From IMG/VR virus record IMGVR_UViG_3300045988_159115: a DNA stretch of 64,000 nt; one strand, written 5' to 3'. The position numbers were made by a program, and so were the translations under genes. Every line of letters starts with the position of its first letter. Positions within the stretch are counted from its first letter, which is position 1. The notes under the pieces are model-generated. The model did no database searches. It was not told the DNA's origin and worked only from the letters and a program-made list of their open reading frames with translations. Source of the stretch: a virus. Positions 1 through 64,000 of the stretch are shown piece after piece.

Positions 1-1
1 T

Positions 2-346
2 GATCATGAATCTTACATCAAAGCAACTGCAACAAGTAAAATTGTTGCTGGTGTTCATTCCGATGAGTATGCCATGCTTATCGGTGGTGATAAAGCAGGG
101 GATGGGGAAGATTATGTGAAGAAGAATATGGAGAACTATATCCCCGTAAGTCTCTGTGGTCGTGTCTTCTGTAAGTGCATTGGCAAGATTCATCGTGGCG
201 ATACGATTGTCGTATCTGATATTCCCGGTGTCGGACGAGCAAAATTACCCAACGATTATGTGGAAAATACACAGATCGTTGGATACGCAGTGGATGAAGA
301 CCTGAACGAAGAAATTCGTCGAGTCCGTATTCGGGTAAAGGGGTGA
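2..346 (+). CDS. tail-fibre/appendage protein, C-terminal fragment (5' end upstream of window)
   Basis: Frame open from nt 2 (DHESYIKATATSKIVAGVHSDEYAMLIGG...). The C-end YIPVSLCGRVFCKCIGKIHRGDTIVVSDIPGVGRA...VRIRV resembles peptidase-G2/intramolecular-chaperone-type fibre C-termini (by eye only). Confidence 0.5.
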   Translation, partial: DHESYIKATATSKIVAGVHSDEYAMLIGGDKAGDGEDYVKKNMENYIPVSLCGRVFCKCIGKIHRGDTIVVSDIPGVGRAKLPNDYVENTQIVGYAVDEDLNEEIRRVRIRVKG

Positions 347-352
347 TTTGAA

Positions 353-1216
353 ATGGCAAGTCAAGGTTCGAAGATTACTGCTGCAGATTTTACTTCACTG
401 AAGGCTCTTGTCAATCAAGAAATTGGTCGGCGAGGCAAGGCAGAAGGTACTGCACAGAACCAGAGTTACGGAAGCTTGTCTTCTTATGCTGGGTCAGGCT
501 ATCAATATACAACCACTCCTGCTGCTGGAGTAAAGATTGCCACTGAGCATATCACAAAGATCACAACACCGATCGGTGCAATCAATGGATCAACTCCTTC
601 CTTTTCCAGTGGAACTGTTGTAAGAGCATCTGATATTGCAAATGCCGCAAATACATTGAGCGGTCTTACCGTGATCAAAGAGAACGCTTCTTCCAGCGGC
701 TGTGCTGGTAAATGTAGCGGTCTCTGCTCTTCTGGATGCAATACAACATGCTCAAGTTGTTCCAGTAGCTGTGGCAGTGGATGCGCAACTTGTGCTAGTG
801 GCTGTTCTAGTGGATGCACGAATACATGTTCTGGCGGCTGTTCAGGTAGTTGCGATGGTAATTGCAATGGCTGTTCTGGCTGCGAAGGATGCAGTGATAA
901 CTGTAAAACAGATTGCAGCGGTGGGTGTAAAGAACGCTGTAATGCTAACTGCGCTAGTGATTGTGGCGGATCTTGTAGATTTACCTGCTTAGCATTATGT
1001 GGAAATTGCCAAAATTCTTGTGATAATACATGCTCTGGCCATTGCGGATCAAAATGTACAGATAGCTGTGACCTTGACTGTACTGGATCATGCAAAGGCA
1101 GTTGTACAGGCAGTTGTGACACCGACTGTAGTGGCGGCTGTAAGGGTTGTTCCGGTTCATGCGAAGGAAATTGTACAGGTAGCTGTAAGGGTTGTTCCGG
1201 TAAATTCTTATTTTAA
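353..1216 (+). CDS. cysteine-array fibre-like protein (about 115-aa N-domain plus 44-Cys C-x3/C-x2 repeat array)
   Basis: ATG lies 7 nt after the preceding stop. Residues ~116-285 (CAGKCSGLCSSGCNTTC...CKGCSG) have 44 Cys with 35 spacers of 3 and 8 spacers of 2 residues. Spacers are almost only G/S/T/D/N/K/E. DNA shows 12-nt periodicity at ~700-1200. Confidence 0.85.
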   Translation: MASQGSKITAADFTSLKALVNQEIGRRGKAEGTAQNQSYGSLSSYAGSGYQYTTTPAAGVKIATEHITKITTPIGAINGSTPSFSSGTVVRASDIANAANTLSGLTVIKENASSSGCAGKCSGLCSSGCNTTCSSCSSSCGSGCATCASGCSSGCTNTCSGGCSGSCDGNCNGCSGCEGCSDNCKTDCSGGCKERCNANCASDCGGSCRFTCLALCGNCQNSCDNTCSGHCGSKCTDSCDLDCTGSCKGSCTGSCDTDCSGGCKGCSGSCEGNCTGSCKGCSGKFLF

Positions 1217-1243
1217 TAGACCATGTGGAATGAGGTGCTATAA

Positions 1244-1825
1244 GTGAGCGTTTATAAACCCAATAATGATCTCGAACTTAAGAAAGTTTTCATAGAAAAT
1301 ACTCCGATAATTAAGTTCGTTTCTCATGATGTATTTGAAGACAATGATTGGAAAGAGTTCATGCAGCAATGCCCCGATAATTCGAATCAGTTCGAATGGT
1401 GCATTTGGGCGGCTGGAATTTTCCGTTGCGATAATATCATGGATGATAAGTTTGATACCTATGCAGCATACTGTGCGTCTGTGATTCAAAGTATTGCAAA
1501 GGATTGCAACGTAGAGTGCTCTGATGATCGTCTGATCGTTCTTGCATATGGTCTTGCAGCACGTACTTTCAATTTTGAAGCTGCAAAACTTGAAAAGTCC
1601 GATTATAACTTTGATGCAATGCTCAATGCATCTGATTACGAATGCACCGATGATATTGATTTCTTATCAATGTGGGAAATGCTTGTTATGACTATCCGGT
1701 TCATTCGTGTTCTTGATCCGTCAAATGTCAAAGCACTGATCAAAGTCATGAAAAAAGTAAATTCCATTCGTGATAAGTATAATGAAGTATATACCCGGAT
1801 GAGTAACATGACCGCTAATTATTAA
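1244..1825 (+). CDS. hypothetical protein (Cys-containing, acidic)
   Basis: GTG start 6 nt after a GAGGTG SD. Lies between the Cys-array gene and the radical-SAM gene. No recognisable motif. Confidence 0.65.
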   Translation: MSVYKPNNDLELKKVFIENTPIIKFVSHDVFEDNDWKEFMQQCPDNSNQFEWCIWAAGIFRCDNIMDDKFDTYAAYCASVIQSIAKDCNVECSDDRLIVLAYGLAARTFNFEAAKLEKSDYNFDAMLNASDYECTDDIDFLSMWEMLVMTIRFIRVLDPSNVKALIKVMKKVNSIRDKYNEVYTRMSNMTANY

Positions 1826-1850
1826 TATATTTTAGGGAGAGTGCACGTTT

Positions 1851-2150
1851 ATGAAAATTATTAGCATTACGACCCAAGAAAGTGAAGCCGTTGAGCGGGC
1901 TTATTATGAGTCGCAATCATATGAATCCATCGTTTCTATTCTCTGTAGAGAATTGAATGAGGACGCAAATCCTTTAACATCTGAGATGCTCCATCATTAT
2001 ATCGACTTATGCAAAACTGCAAAGATGCGTCTCAAATTAACGCAAGACAAGGTAATTGGCAGATACGTCGATAAGTCGGAATTTAACAATGCCAAGGTAA
2101 CATTTGATTTTGAGCGTGAGGAGATGTCGGTATCAGATGAAAAAGCATAA
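1851..2150 (+). CDS. hypothetical small acidic helical protein
   Basis: ATG with a GGGAGAG SD. Its 3' end overlaps the radical-SAM start by 14 nt, suggesting translational coupling. Confidence 0.65.
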   Translation: MKIISITTQESEAVERAYYESQSYESIVSILCRELNEDANPLTSEMLHHYIDLCKTAKMRLKLTQDKVIGRYVDKSEFNNAKVTFDFEREEMSVSDEKA

Positions 2151-3501
2151 TAAGCGTCTCTATGAAGAGTATACTGATATGGTTCAAAGACTGTATAAGA
2201 AAGACTTCAATACAAGCGGACCGTTATCAGCATTGAAAATTTGCAGGTATGTGACTTTTCAGATCACGAATGCTTGCAATCTTCGGTGTTCTTATTGCTA
2301 TGAGCATAATAAGAACTGTGGATCTATGAGTCTTGATACAGCCAAGAAAGTAGTTGACTATATTCTTAATCTGTATGAGGAAAACACATCTGACTTTATC
2401 TCCAAACAAACAAAGGGCGTTGTCCTTGATTTTATCGGCGGAGAGCCTCTTCTGGAAGCTGAACTGATTGAGCATATTTGTGACTATTGGTTCGAGCAGT
2501 GCTATAAGAGGGACATTCCTCTCGGCCCGTTTACAAGAATCTCATTTGCTACAAATGGTAAGGCTTGGTTCGAGCCTGCATCTATGCATCTATTTGAAAA
2601 GTACCATGATATCATGTCGGTCACGGTATCTATTGATGGCGTTCAAGAACTTCACGATATGTACCGTGTTGACAGCAATGGTGTTGGAAGTTTTGAAATG
2701 GCTTGGCGAGCTTTTCAAGATGCAAAAAACCGATACGGCTGGCTTAATTCCAAGATGACATTTGTTCCTGGATCAATCAAATATTTATACTCCAGTGTGA
2801 AAATGATGATTGATGAAGGATGCAATTATATTCACGGTAATTGCGCATATGAGCCCATGTATACAAATGAAGATGGGAAAAACTTGTATGATGAACTTAA
2901 GAAAGTCTCTAATTATATCATAGATGAGCATCCGGATGTATACTTTGCGATGCTTAATCCGGATGAATACGGTGAAGCAGTCAATTTAGAGCATGATGAC
3001 AGCAACTACTGTGGTGGCACAGGAAACATGCTATCATTTGCTCCGGACGGTAAAGCATATCCATGCATTCGATACGCTCCCATTTCTATCGGAAATGAGA
3101 AAGCATCTAAAGTATGCTTTGGCGATATCAATAATGGTGGACTGTACGCAACTGAGGAGCAGCGCGAAATTAAGCGTGAGTTGGATGCTATCACCCTGAC
3201 ATCACAGTCTACGGACGAATGCATCAATTGCCCTGTATCCAAAGGATGTGGATGGTGCTCTGGATATAATTACGAAAAATATGGTACCGCAAATAAGAGA
3301 TATACGGGAATTTGCAAAGCGCACAAAGGCAACGTCCTTGCTGTGTACTATTATGTGAATACTCGATATCTTAAACTTGGCGATACCGAACCGAAGAAGA
3401 TTAAGCTGCCTTATGACGAGGTAGTAGAAATTCTCGGTAAAGAAGAAGCTGATAATCTTTTCGCTCTTGAAAAGGAAGCTTTTTCTCACTACGAAATGTA
3501 A
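2137..3501 (+). CDS. radical SAM enzyme with C-terminal SPASM-type domain (anSME / peptide-maturase-like)
   Basis: CNLRCSYC (CxxxCxxC) near the N-terminus. The C-terminal Cys clusters CGGTGNMLSFAPDGKAYPC and CINCPVSKGCGWC...C are typical of SPASM auxiliary Fe-S domains. ATG 2137 follows a GAGGAGA SD; the track ORF begins at TTG 2104. Confidence 0.85.
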   Translation: MKKHNKRLYEEYTDMVQRLYKKDFNTSGPLSALKICRYVTFQITNACNLRCSYCYEHNKNCGSMSLDTAKKVVDYILNLYEENTSDFISKQTKGVVLDFIGGEPLLEAELIEHICDYWFEQCYKRDIPLGPFTRISFATNGKAWFEPASMHLFEKYHDIMSVTVSIDGVQELHDMYRVDSNGVGSFEMAWRAFQDAKNRYGWLNSKMTFVPGSIKYLYSSVKMMIDEGCNYIHGNCAYEPMYTNEDGKNLYDELKKVSNYIIDEHPDVYFAMLNPDEYGEAVNLEHDDSNYCGGTGNMLSFAPDGKAYPCIRYAPISIGNEKASKVCFGDINNGGLYATEEQREIKRELDAITLTSQSTDECINCPVSKGCGWCSGYNYEKYGTANKRYTGICKAHKGNVLAVYYYVNTRYLKLGDTEPKKIKLPYDEVVEILGKEEADNLFALEKEAFSHYEM

Positions 3502-3507
3502 AAGAAT

Positions 3508-3556
3508 AAGCACACAAGCTGTGATTTTTATATCCAGCTTGTGTGCTTCTTTTTTC
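3508..3556 (+). terminator. rho-independent terminator
   Basis: AAGCACACAAGCTG / CAGCTTGTGTGCTT 14-bp stem followed by CTTTTTT. Confidence 0.8.
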
Positions 3557-3597
3557 ATATCATAGCAGACGGTTAAATATGAAAGGAAGTGTTTATC

Positions 3598-3879
3598 ATG
3601 ACAAAAGTTTTTTCTATAGTTACTTTGATTAGAAATTGTGGTATTGAAATAGAATCATCTTATTTTGATCATAATAAAGCAATCAATCGTCTTCATGAAC
3701 TTTGCAATTACTATAATGAAGAAATGCGTAATGATCATGTACCGGCTGTTGAATGTCATGAGCCGTATGAAGTTGATGAAAAGACTGAGAAGATATTTTA
3801 CCGAGTAAAATATAAAGAGTGTCCAGGGTTTGAGCATCATATTATTATAGCATGGATTAGGGAATTGGAGGTTCAATGA
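3598..3879 (+). CDS. hypothetical small protein
   Basis: ATG after a GAAAGGAAG SD. Has the N-terminal beta-strand plus F-x-x-x-x-A signature shared with the small-protein family. Confidence 0.65.
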   Translation: MTKVFSIVTLIRNCGIEIESSYFDHNKAINRLHELCNYYNEEMRNDHVPAVECHEPYEVDEKTEKIFYRVKYKECPGFEHHIIIAWIRELEVQ

Positions 3880-3880
3880 T

Positions 3881-4273
3881 ATGGAAGCGTATGTTATCGT
3901 ATGCAGAAATGGTGATTCCATGTGGGTACATGATAAAACCTTTACTACAATAGACGAAGCAGCCTTATATGCTTGCTGTTCTATTTCAAGTCCCGTGTTG
4001 TGGAAAGTATGCCCGATTAATGTTGATATCTCTAATGAGATGAATGCCTCTGATACACTACGTGGACAGAATAAGGATGTCTTGATTGAAGTTCTCTATG
4101 ATCCGAGGAATCATTTAGGTACTAGGCACATTGTCTCTCCTTCTCATATAAAGTATTATGCGTTTCCTACAGAGCAAGGCAATATCAATGACCTTAAAAG
4201 AAGTTTAGTGCACCGTATTTATCAGGGGCTTGAAACGCTTGATGACGAGCATGCCATAAAGCTCATTATATGA
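3881..4273 (+). CDS. hypothetical small protein
   Basis: ATG 10 nt after GGAGG. The N-terminus MEAYVIVCRNG...FTTIDEAALYA carries the shared small-family signature. Confidence 0.7.
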   Translation: MEAYVIVCRNGDSMWVHDKTFTTIDEAALYACCSISSPVLWKVCPINVDISNEMNASDTLRGQNKDVLIEVLYDPRNHLGTRHIVSPSHIKYYAFPTEQGNINDLKRSLVHRIYQGLETLDDEHAIKLII

Positions 4274-4311
4274 AAACACCAAATTAATGAAGAGAGAAAG
4301 GAGGAACTATC

Positions 4312-4860
4312 ATGGGAATAAAAGAAACTATTGTGGAAGCGTGTAGTGATGATCTCATTACTGCAAAGGAAGCAGTCAATTTATTTTCCATTGTAACGGA
4401 ATCCGAAGTAAGTAAAGTTGATAAAGACTTTAAACCAAAAGAAAGTATGAAATTATCATCTTTTCAGAAGATCCATATTACAGAATCCGTCATCGAAGAA
4501 TACAAAAGTAGATATCCGGATCTAAGTCATGTAAGATGTAAAGATACGGATGAATACAAATGCGATGGATATATGTGGATGGATGGAGAAAATCTAGTAT
4601 GCCATGTTGGATCATGTCAATACTTGGATGATAAAACAAAATGGATCGTATCGCTTGAGATAACGAAAGACTATAAAGGTCACGGATTATCAAAGCAACT
4701 GATTGATTATGCTGTGAAGAGTATGAGATGCAAATATCTATCAGTGGATAAGAGCAATAAACTCGCAAAGATGATCTATGATGAATATGGGTTTAGAGTA
4801 TATCAAGAAGACAAGAAAATGTATTATATGACGCTGGATAAAAATCCAGTAAAATCATGA
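4312..4860 (+). CDS. protein with C-terminal GNAT acetyltransferase-like domain
   Basis: WIVSLEITKDYKGHGLSKQLIDYAVKSM...YGFRV matches the GNAT motif A (R/Q-x-x-G-x-G/A) context. AAGGAGG SD. Confidence 0.6.
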   Translation: MGIKETIVEACSDDLITAKEAVNLFSIVTESEVSKVDKDFKPKESMKLSSFQKIHITESVIEEYKSRYPDLSHVRCKDTDEYKCDGYMWMDGENLVCHVGSCQYLDDKTKWIVSLEITKDYKGHGLSKQLIDYAVKSMRCKYLSVDKSNKLAKMIYDEYGFRVYQEDKKMYYMTLDKNPVKS

Positions 4861-4869
4861 TGAGATATA

Positions 4870-4914
4870 AATGATTCCAGTATACTATATTCTCTAGTAT
4901 ACTGGAATCATTTT
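4870..4914 (+). terminator. rho-independent terminator
   Basis: AATGATTCCAGTATACTA / TAGTATACTGGAATCATT 18-bp stem followed by TTTT. Confidence 0.85.
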
Positions 4915-4922
4915 GGTGAAAA

Positions 4923-4941
4923 TTATAATGATATATTATAC
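4923..4941 (+). promoter_or_regulatory. AT-rich promoter-like motif TTATAATGATATATTATAC
   Basis: Exact core TGATATATTATAC, 54 nt upstream of ATG 4995 and just after a terminator. Confidence 0.6.
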
Positions 4942-4994
4942 ATCTGAAGAGTAGCAAAGAAGAAGCAGCTACCAATATATTTGGAGGTTTAACT

Positions 4995-5927
4995 ATGAAT
5001 AATTACAATCTTACCAAAGACAATAGCATTCTGAACGGCATCCAAAATATTCTTCCGAAATCTCAGCTTGCGAATGGAGTAGCTAAGATTCTTCTTGGGT
5101 CATACTTTGAGGGAGAAAAGACAGATGAATCCGCTTACCAATTCGATATCGACGTGCCCGATCTTAAAGAAGCTGAGCCCTATATCCGTGCAATTTATCC
5201 TAAGATGGACGAAATTCCTGGCAGAGTATTGATTGCTTCCAATCGTGCAAAAATCCATGAATTTGAGAGTAAAACTTATTTTATCTTCGATTATCACAAA
5301 TTCTTCGGAATTTTGAATATTGAAAAGGCAACCAATACTGTCATCGAAGCTGTGATGTGCATGGCTAGATCTCTTACTCCGCGAATTTTATACAGCGTGG
5401 CCGATGCTATTCAGTTTGATCCGGAGTTCATTATCAATATTCAGCCGAAGTTATCTGTTTTAACGACATCTCAAGACTCCATTCTCCATAAAGTCGAAAC
5501 CGAAATTCTCCCGACTCCAAGTCGAAAGGTGTGGTTGACTGCGGCGGGGTTCGTTGCTGGCCGTGTATATACGGTGCTTCCTAAGAAGGAAGATGGCTAT
5601 AAGCATTATTGCACAATAGAAGTAGTTAACTCAAATCAGTCTGAAATGCTTCTGAACTATTTCAATTGCAGTAAAGGTCCTAGTAGCGAAGTCACCAAAT
5701 TCAAAACTGATACATCTGTTGCAATGGTGTATCCGACTTTAAAAAGCAAAACGGAATTCTACGGTGTCATAAAGTTAAAAGATTTCTTTGCAATTTTAAC
5801 GATTGATAAAAAGACGAATATGGTTATGGAAGCCATTGGAGGTGAATACGACTCTGTCACAATCGCGCAGTTAAGAAAATCTATGGAAGCTATTGGTGTT
5901 CCTCATAGATATATGAACTTTTTCTAA
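4995..5927 (+). CDS. hypothetical protein (two copies of a domain shared with the C-terminus of 6398-7555)
   Basis: GGAGG SD. The C-end AILTIDKKTNMVMEAIGGEYDSVTIAQLRKSMEAIGVP is paralogous to IIIEVGLDKGRYVKSVIAGSYKSFTVDKLRWITKTLGFP. Confidence 0.7.
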   Translation: MNNYNLTKDNSILNGIQNILPKSQLANGVAKILLGSYFEGEKTDESAYQFDIDVPDLKEAEPYIRAIYPKMDEIPGRVLIASNRAKIHEFESKTYFIFDYHKFFGILNIEKATNTVIEAVMCMARSLTPRILYSVADAIQFDPEFIINIQPKLSVLTTSQDSILHKVETEILPTPSRKVWLTAAGFVAGRVYTVLPKKEDGYKHYCTIEVVNSNQSEMLLNYFNCSKGPSSEVTKFKTDTSVAMVYPTLKSKTEFYGVIKLKDFFAILTIDKKTNMVMEAIGGEYDSVTIAQLRKSMEAIGVPHRYMNFF

Positions 5928-5944
5928 TAACAAGGAGGTTTAAT

Positions 5945-6379
5945 ATGAAAACAGTTAATTCCGGAAGCCGTATGGCTTATATCGACAGTCTCTTCCCGTG
6001 TTCTGATGAGAAGAGACTGTCTGCTGTCCTTTATGGCGCATCCGTCGAAAACGTTGATGACTATGGTACCACCATTAAGCTCAACCTCGAGGATGAAGAA
6101 GTTAAGAAGCTCTGTGACGAATGTGAATTCGACGTGAATGACGGCAATATCACTTTCACTTGTGATGAGATTGATAGCGACATCTGGGAAGACAATGATA
6201 GTCTCATCTATATCGTTTCTCGTCCCAATGGCGTATGGTTCTTCACGGTCGATTTTAATTCCGATACAGTTGTAGAAGTCACTGGAGTTTCGGCAACTGA
6301 CTTTAATCTTATTATGATGTGGGAAGTTGTTCGATATATCAATATCGACTGGGATGGTGTTTTGCACATCATCATGTGA
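5945..6379 (+). CDS. hypothetical acidic protein
   Basis: AAGGAGG SD. No motif recognised. Confidence 0.7.
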   Translation: MKTVNSGSRMAYIDSLFPCSDEKRLSAVLYGASVENVDDYGTTIKLNLEDEEVKKLCDECEFDVNDGNITFTCDEIDSDIWEDNDSLIYIVSRPNGVWFFTVDFNSDTVVEVTGVSATDFNLIMMWEVVRYINIDWDGVLHIIM

Positions 6380-6397
6380 AAGTAGAGAGGTTATATT

Positions 6398-7555
6398 ATG
6401 ATTGAAAATATTGGAATAATTCAGAAGATGGAATATCCAGCGTCTTTGATGGAAGCTATAAAGGAAACTATTCCGATTGGATACACGAGTGAGAATGGGG
6501 TTCTCGGCTTATCTCAGCTCAGTGATAAAGAAATCGCTGATGCTTTTATCCAAGCGGAAAAAGACACTTCCAATGGCACAAGTTATCTGGAGATGTATTT
6601 CAAAGATAAGAAGACGATGCGGGAAATTTCTGATACCTACAAGATTTCTCGCTCGAATTTCCGCAGACGTTGCGAACGTGTCATCTGGAGACTTTTCTCT
6701 ATGCCGAAATTTAGGTATGTCACATTAAAGTCTCCGTCCGATTTCCATTCTCCAGTGGATGGCCATCTTTGGTATAAAGGCGGGCCAATTACTTTCGAAA
6801 ATGCAAAAGAGATCAGTATTCGTGAAATCCTTTATCTCGATCTACCTTGCGAAATCCATAATATTCTTTGGCGTGCTAACTATCGTACACTCGGAGCAAT
6901 TTGGGAAGGATTTCGCAATAAGAGTATTTTCGAGGTAGAAGGGCTTGGACCTAAGCGTCTTGATGAAGTTGCTCACATCATTGAAATTTATCTTCACGTA
7001 AAACCACTTTCTCGTGAAATGCTTCAATATGAAGCTGAGCCTGTATGCAGAGTGGATTTCGACAACACAGATATCCATGCAAGAAGATGTGTCAAATTCA
7101 TGACTCCTCTCTTGTCTGAGGATAGTATCTTGATCAATATTCAGAGCGCGTTTACTGACGATGACCAATATGAAGAGTTAAACTTTGCAGAGAAATACAG
7201 CGCCGCAATTTTCCAGCATGCAGAGATCGAAGATGGCCCTCACGGGAAGTTGCTCTTCCATATTGATAGGAGTGCACAGAGTCTTGCGTATTACAAGTCC
7301 GTTGGAATTAGTGCACAGCACGATATCACCATCACGGTTCCTTCGAAGCAGTATAAGATGGTGGTATCGAAAGTAAACTGGAAGCCGTGTTATGTACTCT
7401 TTAAGAGCGAGGGTTTCATCATTATCGAAGTTGGCCTTGATAAAGGCCGATATGTGAAGTCTGTTATCGCAGGCTCCTATAAGAGCTTTACGGTAGATAA
7501 GCTCCGCTGGATCACCAAGACTCTTGGATTCCCGAAGGATTTCTTAGTCGGTTAA
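6398..7555 (+). CDS. putative transcription factor: sigma region-4-like HTH plus RNAP alpha-CTD-like helix-hairpin-helix
   Basis: TMREISDTYKISRSNFRRRCERVIWRL resembles sigma70 region 4.2. LYLDLPCEIHNILWRANYRTLGAIWEGFRNKSIFEVEGLGPKRLDEVAHIIE resembles alpha-CTD (LELTVRSANCLK...NLGKKSLTEIK). Confidence 0.55.
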   Translation: MIENIGIIQKMEYPASLMEAIKETIPIGYTSENGVLGLSQLSDKEIADAFIQAEKDTSNGTSYLEMYFKDKKTMREISDTYKISRSNFRRRCERVIWRLFSMPKFRYVTLKSPSDFHSPVDGHLWYKGGPITFENAKEISIREILYLDLPCEIHNILWRANYRTLGAIWEGFRNKSIFEVEGLGPKRLDEVAHIIEIYLHVKPLSREMLQYEAEPVCRVDFDNTDIHARRCVKFMTPLLSEDSILINIQSAFTDDDQYEELNFAEKYSAAIFQHAEIEDGPHGKLLFHIDRSAQSLAYYKSVGISAQHDITITVPSKQYKMVVSKVNWKPCYVLFKSEGFIIIEVGLDKGRYVKSVIAGSYKSFTVDKLRWITKTLGFPKDFLVG

Positions 7556-7557
7556 AT

Positions 7558-7602
7558 AAAAGAAGGGATACCTAATTGGCTATTAGGTATCCCTTCTTTT
7601 TT
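7558..7602 (+). terminator. rho-independent terminator (repeat family, see 43911-43950)
   Basis: AAAAGAAGGGATACCTAAT-TGGCT-ATTAGGTATCCCTTCTTTT followed by TT. Confidence 0.85.
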
Positions 7603-7659
7603 CGGATCATAGTAAATTATAGCCTTATTCACTATATCTTAATTAAGGAGGATAAACTT

Positions 7660-8460
7660 ATGAAAATTAAATTATTAGAAGATTTTATCATCAAGCATGC
7701 GCACGAAATCATTTATTGCGTACAGGAATTTCCTAGTTATATCGTTGATGGTGTCGGGATTATCAAGTATTACCATCACTTTGCAAGAACTGAATGCTCA
7801 AAAACTGGGCTTTCTGCTACATTTGCTACAGAGGAAAATCTGTATGTGAATAAACTCTTCTATGCCGCTAGTAAGATTGCAAATCCAATTAAGATATTTG
7901 ACGCATTTGGTTTTGGGACTACCATTTTTGATTATGGTAAGTATGATCTGGACGAAGTAGAAAAGACTTTGTTTCTACCTGAACCTCCGAAGCAAAATGA
8001 TTCCATTGAAATCACTGCAGTTGATCCTCCAGCACCTGTAGTATTTGCTATTATGCAAATTTGCTTTACAAAGTTTGATTCTGGAGAAGAAATCTTCCAT
8101 GGGTCTACTATCTGGAAAAATCAGATTTACCGGACTCGGATTGAAGCAATCAAGGAATATCGAGCAATGAAAGCTATGGATGAAGCAATCCATGCACGCC
8201 GTAAAGCCTTTACCGAAGTGACTGAACTTCAAAAAGATGATTGCTATACAGAAGAATTTTCTCTCTATCAGGAAGACCACTATGGAAAGAAAATTCATAC
8301 CTATCAGATTATTGCTCTCAGTCTCAATTCTAAGATGAATTCTGATATGCGTCTTGAAGCTGATAATCTGCATCAGGATTACTTGATCAATGATTGGATT
8401 TATAAGAAGCCTTCGGTTTCTGAAGAAAATAAACGGGAGGAAAATGTTTGTGAGCGATGA
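7660..8460 (+). CDS. hypothetical protein
   Basis: ATG 7660 follows an AAGGAGGA SD. The track ORF start at 7576 runs through the terminator. Confidence 0.7.
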   Translation: MKIKLLEDFIIKHAHEIIYCVQEFPSYIVDGVGIIKYYHHFARTECSKTGLSATFATEENLYVNKLFYAASKIANPIKIFDAFGFGTTIFDYGKYDLDEVEKTLFLPEPPKQNDSIEITAVDPPAPVVFAIMQICFTKFDSGEEIFHGSTIWKNQIYRTRIEAIKEYRAMKAMDEAIHARRKAFTEVTELQKDDCYTEEFSLYQEDHYGKKIHTYQIIALSLNSKMNSDMRLEADNLHQDYLINDWIYKKPSVSEENKREENVCER

Positions 8461-8962
8461 TAAATATATTATTCCGGACTATAGAGAGAAGGGAATAACT
8501 TATATGAGTTCCAACACTTCTCCTATCAAGCAAGGTCCTGGAGTACATTTCTCGATTGATCAAAGATTCCAAAATGCTGATGTCTATGGTGAGATGTATT
8601 GCATTTTGGTAAATCATGTCCAAATTGCTGGATTCATAAATCCTGTACTAAATTATTTTGGTAATAATAATTTAGTATCGGAAGTGTATATCTACAATCA
8701 TCAATTCTTCGCCTCATTGTCAAAAGCAACCGATCTTTTGCAAAGAATCTACGAGACGTATCAAGCATTTGATAAGCCTCGTAAACTCAATCTGGAATTC
8801 TATCCGGATTTTTTGCATAATCGTTTTATGATAAAACGAAAGTACACGAAGACAAATAGCATGACTCTGGTTTCTTATCAGATTAGTAAAATGAGCCACG
8901 GAAATTTTCAAGTACGAGATTCTATTTTAGAATCAATGGTTGAGGAGGAAAACGATGCCTGA
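8444..8962 (+). CDS. hypothetical protein
   Basis: ATG after a GGGAGGA SD. Overlaps the upstream gene by 17 nt. Confidence 0.65.
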   Translation: MFVSDDKYIIPDYREKGITYMSSNTSPIKQGPGVHFSIDQRFQNADVYGEMYCILVNHVQIAGFINPVLNYFGNNNLVSEVYIYNHQFFASLSKATDLLQRIYETYQAFDKPRKLNLEFYPDFLHNRFMIKRKYTKTNSMTLVSYQISKMSHGNFQVRDSILESMVEEENDA

Positions 8963-9182
8963 TATTAAACTTACTACTCCAGACGGCAACTCCGTATGCA
9001 CTTATGTGACTCCCGAGGAGTATGCAAAACTTGTTGCAGAGCAGAAAGCTGAGGAAATGAAGAAATTTGAGAAGTTGACACAATCCATCGCTCTTGCTGG
9101 AGCACTTGCAAATCCAACTATTACAACATCAAATGAAGCTGCATCATATGCGAAAAAAGCATATGAATGGTATTTCCATTAA
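8955..9182 (+). CDS. hypothetical small protein
   Basis: ATG after a GAGGAGGA SD. Overlaps the upstream gene by 8 nt. Confidence 0.65.
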   Translation: MPDIKLTTPDGNSVCTYVTPEEYAKLVAEQKAEEMKKFEKLTQSIALAGALANPTITTSNEAASYAKKAYEWYFH

Positions 9183-9194
9183 GGAGGAGGAAAA

Positions 9195-9446
9195 ATGATT
9201 CCTAGTGATGAAGTCAATTCAGCTGTTATTAGAGTGCAACAAGAAGCTGCTGTTGCAATTCCTACCACAACTCAGATGCTCAGTGATTTGAATGAAAAGA
9301 TTGATAATCTTATCATTACCGAAATTGCTGTCGCTTTTTTCAATAAATATGTAAAGGCTGATTCTGGTTTGAGTTTTTCTGACATGGAAACTCATATGGG
9401 TACGGCTATTATGTATGCAAAAGAATGCTATGATAAGCGCTTATGA
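9195..9446 (+). CDS. hypothetical small protein
   Basis: AAGGAGGAGG SD. Confidence 0.7.
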   Translation: MIPSDEVNSAVIRVQQEAAVAIPTTTQMLSDLNEKIDNLIITEIAVAFFNKYVKADSGLSFSDMETHMGTAIMYAKECYDKRL

Positions 9447-9451
9447 ATAAA

Positions 9452-9491
9452 AAATCTCCCTGTGAAATCGAAAGAAATCACAGGGAGATTT
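9452..9491 (+). terminator. terminator hairpin
   Basis: AAATCTCCCTGTGA / TCACAGGGAGATTT 14-bp stem directly after stop 9446. Confidence 0.75.
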
Positions 9492-9509
9492 GTATGCTTA
9501 AATTCAAAT

Positions 9510-9566
9510 ACTTCTATATATTCTAAACAAAGTAAATTACTTACTTTGTTTAGAATATATAGAAGT
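9510..9566. repeat. 26-bp perfect inverted repeat (5-nt spacer)
   Basis: ACTTCTATATATTCTAAACAAAGTAA-attac-TTACTTTGTTTAGAATATATAGAAGT in an intergenic region. Confidence 0.9.
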
Positions 9567-9567
9567 C

Positions 9568-9600
9568 ATAATGATGATTGATAACGGCTTTCATCATTAT
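9568..9600. repeat. 10-bp inverted repeat hairpin
   Basis: ATAATGATGA-N13-TCATCATTAT. Confidence 0.7.
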
Positions 9601-9639
9601 TCTATATGGATAATGGGTTGAATTTTTTGGAGGTGAGAG

Positions 9640-10146
9640 ATGTTATTATACCTTCGAACCAGTAAAGGAGACATCAGCACACAAAATACTGGCGATAGAG
9701 CCTACAAGGTCGTTAATGGCACAGAACACTTTACGTGGGCATTCCCAAATTCATTAGAGCCATATGAAATCAGGAGATCACAATCTGAATTTCTAGGCAG
9801 TGATACAGGAGATATGCTTCTCGCTGTAAAAAGAGTAGACAAAAATAGCAATATCACGGAAATGCATATCGGTATTGATGGTTCTTTCTATCAACGATAT
9901 GGTCAAAGAGTTTTGGATGTATCTGATATCAATAGTATCATCGCGTCGGCAGTTGCAAAAGTAGCGTCAACTTATCCATTTCCGGTTGGATATGGATATC
10001 TAACCAACGAAGAGAAGCCAACCTTACCATCGTTTGGCACATTTGAAGTCAAGTATTATGGAAAGGCGATTGGTGTGACCGAGCATACTGCTTTAGGAGG
10101 CATGCAAAATACAGGCCCAATTTACAAAGTAACTCGTACAGCTTAA
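9640..10146 (+). CDS. hypothetical protein, possibly fibre-associated
   Basis: GGAGGTGAGAG SD. Adjacent to the gp53-like fibre-tip gene. No firm motif. Confidence 0.65.
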   Translation: MLLYLRTSKGDISTQNTGDRAYKVVNGTEHFTWAFPNSLEPYEIRRSQSEFLGSDTGDMLLAVKRVDKNSNITEMHIGIDGSFYQRYGQRVLDVSDINSIIASAVAKVASTYPFPVGYGYLTNEEKPTLPSFGTFEVKYYGKAIGVTEHTALGGMQNTGPIYKVTRTA

Positions 10147-10159
10147 GGAGAAAGTAAAA

Positions 10160-10534
10160 ATGAAAGATATATGTATTTCCCTTCCTTCGGGGGGGGGCAA
10201 AATAACAGATATCGAATCTGTAGGTGATACTTTCATTCGATTTAAGAATGGGTATCAAATTTGCTGGGGACTAGAAGTTTCTGGTAATCTAAGTCACGAT
10301 AGTTCTTGTAATGACACTGATGGTGGAACTAAAACCATCGCATTCCCAATTCCATTCAATGTTATTCCAATTATTGCAATTTCTCCAGCTTCTGCAATTA
10401 CATATGGAAGACCACATAATAACATAATAAACCCACCAGCTGCATGGTATCATCATGAATCACCGACTGATTTTATTGCTGAATTATCTTCTGCTGTAAA
10501 ATTTACGTGGATTGCAGTTGGTACTTGGAAATAA
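10160..10534 (+). CDS. tail-fibre tip-like protein (gp53-like C-terminal domain pattern)
   Basis: The pattern NGYQICWG...KTIAFPIPFNVIPIIAIS...SPTDF...FTWIAVGTW matches the common fibre C-terminal pattern (G-x-I-x-WG ... v-x-FP-x-x-F ... wIAIG), by eye. Confidence 0.55.
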   Translation: MKDICISLPSGGGKITDIESVGDTFIRFKNGYQICWGLEVSGNLSHDSSCNDTDGGTKTIAFPIPFNVIPIIAISPASAITYGRPHNNIINPPAAWYHHESPTDFIAELSSAVKFTWIAVGTWK

Positions 10535-10589
10535 AATAGGCACATACGATAGAATTCTTGCCAGAGAACATCTATCGTATGTGCTTTAG

Positions 10590-10673
10590 TGCCGCCAACG
10601 GGACTTGAACCCGTACGCTGTTTCCAGCAAAGGAGCTTAAGGCCCTCGTGCCTGCCAATTACACCACAGCGGC
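10590..10673 (-). tRNA. tRNA-Leu(UAA), class II with long variable arm
   Basis: Reverse complement: GCCGCTG-TG-GTGT..GCAC-G-AGGGC-CTTAAGC-TCCTT-TGCTGGAAACAGCG-T-ACGGG-TTCAAGT-CCCGT-TGGCGGC-A. The T-arm and acceptor pair. The anticodon loop is CT-TAA-GC with one C:T mismatch at 31:39. Confidence 0.75.
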
Positions 10674-10712
10674 TTATGTACTAACTAATAGTTCAGCTAG
10701 TCTTATAAAATG

Positions 10713-10758
10713 ACTCCGAGCAACAGAAAAGAACTTATCAGAATCTGTTACTCGGAGT
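10713..10758 (-). other. hairpin between the two tRNA genes (processing or terminator-like)
   Basis: ACTCCGAGcAACAG-N18-CTGTTaCTCGGAGT, 13 paired positions with one mismatch. Confidence 0.5.
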
Positions 10759-10761
10759 TGA

Positions 10762-10862
10762 TAACACCGGTAGGACTCGAACCTACACCGCTTACTGTCA
10801 TCGTCAGACATCAGCCTAGGGGTGTGGCGTCCCTAGCCGTTTCCCGATTTCGGCACAGTGCT
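10762..10862 (-). tRNA. aberrant 101-nt tRNA-like gene, isotype undetermined
   Basis: Canonical T-arm GTAGG-TTCGAGT-CCTAC. Acceptor AGCACTG/CGGTGTT has 7 bp including 2 G:U. D-arm is CCG-AAATCGGGAAA-CGG. The anticodon arm is CTAGGG-ACGCCACAC-CCCTAG (6-bp stem, 9-nt loop, no U33) and the variable region is ~30 nt. Confidence 0.5.
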
Positions 10863-10909
10863 ATCTCATACCTAATAGTTTAGGGTTTTTGAAAAGAAAA
10901 TCATTTTGC

Positions 10910-10936
10910 CTAACAGTCAGGTTACCTGACTGTTAG
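10910..10936. repeat. 27-nt perfect palindrome
   Basis: CTAACAGTCAGGT-T-ACCTGACTGTTAG, lying between the divergent tRNA cluster (-) and gene 11021 (+). Confidence 0.85.
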
Positions 10937-11020
10937 CACGCAAGCTATACAGTAGAAGGGAATAACTTTGTTAGGATATAAAAATTGTGGTGGGTAGGGA
11001 GGGAGAAGTTAAGACCCAAA

Positions 11021-11503
11021 ATGATTAGAAAAATGATAACGATCAGACTTGGGGATAATAAAGAAGGATTGATTTTCGATACAACTCCAGTCATTGTACA
11101 TATGGTAGAAACCACCCACTCAAATAGCGTATCAAACTCTACTAAAAATAATCCGGAAACACATTCAATTATGGCTGAACTCTCTCGACACACAAATACA
11201 TGGGAAAATATTTCAAACTGTGTCATCTGCAATAGATTGAGTATATTTAATATTGAGAATGCCCAAGCGACTAACGTATATAAACCTGCGTTAGGATTCT
11301 ATGCTTCTGATGACAGGACTTCATATATTAGAAATGATGCAAAATGGTTAACGTCAATGATAGTAAATCATAATACTGCTCAAATCACAACAATAGTCGT
11401 GTCAACACGAAAAGAATTCTATGACACTAATGGAAATATATATCAGCAGCAAATTGACGTTCCTGCAATTAAGAAAGCCTTTGAGAACAAAACTGCTATA
11501 TAA
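11021..11503 (+). CDS. hypothetical protein
   Basis: First ATG downstream of GGGAGGGAG. The track ORF starts at GTG 10985. Confidence 0.6.
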   Translation: MIRKMITIRLGDNKEGLIFDTTPVIVHMVETTHSNSVSNSTKNNPETHSIMAELSRHTNTWENISNCVICNRLSIFNIENAQATNVYKPALGFYASDDRTSYIRNDAKWLTSMIVNHNTAQITTIVVSTRKEFYDTNGNIYQQQIDVPAIKKAFENKTAI

Positions 11504-11510
11504 ATAGAAA

Positions 11511-11549
11511 AAAGAAGACTGGCACCAATCGGATTACCAGTCTTCTTTT
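11511..11549. terminator. bidirectional terminator between convergent genes
   Basis: AAAAGAAGACTGG-N14-CCAGTCTTCTTTT flanked by A- and T-runs. Confidence 0.8.
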
Positions 11550-11553
11550 TTAA

Positions 11554-12099
11554 TTAGCGAATATCAAAGATATCGTTTCGTTTTGTCCAAGGAAGAACTT
11601 TATTGATTTGATAGCAGGTAAGAATATTGCCGTCCTGATCCACTACGTTGTAATAGTCGGACCCATCCGTATACATTCTTCCTGTTGTGGTATTATACTC
11701 ATTGCCAGATTCTTCTATATGAAGGCAATGACGGATGAACTGAAATGCGCTATCTTCGCCGTCGCCAAAATGATAAGAATCTGCATTTGAGAAAAGGTGA
11801 AGAGCACAAGTACTCGAAACGATCTTGAGTGGCTGATACGTAGTCTGAGTAACCACATATCCCTCAAACGGAATATTCTTAGGCTCATCCCCATCAACGG
11901 AGAAGCATACAACATAATCTCGATTGACGAGATAGCCTTCTTCACCAGCCGGAACTCTAGCCTTGCATTTTGCTTCAGCCTCTTCTCTTGTGCGGAAGAA
12001 GAATGGATAAACGAAGAGAGTCAAATGAGCAGGGTCCATAATCTTAGGATTCAGGGTCCCCTCTTTGATTTCTTCATGAATAGGAATATAAAGATTCAT
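11554..12099 (-). CDS. hypothetical protein (small-gene cassette)
   Basis: Start overlaps the upstream stop (ATGA). GAGGT SD. Confidence 0.7.
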   Translation of the reverse strand: MNLYIPIHEEIKEGTLNPKIMDPAHLTLFVYPFFFRTREEAEAKCKARVPAGEEGYLVNRDYVVCFSVDGDEPKNIPFEGYVVTQTTYQPLKIVSSTCALHLFSNADSYHFGDGEDSAFQFIRHCLHIEESGNEYNTTTGRMYTDGSDYYNVVDQDGNILTCYQINKVLPWTKRNDIFDIR

Positions 12100-12572
12100 T
12101 CTTCAACGTACCTCACTTTACTATCAATATCATGAGGAAGATGTACACAGCACATACGAATCTGCAAAGAGAAGTCATCGTTTTTGAAGACCATTCTCTT
12201 TTGCATAGGATAATTATCCACGATCTTCCATCCATTCTTGTCATTCAGATGTGCTAGGAACGCCATGTAACGAATCAGCGTCTCTCCATTTGGAGATGCT
12301 GCTGTTACAAAAAGCTTTGACTTTCTCCCCTCGAATTGGAAATCCTGTGTATAACAGGCCATGATATAGATATCCCTTTCCCAAGGAATTCCAGAGAAGA
12401 GATCAATCTCAATCGGATGAACTTCAACGACTCGATCATCTTCCTCGTATTTCTGTGCCTCAGCCTCAGCACTCTCTTTCGTAAAGTACGCTGTGTGCAC
12501 TGCGTTGACGAGATACGACGGCTTCCCAACTTCTCCGATATCATCTGCGTAGAGGATCACATAGATAACCAT
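12096..12572 (-). CDS. hypothetical protein (small-gene cassette)
   Basis: AAGGATGTGG SD. The N-terminus MVIYVILYADD...YFTKESAEAEAQKY carries the family signature. Confidence 0.7.
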   Translation of the reverse strand: MVIYVILYADDIGEVGKPSYLVNAVHTAYFTKESAEAEAQKYEEDDRVVEVHPIEIDLFSGIPWERDIYIMACYTQDFQFEGRKSKLFVTAASPNGETLIRYMAFLAHLNDKNGWKIVDNYPMQKRMVFKNDDFSLQIRMCCVHLPHDIDSKVRYVEE

Positions 12573-12584
12573 AAAACCACATCC

Positions 12585-12872
12585 TTAAAATACTTTAATG
12601 ATTTCCAGATAGTAAATATTCTTTCCTTTTAAACCATCTGAATTTTCAAAATCGACGTGAAGAGTTTCGCTATTGATTCTTTTCACGTCGAGCTTTTTGC
12701 CGTCATTCCCAACGTATTCTTTGAAGGTCTTCTCCATATCATCAAAATATGAAACAGCATCATCCCCATCAAAGAACCCGTATACAGGGGCAACGTGAAG
12801 AACATCATTGGTCACGGCTTCAATCGTCTTACACATGACGAGGGCAACTGGCGTAATTTTTTCTTCTTCCAT
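12585..12872 (-). CDS. hypothetical protein (small-gene cassette)
   Basis: GGGAG SD. Confidence 0.65.
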   Translation of the reverse strand: MEEEKITPVALVMCKTIEAVTNDVLHVAPVYGFFDGDDAVSYFDDMEKTFKEYVGNDGKKLDVKRINSETLHVDFENSDGLKGKNIYYLEIIKVF

Positions 12873-12875
12873 GGA

Positions 12876-13241
12876 TTATACTCCCGTGCATGAGTGATTG
12901 AAAAGAGGATCGCAAGTATTGCTGAGAATTTTCAAGTCGTCAAATAGATTCGTCCCATTGATTAAATTACGACCCTTGATACGGAACGCGACTCTATAGT
13001 CTTTATTATCCGTTCCAGTCCAACTTGCAAAGATCTGGTTCGTATCATCATTGCACGTGACGTTTGCACCACGCTTGCTAAGTTCTGCAGCAAGTGCACC
13101 AAGGTAAAACGTCGCATAGCAATGTTCTTCAAACGTAAGATCACCGACCATGGCTCCAATGTTCGTAAAGATATCCTTCGTATCTCCATGGTTTGTGACA
13201 CGTAAGTCATACACGATTACATAATAGGTCTTATTCGCCAT
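12876..13241 (-). CDS. hypothetical protein (small-gene cassette)
   Basis: GAGGAGG SD. N-terminus MANKTYYVIVYDL. Confidence 0.7.
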   Translation of the reverse strand: MANKTYYVIVYDLRVTNHGDTKDIFTNIGAMVGDLTFEEHCYATFYLGALAAELSKRGANVTCNDDTNQIFASWTGTDNKDYRVAFRIKGRNLINGTNLFDDLKILSNTCDPLFNHSCTGV

Positions 13242-13707
13242 AGGTCACGTCCTCCTCAGAAGGTTTCTCATTATAGGGATTTTCCGCGTCCGGATTATCC
13301 TCGAAATGCTCTTCTTCCTTTTCAGGTTCATCAGGTTCGTAATCTGCCATCACCGTATTGGTTGCGGCATATGCTTTCACAATATCCTCCATGTTGGACG
13401 GAGTGCCAATGCAAGGTCCGATCCAAGTGGGATGAATCTGCAACCATGCAGCAGTGCCGACTCGCTTCTTCTCATCAAAGTCGAAGATATAGACGGTATT
13501 CTCACCAATGTACTGAAGAGAAATGATGTTATTCTCAGGGTTACTCATAAGGTCATCAAGGCCTTTCTTCATAGCATCCTTCGCCTTGTCATAGGTATCG
13601 ACGAAGGAGACAAGTTTGATATCAGGAGGATCCATCTTGATGTCTTTCGTATCATGGATCAGATCACGGCTCATTGTGCAAAGGGTTACAATGTAGGCTT
13701 CATTCAT
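13231..13707 (-). CDS. hypothetical protein (small-gene cassette)
   Basis: ATG 13707 lies 8 nt after GGAGG (MNEAYIVTLCT...). The track start at 13731 is less well placed. Confidence 0.65.
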   Translation of the reverse strand: MNEAYIVTLCTMSRDLIHDTKDIKMDPPDIKLVSFVDTYDKAKDAMKKGLDDLMSNPENNIISLQYIGENTVYIFDFDEKKRVGTAAWLQIHPTWIGPCIGTPSNMEDIVKAYAATNTVMADYEPDEPEKEEEHFEDNPDAENPYNEKPSEEDVTYGE

Positions 13708-13727
13708 TGTCATTTCCTCCAATAATG

Positions 13728-14105
13728 TCATTCGTTGATTTCTCTTTCAAAGAAGTTTGTGGCTTCTCTACGGCTCAGCTCATGATGATAATGGGCATAA
13801 GTCTTTCCAACATGATAAATCGTAGAAGTTTTATAAGGTTCGCCAATTGTGGAATACCGGGTCATGTTGCAAATTAACATGTTCCCGTGCTCAAGGATCT
13901 GATTATCCCTGGAGATATAGTATTTCTGATTATGATCACCACCTTCATTTTCTCCAGGAGTTAATAAATCCATGCTCTTCTTGATTGATCTGAGCTTCTC
14001 TTTTGCATCAGATCGACTGGTAAATGCATCGTCTTCTACACGCATACTCACAACTTGGTTGTTAATGTACGATGTAACTGCGATGACATACACATCCATT
14101 CCCAT
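13728..14105 (-). CDS. hypothetical protein (small-gene cassette)
   Basis: GGAG SD. MGMDVYVIAVTSY...FTSRSDAKEKLRSI signature. Confidence 0.7.
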   Translation of the reverse strand: MGMDVYVIAVTSYINNQVVSMRVEDDAFTSRSDAKEKLRSIKKSMDLLTPGENEGGDHNQKYYISRDNQILEHGNMLICNMTRYSTIGEPYKTSTIYHVGKTYAHYHHELSRREATNFFEREINE

Positions 14106-14110
14106 AATAT

Positions 14111-14839
14111 TTACTCCAAATAGTCTCTTTGCTTGATCTTGTTAAACCAATAGCAAGAATTCGTTTCTTTCCCATCCGCATCTTTCGATGTAATGAAAAG
14201 ATGAAGAGGGTCAGTACGTTCAACATGGACGAACGTTTCCGGATTCGCTTTAAATGTCTTTTCAAAGCTATCCAGAATATGAGCACACTCTGCTTCGCTT
14301 TCAGTATAAGTGTCTCCAATCGTCTCAGTAACAGGGCCACCCGGTACGGTAACATACTGAGTATACATCCTGATGTACTTTACAGGCTCGAGATCTTTAG
14401 TGATAAGATTGGAAAGAAGATAATCACAAGCCTCGCAAGGTGCTCCAGCATTGATGAGGCGATTGATAAGATCTCTAAGCGATGTAATTTGAATTACCTG
14501 AGCTTCCTTGATTGAAAATGTACGAGAGTCATACGCAACAAATGCAAGGTAGTAATGGTGAATCAGGTACACGTTTATCTTCAGATATGGGCCCTTATCG
14601 AACTGGAACTCTCTTGCAAGATCAACGATAGGCTTAGACCCAGCCCATGGAGCAGGATTCTCACGAAGATAGTGGTCGTTCTTATCAATGTGGTAGTCTT
14701 CGCCATTTTTGATAGAATAAGAAATGTGATTCGTGCAAGAATTGCCGCATTGATAAATGCACTGAAAGAGCTGCTCAAATTCGAATTGGCGAACAGCCTC
14801 ATATGCTTGAGGAGATTCCTCGTTAATAGGTTTAATCAT
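14111..14839 (-). CDS. hypothetical protein
   Basis: AAGGAGGG SD preceded by the TGATATATTAA motif variant (14857-14869). Confidence 0.7.
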   Translation of the reverse strand: MIKPINEESPQAYEAVRQFEFEQLFQCIYQCGNSCTNHISYSIKNGEDYHIDKNDHYLRENPAPWAGSKPIVDLAREFQFDKGPYLKINVYLIHHYYLAFVAYDSRTFSIKEAQVIQITSLRDLINRLINAGAPCEACDYLLSNLITKDLEPVKYIRMYTQYVTVPGGPVTETIGDTYTESEAECAHILDSFEKTFKANPETFVHVERTDPLHLFITSKDADGKETNSCYWFNKIKQRDYLE

Positions 14840-14866
14840 TTCATTAAAGCCCTCCTTTTTAATATA

Positions 14867-15352
14867 TCAAAGATGGAATGTCATCTTACCATTCTTATCC
14901 AAATCAATATTGAAGCAATACCGAACACTCTTTCCGCTGTGATAAGAATTATAGGTTTTCCTCACTCCATAGTATGCAACAACATGAGGAATCTCATTCT
15001 CATCCAGTTCGCACACTACGTGCCCAGACATATTCCGGAGATTCACTGCATTCGGCCACGATATTTCAACCTGCACAAACGTGTAGGTGTCTCTCCGAAA
15101 TTCCTTGCCATCCTGATCACTAAATACAACGGTAAAGTGGTCATTATGACCGATAATGTAACGCTTAATACCCTTTGAAAAAAGCTTCCATTCTTTATCG
15201 GCAGCTTCCATCATGATACGGTTGAAATAGAGTCTTGCTAATGGCATTTTCAGCCAAAAAGTGGAATAGACGAAAGAATACTTCGGAGCATACTTTCCAT
15301 CCAAAGATTCCTTCTTTTTAAAGATTGCATATACGGTTGCAGTAGGAGCCAT
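14867..15352 (-). CDS. hypothetical protein (small-gene cassette)
   Basis: AAAGGA SD. Confidence 0.7.
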   Translation of the reverse strand: MAPTATVYAIFKKKESLDGKYAPKYSFVYSTFWLKMPLARLYFNRIMMEAADKEWKLFSKGIKRYIIGHNDHFTVVFSDQDGKEFRRDTYTFVQVEISWPNAVNLRNMSGHVVCELDENEIPHVVAYYGVRKTYNSYHSGKSVRYCFNIDLDKNGKMTFHL

Positions 15353-15382
15353 TTTGCATCAGTCCTTTCAATATTTGCGTCC

Positions 15383-15667
15383 TTACCAGAGAGAAAATCT
15401 CTTCACAGTGCCAACGCACCAGTGCTTAGTTCTTTTACCATCAGGACTCAGAGTGAACCATTCCTGATGAAAGAAATCATCACTACGATGGTCGTAAGAA
15501 AGATTCTTATTCATGTCTGCAACGGTTTTCAGACGTTCCCTTGCTCTTTCCACTCTCCGATAGTGATCATTCTCGGTATAAGTGATACCGCCATCAAGAC
15601 GAATCTCAATGCCATAGATGTAATCGGGAGCATCTTCACCGGGATCCATAGTCATTTTTCCAGCCAT
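15383..15667 (-). CDS. hypothetical protein (small-gene cassette)
   Basis: GGAAGGAGA SD. Confidence 0.7.
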   Translation of the reverse strand: MAGKMTMDPGEDAPDYIYGIEIRLDGGITYTENDHYRRVERARERLKTVADMNKNLSYDHRSDDFFHQEWFTLSPDGKRTKHWCVGTVKRFSLW

Positions 15668-15960
15668 TTTTCAATATCTCCTTCCAAGTCTACCATTTCA
15701 GAAAATGCGAGTGTGGTTCTTTTAAGCCACTCAGTTCCAGCAACCATCACCGTTTCTTGACGACGAAGCCGAATATTGCTATCATGATCATAATCAATGT
15801 ATACTTTCTCCTTCATGAAATCCGGGTTATATTTCTTATAATACTCGGCTTTCATTTCTTTAAGCCGAGCAATCAAATCTTCTCTTGTAAAATAGATTCG
15901 ATCCAGTTTATTGATTGCTTGGCCGGGCACAATGAATAACGCATATACTTTACGTTTCAT
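15652..15960 (-). CDS. hypothetical protein (small-gene cassette)
   Basis: GGAGGA SD. MKRKVYALFIV...YFTREDLIARLKEM signature. 16-nt overlap with the next gene. Confidence 0.7.
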   Translation of the reverse strand: MKRKVYALFIVPGQAINKLDRIYFTREDLIARLKEMKAEYYKKYNPDFMKEKVYIDYDHDSNIRLRRQETVMVAGTEWLKRTTLAFSEMVDLEGDIEKWLEK

Positions 15961-16264
15961 TTATGGTATCCTCCAGTGGAATCTCTTTAATCATCATATC
16001 AGGAAATTCCGTATTAGATTTCTTTTCACCGTTCTTGTAATTATAAACGGTATAGCACATCATCTTTTCCTCGTCAACGACAGCCTCCATTTCACAGATT
16101 GCCGTTCTTCGAGGATTTTTTGCAATGATTCTTTTCTTCTCTTTATAGAGTTCCTGGATAGCGTTTTCTCGGTGCAGAAAGATTTTATCCAACAGATGAT
16201 CGTAGCTCTTTTCTGCTAACTTAAACGTACAAAATACAGTCATTTTAGCAACACATCCTTTCAT
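15950..16264 (-). CDS. hypothetical protein (first gene of cassette; start uncertain)
   Basis: ORF in the track. An alternative start is M8 (MTVFCTFKL...). Confidence 0.6.
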   Translation of the reverse strand: MKGCVAKMTVFCTFKLAEKSYDHLLDKIFLHRENAIQELYKEKKRIIAKNPRRTAICEMEAVVDEEKMMCYTVYNYKNGEKKSNTEFPDMMIKEIPLEDTINET

Positions 16265-16308
16265 ATTCTATCGTCTCTTAGAAAATGGATATCAAAACAC
16301 TGCCCAAC

Positions 16309-16351
16309 AAAAAAGAAAGGCTGGATCTGTTGTATCCATTTCCAACCTTCC
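16309..16351 (-). terminator. rho-independent terminator (minus strand)
   Basis: The minus-strand RNA GGAAGGUUGG...CCAGCCUUUC forms 10 bp (2 G:U) followed by UUUUUUG. Confidence 0.65.
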
Positions 16352-16361
16352 TTTCCTCCTA

Positions 16362-16520
16362 CTAGATATTCGAGATTAGTCGAACAGGTTCGGATTTTGT
16401 CTTGATGCCATAATGTCGATAGTTAATCGTAGCATCATTAGCATTCTCGACTCTTTGGTATACCTTACCTTCGATGTGGCTATTAATCTCAGCAAGGATA
16501 TCATTGTAGTGAGTAACCAT
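16362..16520 (-). CDS. hypothetical 52-aa protein (below the ORF-track cut-off)
   Basis: AAAGGAGATGGTATTC-ATG. Translates to MVTHYNDILAEINSHIEGKVYQRVENANDATINYRHYGIKTKSEPVRLISNI*. It has its own terminator downstream and a promoter-like motif upstream. Confidence 0.6.
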   Translation of the reverse strand: MVTHYNDILAEINSHIEGKVYQRVENANDATINYRHYGIKTKSEPVRLISNI

Positions 16521-16585
16521 GAATACCATCTCCTTTCTTTGATATATAGATATAATATATCATTGAAAAAGGAGATGGTATTCAT
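16519..16585 (-). promoter_or_regulatory. 18-bp perfect hairpin enclosing a promoter-like motif; the 3' arm is the SD plus start of the 52-aa ORF
   Basis: The arms ATGAATACCATCTCCTTT (16568-16585 on the minus strand) and AAAGGAGATGGTATTCAT (16519-16536) flank a loop carrying TGATATATTATAT (16550-16562). Confidence 0.7.
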
Positions 16586-16600
16586 CTAGCCTTTTAAATA

Positions 16601-16650
16601 TAAAAAAGACACGTTGAAGAATTTATGCTAGATATTCTTCAACGTGTCTT
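16601..16650 (-). terminator. rho-independent terminator (minus strand)
   Basis: AAGACACGTTGAAGAAT / ATTCTTCAACGTGTCTT 17-bp stem followed by TTTTTT on the minus strand. Confidence 0.85.
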
Positions 16651-16668
16651 AAATGTACTTCGACGAAA

Positions 16669-17580
16669 TTACTTACTGAAGGTGTGACCTTTATAAGTAA
16701 ATAACTGCGTCAGGTGTTTTCTCTGCCAGGTAGCCTTGCCATTGGGATTGTGCTCAAAATACAGAGCACCATTTGATTCATCCCAACCGCTCAGAACCAA
16801 TTCCAATGCCTGAGCACTTTCGTCACAAAGTTTTGCCTTTGCATAGGTGCCGTTATAATAGGTAGAGAACTGATTCTTCTGTGTGATGATAGCCATCACA
16901 GAATTCGGGAATCTAGGGGAGTCATAGCGATTCAGAATGACTTTCATAACGAGAGCCATACCTTTCACGCCATCACATTTTGCTTCAGCCAGAGCCACTC
17001 GCTGGAGGGCAACCTTATCGGCTTCAGACAAGTTATATTTTGACTTCTTGGTTGTCGTGGTACTAATCGTTTTTGCGACTGCCACAGGTTTTTCCGCGGG
17101 AGTAGCATTTTCAGTTACTTCGGGAACGCTCGTAGAGTCAACGAAAGAACCAAGACACGGAGGAGTCTCAACAGGAACGCCGTCTTCATTATATGCGACG
17201 GATTCATCACGAACAGCTGTAATTACGCCAGCTTCTTCGTCAAGGGTCTCTTTATTGTCAATCGTTTCAACCTCAGGGACTTCACTCTTGCCAATCTTAT
17301 AGCTATCAAGCTTTGCAACAAGAGTCGTTAGCATCTGGTTGAATGAATACTCTCCGCCATCTGCATATGCGGTGATTTCAAAATCATCTTCAATAGCGGG
17401 AGTAATGTAACCACTCACCATAACGAAAGTGGAACAGATAACAGCGCAAGTCAGAACGCCAATGAGCATATTGGTAGCGCTCATTTTATAGCCCTTCTGA
17501 CGCGCATGTTTTCCAGTGTTGTGCTTGCCGGTAAACACGAAAAGACAAGCAAGAATAATACTTAAAGTAAATACAATCAT
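16669..17580 (-). CDS. membrane-anchored SleB/CwlJ-type cell-wall hydrolase (candidate endolysin)
   Basis: The C-terminus LQRVALAEAKCDGVKGMALVMKVILNRYDSPRFPNSVMAIITQKNQFSTY fits the Hydrolase_2 (SleB) pattern. Two N-terminal hydrophobic segments. ATG 17580 follows a GAGGTG SD. Confidence 0.7.
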   Translation of the reverse strand: MIVFTLSIILACLFVFTGKHNTGKHARQKGYKMSATNMLIGVLTCAVICSTFVMVSGYITPAIEDDFEITAYADGGEYSFNQMLTTLVAKLDSYKIGKSEVPEVETIDNKETLDEEAGVITAVRDESVAYNEDGVPVETPPCLGSFVDSTSVPEVTENATPAEKPVAVAKTISTTTTKKSKYNLSEADKVALQRVALAEAKCDGVKGMALVMKVILNRYDSPRFPNSVMAIITQKNQFSTYYNGTYAKAKLCDESAQALELVLSGWDESNGALYFEHNPNGKATWQRKHLTQLFTYKGHTFSK

Positions 17581-17622
17581 GGTACACCTCGTATTTCTAT
17601 TGCCATGTGTGTTGCTATGAGT

Positions 17623-17684
17623 AAAAATTGGTATAAGCATATAGACTCTGAGAGAATCAGATATGTCTAATATGCTTATACCAA
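17623..17684 (-). terminator. rho-independent terminator (minus strand)
   Basis: TTGGTATAAGCATAT / ATATGCTTATACCAA 15-bp stem followed by TTTTT on the minus strand. Confidence 0.75.
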
Positions 17685-17709
17685 ATACTCATACGAACCT
17701 AACTTATGG

Positions 17710-18204
17710 TTAGTCAGCAAATACCAAATCACTCTTGCTGACAACGGTCTGGTAGAACCCAGATTTGACGATGACACGATCGCCGATGACCTTCTCTACC
17801 TTGTAGGTATTGCGAAGTGCAAATTCAGGAAGGTCAAGACCAGTATAGGTCTTCTTGGTACCCGGACGGATCTTTACCGTCTTACCGGGAATCAGTTCAA
17901 TCGCGATGATATCGTCTTTGAGCTTCTCAACATGATCCTGGGTCGTAATCTCAATGGGAGATGAATTGATCTCTTCCATATGACGATTGATATCAACTAT
18001 AGGATCTGCAGCAGGAACATTGATGGGCTCCCATTTATTGAGAACTTCTGGATTTGCTAAACCGCCGCTGACTTCAACCATTTTAGGTTCAGTCTCAGCC
18101 ATAGGTTCCACAGAGGTTTCCACAGGAGTGAGTTCAACTTCAGTGTTTGCTGCTTCCTCGGAGATTGCGGCCGAAACAGTGTTCGGTCGATTCTTCTTAG
18201 ACAT
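17710..18204 (-). CDS. hypothetical protein (acidic N-half, beta-rich SH3-like C-end?)
   Basis: ATG 18204 lies 7 nt after GGAGA. The domain guess is weak. Confidence 0.65.
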   Translation of the reverse strand: MSKKNRPNTVSAAISEEAANTEVELTPVETSVEPMAETEPKMVEVSGGLANPEVLNKWEPINVPAADPIVDINRHMEEINSSPIEITTQDHVEKLKDDIIAIELIPGKTVKIRPGTKKTYTGLDLPEFALRNTYKVEKVIGDRVIVKSGFYQTVVSKSDLVFAD

Positions 18205-18254
18205 ATACACGTCTCCTTTCTTTTTGTATTCTAAAAGGGCTTAGGCTATTGTTT

Positions 18255-18587
18255 TCAGAACGTGAAGCGATAGCCATCATTGACAGTGTCAGAGCAACCC
18301 TCTTCCACATAGCCCCAGTCAACCAGATTATTGACGCACTTTTTCACCTCGTCCTTAGAAAGACCAACCGTTTGAGCAATTGCCTTGAAGTCAATCTTCT
18401 TAAAGTTGAGAGGATCCGGGCTTCTCTTCAAAAGATTGTGATCGAAGCCATTCAGCTCGGTGAACAGGCAAAGAAGAACTTTGTAAGTCTTCTTACCGAA
18501 GTATTCGTCGGCAGCAATGTCCAAAAGACGACTCTTCGGAATGCTGACGTTCGTCGTCTGCTGGTACACACTTTTATTATTAGCCAT
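18255..18587 (-). CDS. winged-helix DNA-binding protein
   Basis: IAQTVGLSKDEVKKCVNNLVDWGYVEE is typical of a wHTH recognition helix plus wing. ATG lies 7 nt after AAGGAGA. Confidence 0.6.
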   Translation of the reverse strand: MANNKSVYQQTTNVSIPKSRLLDIAADEYFGKKTYKVLLCLFTELNGFDHNLLKRSPDPLNFKKIDFKAIAQTVGLSKDEVKKCVNNLVDWGYVEEGCSDTVNDGYRFTF

Positions 18588-18942
18588 TTTCATTCTCCTT
18601 GATCTTTAAAAACAGATTTTGATTGTATGCTAAGACATACTCTCCAACAAGCTCCTTGTATTTTTCAGGAGCTGCTGGTGCACATCTGAGATGAATGATA
18701 TAAATGCCATCTCGCGCTCGATGCAAGATATTATGCTGCATCTTAATGGATAACTTTACATTGAATCGGACATCTCTTTCGATATCATCGAGGCTTTTGA
18801 GTTTCTTGCTTTTTGGATCAAAAACAATTGCTCTCAATGTTTTATCCATCACCTCGTATGCGGGAATCTTCCATGTTCTTTTACCGTCTGTAACGCGAAG
18901 CAAATAAGGCTTTCCAAGTTCCAAACTTTCCACGACATCCAT
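18580..18942 (-). CDS. hypothetical protein
   Basis: AAAGGATGTG SD. Confidence 0.65.
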   Translation of the reverse strand: MDVVESLELGKPYLLRVTDGKRTWKIPAYEVMDKTLRAIVFDPKSKKLKSLDDIERDVRFNVKLSIKMQHNILHRARDGIYIIHLRCAPAAPEKYKELVGEYVLAYNQNLFLKIKENENG

Positions 18943-19050
18943 GTGGTTTCACATCCTTTCACTATAAATTAGTCGTTCCAATAATAGCTTTGAATATCCC
19001 AGTAGATCGAATCAATTGACCTACTGGGATATCACACCACATCCACACTC

Positions 19051-19305
19051 TTATTCAATCATATTTGTAAGAATCCAAAGAAGTGCATAAAATAAGATGA
19101 GGAAGACACATGTTCCTGAGTACACCTTAGTTGAATGCTTTGCTTTGACTTTACAAACTTTTGAAAGAATTGCCATATTCACAGCACCGAGTACGAAAAT
19201 TATAACTGCTATTAGAGGAAGATTGAGATTGATATGGATCGGTATGTACACGGAAAGAATCACCACCTCAAATAGAATTATTTGTCTGTAATGATTCCGG
19301 ATCAT
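19051..19305 (-). CDS. small membrane protein (2-3 TM; holin-like candidate)
   Basis: ATG 19305 follows a GGAAGGAGG SD. Hydrophobic segments IILFEVVILSVYIPI, LPLIAVIIFVLGAVNMAIL and VFLILFYALLWIL. Confidence 0.6.
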   Translation of the reverse strand: MIRNHYRQIILFEVVILSVYIPIHINLNLPLIAVIIFVLGAVNMAILSKVCKVKAKHSTKVYSGTCVFLILFYALLWILTNMIE

Positions 19306-19346
19306 AGAAATAATAACCTCCTTCCGATATTCCAATGATCTTACTA

Positions 19347-19359
19347 TTATAATATATAA
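19347..19359 (-). promoter_or_regulatory. AT-rich promoter-like motif, variant TTATATATTATAA
   Basis: About 40 nt upstream of ATG 19305. Confidence 0.4.
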
Positions 19360-19470
19360 ACGAAATATATGCAAAAAAAGACAGAGCAACTATTGCTGCC
19401 CTGTCATTCTTATGGTGGACGTGCTAAGCATCCAAAGCTTAGTACGTATTCGGATTTGAATGCCTTTGCA

Positions 19471-20307
19471 TCACTTTGCTGCATTGGCATTCTTGTTGTT
19501 CCCATTCTGGCCGTTGTCCTTGGGCTGCTGCTTGCCAGTCTTGCTTTTGGGCTGCTGAGCGTTGTCACCCTGATTGGTCTGCGCAGCGGATGCAGAGTCA
19601 GCAGGCTTCCCTGCATTAGGATCAACATGATTCTGCTCTGCGGGTGCGGTGGGAGTCTTCTCAGCAGGTGTGGGCTGCTCAGCAGCAGGTGCAACAGGTG
19701 CAGGATCTGCAGGTGCCTCGGTCTGAACCTCAGTAGCTGTTGCTTCCACAATCGGCTTCTCAGCAACCTTGGGTGCGGATGCAGGCTGCTCAGTCTGCAC
19801 GATCTCAGCCACGACCTTTTCTGCAGGCTGCTCGGCATTCTGTTCAGGAACGACACCAGCCTTGTCATCCTCGGCAGCGCCTTCATCCTCGACATGCTCA
19901 GCTGCGTTGGAATTCTGCGCAGCTTCCCGGGCTTCCTGAATCTCGGACCCCTTATCATTGAGCTCGACATATGCAGCCGGCTCAATCTCGAGCATACTTA
20001 CGTCAACGATGGGATCGAAGATGCTCTGGACTACTGCAGCGCCGGCACCGACGATCGCTGCACCGACGGCGACGGTGCAGACCTGCTCGACGCGCTTGTG
20101 ATACGCCTCACGAGCCTTGCGGTTGCGGATGCCCTTCTCATTCTGGAGCATCATCGTGCCCGCGATTCCGGCGCCGGTTGCGACACCGAATGCGCCGGTC
20201 TTGACCTTGCCAGCAACGTTCGCAACAGTGGTAGTTGCTTTCTGGCTCGGGGTAATCTGGATGGCGGTCTTCTCGTTAGCGGTCTTTTTCTTCATGAGAT
20301 TCAACAT
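19471..20307 (-). CDS. Ala/Gly-rich membrane-hairpin protein with long P/A/E/Q-rich low-complexity tail
   Basis: ATG 20307 lies 9 nt after GGAGG. The N-part is paralogous to 20434-20769. GC-rich. Confidence 0.7.
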   Translation of the reverse strand: MLNLMKKKTANEKTAIQITPSQKATTTVANVAGKVKTGAFGVATGAGIAGTMMLQNEKGIRNRKAREAYHKRVEQVCTVAVGAAIVGAGAAVVQSIFDPIVDVSMLEIEPAAYVELNDKGSEIQEAREAAQNSNAAEHVEDEGAAEDDKAGVVPEQNAEQPAEKVVAEIVQTEQPASAPKVAEKPIVEATATEVQTEAPADPAPVAPAAEQPTPAEKTPTAPAEQNHVDPNAGKPADSASAAQTNQGDNAQQPKSKTGKQQPKDNGQNGNNKNANAAK

Positions 20308-20348
20308 AGTTGTGTACCTCCTATAGTACATCTTTTTGAGGATCATAC

Positions 20349-20395
20349 AAAAATAAGTACCTGATGAAGCATCCTCTAATCTTCATCAGGTACTT
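20349..20395 (-). terminator. rho-independent terminator (minus strand)
   Basis: AAGTACCTGATGAAG / CTTCATCAGGTACTT 15-bp stem followed by ATTTTTG on the minus strand. Confidence 0.75.
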
Positions 20396-20433
20396 TAGTG
20401 ATTCTTTTCGGTGCTAGGGAGAACTTCGAGCGA

Positions 20434-20769
20434 TCACTGGATCTCGAAGTTCTCGTACATGGTTGCCGCCTCATAAGCGGCGCAGGATGCGGTCACTGCG
20501 GTGACAACCACAGCACCAACTGCAACGCAGTCGGCTGCTGCAGCGATCTTCATCGCACGGCTGCTGGCCTTGTTCCGGCCATTGTACGCGCAACCGAGCG
20601 CGTAGCCAGAGGCAATGTTGCGGGTCAAGACTGCAGCGGTAGCAACAGACGTGCCGACCGCTGCGCGCTTCACATTCTTGCAAAGTGCAGCCTTGGTCTC
20701 TTCTGCGTTGTACTCTTTGTTTCCCTTGGTGGTGGTGACGGTGGTGGTGATGGTGGTCTTGCTATCCAT
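20434..20769 (-). CDS. Ala/Gly-rich membrane-hairpin protein
   Basis: Two G/A-rich hydrophobic helices separated by a basic loop (NGRNKASSRAMK). AGGAGG SD. Confidence 0.7.
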   Translation of the reverse strand: MDSKTTITTTVTTTKGNKEYNAEETKAALCKNVKRAAVGTSVATAAVLTRNIASGYALGCAYNGRNKASSRAMKIAAAADCVAVGAVVVTAVTASCAAYEAATMYENFEIQ

Positions 20770-20849
20770 AATTCATACCTCCTATTATGGATCATAGAAA
20801 GAGAAGGTGAAATACCGATTGCATTTCTATTCCTTCTCTTTCTTCACGT

Positions 20850-20862
20850 GTATAATATATCA
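20850..20862 (-). promoter_or_regulatory. AT-rich promoter-like motif TGATATATTATAC
   Basis: 81 nt upstream of ATG 20769. Confidence 0.55.
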
Positions 20863-20934
20863 TCATAATCTGAGAGTATACGGTAAATCATACCGTCTCA
20901 GATTATGATGATATAAGCGGACTGGCCTTAAGCC

Positions 20935-21276
20935 TCAGCGAATCCCGCCGTTGGGATTCGACAGAGACTTGCAGCCGATGATGCGGCCCTTGTCATCCCG
21001 GACCTGGCGGCCAGGAATGCGGATGTCGTCGCGGTCAGGCAGCCGTGCAGCCACCATCGCTGAGACGACCAGAATGGTGTCGTCCTGCTTCTCGGGCAGA
21101 TCAACGACCTGCCCGTAAGTTGTGACCTCGTCGGGGATACCATCAATATCCCCAACGACGGAAATAGTGGAGGAAACCCTCGGCAAAATGCCAGAGGGCT
21201 CAACCACGCGGATGACCTTGCCGGCGTCGTCGACAAAGGAAATAGCGTGCGGGGTGCAATTGATGATGTTGCTCAT
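20935..21276 (-). CDS. hypothetical protein (N-terminal CTPHAI motif)
   Basis: GGAGAAAG SD. GC-rich. Function unknown. Confidence 0.7.
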   Translation of the reverse strand: MSNIINCTPHAISFVDDAGKVIRVVEPSGILPRVSSTISVVGDIDGIPDEVTTYGQVVDLPEKQDDTILVVSAMVAARLPDRDDIRIPGRQVRDDKGRIIGCKSLSNPNGGIR

Positions 21277-21343
21277 AGTATACTTCTTTCTCCAGATTAG
21301 AGTGACTGGCCACTATCGCAAGGTGGAAAATCATTTCCACCTA

Positions 21344-21997
21344 TCAGTCAACCGGACGCGTCTTGATATGCTTGACGTCGCCCACGACCTTGTGCCATTC
21401 GCCTTGATCGTAGACCTCGAGGTTTCCCTGACGCCAAGCGTCTCCGTGGCTGTACCACATTTCCCAGCCACAGCCCCAGACTCCGGATTCTTCGGAACCA
21501 GGGAAACGGAAGTGGTGATCGAAATCACCACAGACAAAGTAATCCTTCCCTGTCGGGGCGTGCCTGCGCTCGGCCTGCCAGTTGTAGTCCAGCTCGTCCC
21601 TGTAGTTGGGGTACGGGTTGTACGAGGTCGGCCTGTTATATACAGTCTTTCCCTCAACGTTCCAGGACTCTTTGGGCTGGGCCCACTCGTTCTTGATCAG
21701 CTCATGAATCAAGAACTCGTTGGGGATCAACCTGTCCCCAACATAGCAATCCACATAGTATGTGGTGCTATTGTTGAAGACACGCTCGTGCTTATCGTAA
21801 TAGCACGAGAGCGGGCGAATGTGGCCGTCGATATAATCAATGACCTCGTCCACAATAATTCGGCGAGCACGCTTGCCCTTGATGGGAAGTGCTCTCGTCT
21901 TCTTATAGTGGGGATAGCCCATGTCACGGGCATCGCTCCGGAAGCTCATGGACTTAAGAAGCTCATGAGCATATTTCTTCATCTGCTTTTTCTTCAT
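21344..21997 (-). CDS. hypothetical protein (Trp/Tyr-rich)
   Basis: AAAGGAGAG SD. GC-rich. Confidence 0.7.
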   Translation of the reverse strand: MKKKQMKKYAHELLKSMSFRSDARDMGYPHYKKTRALPIKGKRARRIIVDEVIDYIDGHIRPLSCYYDKHERVFNNSTTYYVDCYVGDRLIPNEFLIHELIKNEWAQPKESWNVEGKTVYNRPTSYNPYPNYRDELDYNWQAERRHAPTGKDYFVCGDFDHHFRFPGSEESGVWGCGWEMWYSHGDAWRQGNLEVYDQGEWHKVVGDVKHIKTRPVD

Positions 21998-22044
21998 GAT
22001 AATTCTCTCCTTTTCTCTTGGAAACGCAAAATTGAAGGACTGAA

Positions 22045-22311
22045 TCAGTCCTCCGCGAACACAGTCGGATCGGCCTTATACATTGCCTTGGCCTCATCCT
22101 CGAACTGGTCGATGGTGGCGTCGTCGAAAAACGCTACCATCACATCCACCAGAGCACATTCTTGTGCTGTGGCGATGCTATAGAGAAGATTCTTGTGGCG
22201 CACAGCCTTATGCTGCTCGCGTGCTTTTACAAAGTCGTCCTTAGCACGCTCGTTTTTGACGACCGCCTTGATGTAAATCTCCTTCAGGCAATTTTTTTCA
22301 TCGTACGTCAT
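22045..22311 (-). CDS. hypothetical small protein
   Basis: ATG 22311 follows an AAAGGAG SD, with leader motif TTTGTATGATCCTC upstream. Confidence 0.65.
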   Translation of the reverse strand: MTYDEKNCLKEIYIKAVVKNERAKDDFVKAREQHKAVRHKNLLYSIATAQECALVDVMVAFFDDATIDQFEDEAKAMYKADPTVFAED

Positions 22312-22391
22312 GGTGAACTCCTTTCGATCCTCTCTCATCTTTGAGGATCATACAAAATTGGAAGGTTACTTCACTTCGCCTTCCTTGTAAT

Positions 22392-23468
22392 TCACCAATA
22401 TAATATATCACCAGAATTCTTGACTTTACGGATAGCGACCCATTTATCACTAGGAATCAAGTCTTTATGATTCACCACTTTATAGACGTTATGATTCGGA
22501 TCAAGAATATAAATGTCATGATAAATACCATGGCACGTACGCATATTCATGATAGTATATCCATCGACCCACCAACTCGGATCATACTCGTTTCGAACGC
22601 CATTCATCGCCGAAACTTTACCTTCAACGAATTCTGCTGTTGCAACGTCATTGTACACAGCAAGAAAATCTTCTGGAGTGTTATATTGGAACATGGTAGG
22701 CCAAGAACGCTTCATGAAAAGATTCGTATCATCAACGTATTCAACGTCAAAATTTCTGACATTTTCCACGAGACGGTAATTAATTCCAGATGTAGAATAT
22801 TGAATCATATCCACCTGGCTTTTATGATTATGATAGATGATATCACTATGGGAACTTTTATTAATTCCAATTACGTATTTACCATCGTTATTATTTCGGC
22901 TTGCTTCGCACGACATAGCCAAAGAGATAACGGGTCGAATTTCAAACACGACATCATCATACACGAAAGCGTAATATCCACCACCACATCGAATGAAATT
23001 ACGAACGCCATATGAGCATTGACTGAAAATTTCACGAATGTCATGTCCTGGACGCTTATCATTTGGATCATAATCAAACATGATTCCGTAAAACATGTCG
23101 ATGTCGTCATCGTCAAAGAATTTCATCTCCGTGATGATATAAGTATAAGGATCAATCCATGCAATTACAGTTCCATCCTGGAAATTATTCCAGGCAATGA
23201 TATATTTTCCATTTTCTGTTGTACCGACATCATACAATGCACCATATTTTCTATCTGGATCAATGATGCAGTACTTCTTCGTTCCAAAGATATCATTGGT
23301 ACTAATGGGACTAACTGTTTTGCCAACCAACTTATCCAATTCATCTTTATCAAATGGATAGTCTCTCAGAACACGAAGTGCTTTGTAGTTCATAAATCCA
23401 TTTGACGTGAATGGGGCAACCAGAGGAAAAATTTTACCAATGAAATCTTCACCGTATTTTTTTGACAT
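22392..23468 (-). CDS. hypothetical protein
   Basis: GGAAGGAGA SD. No motif recognised. Confidence 0.75.
   Translation of the reverse strand: MSKKYGEDFIGKIFPLVAPFTSNGFMNYKALRVLRDYPFDKDELDKLVGKTVSPISTNDIFGTKKYCIIDPDRKYGALYDVGTTENGKYIIAWNNFQDGTVIAWIDPYTYIITEMKFFDDDDIDMFYGIMFDYDPNDKRPGHDIREIFSQCSYGVRNFIRCGGGYYAFVYDDVVFEIRPVISLAMSCEASRNNNDGKYVIGINKSSHSDIIYHNHKSQVDMIQYSTSGINYRLVENVRNFDVEYVDDTNLFMKRSWPTMFQYNTPEDFLAVYNDVATAEFVEGKVSAMNGVRNEYDPSWWVDGYTIMNMRTCHGIYHDIYILDPNHNVYKVVNHKDLIPSDKWVAIRKVKNSGDILYW
22398..22410 (-). promoter_or_regulatory. AT-rich promoter-like motif TGATATATTATAT
   Basis: Lies within the last codons of 22392-23468, 87 nt upstream of ATG 22311. Confidence 0.5.
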
Positions 23469-23663
23469 AATATGATTTCTCCTTCCAAAAAATAGATTAA
23501 TTTTCTGTGACCGAGAACCTTAGATTCTATATTCCTGGATACGTTTAAGATAATGGGCATAAAATATCAAAGCATTGCTGAAATGATATGTTATACCTTC
23601 GTGAGTAGTAGTCTGGAATCTGCTTCTCACGATAGCGTCAAAATAAAATCTGGAGGTTTTACA

Positions 23664-25937
23664 ATGGCAGAAAATGTAAAGTATTCCAATAAGGAAATGC
23701 TGCTTAAGGCCAACGAAGAGTTGCAAGGCTCGAATAGTCTTATCGGCATGACGATGCTGGGTATGCCCCAGTACAACTCCTCCATGCGATCTATTATGTT
23801 TACTTCGCATGAACGCCAGGTCGTGAACTTGCTGAACCCGGATTTTCCGGCAGTATTTACCAATGGCGAAAATGTTGTCGGTCGTTATTCGACTGGCTAT
23901 AAGCAGGCAAAAGGGAACTACGAGGTCGTAGATAAGGTGGTTAAGTATGAAGACATCATCGACCACCCGACAACGTATACCCTTTTCGTCTACGATAAAG
24001 AGAAAAAGTATTATGAGGCGTGGAGTCGTTGCGATTCTGAATCTTTGACCGAAGTCTTCGGTTATGAGTACAATAACGACTACATGGATAGCCTCGAAGT
24101 TGGAGATGAAGTCCCTAAAGGAACCGTAATTAAGAAATCTCGTTCGTATGATGATTCCATGAACTATGGGTACGGTATCAACGTGCCCATCATGTACACT
24201 ACGGAATCCTACACGTCTGAAGATGCTTGCGTTATTTCCCAAAGTCTTCACGACCGGCTTCAGTCCATCGAGATCAATACGGTCTCTATTGGTGTCAACG
24301 ACAATGACTTCCTTCTGAACCTTTATGGCAAAGGAAAGAAGTATAAGCCTTTCCCGGATATCGGTGAGTTCTCTACTGGCGAAGTCGCTGCAAAGCGTAC
24401 TCTTTCGAAAGAGCAGCTTCTCAGTGAGTTCAAGGATGACTCTCTGACTCATTCTGGAGAAAGTGATGTTTCTTACTATAAGAAAGGTCAGGTCGTTGAT
24501 ATCACCGTATACTGCAATAATCCCGATATCGAAGATACTCCGTTTACTCATCAGATTCTCAAATATCTGAAGAGCCAGCGGAAGTACTATCAAGGAATTA
24601 AAGAAGCATGCGAAATGGTTTTTGATTCTGGAGAGAAATACTCGAAGGAAATCAATTATCTCTATAAGCGTGCTATCGAGTTCCTTGATGAAGATAAGCG
24701 TTGGAAAGATCAGGATAGTCTGTTCTCCAACGTGAAAATCGAGATTACCGTCAAGGGTGTTGTGAGAGCAGATATCGGTCAGAAGATTACTGGCCGTTAC
24801 GGTAACAAATCTGTTATCTCTGCTATCCGTCCGGACGATGAAATGCCGTTCTATTACGACGATAATGGCAACAAGGTTACCATTGATCTGCTGTTCAACG
24901 TGCTGGCTATCATCAACCGCACCACAGCATTCCCCATTTTCGAAATCACCATGAACTTCATCTGCAATAAGGTGAGAGCTCAGATGAAGATGAGAAAGAC
25001 TCGGAAAGAGAGGGAAGAACTTCTCTTTGGTATTATTGACGACTTTAACCACAAGCAGCATGACGAAATGAAAGCTGTTTATGACAAGCTGTCCAACAAG
25101 GAGAAGGATGCATATATCCAGCAAGTTATGGACGACCACATCTATATTCATCAGAAGCCGATGTGGGAAGATGAGCCTATCTTCTATCGTCTACTGAAGA
25201 TCTATGAGAAGTACGATTTCTTAACTCCGTACGATATGTACATCAACAAGTTTGGCCGTACTATCAAGATGCTCCATCCCATGTATGCTGGTGAGATGTA
25301 TATTCTGAAGCTGAAGCAGACTTCCCGTAAAGGTTTCTCTGTCCGTAGCACTGGCTCTATCAACACAAAAGGTCTTCCTGAAAGAAGTTACCGCAATAAG
25401 AACTTCACAGAGCTTCGTTCTTCTACTCCGATTCGCTTCGGCGAGTTTGAGACGTTGAACTTCTCTATCGGCATGGATCCGGAAGATATTCAGATTTTCA
25501 ATCTGATGTATCGTGCATCCGCAAAGGGTCGTCGTGATCTTGCAAATGGCCTGATTACTGGTAAAGACCAGTTTAAGGTGAGCAAGACTTACACTTCTCG
25601 TGTGAACGAGATATTTGCCGTATACCTGAAGAGTCTCGGTATTGAAGTTGACTTCATCGACGATGGCGACTCTATCCGTGAATATGATGATCGTCATATC
25701 AAGATCGAAACCATTGACGATCAGGATTACATGGGTACCGAGTATGATCTGATGCTGGTAAAGCGCAAGAAAGCTGTCGAGAAAGAAGTTCTTGCAAAAG
25801 AAGGCATCATTGATGCCGACAAGTTTAAGCAAATCGTTATGGAAGAGCTTAAGACAAACAGCTATGTGGTTGGCCCGGATAAGTCGGAGTATGATACGAC
25901 TCCTGCTTTCCAGGACGATACCGACCACATGAATTAA
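23664..25937 (+). CDS. multisubunit RNA polymerase beta subunit, C-terminal half
   Basis: [21 protein letters not shown] aligns to [27 protein letters not shown] to [24 protein letters not shown] to GDKMAGRHGNKGVIS, and [21 protein letters not shown]...[11 protein letters not shown] to [20 protein letters not shown]...QRFGEMEVWAL. ATG lies 7 nt after GGAGG. Confidence 0.85.
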   Translation: [757 protein letters not shown]

Positions 25938-25942
25938 CCGAT

Positions 25943-25990
25943 AAAAATCCACAGAGGGATTCTATTATGAGTCTCTCTGTGGATTTTTTT
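25943..25990. terminator. bidirectional terminator
   Basis: AAAAATCCACAGAG / CTCTGTGGATTTTT between convergent genes. Confidence 0.8.
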
Positions 25991-27215
25991 ATAAGGTTTC
26001 CTTCTTTTTTTGCTGAAGGAAATCATTTGTGACGGTTTTAATGATATAAAGTAAAATGGGAGTGAAGAAGAAGACTTCTTCATTTGCGTCAAGCTTAAGA
26101 AGTTCTTCATTCAGCTCAAGAGGAATGTCATAGATGGTAATTTCTTCCCCACGTACAAATCTCTGCATGAGATCAACGTACGGAGAAATCTCAGGACCAT
26201 TCATCTTGAAGTTCGCAACGATCCGATTCGGAAGAAGTTCATTGGGAGCTTTTTGATCAAAAATAGGTTTCTCAGGAACTTCGACGTAGAGAATAGAATC
26301 ATCCTGCCAATAATAGAAAGCAGAATCTTTCTTATTGGTACCAGGATAGAGATAGTATTTGAAATTTGAAATAGTCTTCAAATCTCTTCGTTCAAAGAAC
26401 CGATAAATACTTCTCTCGTATTTGATTTTTCTCTTCGGATCAGTAAACATCTCACTGAGAAGTGTTGTCTGATAGCTATCCTCTCTTGTAAGTAGCTTGT
26501 GCTTATTCATAAACACAGCTTGCAGAGGATCATAGATTTTCATGCCAACTGCTGTCTCACCAAGGAAGCAATTATATCGACCACTATAGAAGATTGCTTT
26601 ATAGGTTTCTACCATATCAGAATATAAAGCATTCACCTTCTGAAGCTGCTCGAAATAGCTTTCCTCGATGATGCAGTTATTCGTACTTCCTACATTCTGT
26701 AAGATACAAGTAAATTTCTCATTTACCTGATTATTGATATCTTCCAGAACCTCATTTTCAAGAGATTCAATACGGTAAGTAATCTTATAGAAATTATCAG
26801 GTCTAATCGTATCATAATCGACCTGAGTAACTCTGAATAAGAAAACTCCCTTTACATGATTTACAGTAAAGAAATCATTCTGAAGAGGTTTGACTGTATT
26901 CGGAAGAAGAATAGCATCTCCAGAATATTCTGTATCAAGACCTTGATCAGTATCCTGAAGATTCAGCTGCACGGAATCAAAACCATACAGAGGAAGATTC
27001 TCAATCTTTTTATATTTGATAGGAGAATCTTTACCCCAAAGAGCATTCACATCTTTAAAACCACCATCTGTTGTGGTTTCATCTGAATCAACGTGATAGT
27101 ATGTGACAAAAACAGGCGACTTATCAAGAAAACGCGTCACTTGAGAATTAAGTCTATTCTCAAACTTGAACGCATTATCATCGACAAATTTTTGCTCATT
27201 GATTAAAAATGCCAT
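25989..27215 (-). CDS. hypothetical protein (possibly virion structural)
   Basis: GAAAGGAGAG SD. No motif recognised. Confidence 0.7.
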   Translation of the reverse strand: MAFLINEQKFVDDNAFKFENRLNSQVTRFLDKSPVFVTYYHVDSDETTTDGGFKDVNALWGKDSPIKYKKIENLPLYGFDSVQLNLQDTDQGLDTEYSGDAILLPNTVKPLQNDFFTVNHVKGVFLFRVTQVDYDTIRPDNFYKITYRIESLENEVLEDINNQVNEKFTCILQNVGSTNNCIIEESYFEQLQKVNALYSDMVETYKAIFYSGRYNCFLGETAVGMKIYDPLQAVFMNKHKLLTREDSYQTTLLSEMFTDPKRKIKYERSIYRFFERRDLKTISNFKYYLYPGTNKKDSAFYYWQDDSILYVEVPEKPIFDQKAPNELLPNRIVANFKMNGPEISPYVDLMQRFVRGEEITIYDIPLELNEELLKLDANEEVFFFTPILLYIIKTVTNDFLQQKKKETL

Positions 27216-27272
27216 TGTAATCTCTCCTTTCTTTTATAATAAAGGCTTACTCTACTGTCTTTTACGATAAAT

Positions 27273-27311
27273 GAAGTGCTATGGAAGAAAATCAATTCTC
27301 CATAGCACTTC
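27273..27311 (-). other. 13-bp hairpin after 27316 gene
   Basis: GAAGTGCTATGGA / TCCATAGCACTTC with no clear U-run. Confidence 0.4.
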
Positions 27312-27315
27312 AAAT

Positions 27316-27558
27316 TTATTTATCTTTCTTGATAAGATTCATACTTACATCAAGTTTTGTCTGTGGATCAAGTTGTACGCTTGTCCAAGCTGTTGTGAAT
27401 GCAAGACGTTTTGCTTCTTCGCCATATCGAATCAATGCGTCTTTAAGATTCGTACAGCCAAGCCACATTCCGTCCAGTGTAGGAATAATGGCGAATTCAT
27501 CTTGTTCTTTCTGTGCGAGTGTTCCCATAAAGCCATTGATATTATCTTTATACACCAT
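27316..27558 (-). CDS. hypothetical small protein
   Basis: ORF in the track. AAAGGA lies 12 nt upstream. Confidence 0.6.
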   Translation of the reverse strand: MVYKDNINGFMGTLAQKEQDEFAIIPTLDGMWLGCTNLKDALIRYGEEAKRLAFTTAWTSVQLDPQTKLDVSMNLIKKDK

Positions 27559-27574
27559 CGTGATATAATATCCT

Positions 27575-27880
27575 TTATTTTTTATGGCAATACTCGTTAA
27601 GGTACAGAATCAAGATTCGATCAAAGAACTGAGTCCTCGTAATTAAACGAAGCTTTTTATCCGTGACTTCCTCCATATGAGCAAACCACGCATCCAATCT
27701 CTGAGATAGATTGAAATCATAAAGAGAATTTTGGTATCCATCAATCCCTTCAAATTTTGGAATATCTGAAGTGATAGAACTAATTTTCTCATTCTCGCAT
27801 TCATAGATTTTGTTTTTGAGATATTCAATCGCCCGATCTTTCATATTATTCTCTCTCACTAACTCATCTATTGCTCCCAT
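27575..27880 (-). CDS. hypothetical small protein
   Basis: TAGGAGG SD. Confidence 0.7.
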   Translation of the reverse strand: MGAIDELVRENNMKDRAIEYLKNKIYECENEKISSITSDIPKFEGIDGYQNSLYDFNLSQRLDAWFAHMEEVTDKKLRLITRTQFFDRILILYLNEYCHKK

Positions 27881-27951
27881 ATCATTGCCTCCTATCTAAA
27901 TTTAGTATAGAGTAATTTTTATCATAGATTTCTAAATGACATTTGGTTGAT

Positions 27952-27960
27952 ATGTTATAA
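27952..27960 (+). promoter_or_regulatory. extended -10 promoter TGTTATAAT
   Basis: TG-n-TATAAT lies 53 nt upstream of ATG 28013, at the start of a plus-strand block. Confidence 0.5.
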
Positions 27961-28012
27961 TAGTGAGACATCTGAAAGGTTTCTCAATAAAAAAGAAAGG
28001 AAGTGAAATAAT

Positions 28013-28216
28013 ATGAAAGTAGAATCAGTTCTATTAAAAATTACGGATGGCACATTCGGTGGTTTACTACAGCCGATGATTCAATGCGATTGCGGAGCGC
28101 TCCATGGTCCATTAATTACTGGAATGCGATGCGAACGCTGTGGAAAAGCGGCTACACCTGTTTATGTGGATATCGAAGTAAGAGAGGTTGATCCAAATGA
28201 AGTATCAGAAGGCTGA
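28013..28216 (+). CDS. small zinc-ribbon protein
   Basis: CDC...MRCERCG Cys pairs. AAAGGAAG SD. Confidence 0.6.
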   Translation: MKVESVLLKITDGTFGGLLQPMIQCDCGALHGPLITGMRCERCGKAATPVYVDIEVREVDPNEVSEG

Positions 28217-28709
28217 AATTTATACGGATGGCGCAGCAAAAAAGAATCCTGTTGGCCCTGGAGGATATGCAGCAATTGTGAAGCTGTATAATGACGATGA
28301 CTCCATTTTGTCCATCGAAGAGTTTGCTGGTGGCCATCCGAGAACCAGCAATAATCGTATGGAACTCATGGGAGTTATCGTAGGTCTTGAAGCTCTCGAG
28401 CATCCGTCCGAGGTCACCGTTGTATCAGATTCGTCTTATGTGGTCAATGCATTTCGTCAGAAGTGGGTTGATAAGTGGCTTTCCAATGGATGGAAAACTG
28501 CCGGAGGCGGCGCTGTAAAGAATCAGGATCTTTGGGAGCGACTCTTAGAAGCAAAGTCACATCATAAAGTTACTTTTAGCTGGGTGAAAGGACATGCTGG
28601 TCAAGCTGAAAATGAGCGGTGTGACTTCTTAGCATCCACGATGTGCGACCCCTTCAACCATCTTGTGAAAGAGGGCAAACTCTACGTTGAAAAGACTGAA
28701 AAAGAATAA
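28197..28709 (+). CDS. rnhA: ribonuclease HI
   Basis: EIYTDGAAKKNPVGPGGYAA, TSNNRMELMGVI, VVSDSSYV and WVKGHAGQAENERCDFLA are the canonical RNase H1 catalytic motifs (D-E-D-D). Confidence 0.85.
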   Translation: MKYQKAEIYTDGAAKKNPVGPGGYAAIVKLYNDDDSILSIEEFAGGHPRTSNNRMELMGVIVGLEALEHPSEVTVVSDSSYVVNAFRQKWVDKWLSNGWKTAGGGAVKNQDLWERLLEAKSHHKVTFSWVKGHAGQAENERCDFLASTMCDPFNHLVKEGKLYVEKTEKE

Positions 28710-28781
28710 TCATTCTGACAGACAGGTAATTCGCATATTCAAGACCTATGCGAAAGAAACCCAATATGGAGGTTGCGCAAT

Positions 28782-30194
28782 ATGGCTAAAAATCACAAGC
28801 AACATACAGTTCGCGTGAGACGCATCAACTGGGATGTTGAGTACCTTAAAGACATCATTACGAATAATGGCTTCACCATTACGGAGCCCGCAGTCGTCAA
28901 GCTTGACGATACCAAGCAGAAGAGCCTCTATGGTGCACGGTCGATTCTGTACGGCACAAACTACGAAGATGAGAACGCGTTCATTGAGCGCTATCGTTGT
29001 CAGTGTGGCGAGTTCAAGGGTAAGCTGTTTGAGGGCGAGACTTGCCCTCTCTGTGGAACCAAGGTTGAATATCAGGGAACCAATATTGAGTTCACCGGTT
29101 GGATTAGTCTTGGTGGTAACTACATCCTCAATCCTTTCTATTATCAGAAGCTCGCTTCTTGTATGAAGAAAGGCATGCTGGATTCCATCATCAACGATAA
29201 GTATCAGGTTGATGTAAACGGTAATCGTACCCGTTTCATTGATCCCGATGAACAGGCTGCAACTGGCGGATTTGCTGGCATTGGCCTCGTGGAATTTCGG
29301 GAGCATTTTGAGGAGATTATCGAGTTCGCAAAGATGAAGAAGAAAGGAAAAGCGGATGAGCTGGATCGGCTTCTTGCTGAAAAGAGTTCGGTCTTTACTT
29401 CTCATATTCCTATCTATTCTACGCTTCTTCGTCCTCAGAGTGCAACTACCGACACCTATTACTTCAACACGATCGACAAGCACGTGAATCCTCTGTTTAC
29501 TTTGTCTGAAAAGTTAAAAGGAAGCACAGAGATTGATCGTGCTCTCATCCTGTCTCGCATTCAGTATCGTGTCAATAAGCTTTGGGCAACGAACTTCGAA
29601 TTTATCACCGGTAAGGATGGATGGATTCGTGGTCAGATTCTTGGCGGCGCGTTGAACTATACTTCTCGTAACGTCATTATTCCGAACCCGGAACTTCGTG
29701 ACTCTGAAGTGGATCTTTCCTACAACACCTTCCTTGAGCTGTTTAAGTTTAAGATCATCCACTATCTGATGGTGATGGATGATATCTCTCTGACACAGGC
29801 TTGGCAGGAATATCAGGATGCATATAAGTTCAATCCGCACATCTATGAGGTGATGAACTTCATCATTGCAAAAGAGCAGCCGAGGATCCTTATCAACCGT
29901 AACCCGACCTTGAACTACTACAGCATCTTGCTGATGAAAGTTCGTAAGGTAAAGCAGGACGTGACTGATTTTACACTCTCGGTTCCGCTGTCTGTCCTTC
30001 CTGGTTTGAATGCAGACTTCGATGGCGATATTTTGAATATCATCGGCATCATGAATAAGGAACTTGAGCATGCGTTCCGGAAGTTCGACCCTGTTACTCG
30101 TATGATTATCTCTCGTGATAGCGGATTGCTGAATCCGTACTTCATGATTGAGAAGTCCCAGATGATTGATTTCTATAACTTCTGCACGTTATAA
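28782..30194 (+). CDS. multisubunit RNA polymerase beta' subunit, N-terminal fragment (set 1)
   Basis: Zn-ribbon CQCGEFKGKLFEGETCPLCG. Exact catalytic loop NADFDGD (PGLNADFDGDILNI). Ends ~60 aa after the loop, as in split phage beta' genes. Confidence 0.85.
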   Translation: MAKNHKQHTVRVRRINWDVEYLKDIITNNGFTITEPAVVKLDDTKQKSLYGARSILYGTNYEDENAFIERYRCQCGEFKGKLFEGETCPLCGTKVEYQGTNIEFTGWISLGGNYILNPFYYQKLASCMKKGMLDSIINDKYQVDVNGNRTRFIDPDEQAATGGFAGIGLVEFREHFEEIIEFAKMKKKGKADELDRLLAEKSSVFTSHIPIYSTLLRPQSATTDTYYFNTIDKHVNPLFTLSEKLKGSTEIDRALILSRIQYRVNKLWATNFEFITGKDGWIRGQILGGALNYTSRNVIIPNPELRDSEVDLSYNTFLELFKFKIIHYLMVMDDISLTQAWQEYQDAYKFNPHIYEVMNFIIAKEQPRILINRNPTLNYYSILLMKVRKVKQDVTDFTLSVPLSVLPGLNADFDGDILNIIGIMNKELEHAFRKFDPVTRMIISRDSGLLNPYFMIEKSQMIDFYNFCTL

Positions 30195-30201
30195 ACACAA
30201 T

Positions 30202-30253
30202 ATCCACTCGTTAGAAATCCTAGATTAGAGTCTAACGAGTGGATTCTTTTTTT
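30202..30253 (+). terminator. rho-independent terminator
   Basis: ATCCACTCGTTAGA / TCTAACGAGTGGAT followed by TCTTTTTTT. Confidence 0.85.
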
Positions 30254-30270
30254 GTAGAAAGGAGCAATAT

Positions 30271-31266
30271 ATGCCTCATACCATTCTTGATTGTGACGGT
30301 ACACAAGTAAATCTTCATTATATTGATGGAGAACTTCCGGACGAGCAATATCCTTTTGCATTGGCATGGCCGAATAATGAGCGCTTTGCTAGTGAAATGG
30401 TTGAAGTAGCTGAGCGGATGTATCATTCAGAGAGTAAGGAAGATCAAGAGATTATAGATTCTCCTGGCCTTCATCTCATGGTTGATGTCATATATCCGAA
30501 GCGTGATCCGTTTATGGTTCAAACGACGAAAAACATCATATATTCCATCATGTGTAGTAATCGAGCGGATGACCCATACTTTAGTATTCGCAGAAATTTC
30601 ATTGCTTACATGAAGGAACTTGACAAGAAAGAGTATAAGGTTATTGGATGCGTTATCTTTATTTCTCGCAAAAATTTCACGTTCGTTATCAATAACGATA
30701 AGACATTTAGCGGTTATGCTATCCCTTTTCTTGAGAATGATGTTGCTGATAAAAATAATGCAGAAAATAACCTATACAACGCTCGTGGCATGTATGTGAT
30801 GAAATCATCTCCTGAATGCTATAATATGAGCTTGATGGTCTCAGTAGATTCTCCTGAAATGAGACTGGAGAAATTCAAAGCATTCCGAGATTCTGTATAT
30901 ATGATCCGTGAGAAATACTATATTCCCAAAGATAGATTCTTTATCGGTGTTTTTACATCATATCCGAAGAATCTTGCATTTGATGATGGTCACACCTTCA
31001 ATGATATCGACTTAAATAATCTCATTTGTAATATCACGGAATGCGACAACAACGATGTTTATGGCTCTATCTATAATATCGTGCACGAATCTTTTGATAT
31101 CGAAGATAAGAAAATTGAGCCAAATCGAACGCATTTCATTCATCTTAATGTCATCAATACTGAGTCTATCATCATTACGTATGATAGAAAGACAATCGGT
31201 ATCTATTCTGCACAGCATAATTGGAGAGAAGGAGTCAAGAAAAATATTCCAAATGATTATATCTAA
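30271..31266 (+). CDS. hypothetical protein
   Basis: AAAGGAG SD. Confidence 0.7.
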   Translation: MPHTILDCDGTQVNLHYIDGELPDEQYPFALAWPNNERFASEMVEVAERMYHSESKEDQEIIDSPGLHLMVDVIYPKRDPFMVQTTKNIIYSIMCSNRADDPYFSIRRNFIAYMKELDKKEYKVIGCVIFISRKNFTFVINNDKTFSGYAIPFLENDVADKNNAENNLYNARGMYVMKSSPECYNMSLMVSVDSPEMRLEKFKAFRDSVYMIREKYYIPKDRFFIGVFTSYPKNLAFDDGHTFNDIDLNNLICNITECDNNDVYGSIYNIVHESFDIEDKKIEPNRTHFIHLNVINTESIIITYDRKTIGIYSAQHNWREGVKKNIPNDYI

Positions 31267-31276
31267 TCAATCAAAA

Positions 31277-31295
31277 CTTAAATGATATATTATAC
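31277..31295 (+). promoter_or_regulatory. AT-rich promoter-like motif CTTAAATGATATATTATAC
   Basis: Exact core, 73 nt upstream of ATG 31368. It is followed by an extended -10-like TGGTATAAT at 31310-31318 and can pair with it. Confidence 0.55.
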
Positions 31296-31367
31296 CCATG
31301 AAGAAAGGATGGTATAATATATAATCTACCCGTATATTCCAAGTAAAAAATCTAGGAGGAAATTAAA

Positions 31368-32003
31368 ATGGATAAGGAAAATACAGCTGAAACCAAGAGA
31401 ATTGAGCGGACTTCTCAGCTCTCTGAAGGATCCATTCTGCTTACCAGCAATATTAAGTTTGTCATTAACGGAGGCCATTATCTGATTGGTACAGATGGCC
31501 AGATGAAGTCCGACAGGCGGATTGATACTAATGACCTGACGAAGTTACCTAGTAGATTAAAGGCGTATTCCAGCATCATTCGTGATCTGACATCTGGTCA
31601 TCTTGTCAATAAGGTTCAGCCTTTCTATCGGACGTTCATTTTCGTCAACAACAGCAACGAAACCTTCAAAACGTTCGTCATGATCGACAGTGGTTTCGGT
31701 GATTTTGATGATCGTCACTATGATTCGATCAGTATGCTTGCTGAATATCTCGGCTCGGATTCCGGTAAAGCAGAATCCTTCGTTAATAATATTACATCCG
31801 GTGGAGTATTTCATGATGAGGTCGTCTGTTCTTTGAAAACTGGATTTGGTACATACGAAAAGGTACCTGAAGAAACTCGGCATCTTATCTTCACTGCCAG
31901 TGATAGAAATTACTCGTACGCCGATTTCGATCCAAATGACATTTACGGCTTTAAGAGTGAATATGAGTGGGCTTGGGATAGCCACACTGATAAAGCGGAG
32001 TAA
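31368..32003 (+). CDS. hypothetical protein, paralog family A
   Basis: MLAEYLGSDSGKAESFVNNITSGGVFHDEVV aligns with LTAYLGSDVNDWIVFAEQIKSGKPFEGTVY (32129) and IKAYLGDDPEKWNEFAKMIKTETMPFEGIVY (33967). Confidence 0.75.
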   Translation: MDKENTAETKRIERTSQLSEGSILLTSNIKFVINGGHYLIGTDGQMKSDRRIDTNDLTKLPSRLKAYSSIIRDLTSGHLVNKVQPFYRTFIFVNNSNETFKTFVMIDSGFGDFDDRHYDSISMLAEYLGSDSGKAESFVNNITSGGVFHDEVVCSLKTGFGTYEKVPEETRHLIFTASDRNYSYADFDPNDIYGFKSEYEWAWDSHTDKAE

Positions 32004-32025
32004 GATATTCAATCACAAATTATAG

Positions 32026-32038
32026 TTATATATTATAT
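32026..32038 (+). promoter_or_regulatory. AT-rich promoter-like motif, variant TTATATATTATAT
   Basis: Upstream of ATG 32129, followed by a start-stop element. Confidence 0.4.
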
Positions 32039-32046
32039 CAGTAGAA

Positions 32047-32070
32047 GGAGGTGGAAATACTATGTAGAAT
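32047..32070 (+). promoter_or_regulatory. SD + AUG-UAG start-stop element / TGTAGAAT extended -10-like box
   Basis: GGAGGTG-N8-ATGTAGAAT. Confidence 0.5.
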
Positions 32071-32128
32071 CCACTATTTTAGCAGCCAATGAAAAGAAAC
32101 CGAAATTTCAAAGAGAAAGGAAAAGAAA

Positions 32129-32797
32129 ATGGAATATTCTATCAAACCAGATGCTGAGCACATGATCGTTACTCATTGCGAGCTCGTTTTTATGACTCCC
32201 AACGGAAAGCATATGTACAGCATCTTTGGTGACGGTGTTCGTCCGGACGATTATCTCGTTTGGTCGGTTGGTGTTAAGCACATGAAGTATCAGGAGGAGA
32301 TCGAGAAGTTCTTGAAAGAGAACGACTGCATTGACACCACTTTCAAGTGCCACAGGTTCTACATGACGGACAGTGATTCCGAAAAGGGAACCAACAACTG
32401 CTATCCGTTCATCATGAACGCTGTGACTGGCGAGCATGGAAGCATCTATCAGCCGAGCCTCTTCACGATCCTGACCGCATATCTCGGGTCTGATGTGAAC
32501 GACTGGATCGTCTTTGCTGAGCAGATCAAGAGTGGCAAGCCGTTTGAAGGTACTGTATACTTCCTTCACAATACCACCGTTGAGGGTGAGACGGAATACG
32601 CTTATGACAAGAGTCGCTGGCGTAACGACTATCACCTTCAGTTCCTTCCTTACGATATGAACAGCACGTTTTCTAATCCGATGCCGACTCATATCTATCG
32701 GAACAGCAAAGACACCGTCCGCCCCTACTACAACGAGAACTACAACACGAAGCTGATCGAAAAGAAAAAGAAAATGGAGGAAAAGAAAAATGGGTAA
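32129..32797 (+). CDS. hypothetical protein, paralog family A
   Basis: See 31368. GC-richer coding. Confidence 0.75.
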   Translation: MEYSIKPDAEHMIVTHCELVFMTPNGKHMYSIFGDGVRPDDYLVWSVGVKHMKYQEEIEKFLKENDCIDTTFKCHRFYMTDSDSEKGTNNCYPFIMNAVTGEHGSIYQPSLFTILTAYLGSDVNDWIVFAEQIKSGKPFEGTVYFLHNTTVEGETEYAYDKSRWRNDYHLQFLPYDMNSTFSNPMPTHIYRNSKDTVRPYYNENYNTKLIEKKKKMEEKKNG

Positions 32798-33377
32798 GCA
32801 CGATAATAAGAAGGCCACATACATTCAGGTGAAGTACAGCAAGAAGAAGGGCTACAGCCTGGCGTTCGGTGATCACAAGTTGACCGAAGATGGCCCTTAC
32901 AGCGAGTTCAAGAACGATGTCTTCTGCTCGCGGTCCTATTTCTTCAGCGAGAAGGAAACCGGCCGTGCTGCATCCATCATCCTTCGTGGATTTGATGGTT
33001 ACAAGAGGAAGAACCTTGAGCTCGATTACGTGTTCAATATGATCGACGTCATTGATCCCATGTTCAGCTGCGTATCCTGCATCATGGATAGCATCAAGGC
33101 CGGTATCGAGAACAACGATGTTTCGGCAGTTGTCACCGTTTGCGTTGACATTTTCAGCGATCGTGTTGAGATCTCTGACAGCTTGGAAAACAGCGATAAG
33201 ATCGTTGTCAAAAGCGATCTCATCATGAAATCCAAGAAGAAGCGCGAAAAGGCTGCTCTGAAGGAAGCAGTCGCAAACACCATTGAGCAGAATGCTCAGT
33301 CCAACTATCAGGCTGCACCGGCTAATCCGATGGGTGACGCCGTTCTGCTCGCAGAAGGCTACAAATCCGGTATGTAA
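32790..33377 (+). CDS. hypothetical protein
   Basis: GGAGGAAAAG SD. 8-nt overlap with the upstream gene. Confidence 0.7.
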   Translation: MGKHDNKKATYIQVKYSKKKGYSLAFGDHKLTEDGPYSEFKNDVFCSRSYFFSEKETGRAASIILRGFDGYKRKNLELDYVFNMIDVIDPMFSCVSCIMDSIKAGIENNDVSAVVTVCVDIFSDRVEISDSLENSDKIVVKSDLIMKSKKKREKAALKEAVANTIEQNAQSNYQAAPANPMGDAVLLAEGYKSGM

Positions 33378-33396
33378 TTTAAGGAGGAAATGAAAA

Positions 33397-33876
33397 ATGG
33401 GTAAAAAGATTGAGATCAAGAACTTAGGATATGAGGTGGTTCACAAGAGCCACCAGATCGACCGCATCGGCGGAAACAACATCATGACGATGTTCAACGT
33501 CCGCGCAACGGATGTGTATGTCCTGATGCCCTATGGCCGTGTGAGCAACGTTGCTCCGTTCGCAACCACCGTCACGATCACCGATGTGATCTCTTGTTCC
33601 ACCGACACCGAGGTCAAGAGTGTCAAGCGCAAGCTCCAGCCGCTGCTGAATCGTATTGACTTCAGCAGCATCCCCATTGATGAGATCGTATCTCTCTACA
33701 TCGACCTTCACAAGAAGGATGATCAGGGTGGTGCAACTCCTATGGCTCATATCCAGTACGTTGCTCGTACGGATATGACCGTTGCCGATGTCCCCCTGAA
33801 GCCGAAGTTCGATGACGATATCGTCCAGAAGGCAAAGAAGGGCAAAAAGAAGGATAAGAAGAAGAGCAAGAAGTAA
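33397..33876 (+). CDS. hypothetical protein with poly-Lys C-tail
   Basis: AAGGAGGA SD. Ends KAKKGKKKDKKKSKK. Confidence 0.7.
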   Translation: MGKKIEIKNLGYEVVHKSHQIDRIGGNNIMTMFNVRATDVYVLMPYGRVSNVAPFATTVTITDVISCSTDTEVKSVKRKLQPLLNRIDFSSIPIDEIVSLYIDLHKKDDQGGATPMAHIQYVARTDMTVADVPLKPKFDDDIVQKAKKGKKKDKKKSKK

Positions 33877-33890
33877 TTTCTATGCTCCGA

Positions 33891-33925
33891 AAAGAAATGA
33901 GGTGATTCCAATGTAGAATTTATCT
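33891..33925 (+). repeat. 35-nt leader repeat, copy 1 (SD + AUG-UAG / TGTAGAAT)
   Basis: AAAGAAATGAGGTGATTCCAATGTAGAATTTATCT is identical to 34579-34613. Confidence 0.9.
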
Positions 33926-33966
33926 TTCGTCTACATCCACGTATTCTTACAAAAGGAGATTATATT

Positions 33967-34566
33967 ATGAGCGACATGATTGAGCTCGCGCACATCCAAT
34001 TCAATGCAATCGCTAGTCGTACCATCACATTCGCGAAAGATGGAAAACCCGTATATGTCATCGAAGCTGTTAGCGATCGTTGCAGCGATGCATTCCTTCC
34101 GATCAATTCGATCAACCACAACAGCGAGTTCTATGACGTTATCGCTAACTTCGTTAAGAAGTATAATGGTAATGCTGAGGTTCCCTTCAATTATGTGAGC
34201 CGTTTCTATCTGAAGGATATGTCGTCTGGTAAGGAATATGCGTTTATTCTAAATGATACCGCGTATTATGCGAAGAATCGCGTATTCACCAGCATGGATT
34301 ATATCAAAGCATATCTTGGCGATGATCCTGAGAAATGGAATGAATTCGCAAAGATGATCAAGACAGAAACCATGCCATTTGAAGGTATCGTGTACTCCGT
34401 TAGCCGTGACGGCGATCACGTTATTCGTGAGAAGAATGATTGGAAGAGAGACCGTCATCTCCTGTTTGCTCCTTATGGCGAAACCGAATTCCGTCCTAGC
34501 AAATTTAAGCATCTATTAACCAACAGCCTCGAAGGTGTTGAGGTTAAAGATCAAAATGATGCATAA
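33967..34566 (+). CDS. hypothetical protein, paralog family A
   Basis: See 31368. Confidence 0.75.
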   Translation: MSDMIELAHIQFNAIASRTITFAKDGKPVYVIEAVSDRCSDAFLPINSINHNSEFYDVIANFVKKYNGNAEVPFNYVSRFYLKDMSSGKEYAFILNDTAYYAKNRVFTSMDYIKAYLGDDPEKWNEFAKMIKTETMPFEGIVYSVSRDGDHVIREKNDWKRDRHLLFAPYGETEFRPSKFKHLLTNSLEGVEVKDQNDA

Positions 34567-34578
34567 CTAATATGCATC

Positions 34579-34613
34579 AAAGAAATGAGGTGATTCCAAT
34601 GTAGAATTTATCT
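34579..34613 (+). repeat. 35-nt leader repeat, copy 2
   Basis: Identical 35-mer. Similarity extends ~10 nt upstream (TATGC.TC..AAAG). Confidence 0.9.
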
Positions 34614-34649
34614 ACTTCAGTCAAACTAAAAAGAGAAAGGAAAAATAAA

Positions 34650-35507
34650 ATGTCAAACGAACATGCGTGGAAATTTACCACTGAAGCCTCCAGTGGTAAG
34701 AAAAACTATGATATCGTCTGGGAAGGCTTACCCCACATCTACTTCTACGATGCAGATGGTTGCCATTGCGAGTGTGATGACAATGAGCCCGACGAGAAGC
34801 AGGTCGAGTTCGATCAAGAGATGCATCTGGATGGCAGATACAACCAGTACCAGCGTGACTACATCGTCAACACGTTCGAATTTCCCATGACGAAAGACCT
34901 GCGTGGTGAGAATGATGGTCATGCTATCAATATCAGCCTCCGGGTGTACTATCCCATGGTCCTTCCGAATATGATTCAGCCGAAAGACTTTGATGTCAAT
35001 CTGTGCCATATTCTGGAAGCAATCGAGCATTTCAATCATCTCGAAACCTGCGCGAGCATCAACGACATCAGCATTGATCTTGCTCCCACCCAGAAAGATG
35101 GCGTCTTCATGAAGACCACCTTCAATTTCAAACCTGCGGCTGGCGAATGCATGGCCGCAACGGATCGCTGGGAAAAATTCAGAAAAGACTCCGAGGAACG
35201 GCGGCTTGTAAGTGCGAAGGAGGCTATGACTGCTGCCATTTTCGGCGACGAAGTTTCCTGGAGACTCTATGAGAAGAGTTTCAAGCGGGACATCACTCGT
35301 ACTCGCATTCTGACTCAGTATCCTGAGTTGACTGAGTGGTTCACCGATATGGAACGGGACTGCACAAAGAAGTGGTCTCTTTTTGCGGAGAATAAGGATA
35401 CGGAAGGAAAAATCCCTATCATGACTCCGAAAACTCAGAGCGTTCTTGATGAGATTCAGAAGACTCCCGAGCCCACTTATGGTACCGGCCCCTCGAAGAA
35501 AAACTAA
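34650..35507 (+). CDS. hypothetical protein
   Basis: ORF with an AAAGGAAAA SD. No motif recognised. Confidence 0.7.
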   Translation: MSNEHAWKFTTEASSGKKNYDIVWEGLPHIYFYDADGCHCECDDNEPDEKQVEFDQEMHLDGRYNQYQRDYIVNTFEFPMTKDLRGENDGHAINISLRVYYPMVLPNMIQPKDFDVNLCHILEAIEHFNHLETCASINDISIDLAPTQKDGVFMKTTFNFKPAAGECMAATDRWEKFRKDSEERRLVSAKEAMTAAIFGDEVSWRLYEKSFKRDITRTRILTQYPELTEWFTDMERDCTKKWSLFAENKDTEGKIPIMTPKTQSVLDEIQKTPEPTYGTGPSKKN

Positions 35508-35570
35508 CCCTATGGCAGGGCAGTCCGTGTGGATTGTCCTGCTTCTTTTCTTATAAGGAGGAGAAAGATT

Positions 35571-35927
35571 ATGGCATTCTTTAATGCAATGGCTGATCAG
35601 TTCGAAGAGATCACGGTTTGTGGAAAGCCTGCGTTGTTCACCAGCATCCGTCTTGATAGGAATACTATCCCGGATTGTCTGTATGCCTACGACGTCCGGC
35701 ATGATGATGACTGTGAGGGTATCCCTTGTGAGATCGCACCCTATGTGCTTGTCAACCACTGGGGAACCATCATCCTTGCAGAGCCTCTGGAACTGCCGGA
35801 CGATGGTCGGCGGTACATCGACGAGGAAGACGACTGGAACTACTCCCCGTTTGATGGCGCCGAGAAAAATCAAAAGCCGTGCACCACAATAGAAGAATTC
35901 ATGAAGACCTATGTGAAGCAGAAATAA
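35571..35927 (+). CDS. LPD28 / YodL-like domain protein
   Basis: GKPALFTSIRLDRNTIPDCLYAYDVRHDDDCEGIPCEIAPYVLVNHWGTIILAEPLELPDDG matches my memory of the LPD28 pattern found in Firmicutes conjugative-element polyvalent proteins. AAGGAGGAG SD at ATG 35571. Confidence 0.5.
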   Translation: MAFFNAMADQFEEITVCGKPALFTSIRLDRNTIPDCLYAYDVRHDDDCEGIPCEIAPYVLVNHWGTIILAEPLELPDDGRRYIDEEDDWNYSPFDGAEKNQKPCTTIEEFMKTYVKQK

Positions 35928-35956
35928 CGGCATTTGATATAGGAGGTTAAAACCTG

Positions 35957-36550
35957 ATGAGAATCAAATTCTCTCAGGCAGTCTCCGGTAAAGTTCCTGC
36001 CAGTATCGGGATTGTGAGTGGATGTGATTATGCAAAACTCACAATTCTCGGTGATGGCAGTTTTATCAATTCGGATGGTTCCGAATGGTATGGTGAAAAA
36101 GTAACCCTCCCGAGAGGTATCTACCAAAAGGTATATCTCTCTAGGAAGGTTACTTCTTTTTCCATTAACGGTATCATTTCTGAGTTGGATTTATCAGGAC
36201 TGCCGATCGTTAATAATGTCTCGGAATTCTTTAGCTTAAGAGGACTGGCTCATTTGAATCTTCGGAATACTCCAACCTATGGAGATCTTTCCGAAGCAAA
36301 GAAATTGAGAGATTCTCTCACGTATCTGGATCTTGCTTTCACAAAAGTGGATGGTGATATCCATGATTTAAATCCACTAAAGAAGCTAAAGTTTCTAGAC
36401 ATAAGTGGTACCACAATTAAAGGAGATCGAGAAGAGCTCGTCGGCTTAAAAGATATTATCACTTTGCGGTTAAATGCAAACGTAGCCGATCATGATTTAG
36501 GGCTCAATGATAAAATAATGAGCTATATTAAACGCTCGTTGGAGGTGTAA
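35957..36550 (+). CDS. leucine-rich repeat protein
   Basis: Tandem LxxLxLxx units: LAHLNLRNTPTYGDL, LTYLDLAFTKVDGDI, LKFLDISGTTIKGD, IITLRLNANV. Confidence 0.7.
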   Translation: MRIKFSQAVSGKVPASIGIVSGCDYAKLTILGDGSFINSDGSEWYGEKVTLPRGIYQKVYLSRKVTSFSINGIISELDLSGLPIVNNVSEFFSLRGLAHLNLRNTPTYGDLSEAKKLRDSLTYLDLAFTKVDGDIHDLNPLKKLKFLDISGTTIKGDREELVGLKDIITLRLNANVADHDLGLNDKIMSYIKRSLEV

Positions 36551-36553
36551 TAG

Positions 36554-37465
36554 ATGGCTGCTTATCATCGTGTAGTAATAAAGATCAACGGAAGAGAAAT
36601 GTCACTCAAGGATGCATGTGACGAGTATGATATTGGCATCCAAAATCTTATTCCGTCAAGTGTAAAGAATTCGCCCTATGTGTCCAGAGAAGAGAAACTG
36701 ATCAGCATGATCTATAAAAAGTATAACCGGCATATCTCGGTTGGCGGCATCTTCTATTTGGATTCTCTTCACCTGGCATTGGAACTTGGTCTCGATCGTA
36801 CAAGCACTGCTAAGTATATTCTGAATGAGGACAGAGTAAGCTATAGCCCATCTGAATTTTCGAGATTCAAGATTGATTGTCCTCTCACTCTTCAGGACCA
36901 TTTTAATCCTGATAATCCGAACCATATTCGGTATTATAAGAGAGGAGAAGAGATTGCTCGAATCTATGGATTCAAATGCTATCAATCTTTCAAGAACGCC
37001 ATTGCTAATAACTCAATCAATGCCGCAAGGCGATATTTTACCGAGAAAGATTGCACCTATGCAATCACTCATACTCCAAAATCTAGGGAAGGTTCCCGTA
37101 TGAAACGGAAGGAGAATAGTATTCTCGGTATTACGGGACTAGGCAGTAAAGAATACAAAGAATCCTTTGCAAAAGAATGTGGTGATCAGACACTCGTAAA
37201 TTATCGTATGGGAAACGGAATGAGTGTTGAGGAAGCCATGACATTTGCTCCATACCTTCCGGAAGATTGCAACATCAAAATCTATCGGTATAGCTTTATG
37301 AGAAATCTCTGTGGTTATACCGTAACCAGATTCGCATACAAAGACGATCGCGGGAATGCATATTATGAATGCAAGAACCGTGCGAATGGAGAGATCAAGA
37401 TTCTTTCCAAAGAACTCGTCACGAAGATGTTCTATCTTCAGAAAGAGATTGATAAAGAGGGTTAA
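36554..37465 (+). CDS. hypothetical protein with several short HTH-like modules
   Basis: Segments such as MSLKDACDEYDIG, SLHLALELGLDRTSTAKYIL and SVEEAMTF resemble NUMOD1-type HTH modules (weak). Confidence 0.55.
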   Translation: MAAYHRVVIKINGREMSLKDACDEYDIGIQNLIPSSVKNSPYVSREEKLISMIYKKYNRHISVGGIFYLDSLHLALELGLDRTSTAKYILNEDRVSYSPSEFSRFKIDCPLTLQDHFNPDNPNHIRYYKRGEEIARIYGFKCYQSFKNAIANNSINAARRYFTEKDCTYAITHTPKSREGSRMKRKENSILGITGLGSKEYKESFAKECGDQTLVNYRMGNGMSVEEAMTFAPYLPEDCNIKIYRYSFMRNLCGYTVTRFAYKDDRGNAYYECKNRANGEIKILSKELVTKMFYLQKEIDKEG

Positions 37466-37470
37466 AAGAT

Positions 37471-38865
37471 ATGGATATAACAGATGCAAGAAATCAAACC
37501 TCGCACGAAGTTCAGCTGATGCTCCAGAACTATAAGAAGTGCTGCCTCGTAAAGCCTTGCAGTTTTGGTAAAACTTATATGGCAGCAGGAATTGCGTTGA
37601 TGTATCATGCGGTTGTTATCATCACGACTGCATCCGCATATCGCAATTCGATTCAGCCGAACTATCCCAATCTGGATGAGGACAAGCACGAGACGATCAA
37701 GTTCATGAGCTACTACTCTTTGGCAAGAGATCCGGAAAAGAGTCTCGGTGAGATCCATGACGCGGTGAAGAACCATACCGGAAACATGCTCGTCATCTTG
37801 GATGAAATCCATCGTGGTGGCGCGATTGGTGTTGCTGGTGCCATCTTAAAGCTGATGGAAACCTATCCGAGTGCTCATTATCTCGGTCTTACCGCAACGC
37901 CTTATCGAGCAGATGGATACGATGTCTTGAAGATGTTCTTTGACAATCATGTCATTGGAACGGAAGATGACGCTCCGATCACCGACTACTGCCCTGAGAG
38001 GCATCATTACGTCATAAGCCGCTTTAACTCAAAGCAGTTCATTGACGACTCTCCATGGAAAGAGCGCATCAATGGAAACGCGGCATCGTTCGATCACATC
38101 TATTCGAAGATTTCTCAGAAGTATTATTCTTCGAGTAATCTCGTTACCACTCTCCGTCGGTATAAAGATCTCTATCATCAGGAAAGCTACTTCAAGGTCA
38201 TTGTATTCTATCCGACGATTGAAAAGATGAAGGTGATGATCCCAAAACTCGCAAGTGCATTCGAGACTCTATATCCTGAGAGGAAGATTCGTGTCACTCA
38301 GTTCTATTACAAGAACTCTGCGAGAGTTGAGTCGTGCACGAGAGAGCCGAACACGATCGACATCATGGGCTCTATCAACATGCTTGGCATGAGCTATCAT
38401 GATGACGACGTGACTTGTGTGATCATGTTCCGGAAGACTCGTTCTAATAACGTCTATACTCAGGAGATTGGGCGAGTCATGAACTACACCTCGACGGATA
38501 AAAATACTTGCGTGTTTGACTTCGTTGAAAACTGCGATTCCACTCAGTATAAAGTTAGACGTCGTCATGACGTCGATCCAGAAACCACCTATGCTGGCGC
38601 TGTCGGTATCCAGGACGAACTCGAGAAGTTTACTGAGAAGATCGCAAAGCAGGTGACCGTTCACAATGAAGTTCTCGAAATCAAAAATGTCGTTCGTCTT
38701 CAGCAGGCTTTCTCCGATGCTAAGTATGCCAATATTCGCAGCGCAGTTGTCAATGCGTATTTGACAAAAGGAGCACCACTTGAATACTGCTGCAAGAGGT
38801 TGAATGTATCCGAGGAGTTATTCCTTGAATATATTGATCTCTATAAGAAAGCGGAAGTTGAATAA
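37471..38865 (+). CDS. superfamily-2 DEAD/DEAH-box helicase (ResIII-like)
   Basis: Motif I PCSFGKTYMAAG, motif II VILDEIH, motif III GLTATP, motif VI YTQEIGRVMN. Confidence 0.8.
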   Translation: MDITDARNQTSHEVQLMLQNYKKCCLVKPCSFGKTYMAAGIALMYHAVVIITTASAYRNSIQPNYPNLDEDKHETIKFMSYYSLARDPEKSLGEIHDAVKNHTGNMLVILDEIHRGGAIGVAGAILKLMETYPSAHYLGLTATPYRADGYDVLKMFFDNHVIGTEDDAPITDYCPERHHYVISRFNSKQFIDDSPWKERINGNAASFDHIYSKISQKYYSSSNLVTTLRRYKDLYHQESYFKVIVFYPTIEKMKVMIPKLASAFETLYPERKIRVTQFYYKNSARVESCTREPNTIDIMGSINMLGMSYHDDDVTCVIMFRKTRSNNVYTQEIGRVMNYTSTDKNTCVFDFVENCDSTQYKVRRRHDVDPETTYAGAVGIQDELEKFTEKIAKQVTVHNEVLEIKNVVRLQQAFSDAKYANIRSAVVNAYLTKGAPLEYCCKRLNVSEELFLEYIDLYKKAEVE

Positions 38866-38908
38866 AAGATATGCTATTATAAAATCTCATGAAAGGAGAC
38901 TACGCCAT

Positions 38909-39415
38909 ATGTGCGATACAAAAAATACAATTAATAGTCTAGGAATATCAGATGACGATATCGTCATTGCGGTGAACGCACCAACGCTTGCTCTGCAATG
39001 GCACGTCTATTGGTGTGATTTCAGCACCGTTATTCCTGGATGCAAAACACATCCTGCTCTCGTCGTAAGCCCTGATGAATGGAATGGAACCATGCCGTTC
39101 GTTAAGGTTGCCATGCTTACTTCGAAGTTGATCAGCACAAGCAATCCTGAATTTGCAGCAGCAAATGATCTTCGTGTTTACGTTGATCTTGGAACCGATC
39201 GTCTCAGCTGCATTAAGCTTGACAGGTTCTATGATGTACCTCTCTCTGCAATTCGGAGCCATATGAAAAGACTTCCGAATGATGAAATCCTGGAATCATA
39301 TATCACGCAGTGCATTGATGCACAGACAAAGAAAGACGTGAAGGCTCCTGGCCAGTATACCACTTATAAAAAGAACTGGCTCGAAGCCCATAACAACAAG
39401 GATTTCGTCTCATAA
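38909..39415 (+). CDS. MazF/PemK-fold toxin-like protein (orphan)
   Basis: WHVYWCDFSTVIPGCKTHPALVVSPDEWNGTMPFVKVAMLTSK...SCIKLDRFYDVPLSAIRSHMKRLPNDEILESY aligns with MazF GDLIWVDFDPTKGSEQAGHRPAVVLSP...VPCTT...ALADQVKSIAWRAR. AAAGGAGA SD. Confidence 0.6.
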   Translation: MCDTKNTINSLGISDDDIVIAVNAPTLALQWHVYWCDFSTVIPGCKTHPALVVSPDEWNGTMPFVKVAMLTSKLISTSNPEFAAANDLRVYVDLGTDRLSCIKLDRFYDVPLSAIRSHMKRLPNDEILESYITQCIDAQTKKDVKAPGQYTTYKKNWLEAHNNKDFVS

Positions 39416-39422
39416 GAGATGA

Positions 39423-39471
39423 AAATAATCCGTTGGAAATCCTTAAATGGAATCCAACGGATTATTTTTTT
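39423..39471. terminator. bidirectional terminator
   Basis: AAATAATCCGTTGGA / TCCAACGGATTATTT followed by TTTT. Confidence 0.85.
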
Positions 39472-39473
39472 GA

Positions 39474-42400
39474 TTAAGATTCGTAAATCTCTTTCAGTTT
39501 GCGTTTCAGTTCAACGATCACCTTATTGCCAAGAACGGTTATCAGAATTGAAGGAACCTGGCGTTTCAAGATTGAAGACGGTGGGATAAGGGAAGACACC
39601 TCTTCTTCAGGTCTGAATTCACTATAAGGCTCGTAGCCTTCAGGTATAATTTCACCAACGATACCCTTCAAAGCGGTGAAGTAGGCCACCTTGTCTCCTA
39701 CACCAAGGATATCACCGTGTTCGATATAGAATTCGATCAGTACGCTATCATCAACTTTCTGTCCTTTGATGACGCCGTAGATGTTCGGCTCGATCTTACC
39801 GGTGGTCTCATTGACAAGCAGGCCACACTTCACGATAGAAGAGTCCTCTTCAGCGTACTTGTCGAGGAATCCCTTTTTCTCTTTCACCGTCTTGTAGTAG
39901 TCGTTAACGACTTTACGAAGACTCGGACTCATCTCATCCAGTTCGACAGCTGAATAGATCTTGATCCCAACGATTGTACCGGCATACTTAGATCGAACGA
40001 CATTCTTACTTTCATTCTCCATGAGCTCTTTATTCTCATCAGAAAGAGTAGCAAGCAATTTATTCAGATCACTATCTTCGAATGATGTATCGTAGGAAAG
40101 CAGAGGATCGCCAATATGGACATGATCACCCACCTTACGCATATCATACACATTTGAGTTCTTACCAACAACTACTGATTTGCAGAAAGTCATATTGGCT
40201 TGTGCATCTCCAGCAAGTTTACGGGTAATAACGGTACAGTCGTTGTATGTGTTATAAGAAGAGATAATAGCAACTTTTTCCAGAACACCGACATTCATAC
40301 GAAGGCCATTGAGTTTATCTTCCTTGAAGAAGTCTTTGTGCCAAGCAAGGGCAGCATCTTTTTTGAAAGAATCACCCACTTTATACTTGGTCACAAGTTC
40401 ATTGGAAAGATAGAAACCACCGCCGCCGTTCTTTACGATATTCGGTGCAAGATTGATTGCTTGATGTTTACCGCTCTTATATTCAACCATGAGGATCTTG
40501 CTCTTCGGATCATAGTCAATGACTTTGCCATCCTCGGCAGCATTGACAACGAAATCCGTAGAAAGATCGAAGCGGATTGCTTCATCAGATCCATTTGAAA
40601 TAAGAGCAGGAGATGCATTCTGCACAGGAATAACATGCTTTGACTGCTTCACAGCCATTGCAATACGAACAGAGTCATCTCGAGTATTACCAAGAGGATA
40701 AAGAAGTTCAGCAGGAGAGAACAGGTTCACATCCTTCAGATCTTCTCGTTCGTTTTCTTTGATATCAACGTATCCACGTGCAGATGTGATATTCGGCTCC
40801 ATTGTAAGAGTACGATTAATACCACAGTTACCATCAGGAGAAGTGCTCATACCGATAACACCGATCATAGACGGGTCATAAGAACGCTTTTCCTCGGAAT
40901 ATGCACGATCAACGTTGACACCACGATATCCCTTTGCAGTGATATTACGATCTTTCTCAAGTTCAACGACAGGATTCAGTGTAGAATAATCTTCTACTGT
41001 CTGGAGACCCATCAATTCCTTGATAACGCAGTTTCTAGGAAGTGTCAGTTTCTTTTTACCGCCGCTATTCTTATAATCGAGATAAGCATTGGAAATCTGA
41101 TAATACAGAATAGCGGGAATGACTTCAGAAGAACGGACACGAGCAATACGCTGGCTAGACTCAAAGGTATAGCTATCGTCAACGAGTAAGCTATTTGCAT
41201 AAATGCAAAGCTCGATGAGATCAGTAGGAAGACCAATGTCACGAAGAATCTCTTCTGTGATAGGATCAATCATGAACTCATAATAGTTACCGATAGCGGA
41301 CATGATAGCCACTTTACCGTAGACTTTCTTGAAATAATCCACGTATGCTTCCGCACTATTATACTCATTGAGATCATGAGACTCTGTATCCAGAACCTTC
41401 ATGCCATTCATCAAGAGAGCTGTTGCCATATCCGCGTCATACAGCATATAGCAATCCTTAAACCGAATGACACCCTGACTTGCTTTTACCTGCTTCGGAT
41501 AAGACTTACTGAATTCATACTTCAGATTCATCTTCTTGAAGACTGATGTAATTCCTTCCCAATAGAGCATGTAGACAATTAGAGGCATTGTCTGACTCAT
41601 CATCGTCGCAGTTGAATACATGACCTTCTTGGTATTACGAGTCTTCAGATACTCATTTCGAATATCAGGAGGAAGCTGATCGACAAGAATATCGCAGATG
41701 GATTCACCATCACTTGCGGACTGAGTTTCGGAGTTAATCCAAATCTCTTTATTCTTATCTCTCCAACCAATAAAGATCATACTGCCATTATTGGTTTTAG
41801 GAGCTTCCAGATCATGATCTTCCACATACTTCTGTGCGTCTTCCTGACTAAAGAAAATCGTACAGGTAGGAGTTTCGAATTTTCGAATAACCTTGGAGAA
41901 CTCATCGTATTCCAAAGTAGTCAAATACTGCTTATTGGTGACATATACGTTACCAACTGTGAAATGCTTCATAGCATTCTCATTAGACGTAATGAGTTTC
42001 ATGAGACGCTCAACAGCAGAAATAGATTTTGCACCGGTACGACGGACGAAAATCTTATTGTAGTTGGAAACGATCTGTACTGTATCAGGGCCAGTCTTTA
42101 CGACAGGATATAAGAAATTCTGCTTATTGATCAGCTTCTTATTACCGCCGAGATACAGGAATTTATCGTCAAGGAACTTCGGAATATCAACCGTAACAAC
42201 ATGACGCTGATGCTTCTCATCTTCCAGAGTAACTTTCATCGTCATCTTGTAGTTTAACTCATCCGACGTATCTTCACTCTTGATATCAATGACATAGAAA
42301 GGCATACCCTTCTTATTCAGACAAGTAAAGTCGTTCATCAAATCAGCAGGCATAACATTTTCGATGTAATCCTTATTGATATTTGAGAACTTCACTGTCT

Positions 42401-43832
42401 TCATATTATCATTGATCGTATGAAGAGATCCAGAAATGTCTTTTTTCGGGATAGGACGCTTTGCAGCATTCATCGCTTTCACATCTTGGAAAGTCATATT
42501 CTCAAGAGTAATGGATTCCTGCTTCTTACGCATTTGAGCGTCACGTGCTGTACTAATAGGTTTTGACGGAACCGTGGTAGCTTGCATTACCTTATACATG
42601 CTTTCCACAAGTTCCTTATCATTATCAAGATCCATCTCAGACTTTGCCTTGATATAATCAACGGCAGCTTTACTTTCAGTAGGATCTTTTCCATTTGATA
42701 CAGCTTCGATCTCTTTTGTAGTCTCTTCGACTTTCTGATTGATCTTCTTATTGATCGTATCCTTAGCAATCTCAACTTCTGCTTTTCGAGCAATATCATT
42801 TCCGATATAAGAAGTCTTAGACCCTTGAGTATTCGTGATAGGCTTCGCTACCACAACTTTCTTTGAAGAAGTATTCTTCACCGTCACCGGGTTCTTTTTT
42901 GCCGCGGGCTCGTTCGATACTTTAATCGTCGAAGCTGCTTCAGGAGGCAACTCTTTTTGAACAACCGGCGTGGTATTATTACCAGTAAGATTATATCTAG
43001 TAGAAAGAGTAGCCTTAATAACATCTCTTTGCTCTTCATCTTTGACAGCCTTCGTATCTGATACTTCATCCCAGCGAGTAGACTTCTTAAATACACGATT
43101 CAGAGATGTTCTGAACTGTGATGCATTAACTTTCGCCATTTTACTAGGATTTACACGTAAGATATAAGAATCTGAATAAAAATAGAAATCAATATCCAGT
43201 TTCTTAAATGAAGGAACCTCATTCAGAATAGAATAATAAAATTTGAAAAGAATATTATTGATATTCTGAGTGAAATTCGTTCCAAAGTTATCAAAGAGGT
43301 CAACATCAACGAGGACAAACTTTTGCGGATACTGGGAGCACTGTTCTCCATTGATGATGCTGTAAAGGTAAGCCCAGAATAAGCTTACTTTTTTCTTTGG
43401 CTGCTGATTAATGGTACACTGGTCAAATACTTTCAGATACATTGAGAGATCAAAAAAAGTATTATAGTCGGGAGTCTTATTCAGAAGCATAGGAGGATGC
43501 TCATGAAGAGAACTACTATGAATTCTATCATAAAGATCCTTTTTTCCAGCTGCATCTCTGACATTGTAAGTTCGCCCACCAATTGTACCATGATATCGGA
43601 TGTTGTGGTACAGATAACGGTATTTACCATCTGCTGAGCAATTCTTCGTATTGGTTGCTACATGGATTACTTCAGCAGGCGTGGTAGCCATAATGAATGC
43701 AAGATTTCCATGCCCGGGTTGAAGTTTCTTCATCTTTCCAGGATGCTCTGGATCAGGAATGACAACTTCTTTCGGCAGATATGCTTTTCGAGCAACTGCA
43801 TTCATATATGGGAGAGACGTAATATATACCAT
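39474..43832 (-). CDS. multisubunit RNA polymerase beta-like subunit with ~520-aa N-terminal extension (set 2 or virion-type?)
   Basis: [19 protein letters not shown] aligns to [44 protein letters not shown] to [41 protein letters not shown] to [18 protein letters not shown], and [10 protein letters not shown] to [27 protein letters not shown] stands in place of GDKMAGRHGNKGVIS. Ends at ...[16 protein letters not shown]. Confidence 0.8.
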   Translation of the reverse strand: [1452 protein letters not shown]

Positions 43833-43910
43833 CTATTTCGTATCTCCTTTCTTAAATTACGTAATTCTAGAGGCTTACAAGTTTGTTTTCAGGCCATATT
43901 TCTATGATCC

Positions 43911-43950
43911 GAAAAAAGGGATACCTAACTGGCTGTTAGGTCCCTTCTTT
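43911..43950 (-). terminator. terminator, inverted copy of the 7558-7602 element
   Basis: AAGGGA(TA)CCTAAC-TGGCT-GTTAGGTCCCTT with an A/T run. It is a related sequence on the opposite strand. Confidence 0.7.
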
Positions 43951-43993
43951 TGATTATGCCACGCAAGGACTATCATCCTCACTGGCAACCTCA

Positions 43994-44524
43994 TTAGAAT
44001 TTGATTTCCTCAATGCGGTACAGCTTGTACATCGAAATGTCCTGCTCATACCGCATGAGGTAGCTGACAGACTTCACATTCCGGCTGGCGACCTTAATAT
44101 TGATAATACGGTCCTTGCCATCAATGTCATCATCAATGCTAAATGCGGATTCATCAAAATCGTCATCAGCAAACCAACTGGTCATGCTGAGGAGATTAAG
44201 GAAATCCTGAACATCGTGCGGATGGAAGTACGTGACATCGTCGTACTCCATATGATTGGTATCGGTATCGCCGACCCACTGGCCGCGATACATTTGCTCA
44301 ACCTTATGGTAGCCATCCAGCTTCATAATAGGCGTCGTAAACTTAGCCCGCGGAGAATCGGTTGGGCAATTGATCGGAGTAAGAATGGTGTAACCATTGG
44401 TCTCCACGGTATCAGACTTGGAACGCGCGATATACAGCACAGTAGTTCCGCAGTCCTCAACCTTCATCAACCGAGTCTTTGCGCGGTCGTCGATGATATT
44501 TTCCGATACATAAACCTTCTTCAT
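43994..44524 (-). CDS. hypothetical protein
   Basis: ATG 44524 follows a GGAAGGAG SD. The leader carries TTTGTATGATCCTC. Confidence 0.7.
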   Translation of the reverse strand: MKKVYVSENIIDDRAKTRLMKVEDCGTTVLYIARSKSDTVETNGYTILTPINCPTDSPRAKFTTPIMKLDGYHKVEQMYRGQWVGDTDTNHMEYDDVTYFHPHDVQDFLNLLSMTSWFADDDFDESAFSIDDDIDGKDRIINIKVASRNVKSVSYLMRYEQDISMYKLYRIEEIKF

Positions 44525-44608
44525 AATGAACTCCTTCCGATCCTTTTTATCTTGAGGATCATACAAATGATATTTGACAGAGTACTCTTCTTCCTCTATC
44601 TTCTACCT

Positions 44609-44621
44609 GTATAATATATCA
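44609..44621 (-). promoter_or_regulatory. AT-rich promoter-like motif (perfect 7-5-7 palindrome GTATAATGATATATTATAC)
   Basis: 85 nt upstream of ATG 44524. Confidence 0.55.
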
Positions 44622-44646
44622 TTATACTAATAGGATATACGGCCAT

Positions 44647-44691
44647 AACATCCGCATGGACAACTTACGGGAAAGCGTCCATGCGGATGTT
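44647..44691 (-). other. 15-bp hairpin downstream of nrdG
   Basis: AACATCCGCATGGAC / GTCCATGCGGATGTT with no clean U-run on the minus strand. Confidence 0.45.
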
Positions 44692-44722
44692 ACTTTGTAT
44701 AAAAAAACAAGGAGAAAGTTAA

Positions 44723-45400
44723 TCAAAGAGATTTCTGGTCAATCTCGACGATTACGTTTTTGTTAATGTAATCAACGATGTTCTGAATCTCAGCTGCATT
44801 CATCGAATTATGATTTCCACGAACGTAGCACATCACTTCATTATTGATGTAGTTATAATGGGTTTTCTTCATATCAATGATTCTCTGGTTGCTACTTCCA
44901 CAGAACTTCAAATGAAAGTCTTTCTTATCTTCTTCATACTGACCATCAACCAAATGATCTACGAAATACAGCATGCTCATAATCTGAGCTTCTTTATCAT
45001 CCGTAGTATATTTGGATCTCTGATTCAGAGATTTAAACTCCAGAAGTGCTTTAAGAATGATATCAGTAAGAGAATACCCAGTATAAAGCCAGATATCCAT
45101 TTTCTTATAGATAAGATCGGCATCTTCTTTAATATGAAGAACGAGATTTGTCAGATCGTAGATATTACACCATTCCAGAGGTTCTCCACCCAGAATGGAG
45201 AATCTATGGATATAAGGTCTATCAACGAGGGAACGGATTTTTGTTTCCGTTTCTGTGGTGTATTCTTTACCACCATTGAAATCCCATGTGACTTGATTAA
45301 AGCAATTCTTACAATGGAAGTGGCATCCTTGTGTGAAGAGGGAAACTCCAACGCCGTAGCCATTGCTAACATCCATTTCTCGAATAGATGCATATCTCAT
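44723..45400 (-). CDS. nrdG: anaerobic ribonucleoside-triphosphate reductase activating protein (radical SAM)
   Basis: MRYASIREMDVSNGYGVGVSLFTQGCHFHCKNCFN is the canonical NrdG N-terminus with a CxxxCxxC cluster. It starts 4 nt after the nrdD exon-2 stop. Confidence 0.9.
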   Translation of the reverse strand: MRYASIREMDVSNGYGVGVSLFTQGCHFHCKNCFNQVTWDFNGGKEYTTETETKIRSLVDRPYIHRFSILGGEPLEWCNIYDLTNLVLHIKEDADLIYKKMDIWLYTGYSLTDIILKALLEFKSLNQRSKYTTDDKEAQIMSMLYFVDHLVDGQYEEDKKDFHLKFCGSSNQRIIDMKKTHYNYINNEVMCYVRGNHNSMNAAEIQNIVDYINKNVIVEIDQKSL

Positions 45401-45404
45401 AAAA

Positions 45405-45514
45405 TCACTCTTTCTCCTCTACTTCTTCACCATCAGCAGCAATATCTGTCAGATGCACATAACGGTTTCTAATCTCATCGGTACGACCCTGAGACCAGAA
45501 GTGAGTTCCAATAT
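45405..45514 (-). CDS. nrdD: anaerobic ribonucleotide reductase NrdD, exon 2
   Basis: Encodes (Y)IGTHFWSQGRTDEIRNRYVHLTDIAADGEEVEEKE*, the conserved NrdD C-terminal tail. It is in frame with exon 1 after removal of 311 nt. Confidence 0.8.
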
Positions 45515-45825
45515 CCTTTATACCCTCGGTTTCCCGATATTTAAGTACGGGAGTAGACTATACCATACTTGCTTAGTGACTTCACTAAGTAGCGCCCGTA
45601 TTATAGTCGTTGAACGTCCTTCCCTAAGTGGAATAAATCCATACGAGTATTTCTACTCGCAGAAGTTTCGATGCGATGATTATCCAATCTCTAAGTCTTT
45701 TTACCATACCTGATTCTGTTAAAATCAGCCATATAGTTGTCGCCATATCTATACTTGGTAACCTAGAGCTCTAAGGAACTTCCCGCAGTTTAACAGGTTT
45801 AACGTGGACTATATTGAATAATTCA
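45515..45825 (-). mobile_element. group I intron (ORF-less) in nrdD
   Basis: The 5' splice site follows U (exon GUGGAU pairs with IGS GUCCAC at 45804-45809, with a U:G wobble). The last nt is G. Core-like elements are CUGCGGGAAG (45779-45788), GUUCAACGACUAUAA (45601-45615) and GGUAUAGUCUAC (45553-45564), with GACUAUA/UAUAGUC able to form P7 and an 8-bp hairpin between them. Confidence 0.8.
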
Positions 45826-48800
45826 ATCCACAGGTGCGTCGAGCGACGCTCATCTTATGCTGATCACGATTGCCGCAATTCGGGCATTCCCAAACCAACT
45901 TGCCACCATCATCAACTACTTTGATTTCTCCATCGTAGCCGCAGTTCATGCAATAGTCAGACTTGATATTGAGCTCTGCATACATGATATTCTCATAGAT
46001 ACACTGCATAACTTCAAGAACTGCAGGAATATTATGAGTCAAATCAGAGCATTCAATATAACTGATAGCACCGCCCGGAGAAAGCTTCTGGAATTCAGCT
46101 TCCTGAATGAGCTTATCGAACGGATTAATCTTTTCAAAGACGGCAGTGTGATAGCTATTAGTGATATAATTACGATCTTTGCCATCAAGCTTAATAAAAA
46201 CGTCATCCCCAAAACGTTTCTTAAGGCAGCGAGCGAACTTGTAAGTGGTATTCTCAATCGGGGTACCATACAGAGAATAATCAATATGCTCTGCTGTCTT
46301 CCACTGATTGCACTTATCATTCAGAGCCTGCATGACCTTAAGGCCAAATTCTCTACCAACGCCTTTATCCATATGAGAATGGCCAGTCATATACTTGACA
46401 CACTCATACAGACCCGCATAGCCAAGCGAGATAGTAGAGTATCCATTAAACATGATATCGCCGATCTTAGCATCCATAGGAAGTCGTGCGAATGCACCAT
46501 GACGCCAAAGAATAGGAGCAACATTAACAGATGTATCCTTGATACGATCAATACGTGCACGCAATGCTCGATGGCAAAGCTCAGTACGCTCTTCAAAGAG
46601 CTGCCAGAATTTATCGTAGTCTCCACCAGAAGAGAAAGCCAGATCAGGGAGAGAAATGGTTACGACGCCACAATTAAATCTTCCATAATACTTTCCCTTG
46701 CCGGTTTTCGGATCTTTATATGGAGTAAGGAAACTGCGGCAGTTATGGCTGTAAATACCAGAAATAGTGAAATGCTCACTTCCAGTTGTTACGTCATAAG
46801 TATCTTCTTTCCGTTCAAGCATATGAGATTCTACGATATGGCACTGAAGTTTATTATTTAAACTAGCAAGATTCATTTCGTGCTTGATATAGTGATTCCG
46901 CTTTTTCTCAGACACGAGATTTTTGACAATTTCATCTGTAGCAATAAAGCAAACTTGATAACGAATGGTATCATACCGGCCAGTGCCTTTATAATGATTT
47001 TGATACATCGTAGCAGGGATGCCCAGCGACTGCGCCAGCATCATTTGCTGAATAGCAAGCTCTTTATTGGTCGATCCAATTTGGACAGCAGTGAATTTCC
47101 CATTCGAATTATTAAGGTATCCATCAGCATCAATCATGCCGCAAAGGAAACCAATGCGAGCAGATCTATTCGATGTAAAGATATCGGACGGAATATGACG
47201 GTTTAACTTAATAATTCCGCCGAATTCTTTAATCATTATATCAGCAAATTTAGGAATGGCAATTCCATCATCGGTAGCCACAGAAACGATATCTTTGTAA
47301 ATTCCTTTTCTTTCACGATTCTGATTTACTACTTTCGTGGTAATTCCATAGAATCGCTTCAGCCGCTCTTGGAGAGCTCCGATAATATCATCTTCACCCT
47401 CATTTGCTAACGAAACCGCCAGCTTTTTAATGTAAGACGAATCGCAAATCAGAATGCCAAGAAGCCAAGCCAACTCAGGATCATAATCATTATTTTCATC
47501 ACTGATATGAGATTTGATATCAACCTGAATCATGTCGTCTTCTTTTAAATCTTTTGCAAAAACGACTCCACGGTTTTCCGTTTCAAACGGATGATCCGGT
47601 GTGACATCGAGGCATCTTCCGTTATTGAACTTGATTCTCATAACGTCGCACTTCGAATTTCGAATGATTCGATAACACAGAGTCCAACCGTTCACATGAT
47701 CATAGATCATCACGTCTTTCAAATCCATGTACCAATCATTTTCACGACCGGGCTGAAGCTTTACTTCAAAGAAGGGCATGAGGCGCCACCACATTCGGCC
47801 AATTCCTTCAACGTAAGTATTCTTCATGAATTTATAGGTTACTACTTCATCACCGACCGCACATCCCATGCATGGATACACGTCGCCCTTCAGCTGTTTC
47901 ATTACTTTTGCTGAAATATAGTCAGGAACCATGCGTTTGGCCGTGCATTGTGCAGCTAAAACAGTGGTACTCCAGTACTTTGTGCCAGGTTTAATATTGT
48001 CTTCATCGAGGACATAGATGAGCTTCGGGAATGCAGGAGTAATCCATGCACCCTGCTCATTCTTCATGCCCTGAATACGCTGGCGGAGGAATTCTTCGAT
48101 GATCATGACAAGTTCGTCACGGTATTCATCAGTTTCATCAATATACATGAAGACGGTGAGGAACGGAGCCTGTCCATTGGTTGTAGACATAGAGTTCACC
48201 TGATAGATAAAAGTCTGGCAACCATCTTCGACTTCTTTACGAGTATCAAGCTCAGCAAACTTAGCTGCTTTTCGTTCATCAAAGCCCCAGCTAAGATATT
48301 TCTTCAGATAGATATTATAGGAGTCTCTCACGAACGGTGCGAGATGTGTCAGAGTGATAGATATGCCACCGTACTGGGAAGAAGTGACTGCCGTAATGAT
48401 CTGAGTAGAGATCGTGGCGGCAGTAATAAAACGATGCGGTTTGTCGATTTTGGTACCATTGATAACAGTACCATTCTGAAGCATATCATCAAGATTGCAG
48501 AGTGAGCAGTTGGTAAGAACACTCTGTGCATAATAATCCGCATCATGGAAATGAATAATTCCGGCGTCATGTGCATCCACAACTTCCTTGGGAAGCAGAA
48601 TACGCCGGGTAACATCCTTTGAAGTAATACCAGCGATATAATCACGCTGGACAGAAACGATTTCGGGGTCCTTATTGGAATTCTCTTCGTTCACTTCTTC
48701 ATTCGTGTGATTGAGAAGTTCCATAATTGCATTATCCGTGGTATTGTGAGAATCACGGACAAGAGATCTCTTAAAACGATACTCCGTATAGGCCTTCGCA

Positions 48801-49030
48801 ACATCCTTACGGTCAGTACCCATGAGATCATAAATGACGAGATCCTGAATCTCCTCTACAGACTTATCTTCAGGAATAGCAGCGATCTCATCTGCGATAT
48901 TATTCGCAATTTTGGTGGAAGAATCGGATAGTGAACCATCGACCTCAATAAATGCCCGCTGAATTGCGGATACAATTTTTGATCTGTCGAACTCCACTAC
49001 CCGGTTATCACGTTTCTTCACAGATTTCAT
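45826..49030 (-). CDS. nrdD: anaerobic ribonucleotide reductase NrdD, exon 1 (includes intein)
   Basis: N-terminal ATP-cone (RDNRVVEFDRSKIVSAIQRAF). Class III RNR body. Zn-ribbon CMNCGYDG...CPNCG. The glycyl-radical motif ARRTCG lies at the exon end. Confidence 0.9.
46742..47863 (-). mobile_element. intein (374 aa) with LAGLIDADG homing endonuclease, inside NrdD
   Basis: The host motif is split as ...VYPCMG / CRSFLTPY. The intein starts CAVGDEVV and ends GIYSHN, followed by Cys+1. LAGLIDADG blocks are LAWLLGILICDSSY and FLCGMIDADGYL. Confidence 0.85.
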
Positions 49031-49197
49031 TTTAGGACCATTTCCTTTCTTATAGGTTTTCTCATTTCGAAACCTTCGGTTAGCTTACTGTCGCCTAACT
49101 ATTGGATCTCAATGGTTTTTCCGATGTTTCAAATCAGCAAAATTTGACCTGAAAACAATATCCTAATTATCCAAAAAATGAGAGGAGAAAGTAGTTT

Positions 49198-49410
49198 ATG
49201 AGCGTATCAAGTATGATGACTCTGAAGATGAAGATCGAAGAGTTGCGTGCACTGGAAGGCGTTCTTGGCGCTGGTGGAGTAACCACTGAGAGTTACTCTG
49301 GTAAAGTGGTCAAGAGCCTCGACGAGATTTATAAGATTCTTCAGGAGCACGATACGACAATCACCGCAATTAAGACTGCTCTTGGCTCCATCGGAATCAC
49401 AATCCCCTGA
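49198..49410 (+). CDS. hypothetical small protein
   Basis: GAGAGGAG SD. Confidence 0.65.
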   Translation: MSVSSMMTLKMKIEELRALEGVLGAGGVTTESYSGKVVKSLDEIYKILQEHDTTITAIKTALGSIGITIP

Positions 49411-49417
49411 GAAAAAT

Positions 49418-49471
49418 ATAAACCAAAAGTATACGAATATAATGAATCTATAGACGATACTTTTGGTTTAT
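49418..49471 (+). terminator. terminator hairpin
   Basis: ATAAACCAAAAGTAT-N24-ATACTTTTGGTTTAT. Confidence 0.65.
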
Positions 49472-49593
49472 TAGTGCCCTGGTAACACTTTGATAGCTTT
49501 TAGACCCTCCAAAATAAATAGAGTGTGTCATTAATCAAAGCGTTTCCCTAGACTTTTGCGACCCCATTGAAATTCTTAGGAGGGATTCTCAGT

Positions 49594-51369
49594 ATGGCAA
49601 GCAAGGCAACAGCAGAGAAAAAAGAACGCAAAGTTGAATATGTCAAAGTCAACGGCGTTGAGATGCGGAAAATAAAGATTAAGATGAATATGGAAGTTTT
49701 AAATTCCATTATTTCTCTTATCTATACCCCAAGTGCATTAAGAACTCGAAAAGTTCTTGATAATACATATAAGCTGTTCAATATGATTGATTTCAGGGTC
49801 TATGAAAAAAGTGATGAGTTGATGGCGCGCGTAAAACTCATTCACTATACCCTTGAAGCAAGATTTGAACGTGGAATCAGTGGACTCACAATGATCAAGC
49901 AATACGTTGCTGATCAGAACCAAGAGAACGATAATAATCCGCTGATTCCAGAAATTTTGGACAATATTCCAAAAAATATGGAGCCGCTTGATTATGAGGA
50001 TACAAAGTATCTGATTAAAAGTATTCAAGACCGTGTCCGTTATGGCTATATCGTTAATTTAAAGGAAGAGTATGATAGAATTATTGGCAGTATGACTTTT
50101 GAGAATGCAGATAGCTCTGCTTATCAAAAGAATTGCGAGCTTCTCTATGAAGTCGCTAGTAATATTGTCAATATGAAGCGCAAGACTGAAGCTCTTGATT
50201 CGAGCAATCAGACTTTCTCGCTGGATCAGGATACATTCAATAATGTCATCATTGATTCAGTGAGAAAACTTCAGGATAAGAACCGAGTGTTTAAAACTGG
50301 CATTCGGTTCTTAAATAATATCCTTGCACCAGGTTACCAGAGCAAGCGTCTTTATTGCTACTTGGCATTGCCTGGTGGTGGTAAAAGTTTGATGCTTCTG
50401 AAATCCGCTTTGGATATTAAGAAGTATAACCCGGATATTAAGCCAAAAAATCCTGGTAAGATTCCCTGTGTATTGCTGATTACGATGGAGAACGATATTG
50501 ATGAGACCGTGGAACGTATCTTCAATATGAGAGTTACCAATCGTGATATCCGTAATTACAAACCGCAGGAAGTTGCAGACCTGCTTCGTAATGAAGGTGG
50601 ACTTACATTGACCGATGAGAATAATATTGATATCGTCATTAAGTACTACCCGAACCGAAGCATTGATACAAATGATCTTCGCACGATTATCCAAGATGAA
50701 TTCGACGATGGTCGTGAGGTCATTACTTTAATCCTGGACTACTTAAAGAGAATTAGACCTGCTGAAAAAGCAGATAGTGAAAAAGAAGAGCTCAAGAATA
50801 TTACCAATGAGCTAAAGACCTTAGCAAAGGAACTTGATATTGCTGTCATTACTGCACAGCAGTTGAATCGTGCAGCAGCTTCTGTCGTTGATGCTGCTCT
50901 CCAATGCAATAAACAGGATGTTACAAAACTGGTTGGTCGTGATGGTATTGCTGGCGCTTGGGAAATCCAAGAGAACTGTGATATGACCATCATTATCAAT
51001 AAAGAAATGAAAGCAGATTCTGGTCGTAATTATATGACCTTTAAGATGCTGAAGCGTCGTTACCGTTGTAATAGTGAAGAAAAAGATCCTCGTTACGGAA
51101 TCCCGGTCCGTGATATTGATTACTTCTCACATCCGTATGATGATAATGACAACGCACTGATTGACGACATCAATATGCCTCAGGCAATCAGTGTTATTTC
51201 GCTCATGTCGTCGTTTGACGATATGCAAAGTGCAGGCGGTGCACGAACTGTCATTGATAGACCCAAAGTAAAATCAAAAAAGAAAAATTCTGAAATGGGT
51301 CAGCTCGATGATGGTAGTGGATTTGACCTTTTCAATGAAGATTCTAATGGAGACATTGGAGACTTCTAA
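49594..51369 (+). CDS. DnaB/gp41-like replicative helicase (RecA-fold ATPase)
   Basis: Walker A YLALPGGGKSLMLL. Walker B-like TLILDYLKRI. VITAQQLNRAA resembles the DnaB H4 SQLNR motif. ATG follows an AGGAGGG SD. Confidence 0.75.
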   Translation: MASKATAEKKERKVEYVKVNGVEMRKIKIKMNMEVLNSIISLIYTPSALRTRKVLDNTYKLFNMIDFRVYEKSDELMARVKLIHYTLEARFERGISGLTMIKQYVADQNQENDNNPLIPEILDNIPKNMEPLDYEDTKYLIKSIQDRVRYGYIVNLKEEYDRIIGSMTFENADSSAYQKNCELLYEVASNIVNMKRKTEALDSSNQTFSLDQDTFNNVIIDSVRKLQDKNRVFKTGIRFLNNILAPGYQSKRLYCYLALPGGGKSLMLLKSALDIKKYNPDIKPKNPGKIPCVLLITMENDIDETVERIFNMRVTNRDIRNYKPQEVADLLRNEGGLTLTDENNIDIVIKYYPNRSIDTNDLRTIIQDEFDDGREVITLILDYLKRIRPAEKADSEKEELKNITNELKTLAKELDIAVITAQQLNRAAASVVDAALQCNKQDVTKLVGRDGIAGAWEIQENCDMTIIINKEMKADSGRNYMTFKMLKRRYRCNSEEKDPRYGIPVRDIDYFSHPYDDNDNALIDDINMPQAISVISLMSSFDDMQSAGGARTVIDRPKVKSKKKNSEMGQLDDGSGFDLFNEDSNGDIGDF

Positions 51370-51453
51370 TTAAATTTAGCCATGCTATCCCACAGAGTAG
51401 ATGCCCTTGAAACAAGACTATAAGCTTCAAGACATGAAAGGAGTTGAGATAGC

Positions 51454-51861
51454 ATGGCTAAATCTAAGTTAACGAAGCTCGTTACAGTTTCCAGTCTTGG
51501 CCAGTTCTGGGAGCTCGGCGGTGTCAGCGGCCCCATCAGCAATGTAATGCGGATGAGTGTTGATGACATCTATATTCTTCTGATCCACAACCGTATTGTG
51601 TGGGCACATAATCCGGAGAACCTGAAGCAGAAGAAGCGCCTGACTCTGAAGAACTATCGGATCAAGGATATCTTTGCCCCCGATGCAGATGAGCCGAAGG
51701 GTGATCTTGTTATGGGCATCGAAGGTATGCCGGACGATGATGAGATTAACGATAACGATATGATCTATGTCGATATCGGTAAGACCCTGAAGAAGGATGG
51801 CGTCGTCCAGCCTCATGCAATGAGTCTTTCAGACGAAGAGCCTGTCGAAATCTCCGTATAA
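51454..51861 (+). CDS. hypothetical protein, paralog family B (GG[VI]SGPIS)
   Basis: LGGVSGPISNV.RMSVDDIYILLIHNRIVWAHNPENLKQKKRLTLKNY aligns with 53657 LGGISGPISSPSRVEVSTLIRMVNARRVVYEVNPKDYDQKVRLTVSNV. Confidence 0.75.
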   Translation: MAKSKLTKLVTVSSLGQFWELGGVSGPISNVMRMSVDDIYILLIHNRIVWAHNPENLKQKKRLTLKNYRIKDIFAPDADEPKGDLVMGIEGMPDDDEINDNDMIYVDIGKTLKKDGVVQPHAMSLSDEEPVEISV

Positions 51862-51913
51862 ATACAAAAAAGACAACGTGAATTCCGTGTTTGGTCTTCA
51901 CGTTGTCTTTTTA

Positions 51914-52780
51914 TCATTTCAGATCATAGAGCATCTTACCGAGATTGGAATCGTTGAAGAGAAGCTTCATATACGAGAATGCCAGAGATCCCATCATCAG
52001 ATCGACATTCTCGTCGTACCTAACCCGCGGATAGTTGCTGGTTACTTTCGGATCAGACATAAGATATGCCTGGAAGATCGGATCGAGGCCATATACCGAA
52101 GCCGATGCATAGATATATTGGCCCAATGTCTCCAAAGTACTCTGCGTACTTGCCTTATACTTCCATTCATATCCAGAAAGATCCATCGTAACGTGCTTGC
52201 AATTCTTCGCATTCGTGCAAAGCATATAAGCAACTCGTACCATCGTTTCCAAACTTGTTTCGGGGCTTGCTTTACTGAGGTACACCTTCAATCCTGCAAT
52301 GGACTGAGATACTACCTCGACTCTCTCTTCTTTCTTTTTCTTCGGAATCCGATCGTTGAGAAGAATCGACAGAAGAGCAAAGTAATATGCATCTGCATTG
52401 AAGTTGGACTTCTTATTGATGCAAGCGTTTGCCATATCAACGAGATGCCCATAAATGTAGTCTGCATATTGCTCATTGCTCTTCATGTCATCGTCATCAA
52501 CGTCCGTATACATCTTAGGAGCTTCCAGTATCTTTTCAAAATTCTTTGCTACCCACGAAACGATATAGGTAGTAAACCGAACCTTAAATTCTCTGGAAGT
52601 CGGTGCAACGGATTCATCCGTCCAAATCACAGATTTCGATTTCCGTAAAGCTGCCCCAAGCTTTTCAGGATCGTAAATCCTCTTTCGGACGACCATGGGA
52701 TCTACACCATTGAGTTTCACAATCATGTCGATTGCATAGTTGGTGTATCTCTTATGGAGTTTTTCTAAGTTATCTGCCAT
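51914..52780 (-). CDS. hypothetical protein
   Basis: ATG 52780 follows an AAAGGAGAG SD. The track start at 52837 would include the promoter-like motif. Confidence 0.7.
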   Translation of the reverse strand: MADNLEKLHKRYTNYAIDMIVKLNGVDPMVVRKRIYDPEKLGAALRKSKSVIWTDESVAPTSREFKVRFTTYIVSWVAKNFEKILEAPKMYTDVDDDDMKSNEQYADYIYGHLVDMANACINKKSNFNADAYYFALLSILLNDRIPKKKKEERVEVVSQSIAGLKVYLSKASPETSLETMVRVAYMLCTNAKNCKHVTMDLSGYEWKYKASTQSTLETLGQYIYASASVYGLDPIFQAYLMSDPKVTSNYPRVRYDENVDLMMGSLAFSYMKLLFNDSNLGKMLYDLK

Positions 52781-52823
52781 AAATTCATCACTCTCCTTTA
52801 TTGCTTTAACCTTTAACTCATAA

Positions 52824-52836
52824 GTATAATATATCA
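52824..52836 (-). promoter_or_regulatory. AT-rich promoter-like motif TGATATATTATAC
   Basis: 44 nt upstream of ATG 52780. Confidence 0.55.
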
Positions 52837-52924
52837 TTATAAACTTAAAGGTTGTGTAACAAAAAAGAAAGCTAAAGGATTTTTGTTGGGCCGCGTTTAC
52901 TTTATCCTTTAGCTTTCAAGTATT

Positions 52925-53110
52925 TTATCTGCTATTTCTCATAGCAGATGGATCGCTAGGTGTTTGATCTTTCTTAACGGCGAAGGTTTCAAAAGACCAT
53001 TCATCACCTGTTGGTAACGGTAACTCCGCACCATTTGAGCGATCTATCACAAAGCCTCCTTTCATATGATAATATGCGAATGCTGCCAATTCGTTTCTGA
53101 AAATTTTCAT
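52925..53110 (-). CDS. hypothetical 61-aa protein
   Basis: ATG 53110 follows a GAAAGGAAG SD. The track's GTG start at 53203 spans the promoter-like motif. Confidence 0.6.
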   Translation of the reverse strand: MKIFRNELAAFAYYHMKGGFVIDRSNGAELPLPTGDEWSFETFAVKKDQTPSDPSAMRNSR

Positions 53111-53161
53111 AGAATCTTCCTTTCTATGTAAAATTCCCATCATCCTAACTAGCATTCGAAT

Positions 53162-53174
53162 ATATAATATATCA
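53162..53174 (-). promoter_or_regulatory. AT-rich promoter-like motif TGATATATTATAT
   Basis: 52 nt upstream of ATG 53110. Confidence 0.55.
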
Positions 53175-53288
53175 TTATGAAAGGAGGCTTCCTTATTAGG
53201 CACTCTAAAAACAATAGCTTAATCTAACGAGTATTATGTCCAAGACATAAATCGTTCATACTAATATTATGAAAGGACTGGACTAACC

Positions 53289-53639
53289 ATGTTTGAAGCA
53301 TTTAAGTCTGTGCGTAAAGAACGTGCTGAGATTGAGCGTGATCGCCTTTATCTCGAGTCTATGGCTGCTGATGATATGATTGAAAACTACATGAACCTGA
53401 TTCCTGGGTCCATGATGGAAGATGTCGACGTCAGCGATGCAGAGATTGAAGCTCTGATCGACAAGATTCCTGATTCTGACAACGTCGATCAGGAGGTTGA
53501 GGATATTCTGAAGTCCAAGAAGAATATTTCCATCGACGATCTCATCGGTATCACAAATGGCCGTGAGGAAGACAGCGAAGGCCTGATGGCTGCTGCCGAC
53601 CATGACGATGACGACGATGATGATGAGGATGACGACTAA
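53289..53639 (+). CDS. highly acidic protein with poly-Asp tail
   Basis: D/E-rich throughout. Ends DHDDDDDDDEDDD. Confidence 0.7.
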   Translation: MFEAFKSVRKERAEIERDRLYLESMAADDMIENYMNLIPGSMMEDVDVSDAEIEALIDKIPDSDNVDQEVEDILKSKKNISIDDLIGITNGREEDSEGLMAAADHDDDDDDDEDDD

Positions 53640-53656
53640 GAAAGGTCGATAAGTAT

Positions 53657-54031
53657 ATGAACACGAACGTTAAGAGAGCAAACACGAAACTCGTTGTGAT
53701 CGGTACCACAGGTCCTATCCCTGAACTGGGTGGAATCAGTGGCCCTATTTCAAGCCCGAGCCGTGTCGAAGTTTCAACCCTTATTCGCATGGTGAATGCT
53801 CGCCGTGTTGTGTACGAGGTTAATCCGAAGGACTATGACCAGAAGGTTCGCCTGACTGTGTCAAACGTTGCTCGTGATAACTTCGTAGAAGATCTGGATG
53901 AAGAGATTCATTCCGCAAAGTCTCCTCTGAATTCTGTCACTCGGACAAAAAAGAAGGAAGATAAGTCTTCCGTCTTCGATCCAGACGATATCGACGTCGA
54001 GCTCACTGGTGATTTTACCAAGATCAAATGA
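53657..54031 (+). CDS. hypothetical protein, paralog family B
   Basis: See 51454. Confidence 0.75.
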   Translation: MNTNVKRANTKLVVIGTTGPIPELGGISGPISSPSRVEVSTLIRMVNARRVVYEVNPKDYDQKVRLTVSNVARDNFVEDLDEEIHSAKSPLNSVTRTKKKEDKSSVFDPDDIDVELTGDFTKIK

Positions 54032-54034
54032 AAA

Positions 54035-54083
54035 AAATAAGCTACATATGAGATTCTTTTCGAATTCCATATGTAGCTTATTT
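54035..54083. terminator. bidirectional terminator
   Basis: AAATAAGCTACATATG-N17-CATATGTAGCTTATTT. Confidence 0.8.
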
Positions 54084-54109
54084 CATTTATCACTGATTCT
54101 TTTTAATTT

Positions 54110-54151
54110 CTAATCATCGTCAGCGATAGTGGTTTCTTCTGTTTCCATCAT
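54110..54151 (-). CDS. possible 13-aa micro-ORF (MMETEETTIADDD)
   Basis: A strong AAAGGAGGA SD lies 5 nt upstream. It sits between a promoter-like AT motif (54175-54187) and a terminator. Coding status is unproven. Confidence 0.25.
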   Translation of the reverse strand: MMETEETTIADDD

Positions 54152-54219
54152 ATAGTCCTCCTTTCTTTTCTTCAGATATATAATATCTAAATAAAAATGG
54201 AGGATATACGGATTTTCAT

Positions 54220-55767
54220 TTATGATGCAGATTTCGGAGCATCCTTTGTCAATACATAGAATGTCTGAATAGCTTCAAGGTCAATGACACGGCAATTCGA
54301 ACCGTTCGGATTCAAAGCAAAGTTCTTGCTATTGATAACCTTCTCACACTCAGCATTGGCTTCTTGAGTCCAGAAAATCTTCGAAGTAATCTGGTCACCA
54401 TCGTAGTCGCCGTCAAGGCCAGCCAGATATGCATCTGAGAACTTGGTTGTATCAATAAAGTTGTTTGCAACCTCTTCTCTTGGCATATTCAGATCAATGA
54501 CAGGATACCATTTATACACGGTATCGTTTACCTTCATAGGAACGGTATGAAGTGTGGAAGAAACATTGATTTTCGCCACAAACATACCAAAACTATTCAG
54601 AACCGGATAGCGTGTAATCATACAATGCTTATCCTTTGTCACTTCAACGCATGCCATATAAAGAAGATCACACCATGTCATATAACGATGGACAAGGGAT
54701 TTATCAGCAGGCTGATTTACCATGATGCCGTCGAAATACAGAGGAAGATCCTTTCCTTCTACAGTAGGAACTGTAATCAAGTCAAATCGACTGGAAGGAT
54801 CTTTTGCAAACTGATTCAGGCGCTTCTTGATATATTCATCATTGAACGTAGCTTCCGGATCTTTCAGAGTATAATTCGAGTTTACACCAGTCTTATTATT
54901 CTGAACTTCCAAAATTTCACGCTCAATGAAGTTTCTCACCCATGCAACAACGAAAGGATACGCTTCAACGATGACCTGGGACATCGGAAGAGCGGCATGT
55001 CTAAAATCGACAATGTTGTCTTTCGGATCATCACAGTTGTAAAGAGGAGCAGAGATAACGGTACGGACACAATAGTCAACGTTTTTACCAAGCAGGTATT
55101 TACGAAGCATACCGTTTTTCTTATCCAGACTATTCTTAAAATAGTCATAGACTTCCACAAGAGTATTCTGAATAGATGCATTCGTTGAATGGAAGGAGAA
55201 ATCAAACATATCAGCATCTTGTAGAAGCGCACTCATACGAATCAGTCGAGCATAAAGTGTATTCAGCTCAGATGATTCACCGCCACCGCCTTTATTGGAC
55301 TTAATGTCTCGATAAAAAGCAGGGATGACGATTGCTTTTGTCGTAAAGATTTCATTCTTCTTCGTTTTACCAATAAGGTCACAACGCTCTGAAGACATGC
55401 CACCGTTGCCTTCCCATTTTAACTTACTCCAATTATTATAGATAAACTCGATTCCGGTATTACCATTCGGATCTTTTACGAGCTTTCCATCTTTAATGGA
55501 GAAAGTCTGACTACCATCAACGATCTGATCAATGTTACGAAATACTCGTTTCAAGATCTTGTAGATATGAGGATGGAAGAAATGCCCGTGAAGGTCAATG
55601 TATGCAAATGTCTCTTTACGACTCTTAACAGAGACGCCAAAAATTTCATTTGAAATCAATCCATTTGGATTCGGAATACCGCCACGCTCAAACAAAATAG
55701 GAGACGTGACTGGTTGTAAATTATTGATCTTCACAAATTCATCGACGTCAAATAGATCAATTTTCAT
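54220..55767 (-). CDS. multisubunit RNA polymerase beta' subunit, N-terminal fragment (set 2)
   Basis: The N-terminus ...ISNEIFGV...FAYIDLHGHFFHPHIY aligns to beta' GHIELAAPVAHIW. The catalytic loop is LDGDYDGDQITSK (D-x-D-x-D retained). Ends ~65 aa after the loop. Confidence 0.8.
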   Translation of the reverse strand: MKIDLFDVDEFVKINNLQPVTSPILFERGGIPNPNGLISNEIFGVSVKSRKETFAYIDLHGHFFHPHIYKILKRVFRNIDQIVDGSQTFSIKDGKLVKDPNGNTGIEFIYNNWSKLKWEGNGGMSSERCDLIGKTKKNEIFTTKAIVIPAFYRDIKSNKGGGGESSELNTLYARLIRMSALLQDADMFDFSFHSTNASIQNTLVEVYDYFKNSLDKKNGMLRKYLLGKNVDYCVRTVISAPLYNCDDPKDNIVDFRHAALPMSQVIVEAYPFVVAWVRNFIEREILEVQNNKTGVNSNYTLKDPEATFNDEYIKKRLNQFAKDPSSRFDLITVPTVEGKDLPLYFDGIMVNQPADKSLVHRYMTWCDLLYMACVEVTKDKHCMITRYPVLNSFGMFVAKINVSSTLHTVPMKVNDTVYKWYPVIDLNMPREEVANNFIDTTKFSDAYLAGLDGDYDGDQITSKIFWTQEANAECEKVINSKNFALNPNGSNCRVIDLEAIQTFYVLTKDAPKSAS

Positions 55768-55834
55768 TTTGTACCATCAGTCCTTTCTCATAGAATATAG
55801 TGTCAAATTACGGTACTGTTTTCTGGACTAAAAT

Positions 55835-55877
55835 AAGAGAGCCAAGTATAGCTATGATTTCTATACTTGGCTCTCTT
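55835..55877 (-). terminator. terminator hairpin (minus strand)
   Basis: AAGAGAGCCAAGTATAG / CTATACTTGGCTCTCTT. Confidence 0.7.
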
Positions 55878-55889
55878 TGCGCGCTGTTA

Positions 55890-56219
55890 TTAGTATTCGT
55901 CAGCCTCTATCGTGATTGATATGTAATTTGAGTCAATGGATGTGATTACAGTAATATCTCCATAATCATGTGATTCAAGATTCTTATCAATCATTGAAAG
56001 CAACTTACGTGCAGCCTTTTTGTCACTCATCTCAATCTTTACGTAAAGAGAAGAATCATCATCGTAATCGGATGTAATATCTTCGATGAGATCAAATTGG
56101 CTTTTGATCAAGCGATATAAAAAGAGAATCTTTTTATACTGATACTGCAGTAAGCATTCTAGACCTTCTAATGATTCACAGCTGAGAGTGTTGACGAGTA
56201 CGTCTAAAGTTTGTGTCAT
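55890..56219 (-). CDS. hypothetical protein
   Basis: TAGGAG SD. Confidence 0.7.
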   Translation of the reverse strand: MTQTLDVLVNTLSCESLEGLECLLQYQYKKILFLYRLIKSQFDLIEDITSDYDDDSSLYVKIEMSDKKAARKLLSMIDKNLESHDYGDITVITSIDSNYISITIEADEY

Positions 56220-56284
56220 CTTATTTCAAAACTCCTATTTACTGATAAAGTGATTTTCATCGTAATAGGAACTAATGTGTGTGA

Positions 56285-56413
56285 TTATTTAGAAGACCGC
56301 ATCTCACGATTACGACGCTCTGCTTCTTTTTCTGACTCTTCTCGCTCTTTGATAAGTTGATCTACTCTGGCGTCTCTCAAAGCAATCATATCCTTGTATG
56401 TCATATTTCTCAT
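56285..56413 (-). CDS. possible 42-aa helical protein (below the track cut-off)
   Basis: MRNMTYKDMIALRDARVDQLIKEREESEKEAERRNREMRSSK* fills the gap between 56219 and 56461. Start uncertain. Confidence 0.35.
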   Translation of the reverse strand: MRNMTYKDMIALRDARVDQLIKEREESEKEAERRNREMRSSK

Positions 56414-56460
56414 GATATCGTTGAAGGACAATTCGCCCTTGAAGAGAGTAAGAACTTCGC

Positions 56461-58155
56461 TTATAAAACTGCTACGTTGCTTGTGTCGAAGCTCGTATTC
56501 CCCAGACGCTGATATTTGAGAAAAACCAGGTAGGTGACATCAATCGGAATTCGCTTTGTCAGCTGACCGCAGTGAGGGCAACGGACATTGGTCAGCGCAA
56601 ACTGTGCGGTGTAACCACGCATGTAACGCTGAAGCAATGATGCAACCAGAGTGATCTCATCGGGCTTGATGGAATAAATAGCTTCCACCATGTCCTCGAA
56701 CTTGTCGTACATTGTCCATGTGCCATCAGCATTCGGCACATAAACGGCACGGACCATAGTAAGTGCACCAGCATTATCCTTCAGGATACCGTTGACATCG
56801 TTGGGATGATTCTCTTCGAACACATCACCAGCGATATTGTCAACGATGGTATACAGATAATCGTATGCAGATGCAACGCCGATCTCCAGAATGTACTTGG
56901 ACTGAGGAAGCTGAACGCGCTTATTCTTCAGAACAGGGCCGTTAGCCATCAGCTCACGCTCTTTGCCTGCAGGACAGTCGATGACTTCCTTCATAGCGTC
57001 CAGGAACTTTTCATCGCAATCAGCAAACTGAATCAGAGAACGAGGAGCAAACTTCTGATAGAAGCTCTGCTTACACTCAGGATTATTGCAGTTCAGGCTG
57101 ATCTCGTCGATCTCAGGGAAGGTTGCGATGATCAGGCCATAGATTGCGATATTGATGTCAGTATGAGCAAACTTCTTCAGGAAGTCCTCATAGTTCTCGA
57201 ACTTACCACAAGAGGGATTGACCATCTTGTTGTAGATGATAGACAGCTGCTTATTGATACGATCGTAGTTGCCAGCTTCACCATTCATGATGATGTCGCC
57301 CATCTCACCGTAAGACAGACCTGTCATATATGCACGGAAACGAGATGCAGGGAACGTAACAGGAACACGGCTGGAAGAACCCTGATACTCATTCACATAC
57401 TCTGCGAAAGACTTATCAGCCTTCTTGATCGTGATTGCAGACAGATCAACGTCCTCGATCTCCTTGACACGGATCTCAGTAGAGGTAGTCAGCTTTTCCT
57501 TCTCATCATCGGTGAAGTTGACCTCAGCGCCAAGACCAGTCTTGTCGATCAGAATTTCGACGACCTTCTTGCGCATTTCCGCACGCTCCGCATCAGCAGC
57601 CGCCTTAGCCTCAGCTTCAGGATCAGGAGTCTCCACAGGAGCGTCGTTGGAAGTATCTTCCGCATCAGTGCTCTTATCGGTCGTTTCTGTTTCATCGGAA
57701 GGAGTCTCCTTCGTTTCAGACACTTCGCCATGCTCCAGAATGGAAGGATCGTTAGATGCACGGTCAAGTGCATCCATCAGGCCAACCATCTGCTCAGGTT
57801 TCTGAATGGGAGCAGAAAGCTTGATCTTCTTTGCAACTTCCATCTGCTTATCCATGTCAGACATGTAACGATCAATCTCGTCGGTAGCATCGGTTTCGGT
57901 CTTATTCTTCAGAGCCTTCTGATCATGATTCAGATCAGCATTATCGACAACCAGACCCTTTGTCTGGTTTGCCTTTTGCTCCTTCATCTGCTCCAGAGGG
58001 GTCTTCTCACGAGGAGCTTCCTCAACAGGCTCCTCGGCAACAGGAGCTTCTGTTGTATTAGTTTTTGCAGTCTTGATCAGAGATGCGATATCCATGTTGC
58101 TGTCTCGACGAATACCATTACCCCGATCTTGAGTAATATCATTATTTTCGATCAT
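56461..58155 (-). CDS. hypothetical protein: ~200-aa acidic disordered N-part plus globular C-part with two Cys pairs (tail/baseplate-associated?)
   Basis: NCNNPEC and CPHCGQ are putative Zn ligands. It lies immediately downstream of the gp25-like gene. GC-richer. Confidence 0.7.
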   Translation of the reverse strand: MIENNDITQDRGNGIRRDSNMDIASLIKTAKTNTTEAPVAEEPVEEAPREKTPLEQMKEQKANQTKGLVVDNADLNHDQKALKNKTETDATDEIDRYMSDMDKQMEVAKKIKLSAPIQKPEQMVGLMDALDRASNDPSILEHGEVSETKETPSDETETTDKSTDAEDTSNDAPVETPDPEAEAKAAADAERAEMRKKVVEILIDKTGLGAEVNFTDDEKEKLTTSTEIRVKEIEDVDLSAITIKKADKSFAEYVNEYQGSSSRVPVTFPASRFRAYMTGLSYGEMGDIIMNGEAGNYDRINKQLSIIYNKMVNPSCGKFENYEDFLKKFAHTDINIAIYGLIIATFPEIDEISLNCNNPECKQSFYQKFAPRSLIQFADCDEKFLDAMKEVIDCPAGKERELMANGPVLKNKRVQLPQSKYILEIGVASAYDYLYTIVDNIAGDVFEENHPNDVNGILKDNAGALTMVRAVYVPNADGTWTMYDKFEDMVEAIYSIKPDEITLVASLLQRYMRGYTAQFALTNVRCPHCGQLTKRIPIDVTYLVFLKYQRLGNTSFDTSNVAVL

Positions 58156-58185
58156 TAGTTTGTGCCCATCCTTTCTATATTGAAG

Positions 58186-58599
58186 TTATACGTAGACGTA
58201 GTTGTATGTCGTATTACCATTTTTATCCTTGGTAATACCAATGGACAATGTCTCCTTACCGTCAATTACTTTTGTCGGTAATACGATAAGAAGAAGCGGT
58301 TGGTTATTGTACATAGTCTTTTGCACGTCGAGAGAACCAGCATTGATGTAATCAGCAAATTCAGAGCATTGCTCTGCAATACGCGCTTTCAATGCGCTTG
58401 TATCGACGTCATCCCAGAAGGAATACAAAATCTCTTGGATATTGATTCCAAGATTTGGCATGGATGGGAAGAAGCCAGGTTTCCCAAATAGCAAATTCAA
58501 AACTGCATTTGCGATTGCTTCTGTTTCATTTGCATATTTTGCTCTTCCGAAATTATCCAAGCCAAAATTCGGCTCTACTTTACCTTTTGTGGCAGCCAT
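58186..58599 (-). CDS. baseplate wedge protein, GPW/gp25-like
   Basis: ETEAIANAVLNLLFGKPGFFPSMPNLGINIQEILYSF...ARIAEQCSEFADYI...LLLIVLPTKV follows the T4 gp25 pattern (IKNSLLGIITTRKGSRPFDPEFGCDL...). ATG lies 9 nt after GGAGGTG. Confidence 0.6.
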   Translation of the reverse strand: MAATKGKVEPNFGLDNFGRAKYANETEAIANAVLNLLFGKPGFFPSMPNLGINIQEILYSFWDDVDTSALKARIAEQCSEFADYINAGSLDVQKTMYNNQPLLLIVLPTKVIDGKETLSIGITKDKNGNTTYNYVYV

Positions 58600-58733
58600 A
58601 AGTATCATCACCTCCTGCTGTATTGTCTCATATACATAGCCAAACTTAGTAAAGTGTATTTTGACTAGGTTATAATTTTGACCCCTAAAAACACTGGAAT
58701 AAGCTTATAAACTAGAGAAAGGACGTGGTGAAA

Positions 58734-59507
58734 ATGGCTACACTAAAGTGCAAATTTTGCTCAAAAGTGTTTAATGATCCAGATGCCATGGCTGCCCATT
58801 TGGAAAATTATCACGCTGATATGATTCCTCCGGATATGGAACCGTATCAGTTTTATTACTATCTGAAGACTGGTAAAACCCATGGCAATTGTGTCATGTG
58901 CAAACAGCCTACTGGATGGAATCCTAAGACGAAAAAATATAAGCGATTCTGCGAAAACCCAAAGTGCAAAATCGCTTATCGAAATATGTTTAAGACCCGT
59001 ATGATTGGTACATACGGAAAGGTTACTCTTCTGAATGATCCTGATCAGCAGAAGAAAATGCTTGCGAATCGAAGCATCAGTGGACTCTATGAATGGAGTG
59101 ACCACAGCAAGAAACTTCCGTATACTGGTAGCTATGAACTTTCTTTTCTGAAGTTCTTAGACGAAGTAATGGATTTCGATTCAAGTGATGTTATGGCTCC
59201 ATCTCCTCATACTTACAACTACATGTATGAAGGGAAGCAGCATTTCTATATCCCTGATTTCTTCATCCCTTCTCTTAACCTTGAGATTGAGATCAAGGAT
59301 GGTGGAGACAATCCCAATATGCATTATAAGATTCAAGACGTTGATAAAGAAAAAGAACGTCTGAAGGATGAAGTGATGCGGACCAACAGCAGTAACTTCA
59401 ATTATCTCAAAATCGTAAATAAGCAGAATGAAATCTTCTTTAAGTATCTGGAACTCGCTAAGAAGAAATTCGCTGCTAATGATAATACGCCTATTTTTAT
59501 GGTATAA
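58734..59507 (+). CDS. C2H2 zinc-finger plus PD-(D/E)xK-like nuclease-fold protein
   Basis: CKFCSKVFNDPDAMAAHLENYH is a C2H2 finger. CVMCKQ...CENPKC is a second Cys4 cluster. YIPDFFIPSLNLEIEIKD gives a PD...E-x-K motif. Confidence 0.5.
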   Translation: MATLKCKFCSKVFNDPDAMAAHLENYHADMIPPDMEPYQFYYYLKTGKTHGNCVMCKQPTGWNPKTKKYKRFCENPKCKIAYRNMFKTRMIGTYGKVTLLNDPDQQKKMLANRSISGLYEWSDHSKKLPYTGSYELSFLKFLDEVMDFDSSDVMAPSPHTYNYMYEGKQHFYIPDFFIPSLNLEIEIKDGGDNPNMHYKIQDVDKEKERLKDEVMRTNSSNFNYLKIVNKQNEIFFKYLELAKKKFAANDNTPIFMV

Positions 59508-59529
59508 AGAATAAGGAGGATTATGAAAA

Positions 59530-60819
59530 ATGGATTATGGTTTTCTTTCCGATTGTGGCATTGCTCTACTGTGTGATATCGTAGACTGCCTTCCCAGCAT
59601 GCCTGGTGATCTTCGCCAGTGGGTAAATTACCATATCACAGATCCGTATTTTGATATGGCCATTTTTAAGACCAATAAGCGGCGTTTAAGTAGGTACTGC
59701 ACCGTACTTGCTCCCCTTCAGAGAGTGGATGACGTTACTATTCTTTCTGACCCTCAAGCACACGCTTCTAATTATCAAGGCCGATATAGCCTCTACCGCT
59801 ATATGATTGATGATCTGAAAGCTAATGGTGGATTTGCAAAATTCCCTGATGCATATGGCTGGGCAAAAGACGTTATCAATTCTCCGTCGAGTAATTATGA
59901 GTCTCTGTATCAGCTGGAGGAAAAAATCGACTATATGCTCGCAAATCTGGATGGAGCTAAGGAACTTCAGCATCGACTTGCCGCGTTCTTCACCAAGGAT
60001 GTTATGCCTTGGAAGGCTCGTGCATGCGATATCTATACATCTATTTCGTGGCGAGCAAACAATGGTCCAGAAGCATGTGTTGACAGTAACTACATGCTCA
60101 GTGATATCGTCTATGGTCTGAGCAATATTCCTCGTATCAAATATCTGAGCGTGGCTGATGTGAATGACATCGCTATTCAGATCGCTGCATATTTCCATAC
60201 CATCAATCCCGATAAGCCGCCTAAGATCAATCGGTTCCTCTGTGCTCTTGAAATTCCTGTGCAGACTACGGAACTTGTGGATGCTGTGTGGCATTGTGTC
60301 GAAAATAAAGATACGATCGGTTGCTTAAGCAATCTGGTTTATCCTGAAAAGTATGGGTATTCCAGCAGTGATGAAAAGCTTAAGAGCACAGAAGTAAATA
60401 CGATCAACGGATATTCTATCATTCAGAACTATCATAGCAATCGTATTGCGAATAAAGAGGACCTGTTCAATATCACAAATGATCTGCGTTTCATGAATAA
60501 TGCAGAAATCGCTGCATATCAGAAAGATGATATCTGTGGTCCTGATATTGAGCTTCATCTCGATGCTGTTGATATTGGAACTCTTCGAGATACCAATCTC
60601 TCCGTATTCGTCGCAGTTGATATGAATAACAACATGGATACTCGATACGTTGCTCTTACTATGGAGGACGGCGAAGCATTCCTGCTTTATACATTCAAGT
60701 TTGAAAAAGCTCATAAGGTTTATGGTATCTCTCTCAAGAAGTATCCTGACAATTCTCGAAAAATCATTACTGTCAATGGACGTAACGTGGATTCCTTCTT
60801 ATATAAATCAGGTTTTTGA
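59530..60819 (+). CDS. hypothetical protein
   Basis: AAGGAGGA SD. Confidence 0.7.
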   Translation: MDYGFLSDCGIALLCDIVDCLPSMPGDLRQWVNYHITDPYFDMAIFKTNKRRLSRYCTVLAPLQRVDDVTILSDPQAHASNYQGRYSLYRYMIDDLKANGGFAKFPDAYGWAKDVINSPSSNYESLYQLEEKIDYMLANLDGAKELQHRLAAFFTKDVMPWKARACDIYTSISWRANNGPEACVDSNYMLSDIVYGLSNIPRIKYLSVADVNDIAIQIAAYFHTINPDKPPKINRFLCALEIPVQTTELVDAVWHCVENKDTIGCLSNLVYPEKYGYSSSDEKLKSTEVNTINGYSIIQNYHSNRIANKEDLFNITNDLRFMNNAEIAAYQKDDICGPDIELHLDAVDIGTLRDTNLSVFVAVDMNNNMDTRYVALTMEDGEAFLLYTFKFEKAHKVYGISLKKYPDNSRKIITVNGRNVDSFLYKSGF

Positions 60820-60820
60820 T

Positions 60821-60833
60821 TTATATATTATAT
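60821..60833 (+). promoter_or_regulatory. AT-rich promoter-like motif, variant TTATATATTATAT
   Basis: 150 nt upstream of ATG 60983. Confidence 0.35.
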
Positions 60834-60982
60834 AATTAGGATGAGATGATTGTATTATTTAATTCCCCATGTCTACACATACAAACATCTAATCCAAAAG
60901 ATTATGAGTGGGTTTAAATGTCCGGCTGTCTAAACGGACATCCACTTGTAAAAATTATATATTTATAAAGGAGCAAAAAACA

Positions 60983-61804
60983 ATGGAAAACATGAAAGTG
61001 AATTTGGGCGTGACCCGCATTGATAACGAGGTCAAATATGTGTCCAATACCGCTAAAGCCCAGCAGTTCCTGACCCAGCGCCTGCGTAAGGCGATCGCTG
61101 GTTGGAACCGTTCGAATCCCAATGGACCTCAGTTCAATCCGAACGCTGAGCTGGCGCTGATTTCCCGCCCCTGGTGCGGAAACCCTGGTAAAGCAACTAA
61201 GCTGTTTGTTCCTATCTGGCTGATGCTGCCCACTGAGGCAGTTGAGGGCAATGAGAACTTCGGTCGCCGTAAGAAGAACAACAGTAATGGTTCCGTTTAT
61301 CTGCCGACGTTCGTGAATGTGTACGGCAGCGACGGCGATGGCGATAACGGCAACTCCAGCATTAAGCTGAAGGGACCCTACAGTGCACTCGTCGATCAGT
61401 ACAGCTTCGGCGATCCTGAAGAGGCTATCAAGAGTCTGCGTAAGCCCAAGAATATGATGGACATGCAGCTGACTCAGAAGCATCTCTCTGAGATCCGTCG
61501 TGGTATGACTCCTCATTTACATCGGTTTGGCAAGCATTGCACCCGTGTGGAGGTTCTGATCAATCCGACGAAGCTCTTTGAGGATATGATCGAGTCCACC
61601 ATCAAGGAGAACAACCTGCCGAACGATCGTCCCTATGACGTTCTCACTCATGCAAGCCAGAAGGTCAGCAACGGCGTCTGGAACTACGAGATTTGCTGCC
61701 GCTATATCGACATGGCCGATGACAATGGCGGCAAGAAGAAGCACAAGAAAGACCGTCGCAGCATCGACGAGAACGAACTGATTCGTCGTGAGATGACGCG
61801 GTAA
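60983..61804 (+). CDS. hypothetical protein (GC-richer, basic C-tail)
   Basis: ATG follows an AAAGGAG SD. Confidence 0.7.
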   Translation: MENMKVNLGVTRIDNEVKYVSNTAKAQQFLTQRLRKAIAGWNRSNPNGPQFNPNAELALISRPWCGNPGKATKLFVPIWLMLPTEAVEGNENFGRRKKNNSNGSVYLPTFVNVYGSDGDGDNGNSSIKLKGPYSALVDQYSFGDPEEAIKSLRKPKNMMDMQLTQKHLSEIRRGMTPHLHRFGKHCTRVEVLINPTKLFEDMIESTIKENNLPNDRPYDVLTHASQKVSNGVWNYEICCRYIDMADDNGGKKKHKKDRRSIDENELIRREMTR

Positions 61805-61855
61805 GTAACTAACACAAATGGCACTACTTATCGGGTGTAGACAGTAAGTAGGTTA

Positions 61856-61906
61856 AAGGAAGGACCTTATGCTCGGTGATGAGTGTAAGGTCCTTCCTTA
61901 TTTTTT
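61856..61906 (+). terminator. rho-independent terminator
   Basis: AAGGAAGGACCTTA / TAAGGTCCTTCCTT followed by ATTTTTT. Confidence 0.85.
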
Positions 61907-61925
61907 GTATGAAGAGGTGATTTGA

Positions 61926-63038
61926 ATGGGAGAAGTAAAACCGTTCTCCGACGATAATCCTTTATATGATAATCCCTTTGAAGTTGCATTCTCTGGAATG
62001 AAGATTCGCTATGTGACATACGCTTCTATGATCCGAAGTGCAAAGTTCTTACAACCAAAAGACAAAGTATCCGTATTCATCAATGTTGAGACTCTGCTGA
62101 ATAGTCTTTCCAGTATTAAAGATATTGGTAATCTCGTTTTGAAAGAGCAATTCTTTCCAGTCATTATGGAATCTGGAATCATCAATCTCTCTGCTCATTA
62201 TAAACGATTCTTTCGTAAGTTCAATCTGGATGTGAAGGTGTTCTTGTATTACACAGACCTTTCCAGAGAGTCTTACAAGAATAATCAATATGAGCATTAC
62301 TACAGAAGCTACTATCAGAATAAATTCATGGAGAATCCAAACTACTATCTCATCGGAGAACGAATGGTAAAAGATATCGTTCCAATGGTAAGTAAGATTC
62401 TTGAATTCATCCCTGATGTGTACTTCATTAAAACAGAGAGTATGGATTCGTCGCTCGTTCCATACGTGATCAGCAAGATGTACCAAGATAGAAAAAATTT
62501 CATCATCACTGGAGATAACTACGATACCCAATATATGAACTATCCGAATTTCTTCGTTTCCATTATCCGAAGAACTGGTACTGGAAATCTTGCTATCTGT
62601 AGCCTTGATAAAATCATCCCATTGATTTTCCGTGATAATATGGCAGTCGTGAATAACGTGGATATTTTCTACAATAAGATGTTTTATTCCATGTGCTTGG
62701 CTGTTACTGGAGATCATAGACGTAGTATTAAATCCATTCGAGGAGTTGGACCAAAGACTCTATCTAATAAAATAAAGAAGGCAATTGACAATGGAGACCT
62801 TACTCGAGATTGCACCTCTATTGATGTATGCTGTACTGTACTTGATCGAGACAATGACCTCTTAGCACAAAATTGCAGATGCATCAATTTGGATAGTCAA
62901 TATGCTGACCTTACAGATTCTGATTTCTTTGCAATCAAGAATCAGATTGTAGATCGGTATGACCAAAACTCTCTTGAAGAGTTAAATACTACACGGTATC
63001 AGTATTTCCCACTGATGCTAAATGAACTCACACATTGA
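61926..63038 (+). CDS. FEN-type 5'-3' exonuclease / flap endonuclease (T4 RNase H-like)
   Basis: FIITGDNYDTQYM aligns to the SgDkDllQL motif. GDHRRSIKSIRGVGPKTLSNKIKKAI is an H3TH motif. Confidence 0.7.
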   Translation: MGEVKPFSDDNPLYDNPFEVAFSGMKIRYVTYASMIRSAKFLQPKDKVSVFINVETLLNSLSSIKDIGNLVLKEQFFPVIMESGIINLSAHYKRFFRKFNLDVKVFLYYTDLSRESYKNNQYEHYYRSYYQNKFMENPNYYLIGERMVKDIVPMVSKILEFIPDVYFIKTESMDSSLVPYVISKMYQDRKNFIITGDNYDTQYMNYPNFFVSIIRRTGTGNLAICSLDKIIPLIFRDNMAVVNNVDIFYNKMFYSMCLAVTGDHRRSIKSIRGVGPKTLSNKIKKAIDNGDLTRDCTSIDVCCTVLDRDNDLLAQNCRCINLDSQYADLTDSDFFAIKNQIVDRYDQNSLEELNTTRYQYFPLMLNELTH

Positions 63039-63073
63039 AATCATCAAACTAGAAAGGAGATGATTTTTTTCTT

Positions 63074-64000
63074 ATGGGTAGTCTATCTACAGTTACAATT
63101 GACCTGAAGAAAGATCGGTTCCTTGAATATAAGTATCGGATTACAGAATTTCATATCGTGACAGATGGGAAAGATGACAAATTTCCAGTAGAAAGAATTC
63201 AATCTGTGAAGATTGAGAATTACTACGAAAATGCATCATTCCCTATCTTCCGTGTTTCTCTCCTGATGGAAGCATCCAGATACTATAATCTCATCAAGAA
63301 TAAAGATAAAGTTGAAATCATCGTCCGTATGCAGCACTTTATCCGGAAATATGATCATGAACGAAAAATGGAAGAAATGAGTGATCTCCGTGATACGTTC
63401 ACAGAAACTTTCGTCTTATTCAGCGATGACGATAATGCTGATTATCAGACGGATTTGAAACTGGAAGCAAATAAGAAGGATGACAAGAATAAACTGGAAG
63501 AACTCAAGAATATGGTAGAGCTATTCCTGTTTAAGAAAGATTGGGTCACTGGGCTTCGTTCACAAGCAAACGTGATTGTGAATAATGCTGATATGACTAC
63601 AACGATTGCCTATCTTCTCAATAAAGCGAAAGTTACAAATGTCTTGATGTCTCCTCTCCAGAATACGAAGAGCTATGAAGAAATGGTTCTTCCTCCGCAG
63701 TCAATTGACAAACAGCTCCGATACCTCAATAACAACGTCGGATTCCATCAATACGGAACGATGATTTATTTTGGTATTAGCGATGGCTATATTCTCGACT
63801 GTAAAGGTGGATGCACCGCATATAGAGATAAAGAATGGAAGGAATCTGTTTTTTATATCACAGACACTTCAAACCATATCTCTATGATGTCCAATATGCT
63901 TGAGAAGTATAAGGAAGAGAGATACTACTACAACATCGCAAATACATCCATCAATATCGTTGCTGGTGGTGTCTCAGATAACGTCGTTTCTGGTACGGAT
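63074..64000 (+). CDS. hypothetical protein, N-terminal 309 codons (3' end outside window; probably structural)
   Basis: The frame is open from ATG 63074 to the window end (translated by hand). It is not in the ORF track because no stop is present. Confidence 0.6.
   Translation, partial: MGSLSTVTIDLKKDRFLEYKYRITEFHIVTDGKDDKFPVERIQSVKIENYYENASFPIFRVSLLMEASRYYNLIKNKDKVEIIVRMQHFIRKYDHERKMEEMSDLRDTFTETFVLFSDDDNADYQTDLKLEANKKDDKNKLEELKNMVELFLFKKDWVTGLRSQANVIVNNADMTTTIAYLLNKAKVTNVLMSPLQNTKSYEEMVLPPQSIDKQLRYLNNNVGFHQYGTMIYFGISDGYILDCKGGCTAYRDKEWKESVFYITDTSNHISMMSNMLEKYKEERYYYNIANTSINIVAGGVSDNVVSGTD

Follow-up and report, generated by a model that had tools for sequence, protein, structure and literature searches.

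PapB, CcpM, QhpD, the SCIFF maturase, and CteB all form thioethers at Cys residues. PapB works through tandem C-x3-D units ring by ring, and QhpD, a SPASM radical SAM enzyme, installs several Cys thioethers in QhpC, which later becomes a structural subunit of a larger exported complex. A related set of bacterial genes, the CXXX-repeat system, comprises a TIGR04115 radical SAM enzyme, a small TIGR04116 partner named CXXX repeat peptide modification system protein, a TIGR04119 SPASM-only 'CXXX repeat peptide maturase', and targets matching TIGR04114, TIGR04117, or PF27846. This system was previously defined by comparative genomics only, and in the literature searched we found neither a biochemical study of it nor experimental data on any bacterial or viral TIGR04115 member. 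Searches of the literature for phage ranthipeptides, phage-encoded SPASM enzymes, SPN3US radical SAM genes, and the CXXX system likewise returned nothing relevant. Here we describe a five-gene phage module that consists of a tail fibre gene and genes for a two-domain target, a protein of about 190 aa, a hairpin protein of about 100 aa related to TIGR04116, and a TIGR04115 enzyme. The sequences and their arrangement suggest that phages may enzymatically cross-link a component of their tails.

Gene content of the locus

The window (the whole 64,000-nucleotide stretch of viral DNA that was analysed) comes from a source described as a giant gut phage. The features of the locus are collected in Table 1. 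Frame 2 is open from base 2 of the window, and the gene that a sequence-only reading had called fibre-like proved to be the 3' end of a tail fibre gene, separated from the target ORF by a gap of 6 nt. Full-length homologues of this upstream gene at two other loci (L008 and L005) encode proteins of 318–391 aa that match PF22337 (Phage_fiber_rpt) and tail fibre PHROGs. The same reading had described a Cys-rich array with a 12-nt DNA period, a nearby radical SAM/SPASM enzyme, and two small intervening ORFs, the second overlapping the enzyme start by 14 nt, and every one of these features is present where it was placed. The phage also encodes NrdD and an NrdG-like protein, which fits an anaerobic setting.

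Table 1. Positions of the tail fibre, target, accessory, and enzyme genes in the window
Feature	Position	Strand	Remarks
Tail fibre gene, 3' end	2..346	+	C-terminal ~115 aa, ending ...RRVRIRVKG; 5' part beyond the window start
Target ORF	353..1216	+	287 aa
Target N-terminal domain (aa 1-116)	353..700	+	New helical domain (predicted)
CXXX array (aa 117-281), C-terminal tail SGKFLF, and stop codon	701..1216	+	Presumed radical SAM substrate
Acidic protein, pI 4.6	1244..1825	+	193 aa; target-specific partner or chaperone proposed
Acidic protein, pI 4.9	1851..2150	+	99 aa; probable remote TIGR04116 homologue
Radical SAM/SPASM enzyme, CXXX-repeat target family	2137..3501	+	454 aa

All 44 Cys residues of the target counted here lie in the array, with 35 C-x3 and 8 C-x2 spacings, and Cys makes up 26% of the array compared with 1.6% of five large ORFs of the window. 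The spacers consist largely of small and polar residues (G31 S31 T13 N11 D10 K7 A6 L4 E3 R2 F1 Q1 H1). Across targets of this kind the spacers hold no fixed acceptor residue, with Asp at 4–7% of positions. Base identity in the array DNA is autocorrelated at lags of 12, 24, and 36 nt (0.43, 0.40, and 0.41, against a background of about 0.21) and Tandem Repeats Finder detected only tiny arrays, so the periodicity is a property of the protein rather than of a recent DNA repeat. An origin of the array as a chance or wrong-frame ORF was rejected, as the N-domain and the array form one ORF in most full-size representatives of the family. A phmmer search with the N-domain (E < 1e-3) retrieved 122 representatives, so that at 50% identity the family comprises at least 122 clusters. 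Of the 81 representatives with at least 130 aa, 72 continue from the domain straight into a CXXX array. The targets range from 190 to 560 aa with 20–113 Cys, the largest number being found at locus L160. In five close orthologues all 44 array Cys are kept and the spacers vary; the N-domain is more strongly conserved than the array. The array start carries the motif C-x3-C-x-G-[LMI]-C in 68 of 75 phage targets, and the PF27846 (tSAM_targ_Cxxx_rpt) and TIGR04114 models recognise the arrays of target homologues.

The N-domain was modelled by AF2 with pLDDT values of 80–92 and helices at residues 10–29, 64–78, and 92–107. The array was modelled at low confidence (pLDDT 30–50) and its model is uninformative. 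The sequence-only reading had taken the Cys-array protein for a fibre-like protein and had proposed a structure prediction to look for a fibre or trimer fold; the first idea was overstated, since the N-domain is modelled as a small helical fold that lacks known relatives, and no structural match points to a fibre or trimer. Neither profile searches nor Foldseek found a relative of the N-domain in the PDB, no Pfam relative was found, and its matches in BFVD are uncharacterised family members only. Searches of cultured phages returned no homologue of the N-domain (the sole match is one uncultured gut scaffold) and none of its second subtype, and the extra domains in P0065 and P0071 have no Pfam or PDB match.

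The enzyme contains the radical SAM motif C47-x3-C51-x2-C54 and seven SPASM Cys (292, 310, 362, 365, 371, 374, and 393). The seven SPASM positions are invariant across 75 phage and 40 bacterial homologues, and C47, C51, and C54 are invariant in the phage and bacterial homologues as well, although the Pfam SPASM match of this enzyme alone is sub-threshold (16 bits against 21.5). A search of enzyme family HMMs bore out the assignment to radical SAM/SPASM enzymes, and the best family is TIGR04115, "radical SAM peptide maturase, CXXX-repeat target family" (E 1.6e-88). The score of 297.6 bits lies below the curated cut-off of 350 bits and is still the best by 148 bits. Judged by these profile scores, the enzyme belongs to TIGR04115 or lies close to it. 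Ten other phage enzymes scored 353–473 bits (eight), 376.6 bits (one), and 245 bits (one) against the same cut-off, the enzyme from Segatella scored 630 bits, and the phage enzymes are about 32% identical to the Segatella enzyme. The second-best family is PapB (E 1.3e-43; 149.5 bits against a cut-off of 340), and QhpD (8e-20) and anSME (9e-14) also match. The chemistry proposed for TIGR04115 members is extrapolated from far lower-scoring enzymes such as PapB. The closest solved structure is CteB (5wgg), and the alignment begins only at CteB residue 94, so the phage enzyme does not have the CteB N-terminal domain. The pairing of enzyme and target, which the sequence-only reading had treated as new, belongs to an already curated bacterial system, and NCBI has an identical enzyme sequence (DAY74420.1) named for the CXXX-repeat target family.

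Two small genes accompany this pair. A gene for about 155–220 aa directly follows the target gene in most loci (72 loci), wherever the enzyme sits; it is absent from L110 and L188 and present in two copies in L185. This gene evolves fast, and the 193-aa protein of the window has no Pfam, PHROG, NCBIfam, or PDB match. Its identification as a degenerate TIGR04119 or TIGR04116 protein was rejected (hhalign probability <=2%), and we propose that it serves the target specifically, as a partner or chaperone. The second gene, for about 95–100 aa, always abuts or overlaps the start of the radical SAM gene, or is fused to the N-terminus of the enzyme (L139, L150, and L162). Two full-length hhalign comparisons of the 99-aa protein with bacterial TIGR04116 gave 93% probability (E 2.9e-7) and a moderate 62% (E 7e-5), with control comparisons at or below 2%; no direct HMM or BLAST match to TIGR04116 was obtained. 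The two proteins are also equal in size and in their linkage to the enzyme. The 99-aa protein is thus probably a remote homologue of TIGR04116 and is proposed to be a substrate-handling partner of the enzyme, in agreement with an earlier suggestion that the second small ORF encodes a partner. Its AF2 model (pLDDT 93) has a beta strand, a long helical hairpin, and two further beta strands, forming a small three-stranded sheet. Foldseek matched this model only to generic helical hairpins in the PDB (E >= 0.28), and an assignment as a PqqD-like RRE, a winged helix of three strands and three helices, was rejected on the basis of the predicted fold and the Foldseek result.

Linkage and distribution of the cassette

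The target, small partner, and enzyme genes are linked in a near-obligate manner. In the window, 921 nt separate the target and enzyme genes. When loci were fetched via the enzyme, a gene for an N-domain followed by a CXXX array was present in all 22, ending about 900 nt upstream. When loci were instead fetched via the N-domain, with a search built on a 14-sequence alignment subset, the enzyme was adjacent in 75 of 79, and contig ends account for three of the four exceptions; at L133, targets are present and no enzyme lies within 7 kb. The co-occurrence of (C-x3)n proteins with this enzyme that the sequence-only reading proposed to look for in related genomes is therefore found in both related and distant phages.

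This linkage bears on whether the array is the substrate of the enzyme at all. The array could bind metal (Zn or Fe-S) or be simply Cys-rich, with no cross-links, and the enzyme could act elsewhere or carry out other chemistry, such as oxidation of Cys to formylglycine as in anSME, or epimerisation. The C-x2/3-C spacing resembles metallothionein-type ligand sets, the spacers hold no conserved acceptor residue, SPASM enzymes catalyse other reactions (the phage enzyme does match anSME), and the bacterial homologues of the target are exported by TAT, as is typical for cofactor-bearing proteins. TAT export would fit equally well, however, with a substrate that receives its cross-links and folds prior to leaving the cell. 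The near-obligate linkage of enzyme and array in both bacteria and phages points to the array as the substrate, and the closest characterised relatives by score all form Cys thioethers. We consider this alternative quite improbable. The modification itself would be a thioether by analogy with the nearest characterised relatives, PapB and CteB, only.

A very remote alternative, already disfavoured, is that phages recently picked up the cassette as a host island that plays no part in their biology. Prevotellaceae and other Bacteroidales are plausible hosts and commonly carry the bacterial system (541 matches in species-representative genomes). Several observations argue against capture: the low identity of the phage enzymes to that of Segatella, the N-domain family that is particular to the phage targets, the constant placement behind fibre genes in unrelated types of phage, and the presence of the cassette in Salmonella and Erwinia jumbo phages as well as in TAG-recoded phages. 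An unannotated variant of the cassette occurs in SPN3US-like jumbo phages, and in SPN3US and its Erwinia relatives the relevant ORFs are absent from the annotation or mis-framed. Genes for Cys arrays are readily missed or called in the wrong frame during annotation. No near-identical DNA was found in cultured phages.

Tail fibre context and proposed role

The cassette is placed directly after tail fibre genes in myo-, sipho-, and jumbo-phage contexts. At L001 and at every one of L004–L023, the C-terminal fibre domain seen in the window is encoded directly before the Cys array, and in 60 of 83 loci the preceding protein (57–843 aa) ends in one conserved motif of about 30 aa, LLWIDT..GGLKYYNGSAWV; proteins with this terminal motif are tail fibres by PHROG. 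Elsewhere the cassette follows P2-type baseplate genes (L185) or tape measure and distal tail genes (L188). Two diverged modules, each complete with fibre, target, accessory, and enzyme genes, occur in relatives of the window phage, the module having been duplicated as a whole unit, fibre gene included. The association with tail fibres noted from the window alone thus extends, through PF22337, PHROG matches, and baseplate and tail neighbours, to the cassette in general. Read from this gene context, the target product may be part of the virion.

An enzyme-modified array could also belong to a product outside the virion, either a released RiPP-like product with the N-domain as a long leader or a fibre assembly factor that is not incorporated. 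Long leader domains occur in other radical SAM RiPP systems, a chaperone is often encoded after a fibre gene, lysis genes directly follow the cassette in L130 and L139, and the bacterial relatives are exported proteins. Against these points, no protease, exporter, or signal peptide was found in about 100 phage cassettes. The bacterial targets have a TAT signal in place of the N-domain, so the domain is not needed for recognition; it is moreover predicted with confidence to be a folded domain of about 100 aa and is better conserved than the array. The duplication of the module along with its own fibre gene likewise argues against such a product, as do arrays with as many as 113 Cys, a size that peptide natural products do not approach, and we regard a product outside the virion as unlikely. 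The variant cassette of SPN3US adjoins gp167-173, which are virion proteins absent from tailless particles, and gp163-166 were unseen in virions, though the database searched did not contain the array ORFs (PMC5105663 Table S4).

Our preferred reading, which we consider moderately likely, is that the module is a phage version of the CXXX-repeat radical SAM maturation system, built into a tail fibre module and cross-linking a fibre element. In the reducing, anoxic cytoplasm of the host, the enzyme would work along the array, aided by the partner of about 100 aa, which may occupy the place of the fused recognition domain of CteB. Cys residues would be converted into covalent intramolecular cross-links, most likely Cys-S-to-carbon thioethers, and the protein of about 190 aa would hold or deliver the target. 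The N-domain is then proposed to attach the cross-linked module, by now proof against proteases and redox conditions, to the C-terminal tip of the fibre protein encoded just upstream, where it would form a distal fibre element (an adhesin, spacer, or cap). More tentatively, and with somewhat less confidence than doubt, we suggest that the radical SAM enzymes staple the Cys-every-fourth array into a rod or knob that docks on the fibre tips, covalently laddered and proof against proteases and redox conditions.

If this reading is correct, phages harden a tail component by radical chemistry in a reducing cytoplasm, where disulfides cannot form, which would be a new principle of virion assembly and the first case of a virion protein covalently cross-linked by an enzyme, and could explain the protease and anoxia resistance of gut phage fibres. 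A RiPP-type maturase family would have phage tails as a main natural habitat, and TIGR04115 would be given a place in biology along with natural substrates of very large size, with relevance to RiPP enzymology and hyper-cross-linked protein materials. Gut phages would carry the system widely, and it would also sit unannotated in SPN3US, a jumbo phage that is genetically tractable. Amber-mutant genetics and published virion mass spectrometry data exist for SPN3US and its Erwinia relatives, which have been cultured.

Comparison with known systems

The bacterial CXXX system is the closest match. Its enzyme is orthologous or near-orthologous to the phage enzyme, its target has Cys at every fourth position and the same spacer composition, its small partner is probably homologous, and enzyme, partner, and target are tightly linked. 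As judged from sequence comparison, the phage version differs from it in five respects. The TAT motif found in 87 of 97 bacterial targets occurs in none of 75 phage targets, which instead begin with the predicted helical N-domain of about 110 aa. TIGR04119 is missing, as a phmmer search with the Segatella protein found it at 81 bacterial loci and at zero phage loci. The phage version also has the added gene for about 190 aa and sits in tail fibre modules. A further difference is the CxGLC motif at the array start, which is conserved in phage targets.

Freyrasin, a ranthipeptide, and thermocellin, of the SCIFF type, are likewise made by radical SAM/SPASM enzymes, PapB and CteB, and the one-ring-at-a-time action of PapB is the nearest model for the processing of a periodic Cys array. 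The phage enzyme nevertheless scores far under the cut-offs of both families and has no fused N-terminal recognition domain like that of CteB. The spacers of its presumed substrates differ from the C-x3-D units of freyrasin in that Asp is rare and no acceptor is fixed, and these substrates are whole proteins instead of short peptides. QhpC, from quinohemoprotein amine dehydrogenase, sets a precedent for such an enzyme acting on a whole protein and not on a peptide, but it receives few cross-links in a non-repetitive sequence and has no phage context.

Two phage systems offer analogies. The distal fibre adhesin gp38 of T2/S16-type phages has glycine-rich repeats and is encoded just after the fibre gene. 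By analogy only, the CXXX protein shares the position of its gene, an N-terminal part proposed to dock on the tip, and a variable, low-complexity, Gly/Ser-rich distal part. It has no sequence or fold relation to gp38, which needs no modifying enzyme, and its own location in the virion is putative. In HK97-type capsids, autocatalytic isopeptide cross-links join subunits to one another. Covalent cross-linking of a virion protein for robustness would be common to HK97 and, as proposed here, the phage target, but in the tail fibre module the cross-links would be made ahead of assembly, in a tail component, by a radical enzyme dedicated to the task.

Cys arrays and their linkage to the enzyme

In the 287-aa ORF singled out by the sequence-only reading, the Cys array is present as described: after residue 116, 44 Cys extend to residue 281 in 35 C-x3 and 8 C-x2 spacings, with spacers that are mostly G, S, T, N, D, and K. 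Cysteine accounts for 26% of the array versus 1.6% of five large ORFs from the window. The reported 12-nt period was recovered as an autocorrelation of 0.43 at lag 12 against a background of about 0.21, and Tandem Repeats Finder detected nearly no repeat in the array DNA; the periodicity is therefore held at the protein level and does not stem from recent slippage. Across five close orthologues, 44/44 Cys are kept while the spacers differ, and identity is 95% in the N-domain and 80–92% in the array. The N-domain was predicted by AF2 to be helical (helices 10–29, 64–78, and 92–107; pLDDT 80–92), the array was modeled with low confidence, and no relative of the N-domain was found in the PDB. Arrays of homologues match PF27846 (tSAM_targ_Cxxx_rpt), contain from about 12 to 113 Cys, and begin with the motif C-x3-C-x-G-[LMI]-C in 68 of 75 phage targets.

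The set started from the enzyme consisted of 20 viral loci, MT835573, and SPN3US. In all 22 of these loci with upstream DNA, an N-domain/CXXX ORF stops about 900 nt short of the enzyme. A phmmer search with the N-domain against 1.84 billion representatives returned 122 proteins; the array directly follows the N-domain in 72 of the 81 proteins of at least 130 aa, and the other nine are apparently truncated or frame-shifted. A profile of 14 N-domain sequences led to 79 further viral loci, and the enzyme is adjacent in 75. The remaining four comprise three contig ends and L133, the sole clear exception to the linkage: of its two N-domain/CXXX genes the first seems to be frame-shifted, and a radical-SAM gene is absent from the 7 kb to each side. 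Gene order within the cassettes is variable. For the array as putative substrate of the enzyme, the support is the best that comparative genomics can give.

Several loci depart from the common form. At L160, two giant targets lie side by side, one of 434 aa and 87 Cys and the other of 557 aa and 113 Cys, and are served by one enzyme and one 111-aa partner. In two proteins of the N-domain family (P0065, 375 aa; P0071, 336 aa), the N-domain is preceded by an additional beta-rich domain of ~185 aa or has ~140 aa inserted in its loop; these additions have no Pfam or PDB match and may be added binding modules. In the radical-SAM genes of L136, L142, L154, L161, and L172, TAG stands in frame at many positions that are Gln in homologues, so that FQVT, for instance, reads F*VT. 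TAG seems to be recoded in these phages, and the cassette therefore occurs in stop-codon-recoded phages too.

Enzyme family, small proteins, and predicted chemistry

The enzyme contains the CNLRCSYC motif, and among NCBIfam families it matches TIGR04115 best (E 1.6e-88), the "radical SAM peptide maturase, CXXX-repeat target family", in keeping with the maturase assignment of the sequence-only reading. The score of 297.6 bits is below the family cut-off of 350, which is passed by 8 of 10 enzymes from other phage cassettes (353–473 bits). The next matches are PapB (1.3e-43), followed by CcpM, QhpD, and the SCIFF maturase. An identical sequence from a Caudoviricetes MAG is already present in NCBI nr, named as a member of the TIGR04115 family. 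Among 75 phage and 40 bacterial homologues, the three radical-SAM Cys and the seven SPASM Cys never vary. Of the solved structures, CteB is closest, and the alignment starts at CteB residue 94; the phage enzyme therefore lacks the N-terminal domain of CteB.

The two acidic ORFs reported between target and enzyme (193 and 99 aa) are present, and the second overlaps the enzyme ATG by 14 nt. This ~95-aa family was aligned over its full length with the bacterial small partner TIGR04116 by hhalign at a probability of 93% (E 2.9e-7) for one pair of alignments and 62% (E 7e-5) for a second pair, versus 2% or less for unrelated control pairs. In the AF2 model (pLDDT 93), a long helical hairpin is preceded by one beta strand and followed by two; this differs from the PqqD-like recognition fold, and no specific PDB match to the model was found. 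The gene abuts the enzyme start at every locus and is fused to the enzyme N-terminus in L139, L150, and L162. As the fusion point is the exact site of the recognition domain in CteB, we infer that the ~95-aa protein handles the substrate. A gene for a ~155–220-aa protein lies 3' of the target in most loci, whatever the place of the enzyme, although none is present in L110 and L188 and two are in L185. These ~190-aa proteins diverge rapidly, and no known relative was found; they are unrelated to TIGR04119, the SPASM-only "maturase" of the bacterial system, a homologue of which was found in 0 phage loci.

PapB, CteB, QhpD, and the SCIFF maturase all make Cys thioethers, and the phage enzyme would by analogy perform Cys thioether chemistry. 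Alternatively, the array may bind metal, or the enzyme may carry out other SPASM chemistry. Spacer composition is the same in phage and bacterial arrays, and a fixed acceptor residue is absent from both. If thioethers are formed, one rationale for cross-linking would be the reducing, and here also anoxic, cytoplasm in which phage components are produced, since disulfides would be unavailable there.

Tail-fibre context and the window phage

The upstream gene, 6 nt before the target, matches Phage_fiber_rpt and tail-fibre PHROGs, and its ~120-aa C-terminal domain immediately precedes the target in 21/21 close loci. At 60 of 83 loci that are more distant, the protein encoded immediately ahead of the cassette has a conserved motif, LLWIDT..GGLKYYNGSAWV, at its end. 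These proteins are 57–843 aa long and fall in tail-fibre PHROGs, collagen-like ones included (E down to 1.6e-85). Where the setting is P2-like, gpU, gp25, Baseplate_J, and Tail_P2_I lie before the cassette and a Peptidase_G2 protein lies after it; in a siphovirus, the genes before it are those of the tape measure and the distal tail. The fibres vary except for a conserved C-terminal module, and the next protein carries a conserved N-domain. Such a pattern is expected of docking partners, which suggests that the two domains may dock on each other.

Relatives of the window phage encode two complete, diverged modules, inverted and back to back. One consists of a 391-aa fibre, a 44-Cys target, 193- and 99-aa proteins, and the enzyme, and the other of a 372-aa fibre, a 29-Cys target, 216- and 100-aa proteins, and the enzyme. 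Identity between modules is 79% for the fibre C-terminus (last 150 aa), 57% for the enzyme, 48% for the target, and 30% for the ~100-aa protein. The fibre gene is therefore part of an inherited and duplicated unit. Each end of one 258,971-bp contig (L006, L190) begins within one of the two fibre genes. The window contig most likely breaks between the same two inverted genes, and a second module is predicted directly upstream of base 1. Gene position, the conserved C-termini of the preceding fibres, and duplication together with the fibre gene support a putative location of the target in the virion.

A human-gut contig of 259,889 bp, ERZ914785 k127_85485, begins with the window, which spans its first 64 kb. 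Gene content places the phage among the phiKZ-like jumbo phages and its host among the anaerobes: the window carries genes for phiKZ-type split RNA-polymerase beta subunits, NrdD and an adjacent NrdG-like protein, a DnaB-like helicase, and a virion structural protein, as well as a tRNA-Leu(TAA). Among cultured phages, none with closely similar DNA was found. The match of the NrdD-like anaerobic ribonucleotide reductase is split into two stretches by a ~370-aa insert; residues 454–647 within it match a DNA-primase PHROG, and the insert may therefore be a homing element or an intein; the NrdG-like CX3CX2C protein is encoded directly downstream. Families of paralogous ORFs of ~65–130 aa (MF.MTKVYS..., MKVYAI...) border the fibre/CXXX island at either side, inverted with respect to each other.

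Coordinates of features in the window, in fetched loci (L-numbers), and in SPN3US
Feature	Record	Position (strand)
Tail-fibre gene, 3' end	window	2-346
Target, N-domain and array	window	353-1216 (+)
193-aa protein	window	1244-1825
99-aa protein	window	1851-2150
Radical-SAM/SPASM enzyme	window	2137-3501
Paralogous small ORFs	window	3589-3879, 3881-4273
Paralogous small ORFs	L008	215-1086 (-), 7452-8226 (+)
tRNA-Leu(TAA)	window	10589-10673 (-)
RNA-polymerase beta-type subunits (n=4)	window	23553-25937 (+), 28773-30194 (+), 39474-43832 (-), 54220-55767 (-)
NrdG-like protein	window	about 45325 (-)
NrdD-like protein	window	45809-49030 (-)
Inverted modules	L189	1287-10244
Inverted modules	L190	80-3328
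Two targets without enzyme	L133	6281-7591
Giant targets	L160	6995-10099
First array ORF, 21 Cys	SPN3US (L003/L105; JN641803 / NC_027402)	2094-2486 of the fetched locus; about 143,828-144,220 (complement) of JN641803
Second array ORF, 20 Cys	SPN3US (L003/L105; JN641803 / NC_027402)	2497-2901 of the fetched locus; about 143,413-143,817 (complement) of JN641803
gp166 as deposited	SPN3US	2570-2905 of the fetched locus

Cultured phages and the bacterial CXXX system

The association noticed from the sequence alone is real and more general than that reading had seen. A variant cassette is present in SPN3US and about 70 related jumbo phages of Salmonella, Erwinia, Escherichia, and Proteus, in which two tandem array ORFs are followed by gp165 and the radical-SAM genes gp164 and gp163, the latter with TIGR04115 as best match (3e-36). 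The array ORFs have a different N-terminal region of 57 aa, conserved in about 70 jumbo-phage records. They are mostly unannotated across these records; the first in SPN3US has no annotation, and the deposited gp166 is an out-of-frame reading of the second, with an Ala/Val/Leu/Arg-rich translation. In published SPN3US proteomics, the adjacent gp167–171 and gp173 are virion proteins that tailless particles lack; gp163–166 went undetected, but the array ORFs were absent from the database searched (PMC5105663 Table S4).

The bacterial system is frequent in Prevotellaceae and other Bacteroidales (541 matches among species representatives). Its canonical cassette, on L002 (MT837480.1, "Bacteriophage sp."), encodes a TAT-signal CXXX target (TIGR04117/TIGR04114), TIGR04115 (630 bits), TIGR04119, and a 90-aa TIGR04116 protein. 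The radical-SAM gene of this scaffold is 100% identical to Segatella copri chromosomes, TatA/TatC-like genes are present, and phage genes are absent; L002 is probably bacterial DNA filed as phage. A twin-arginine motif occurs in 87 of 97 bacterial targets, and TAT export would fit a substrate cross-linked before export. No biochemical study of the bacterial CXXX-repeat system was found in the literature. The phage cassette does not make up an entirely new type of system but a distinct phage form of a radical-SAM system that is curated and itself known from bioinformatics; what is new in it is the target architecture and the biological setting.

Follow-up and report, generated by a model that had tools for sequence, protein, structure and literature searches.

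As a known rule, selfish elements insert into the codons that are most conserved. The phage gene nrdD, encoding the class III RNR large subunit, is interrupted by a group I intron in T4 (nrdD, also sunY), with nrdG lying downstream. The T4 intron has 1033 nt, is located at codons ~171-181 in a gene of 605, a short way upstream of NGQTPF and ~400 codons from Gly580, carries a GIY-YIG ORF (I-TevII) and is annotated as group IA, presumably of subgroup IA2. The hallmarks of IA2 introns, as in T4 td, nrdB and nrdD and in the IStron type, are an extended P9.0/P9.1/P9.2 and, in the interval from P7 to P3', the extra hairpins P7.1 and P7.2 (PMC4227781).

Some RNR genes are interrupted by an intron and an intein together. 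This has been described for nrdE of the Bacillus prophage SPbeta (Derbyshire & Belfort 1998, 'Lightning strikes twice'; Lazarevic et al. 1998; as cited in PMC3653736), and also for nrdE of Brochothrix phage A9 and nrdD of Lactococcus phage 949, the latter with a 'non-coding intron' and intein remnants for which that source gives no site (PMC3653736). In the 'Jug' gut jumbo phages, nrdD is fragmented by group I introns and inteins, and splicing is supported by metatranscriptome reads (PMC12880540). Direct sequence homology relates the intron described here to introns of the AR9/PBS1 RNA polymerase beta gene, of the phiCD211 tape-measure gene, and of Twort, A511, SPO1-like and Enterococcus phages.

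In this work, we analysed a stretch of viral DNA of 64,000 nucleotides (the window) whose nrdD gene is interrupted by a 311-nt insert and by an intein. We hold it to be very probable that positions 45515-45825 are a group I intron that lost its homing-endonuclease gene and sits 1 nt past the radical glycine codon. As in SPbeta, A9 and 949, an RNR gene is interrupted here at the RNA level and at the protein level, but SPbeta and A9 have class Ib nrdE as host gene whereas the window has class III nrdD. The locus can be likened to the Jug phages, by description only, in its gut jumbo-phage setting, in nrdD as a recurrent target and in introns that are small and mostly ORF-less; however, the Jug phages are predicted to infect Bacteroides or Phocaeicola, and the named-host relatives of the window's phage infect Enterocloster (Clostridia). 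Our literature searches yielded no account of an intron located at the codon of the radical glycine, the >100 curated RNR introns reported by RNRdb being outside their scope, and this site is apparently unreported so far.

Results

The nrdD gene, its two inserts and the predicted product

The gene and its neighbour occupy the following positions:

44723-45400, minus strand: nrdG, activating radical-SAM enzyme (Pfam Fer4_12 125 bits, Radical_SAM 27.7 bits)
45405-45514, minus strand: nrdD exon 2, (U)AU AUU GGA..., encoding (Y)IGTHFWSQGRTDEIRNRYVHLTDIAADGEEVEEKE, with its stop codon at 45407-45405
45515-45825, minus strand: very probable group I intron, 311 nt, without an endonuclease ORF (empty sites, RF00028, covariation)
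45826-49030, minus strand: nrdD exon 1, with ATP-cone, NRDD and Gly_radical domains, holding the intein (ORF list, Pfam)
45829-45827, minus strand: radical glycine codon GGA, followed at 45826 by U, the first base of the Tyr codon (codon coordinates)
46742-47863, minus strand: intein of 374 aa (aa 390-763) carrying a LAGLIDADG homing-endonuclease domain (Pfam, motifs, alignment)

In the ORF list, nrdD is a frame of 1073 codons at 45809-49030 on the minus strand which ends in MSVARRTCGLNYSI and a stop codon, that is, ARRTCG-LNYSI, and nrdG starts at 45400, 409 nt downstream of this end. Translation of the minus strand from 45514 to 45405 gives IGTHFWSQGRTDEIRNRYVHLTDIAADGEEVEEKE followed by a stop codon, and nrdG begins 4 nt downstream of that codon. 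A preliminary description of the locus had already remarked on this truncated end with nrdG ~400 nt further on, had recognized the missing tail in the 45514-45405 segment, and had proposed that joining 45826 to 45514 restores RRTCG-Y-IGTHFW; all of this was reproduced. When all junctions around the proposed coordinates were tried, 45826 to 45514 was the one restoring the motif in frame, and it yields an NrdD precursor of 1104 aa. The predicted ligated exons read ...UGU GGA UAU AUU GGA..., the nucleotide junction being ACCUGUGGAU joined to AUAUUGGAAC (also written ACCTGTGGAT joined to ATATTGGAACTC), and the junction-spanning NrdD peptide would be ...RRTCGYIGTHFW..., in place of a naive truncated NrdD that would end ...RRTCGLNYSI.

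The spliced product is recognized by Pfam as NRDD (556 bits), Gly_radical (66 bits) and ATP-cone (64 bits). Its C-terminus, aligned with NrdD homologs as had been suggested as a check, runs gap-free through the glycyl-radical region of the solved NrdD structures. The glycine of RRTCG falls on T4 NrdD position 580, counted along the T4 alignment; the crystals carry Ala there, which we take to be the G580A radical-site mutant.

The two pieces of nrdD could be conceived as a split gene, in which a truncated NrdD would associate with a C-terminal peptide translated on its own, no RNA splicing being needed, and a functional split phage RNR has indeed been described, the mobE-split nrdA of Aeromonas phage Aeh1 (PMC3653736). 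However, an in-frame scan found no ATG, GTG or TTG in the interval that runs from the last in-frame stop to the Ile codon in exon 2, the sole in-frame start in exon 2 being a GTG 18 codons in, beyond the conserved motif. Moreover, the break falls inside a codon, that for Tyr of RRTCG-Y-IG, and two separate peptides would leave unexplained the covarying ribozyme fold of 311 nt that is described below. We regard the split-gene reading as close to refuted and its probability as negligible.

The intein, which the preliminary description had also pointed out, is a co-resident element in nrdD, separate from the intron. It was confirmed by Pfam matches above the cut-offs for LAGLIDADG_3 (47.4 bits) and Hom_end (31.7 bits) and one just under the cut-off of 35.8 for Intein_splicing (33.6 bits), and by the motifs Cys1 (CAVGDE...), TPDH at aa 477, LLGILICDSSY, LCGMIDADGY and a final ...YSHN followed by C. 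The intein-free NrdD is colinear with T4 NrdD 227-360, and the intein is inserted immediately before the Cys which aligns with T4 NrdD Cys290, presumably the thiyl-radical cysteine. Protein splicing, predicted from these features, would convert the precursor into an enzyme of 730 aa, in which YPCMGCRSFL would bridge the former intein site. As the intein stands before the Cys290 equivalent and the intron after the Gly580 codon, both radical residues are flanked by a selfish element.

Alleles with and without the insert

The most informative relative is L274, a syntenic 259-kb viral contig whose flanking genes are ~94.6% identical to those of the window. It lacks exactly 45515-45825 and also lacks the intein. 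In BLAST of the window against this contig the alignment jumps from 45828 to 45514 and from 47874 to 46741, and the uninterrupted NrdD of 730 aa corresponds to the window product minus the 311-nt intron and the 374-aa intein. The peptides encoded by exon 2 are identical in the two at 35 of 36 positions. A second empty site is found in MT835469, with TGTGGAT directly followed by ATATCGG (RRTCGYIGSNFW), and Enterocloster phage CB457P1 (L001) and MT835556 (L002) carry an insert at the same nucleotide as the window. Because the empty-site alleles agree, nucleotide for nucleotide, with the sequence predicted for the ligated exons, the boundaries of the intron are fixed. The distribution is patchy even among close relatives: beside the empty L274, the intron is present in three Enterocloster phages, CB457P1, CB473P1 and CB473P3, and missing from CB457P2, CB473P2 and PMBT24.

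In a tblastn search with the spliced C-terminus as query, 1596 of 1795 phage records were contiguous through RRTCGY, and CB457P1, CB473P1, CB473P3 and MT835556 broke exactly after the Gly. Therefore homologs do not naturally end at this residue, and the possibility raised at the outset, that they simply stop at RRTCG-x5, does not hold.

Further introns at the same site were sought by scanning viral, metagenome and genome collections for an 18-mer motif of the 3' junction. Most of the 239 metagenome and genome matches to this motif were chance occurrences in unrelated genes, and 29 loci were retained, representing 23 distinct introns of 239-797 nt at the same nrdD codon (22 besides that of the window). 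The exon 2 motif is conserved in all 23 alleles. Among the genes of the window's phage there are also some for subunits of a multisubunit RNA polymerase of the AR9/phiKZ type.

Assignment to group I

An Rfam scan of the whole window at the gathering threshold reported no intron. With a permissive scan, the full RF00028 (Intron_gpI) model matched the insert at 30.9 bits against a gathering score of 50, with E = 5e-6 on a 601-nt region and 5.4e-4 over all 64 kb of the window, in which no other intron was matched. Thus, the Rfam check advised in the preliminary description gave a match that is significant locally and below the gathering score. The R and S elements were aligned to the model (UCAACGACUAUAA and GGUAUAGUCUA), in agreement with the P/R/S-like core elements reported earlier, and the first 46 model positions were misaligned onto exon 1, since the intron has no P2 and the 5' end of the model is forced into the exon. 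Seven other members of the family were scanned, and none had an Rfam match at E <= 0.01.

Sequence comparison by BLAST gives a further link to group I introns. Nucleotides 15-150 of the intron are 76% identical to the AR9 RNA polymerase beta intron, which itself scores 69.2 bits on RF00028, and over nucleotides ~255-311 it shares 85-93% identity with the 3' ends of many introns from Twort, A511, SPO1-like and Enterococcus phages; there is also a match to a phiCD211 feature annotated Intron_gpI. The P3-P4-P5 architecture is common to the window intron and those of the AR9/phiCD211 type, and associated HNH endonuclease genes are another point of resemblance. Unlike the AR9/Herelleviridae-type introns, however, the window intron lies at the radical-glycine codon of nrdD, has no ORF and scores below the gathering threshold. 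No match to T4 was among the phage hits. A minimum-free-energy fold of the region was set aside, its z-score being only modest (-2.6) and the global fold non-canonical.

As the gathering-level scan had reported nothing, we also considered whether the insert might be a group II intron, an IStron, a MITE-like repeat or an assembly artefact, for which nothing specific speaks. RF00028 is the only Rfam family matching the region, which contains no transposase, no reverse transcriptase and no ORF longer than 40 aa, and neither group II domain V/VI features nor terminal inverted repeats with a target-site duplication were seen. Moreover, 28 independent contigs, drawn from different samples, carry this insert at the identical nucleotide, and its helices are of the group I type, with the pseudoknot of P3 and P7, the U.G pair and also the terminal G. 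Insertions of these other kinds are therefore extremely improbable.

Anatomy of the intron

The predicted elements of the group I intron are listed below, intron nucleotide n being window coordinate 45826-n:

45804-45831, minus strand: P1, exon GUGGAU (45831-45826) with guide GUCCAC (nt 17-22, 45809-45804) (covariation, RNAalifold)
45793-45797, minus strand: 5' strand of P3, CCUGU (nt 29-33), partner at 45595-45599 (changes on both sides in all 5 pairs)
45672-45787, minus strand: P4-P5 domain (coordinates and covariation); P4, UGCGGG (39-44) with UC (147-148) and CGCA (151-154), then J4/5; P5, UCC (49-51) with GGA (141-143); extended P5 arm of ~80 nt (58-137) with CUCUAG/CU(U)AGAG, UACC/GGUA and two hairpins
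45615-45670, minus strand: P6 domain; P6, CG/CG (156-157 with 210-211); P6a, CUUCU/GGAAG (161-165 with 203-207); distal hairpins CGAGUA-GAAA-UACUCG (167-182) and UGGA/UCCA (185-197)
45602-45608, minus strand: 5' strand of P7, GACUAUA (218-224), after the conserved J6/7 UUCAAC (Rfam consensus UCAaAGACUAAA)
45595-45599, minus strand: 3' strand of P3, ACGGG (227-231), 2 nt (AU) from the 5' strand of P7
45572-45589, minus strand: P8 hairpin of 7 bp, CUUAGUG-AAGU-CACUAAG (237-254)
45556-45562, minus strand: 3' strand of P7, UAUAGUC (264-270) (Rfam consensus AUAUAGUC; covariation)
45515-45551, minus strand: P9 region and 3' end; CCC (275-277) with GGG (301-303); GAAA-capped P9a, UCGG-GAAA-CCGA (289-300); conserved tail GGGUAUAAAGG, ending in the terminal omega-G at 45515 (nt 311)

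At the 5' splice site U(-1) forms a wobble pair with G17, and the last nucleotide of the intron is G at 45515, as expected from the earlier proposal of a splice site after the wobble-pairing U of GUGGAU/GUCCAC. All 23 same-site introns end in ...AAGG; since the search motif required the terminal G, it is independent evidence only in the window, CB457P1 and MT835556. The predicted P1 is extended by pairing of U1-U6 with A11-A16. An in-frame stop codon, UAG at nt 15-17, overlaps the guide sequence, and in 23 of 23 variants the read-through frame meets a stop codon by nt 5-17, before the guide or at it. A possible P10 would join AUAUU of exon 2 to AAUAU of the intron (nt 11-15). L002 and L029 show covariation here (AUAUC/GAUAU), but several relatives have this pairing in weak form or not at all, and it is not claimed.

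P3 and P7 form a pseudoknot. The pairing of GACUAUA with UAUAGUC had been put forward as P7 around an 8-bp hairpin; covariation and the Rfam consensus agree with this P7, within which conservation across the family is limited to the inner 5 bp (GACUA/UAGUC), whereas the hairpin has 7 bp and corresponds to P8, because P3' (ACGGG) sits between it and the 5' strand of P7. The length of P8 is highly variable among relatives, and the hairpin is missing in the 275-nt variants (one of them at 2772-3046 of MT835556). The P5 arm is also found in the AR9 and phiCD211 introns. Only AU lies between the 5' strand of P7 and P3' in the window and in all 18 cores that were aligned, and with 2 nt separating them P7.1 and P7.2 are absent; P9 is a single short arm. 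The window intron thus lacks the IA2 hallmarks and does not share the insertion site of the T4 nrdD intron (codons ~171-181 vs the Gly580 equivalent). The analogy with T4 drawn in the preliminary description is valid for a group I intron in the same gene, but not for its site or intron type.

Covariation in the core

The core alignment was assembled from anchor-defined segments (147 nt, 18 distinct cores), and 42 pairs were counted in P1, P3, P4, P5, P6, P6a, P7 (as a pseudoknot), P9 and P9a. Standard pairs filled 97.5% of the cells vs 37-43% when the partners were slid by 1-3 columns, a control that is flattered by the choice of anchors with knowledge of the fold. Nearly half of the pairs (20/42) changed on both sides, and the covariation score was 0.447 against 0.19 in shuffled alignments, none of the 500 shuffles reaching the observed value. 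Compensatory changes were found in all 5 pairs of P3, in 4/4 of P9a (with CCC/GGG invariant), in 3/4 of P6a and in 3/7 of P7, whose outer 2 pairs break in 3-4 sequences. Two of the 4 pairs of P5 were also compensated, the fourth being U.U in the window, and L175 contributed one compensatory change among the 6 pairs of P4 (UGCU/AGCA) and one in P6 (CC/GG). The U.G wobble of the 5' splice site is present in 18 of 18 cores, and in P1 the synonymous exon variants GGA and GGG are matched by U or C in the internal guide sequence (10 AU vs 8 GC sequences).

RNAalifold, run without a supplied structure, recovered P1, P3, P4, P5 and P9. A plain MAFFT alignment of the full introns was replaced by the core alignment, as it misplaced the P4'-P6 segment of the window, where most relatives have a 20-nt hairpin instead of an AU bulge; in that alignment P5a covaries by eye (CUCUAG/CUUAGAG, CACAAC/GUUGUG, CUUUAAU/AUUAAAG). 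In the window copy none of the core helices is broken, and there is agreement with the consensus of the family at every invariant column. The predicted group I fold is supported by the compensatory changes in P1, P3-P7, P6a and P9a.

Endonucleases, mobility and selection on exon 2

The window copy encodes no homing endonuclease: the largest ORF inside the intron has 40 aa (ORF list), so that its initial characterization as ORF-less is correct. Some of its relatives carry an HNH or GIY-YIG ORF in P8. L017 has a 149-aa HNH_3 ORF in the P8 loop (44 bits), of which L006 and L136 retain a truncated remnant; L093 and L142 have a P8 of 409 nt with an ORF in the loop; and L029 has in P8 a 323-aa ORF of the GIY-YIG type, by motif. 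From these data we infer that the window intron is a non-autonomous descendant of a homing intron. The contig L080 is ~92% identical to the window overall and 98.7% in the intron, and identity decays from there, to 97.3, 95.3 and 80% upstream and to 96.4, 93.4 and 92.1% downstream. In the comparison with L274, the stretch from intein to intron is only 79% identical vs 92-95% outside. Both patterns fit an import of the intron together with flanking exon sequence.

Exon 2 is under clear purifying selection in the sister group of 275-nt introns, in which 8-14 of 26 codons differ, all synonymously and with 0 non-synonymous changes. In the sub-lineage of the window, L080 and L063, synonymous changes number 2-4 and non-synonymous ones 1-2, which is not enough to prove selection in this sub-lineage.

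These data bear on whether the insert might be a decayed intron that no longer splices, in which case nrdD would be a pseudogene or would give an inactive truncated NrdD, with a host class III reductase doing the work. The missing endonuclease ORF and P2, the Rfam score below threshold and the few exon 2 substitutions in the window sub-lineage are compatible with decay, and two selfish inserts could mark a dispensable gene. However, the window copy keeps every core helix and matches the invariant columns, and its exon 2 peptide differs from that of L274 at a single position out of 36. The reading frame, the spacing to nrdG and the splicing residues of the intein are intact as well, and in the sister 275-nt group exon 2 is clearly under purifying selection. 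It is thus quite unlikely, if a little less so than a split gene or another type of insertion, that the element has decayed, and the 311-nt group I intron would be excised from nrdD RNA.

A broader proposal, which we consider rather doubtful, is that the window intron belongs to a compact, unclassified lineage of gut jumbo-phage introns largely missed by RF00028, without P2 and P7.1/P7.2 and with 275-nt forms that lack P8 and have a strictly selected exon 2. This lineage would be passing from one diverged nrdD allele to another and also into a second nrdD site, GGNU/AUAUYGG (the slash marking the insertion point), and in one sub-lineage the exons would begin to diverge again only 8 nt away from the splice sites. 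If this were true, it would point to reverse splicing and not to endonuclease-driven homing with co-conversion.

Discussion

According to the data above, nrdD and nrdG would be transcribed as one RNA, and ribosomes entering the intron would stop at the UAG of nt 15-17, at the guide sequence, which may have a protective role. Based on covariation, the RNA is predicted to fold into P1 and a P3/P7 pseudoknot core with P4-P6, P8 and P9. By the standard group I pathway, exogenous guanosine would attack following U(-1), the U of the U.G pair; the freed exon 1 would then attack after the terminal G. Exon ligation would give the 1104-aa precursor, and removal of the 374-aa intein the 730-aa NrdD, a protein of the same length as that of L274. 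The lineage may move between phage nrdD alleles by means of the HNH or GIY-YIG endonucleases encoded in P8 of some members.

With its intron and its intein, this nrdD gene is one more clean example of the conserved-codon rule, for which L274, syntenic and without both inserts, provides a natural control. Our understanding of group I introns, inteins and class III reductases is unchanged by the finding: the intron is an ordinary example of a well-known phenomenon that is missed by automatic annotation. Its value is for annotation, since naive ORF calling gives an NrdD seemingly without everything past the radical glycine, as the preliminary description had anticipated; in GenBank records of cultured Enterocloster phages (e.g. 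CB457P1), nrdD is annotated as ending a few codons past the glycine. Rfam at its default threshold misses the intron too, and recognizing it restores a complete 730-aa enzyme.

Variants and distribution of the intron in nrdD

Shorter variants, 275 or 276 nt long, of the intron at the radical-glycine site of nrdD were found on eight contigs:

L002, 2772-3046: 275/276-nt variant at the radical-glycine site; also on L008, L014, L021, L024, L025, L121 and L122.

In these variants only 10 nt (AUCAUUAUUG) separate P3' from P7', and therefore they have no P8 hairpin. Despite the missing P8, splicing has very probably been retained, as judged from the exon sequences. In exon 2, 8-14 of the 26 codons are changed and none of the changes is non-synonymous; in exon 1, about 40 synonymous changes per 200 codons stand against 2-3 that are non-synonymous. 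The intron itself differs by only 0-3 nt from host to host, and the exons begin to diverge 8 nt from either splice site.

A copy of the window intron's lineage occupies a second site of nrdD on another contig, L029:

L029 (reverse complement), nt 1062-2261: second-site intron in nrdD.

This intron is preceded by ...ATITLG and followed by Y-IGIYECVKAL, the equivalent in the window being SLGYAGLYE, and its IGS is re-tuned to the new position (exon UUGGGU, IGS GCCCAA). The two targets are alike, GGGT|ATATCGG in L029 vs. GGAT|ATATTGG at the radical site, and both encode G-Y-I-G. The P8 of this copy holds a GIY-YIG-type ORF of 323 aa, and the radical-glycine site of the same nrdD is uninterrupted. 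A third, unrelated insert of about 284 nt lies close to the NGQ-APF motif of this gene.

The nrdD of the window is also interrupted by an intein:

46742-47863, minus strand: intein of 374 aa with a LAGLIDADG endonuclease domain.

The intein directly precedes the Cys aligned to Cys290 of T4 NrdD; it is found in the related L080 and missing from the syntenic, intron-less L274. Between intein and intron (window 45828-46741, L274 3643-4556), the window and L274 share only 79% identity in DNA and 86.9% in protein, and the DNA on either side is 92-95% identical. This comparison suggests that the nrdD segment between the two elements was replaced together with both of them.

Annotation of nrdD in cultured phages

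The following gene is annotated in the cultured Enterocloster phage CB457P1:

OP172753.1, 47986-50127: nrdD CDS in GenBank.

This CDS stops a few codons past the radical glycine. The record lists no intron there, and an intron of about 290 nt and the exon for IGTHYWNYGRTEEI... are left unannotated. CB473P1 and CB473P3 also carry the intron in nrdD.

Other features and phage type

Two further features were detected in the window:

10590-10673, minus strand: tRNA gene of 84 nt (42 bits), with an extra arm of 12 nt as in class II tRNAs.
9509-9566, plus strand: hairpin with sub-threshold matches to two microRNA families.

The hairpin scores 38.5 bits (E 3.7e-4), the gathering score being 90, and is probably no more than a strong stem-loop, for instance a terminator.

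Group I introns are also predicted in Bacillus phage AR9:

KU878088.1, 151328-154459: region of the RNA polymerase beta gene.

Three consecutive Rfam group I intron matches (69.2, 102.4 and 30.7 bits) lie within 1 kb of this gene. An HNH endonuclease gene adjoins them, and the CDS is annotated as a six-piece join.

Four ORFs of the window match the PHROGs "RNA polymerase beta subunit":

39474-43832, minus strand
54220-55767, minus strand
23553-25937, plus strand
28773-30194, plus strand

Phages that encode a multisubunit RNA polymerase of the AR9/phiKZ type themselves show this pattern, and the contigs on which same-site introns occur reach 140-260 kb. Therefore, the window probably derives from a gut jumbo phage.
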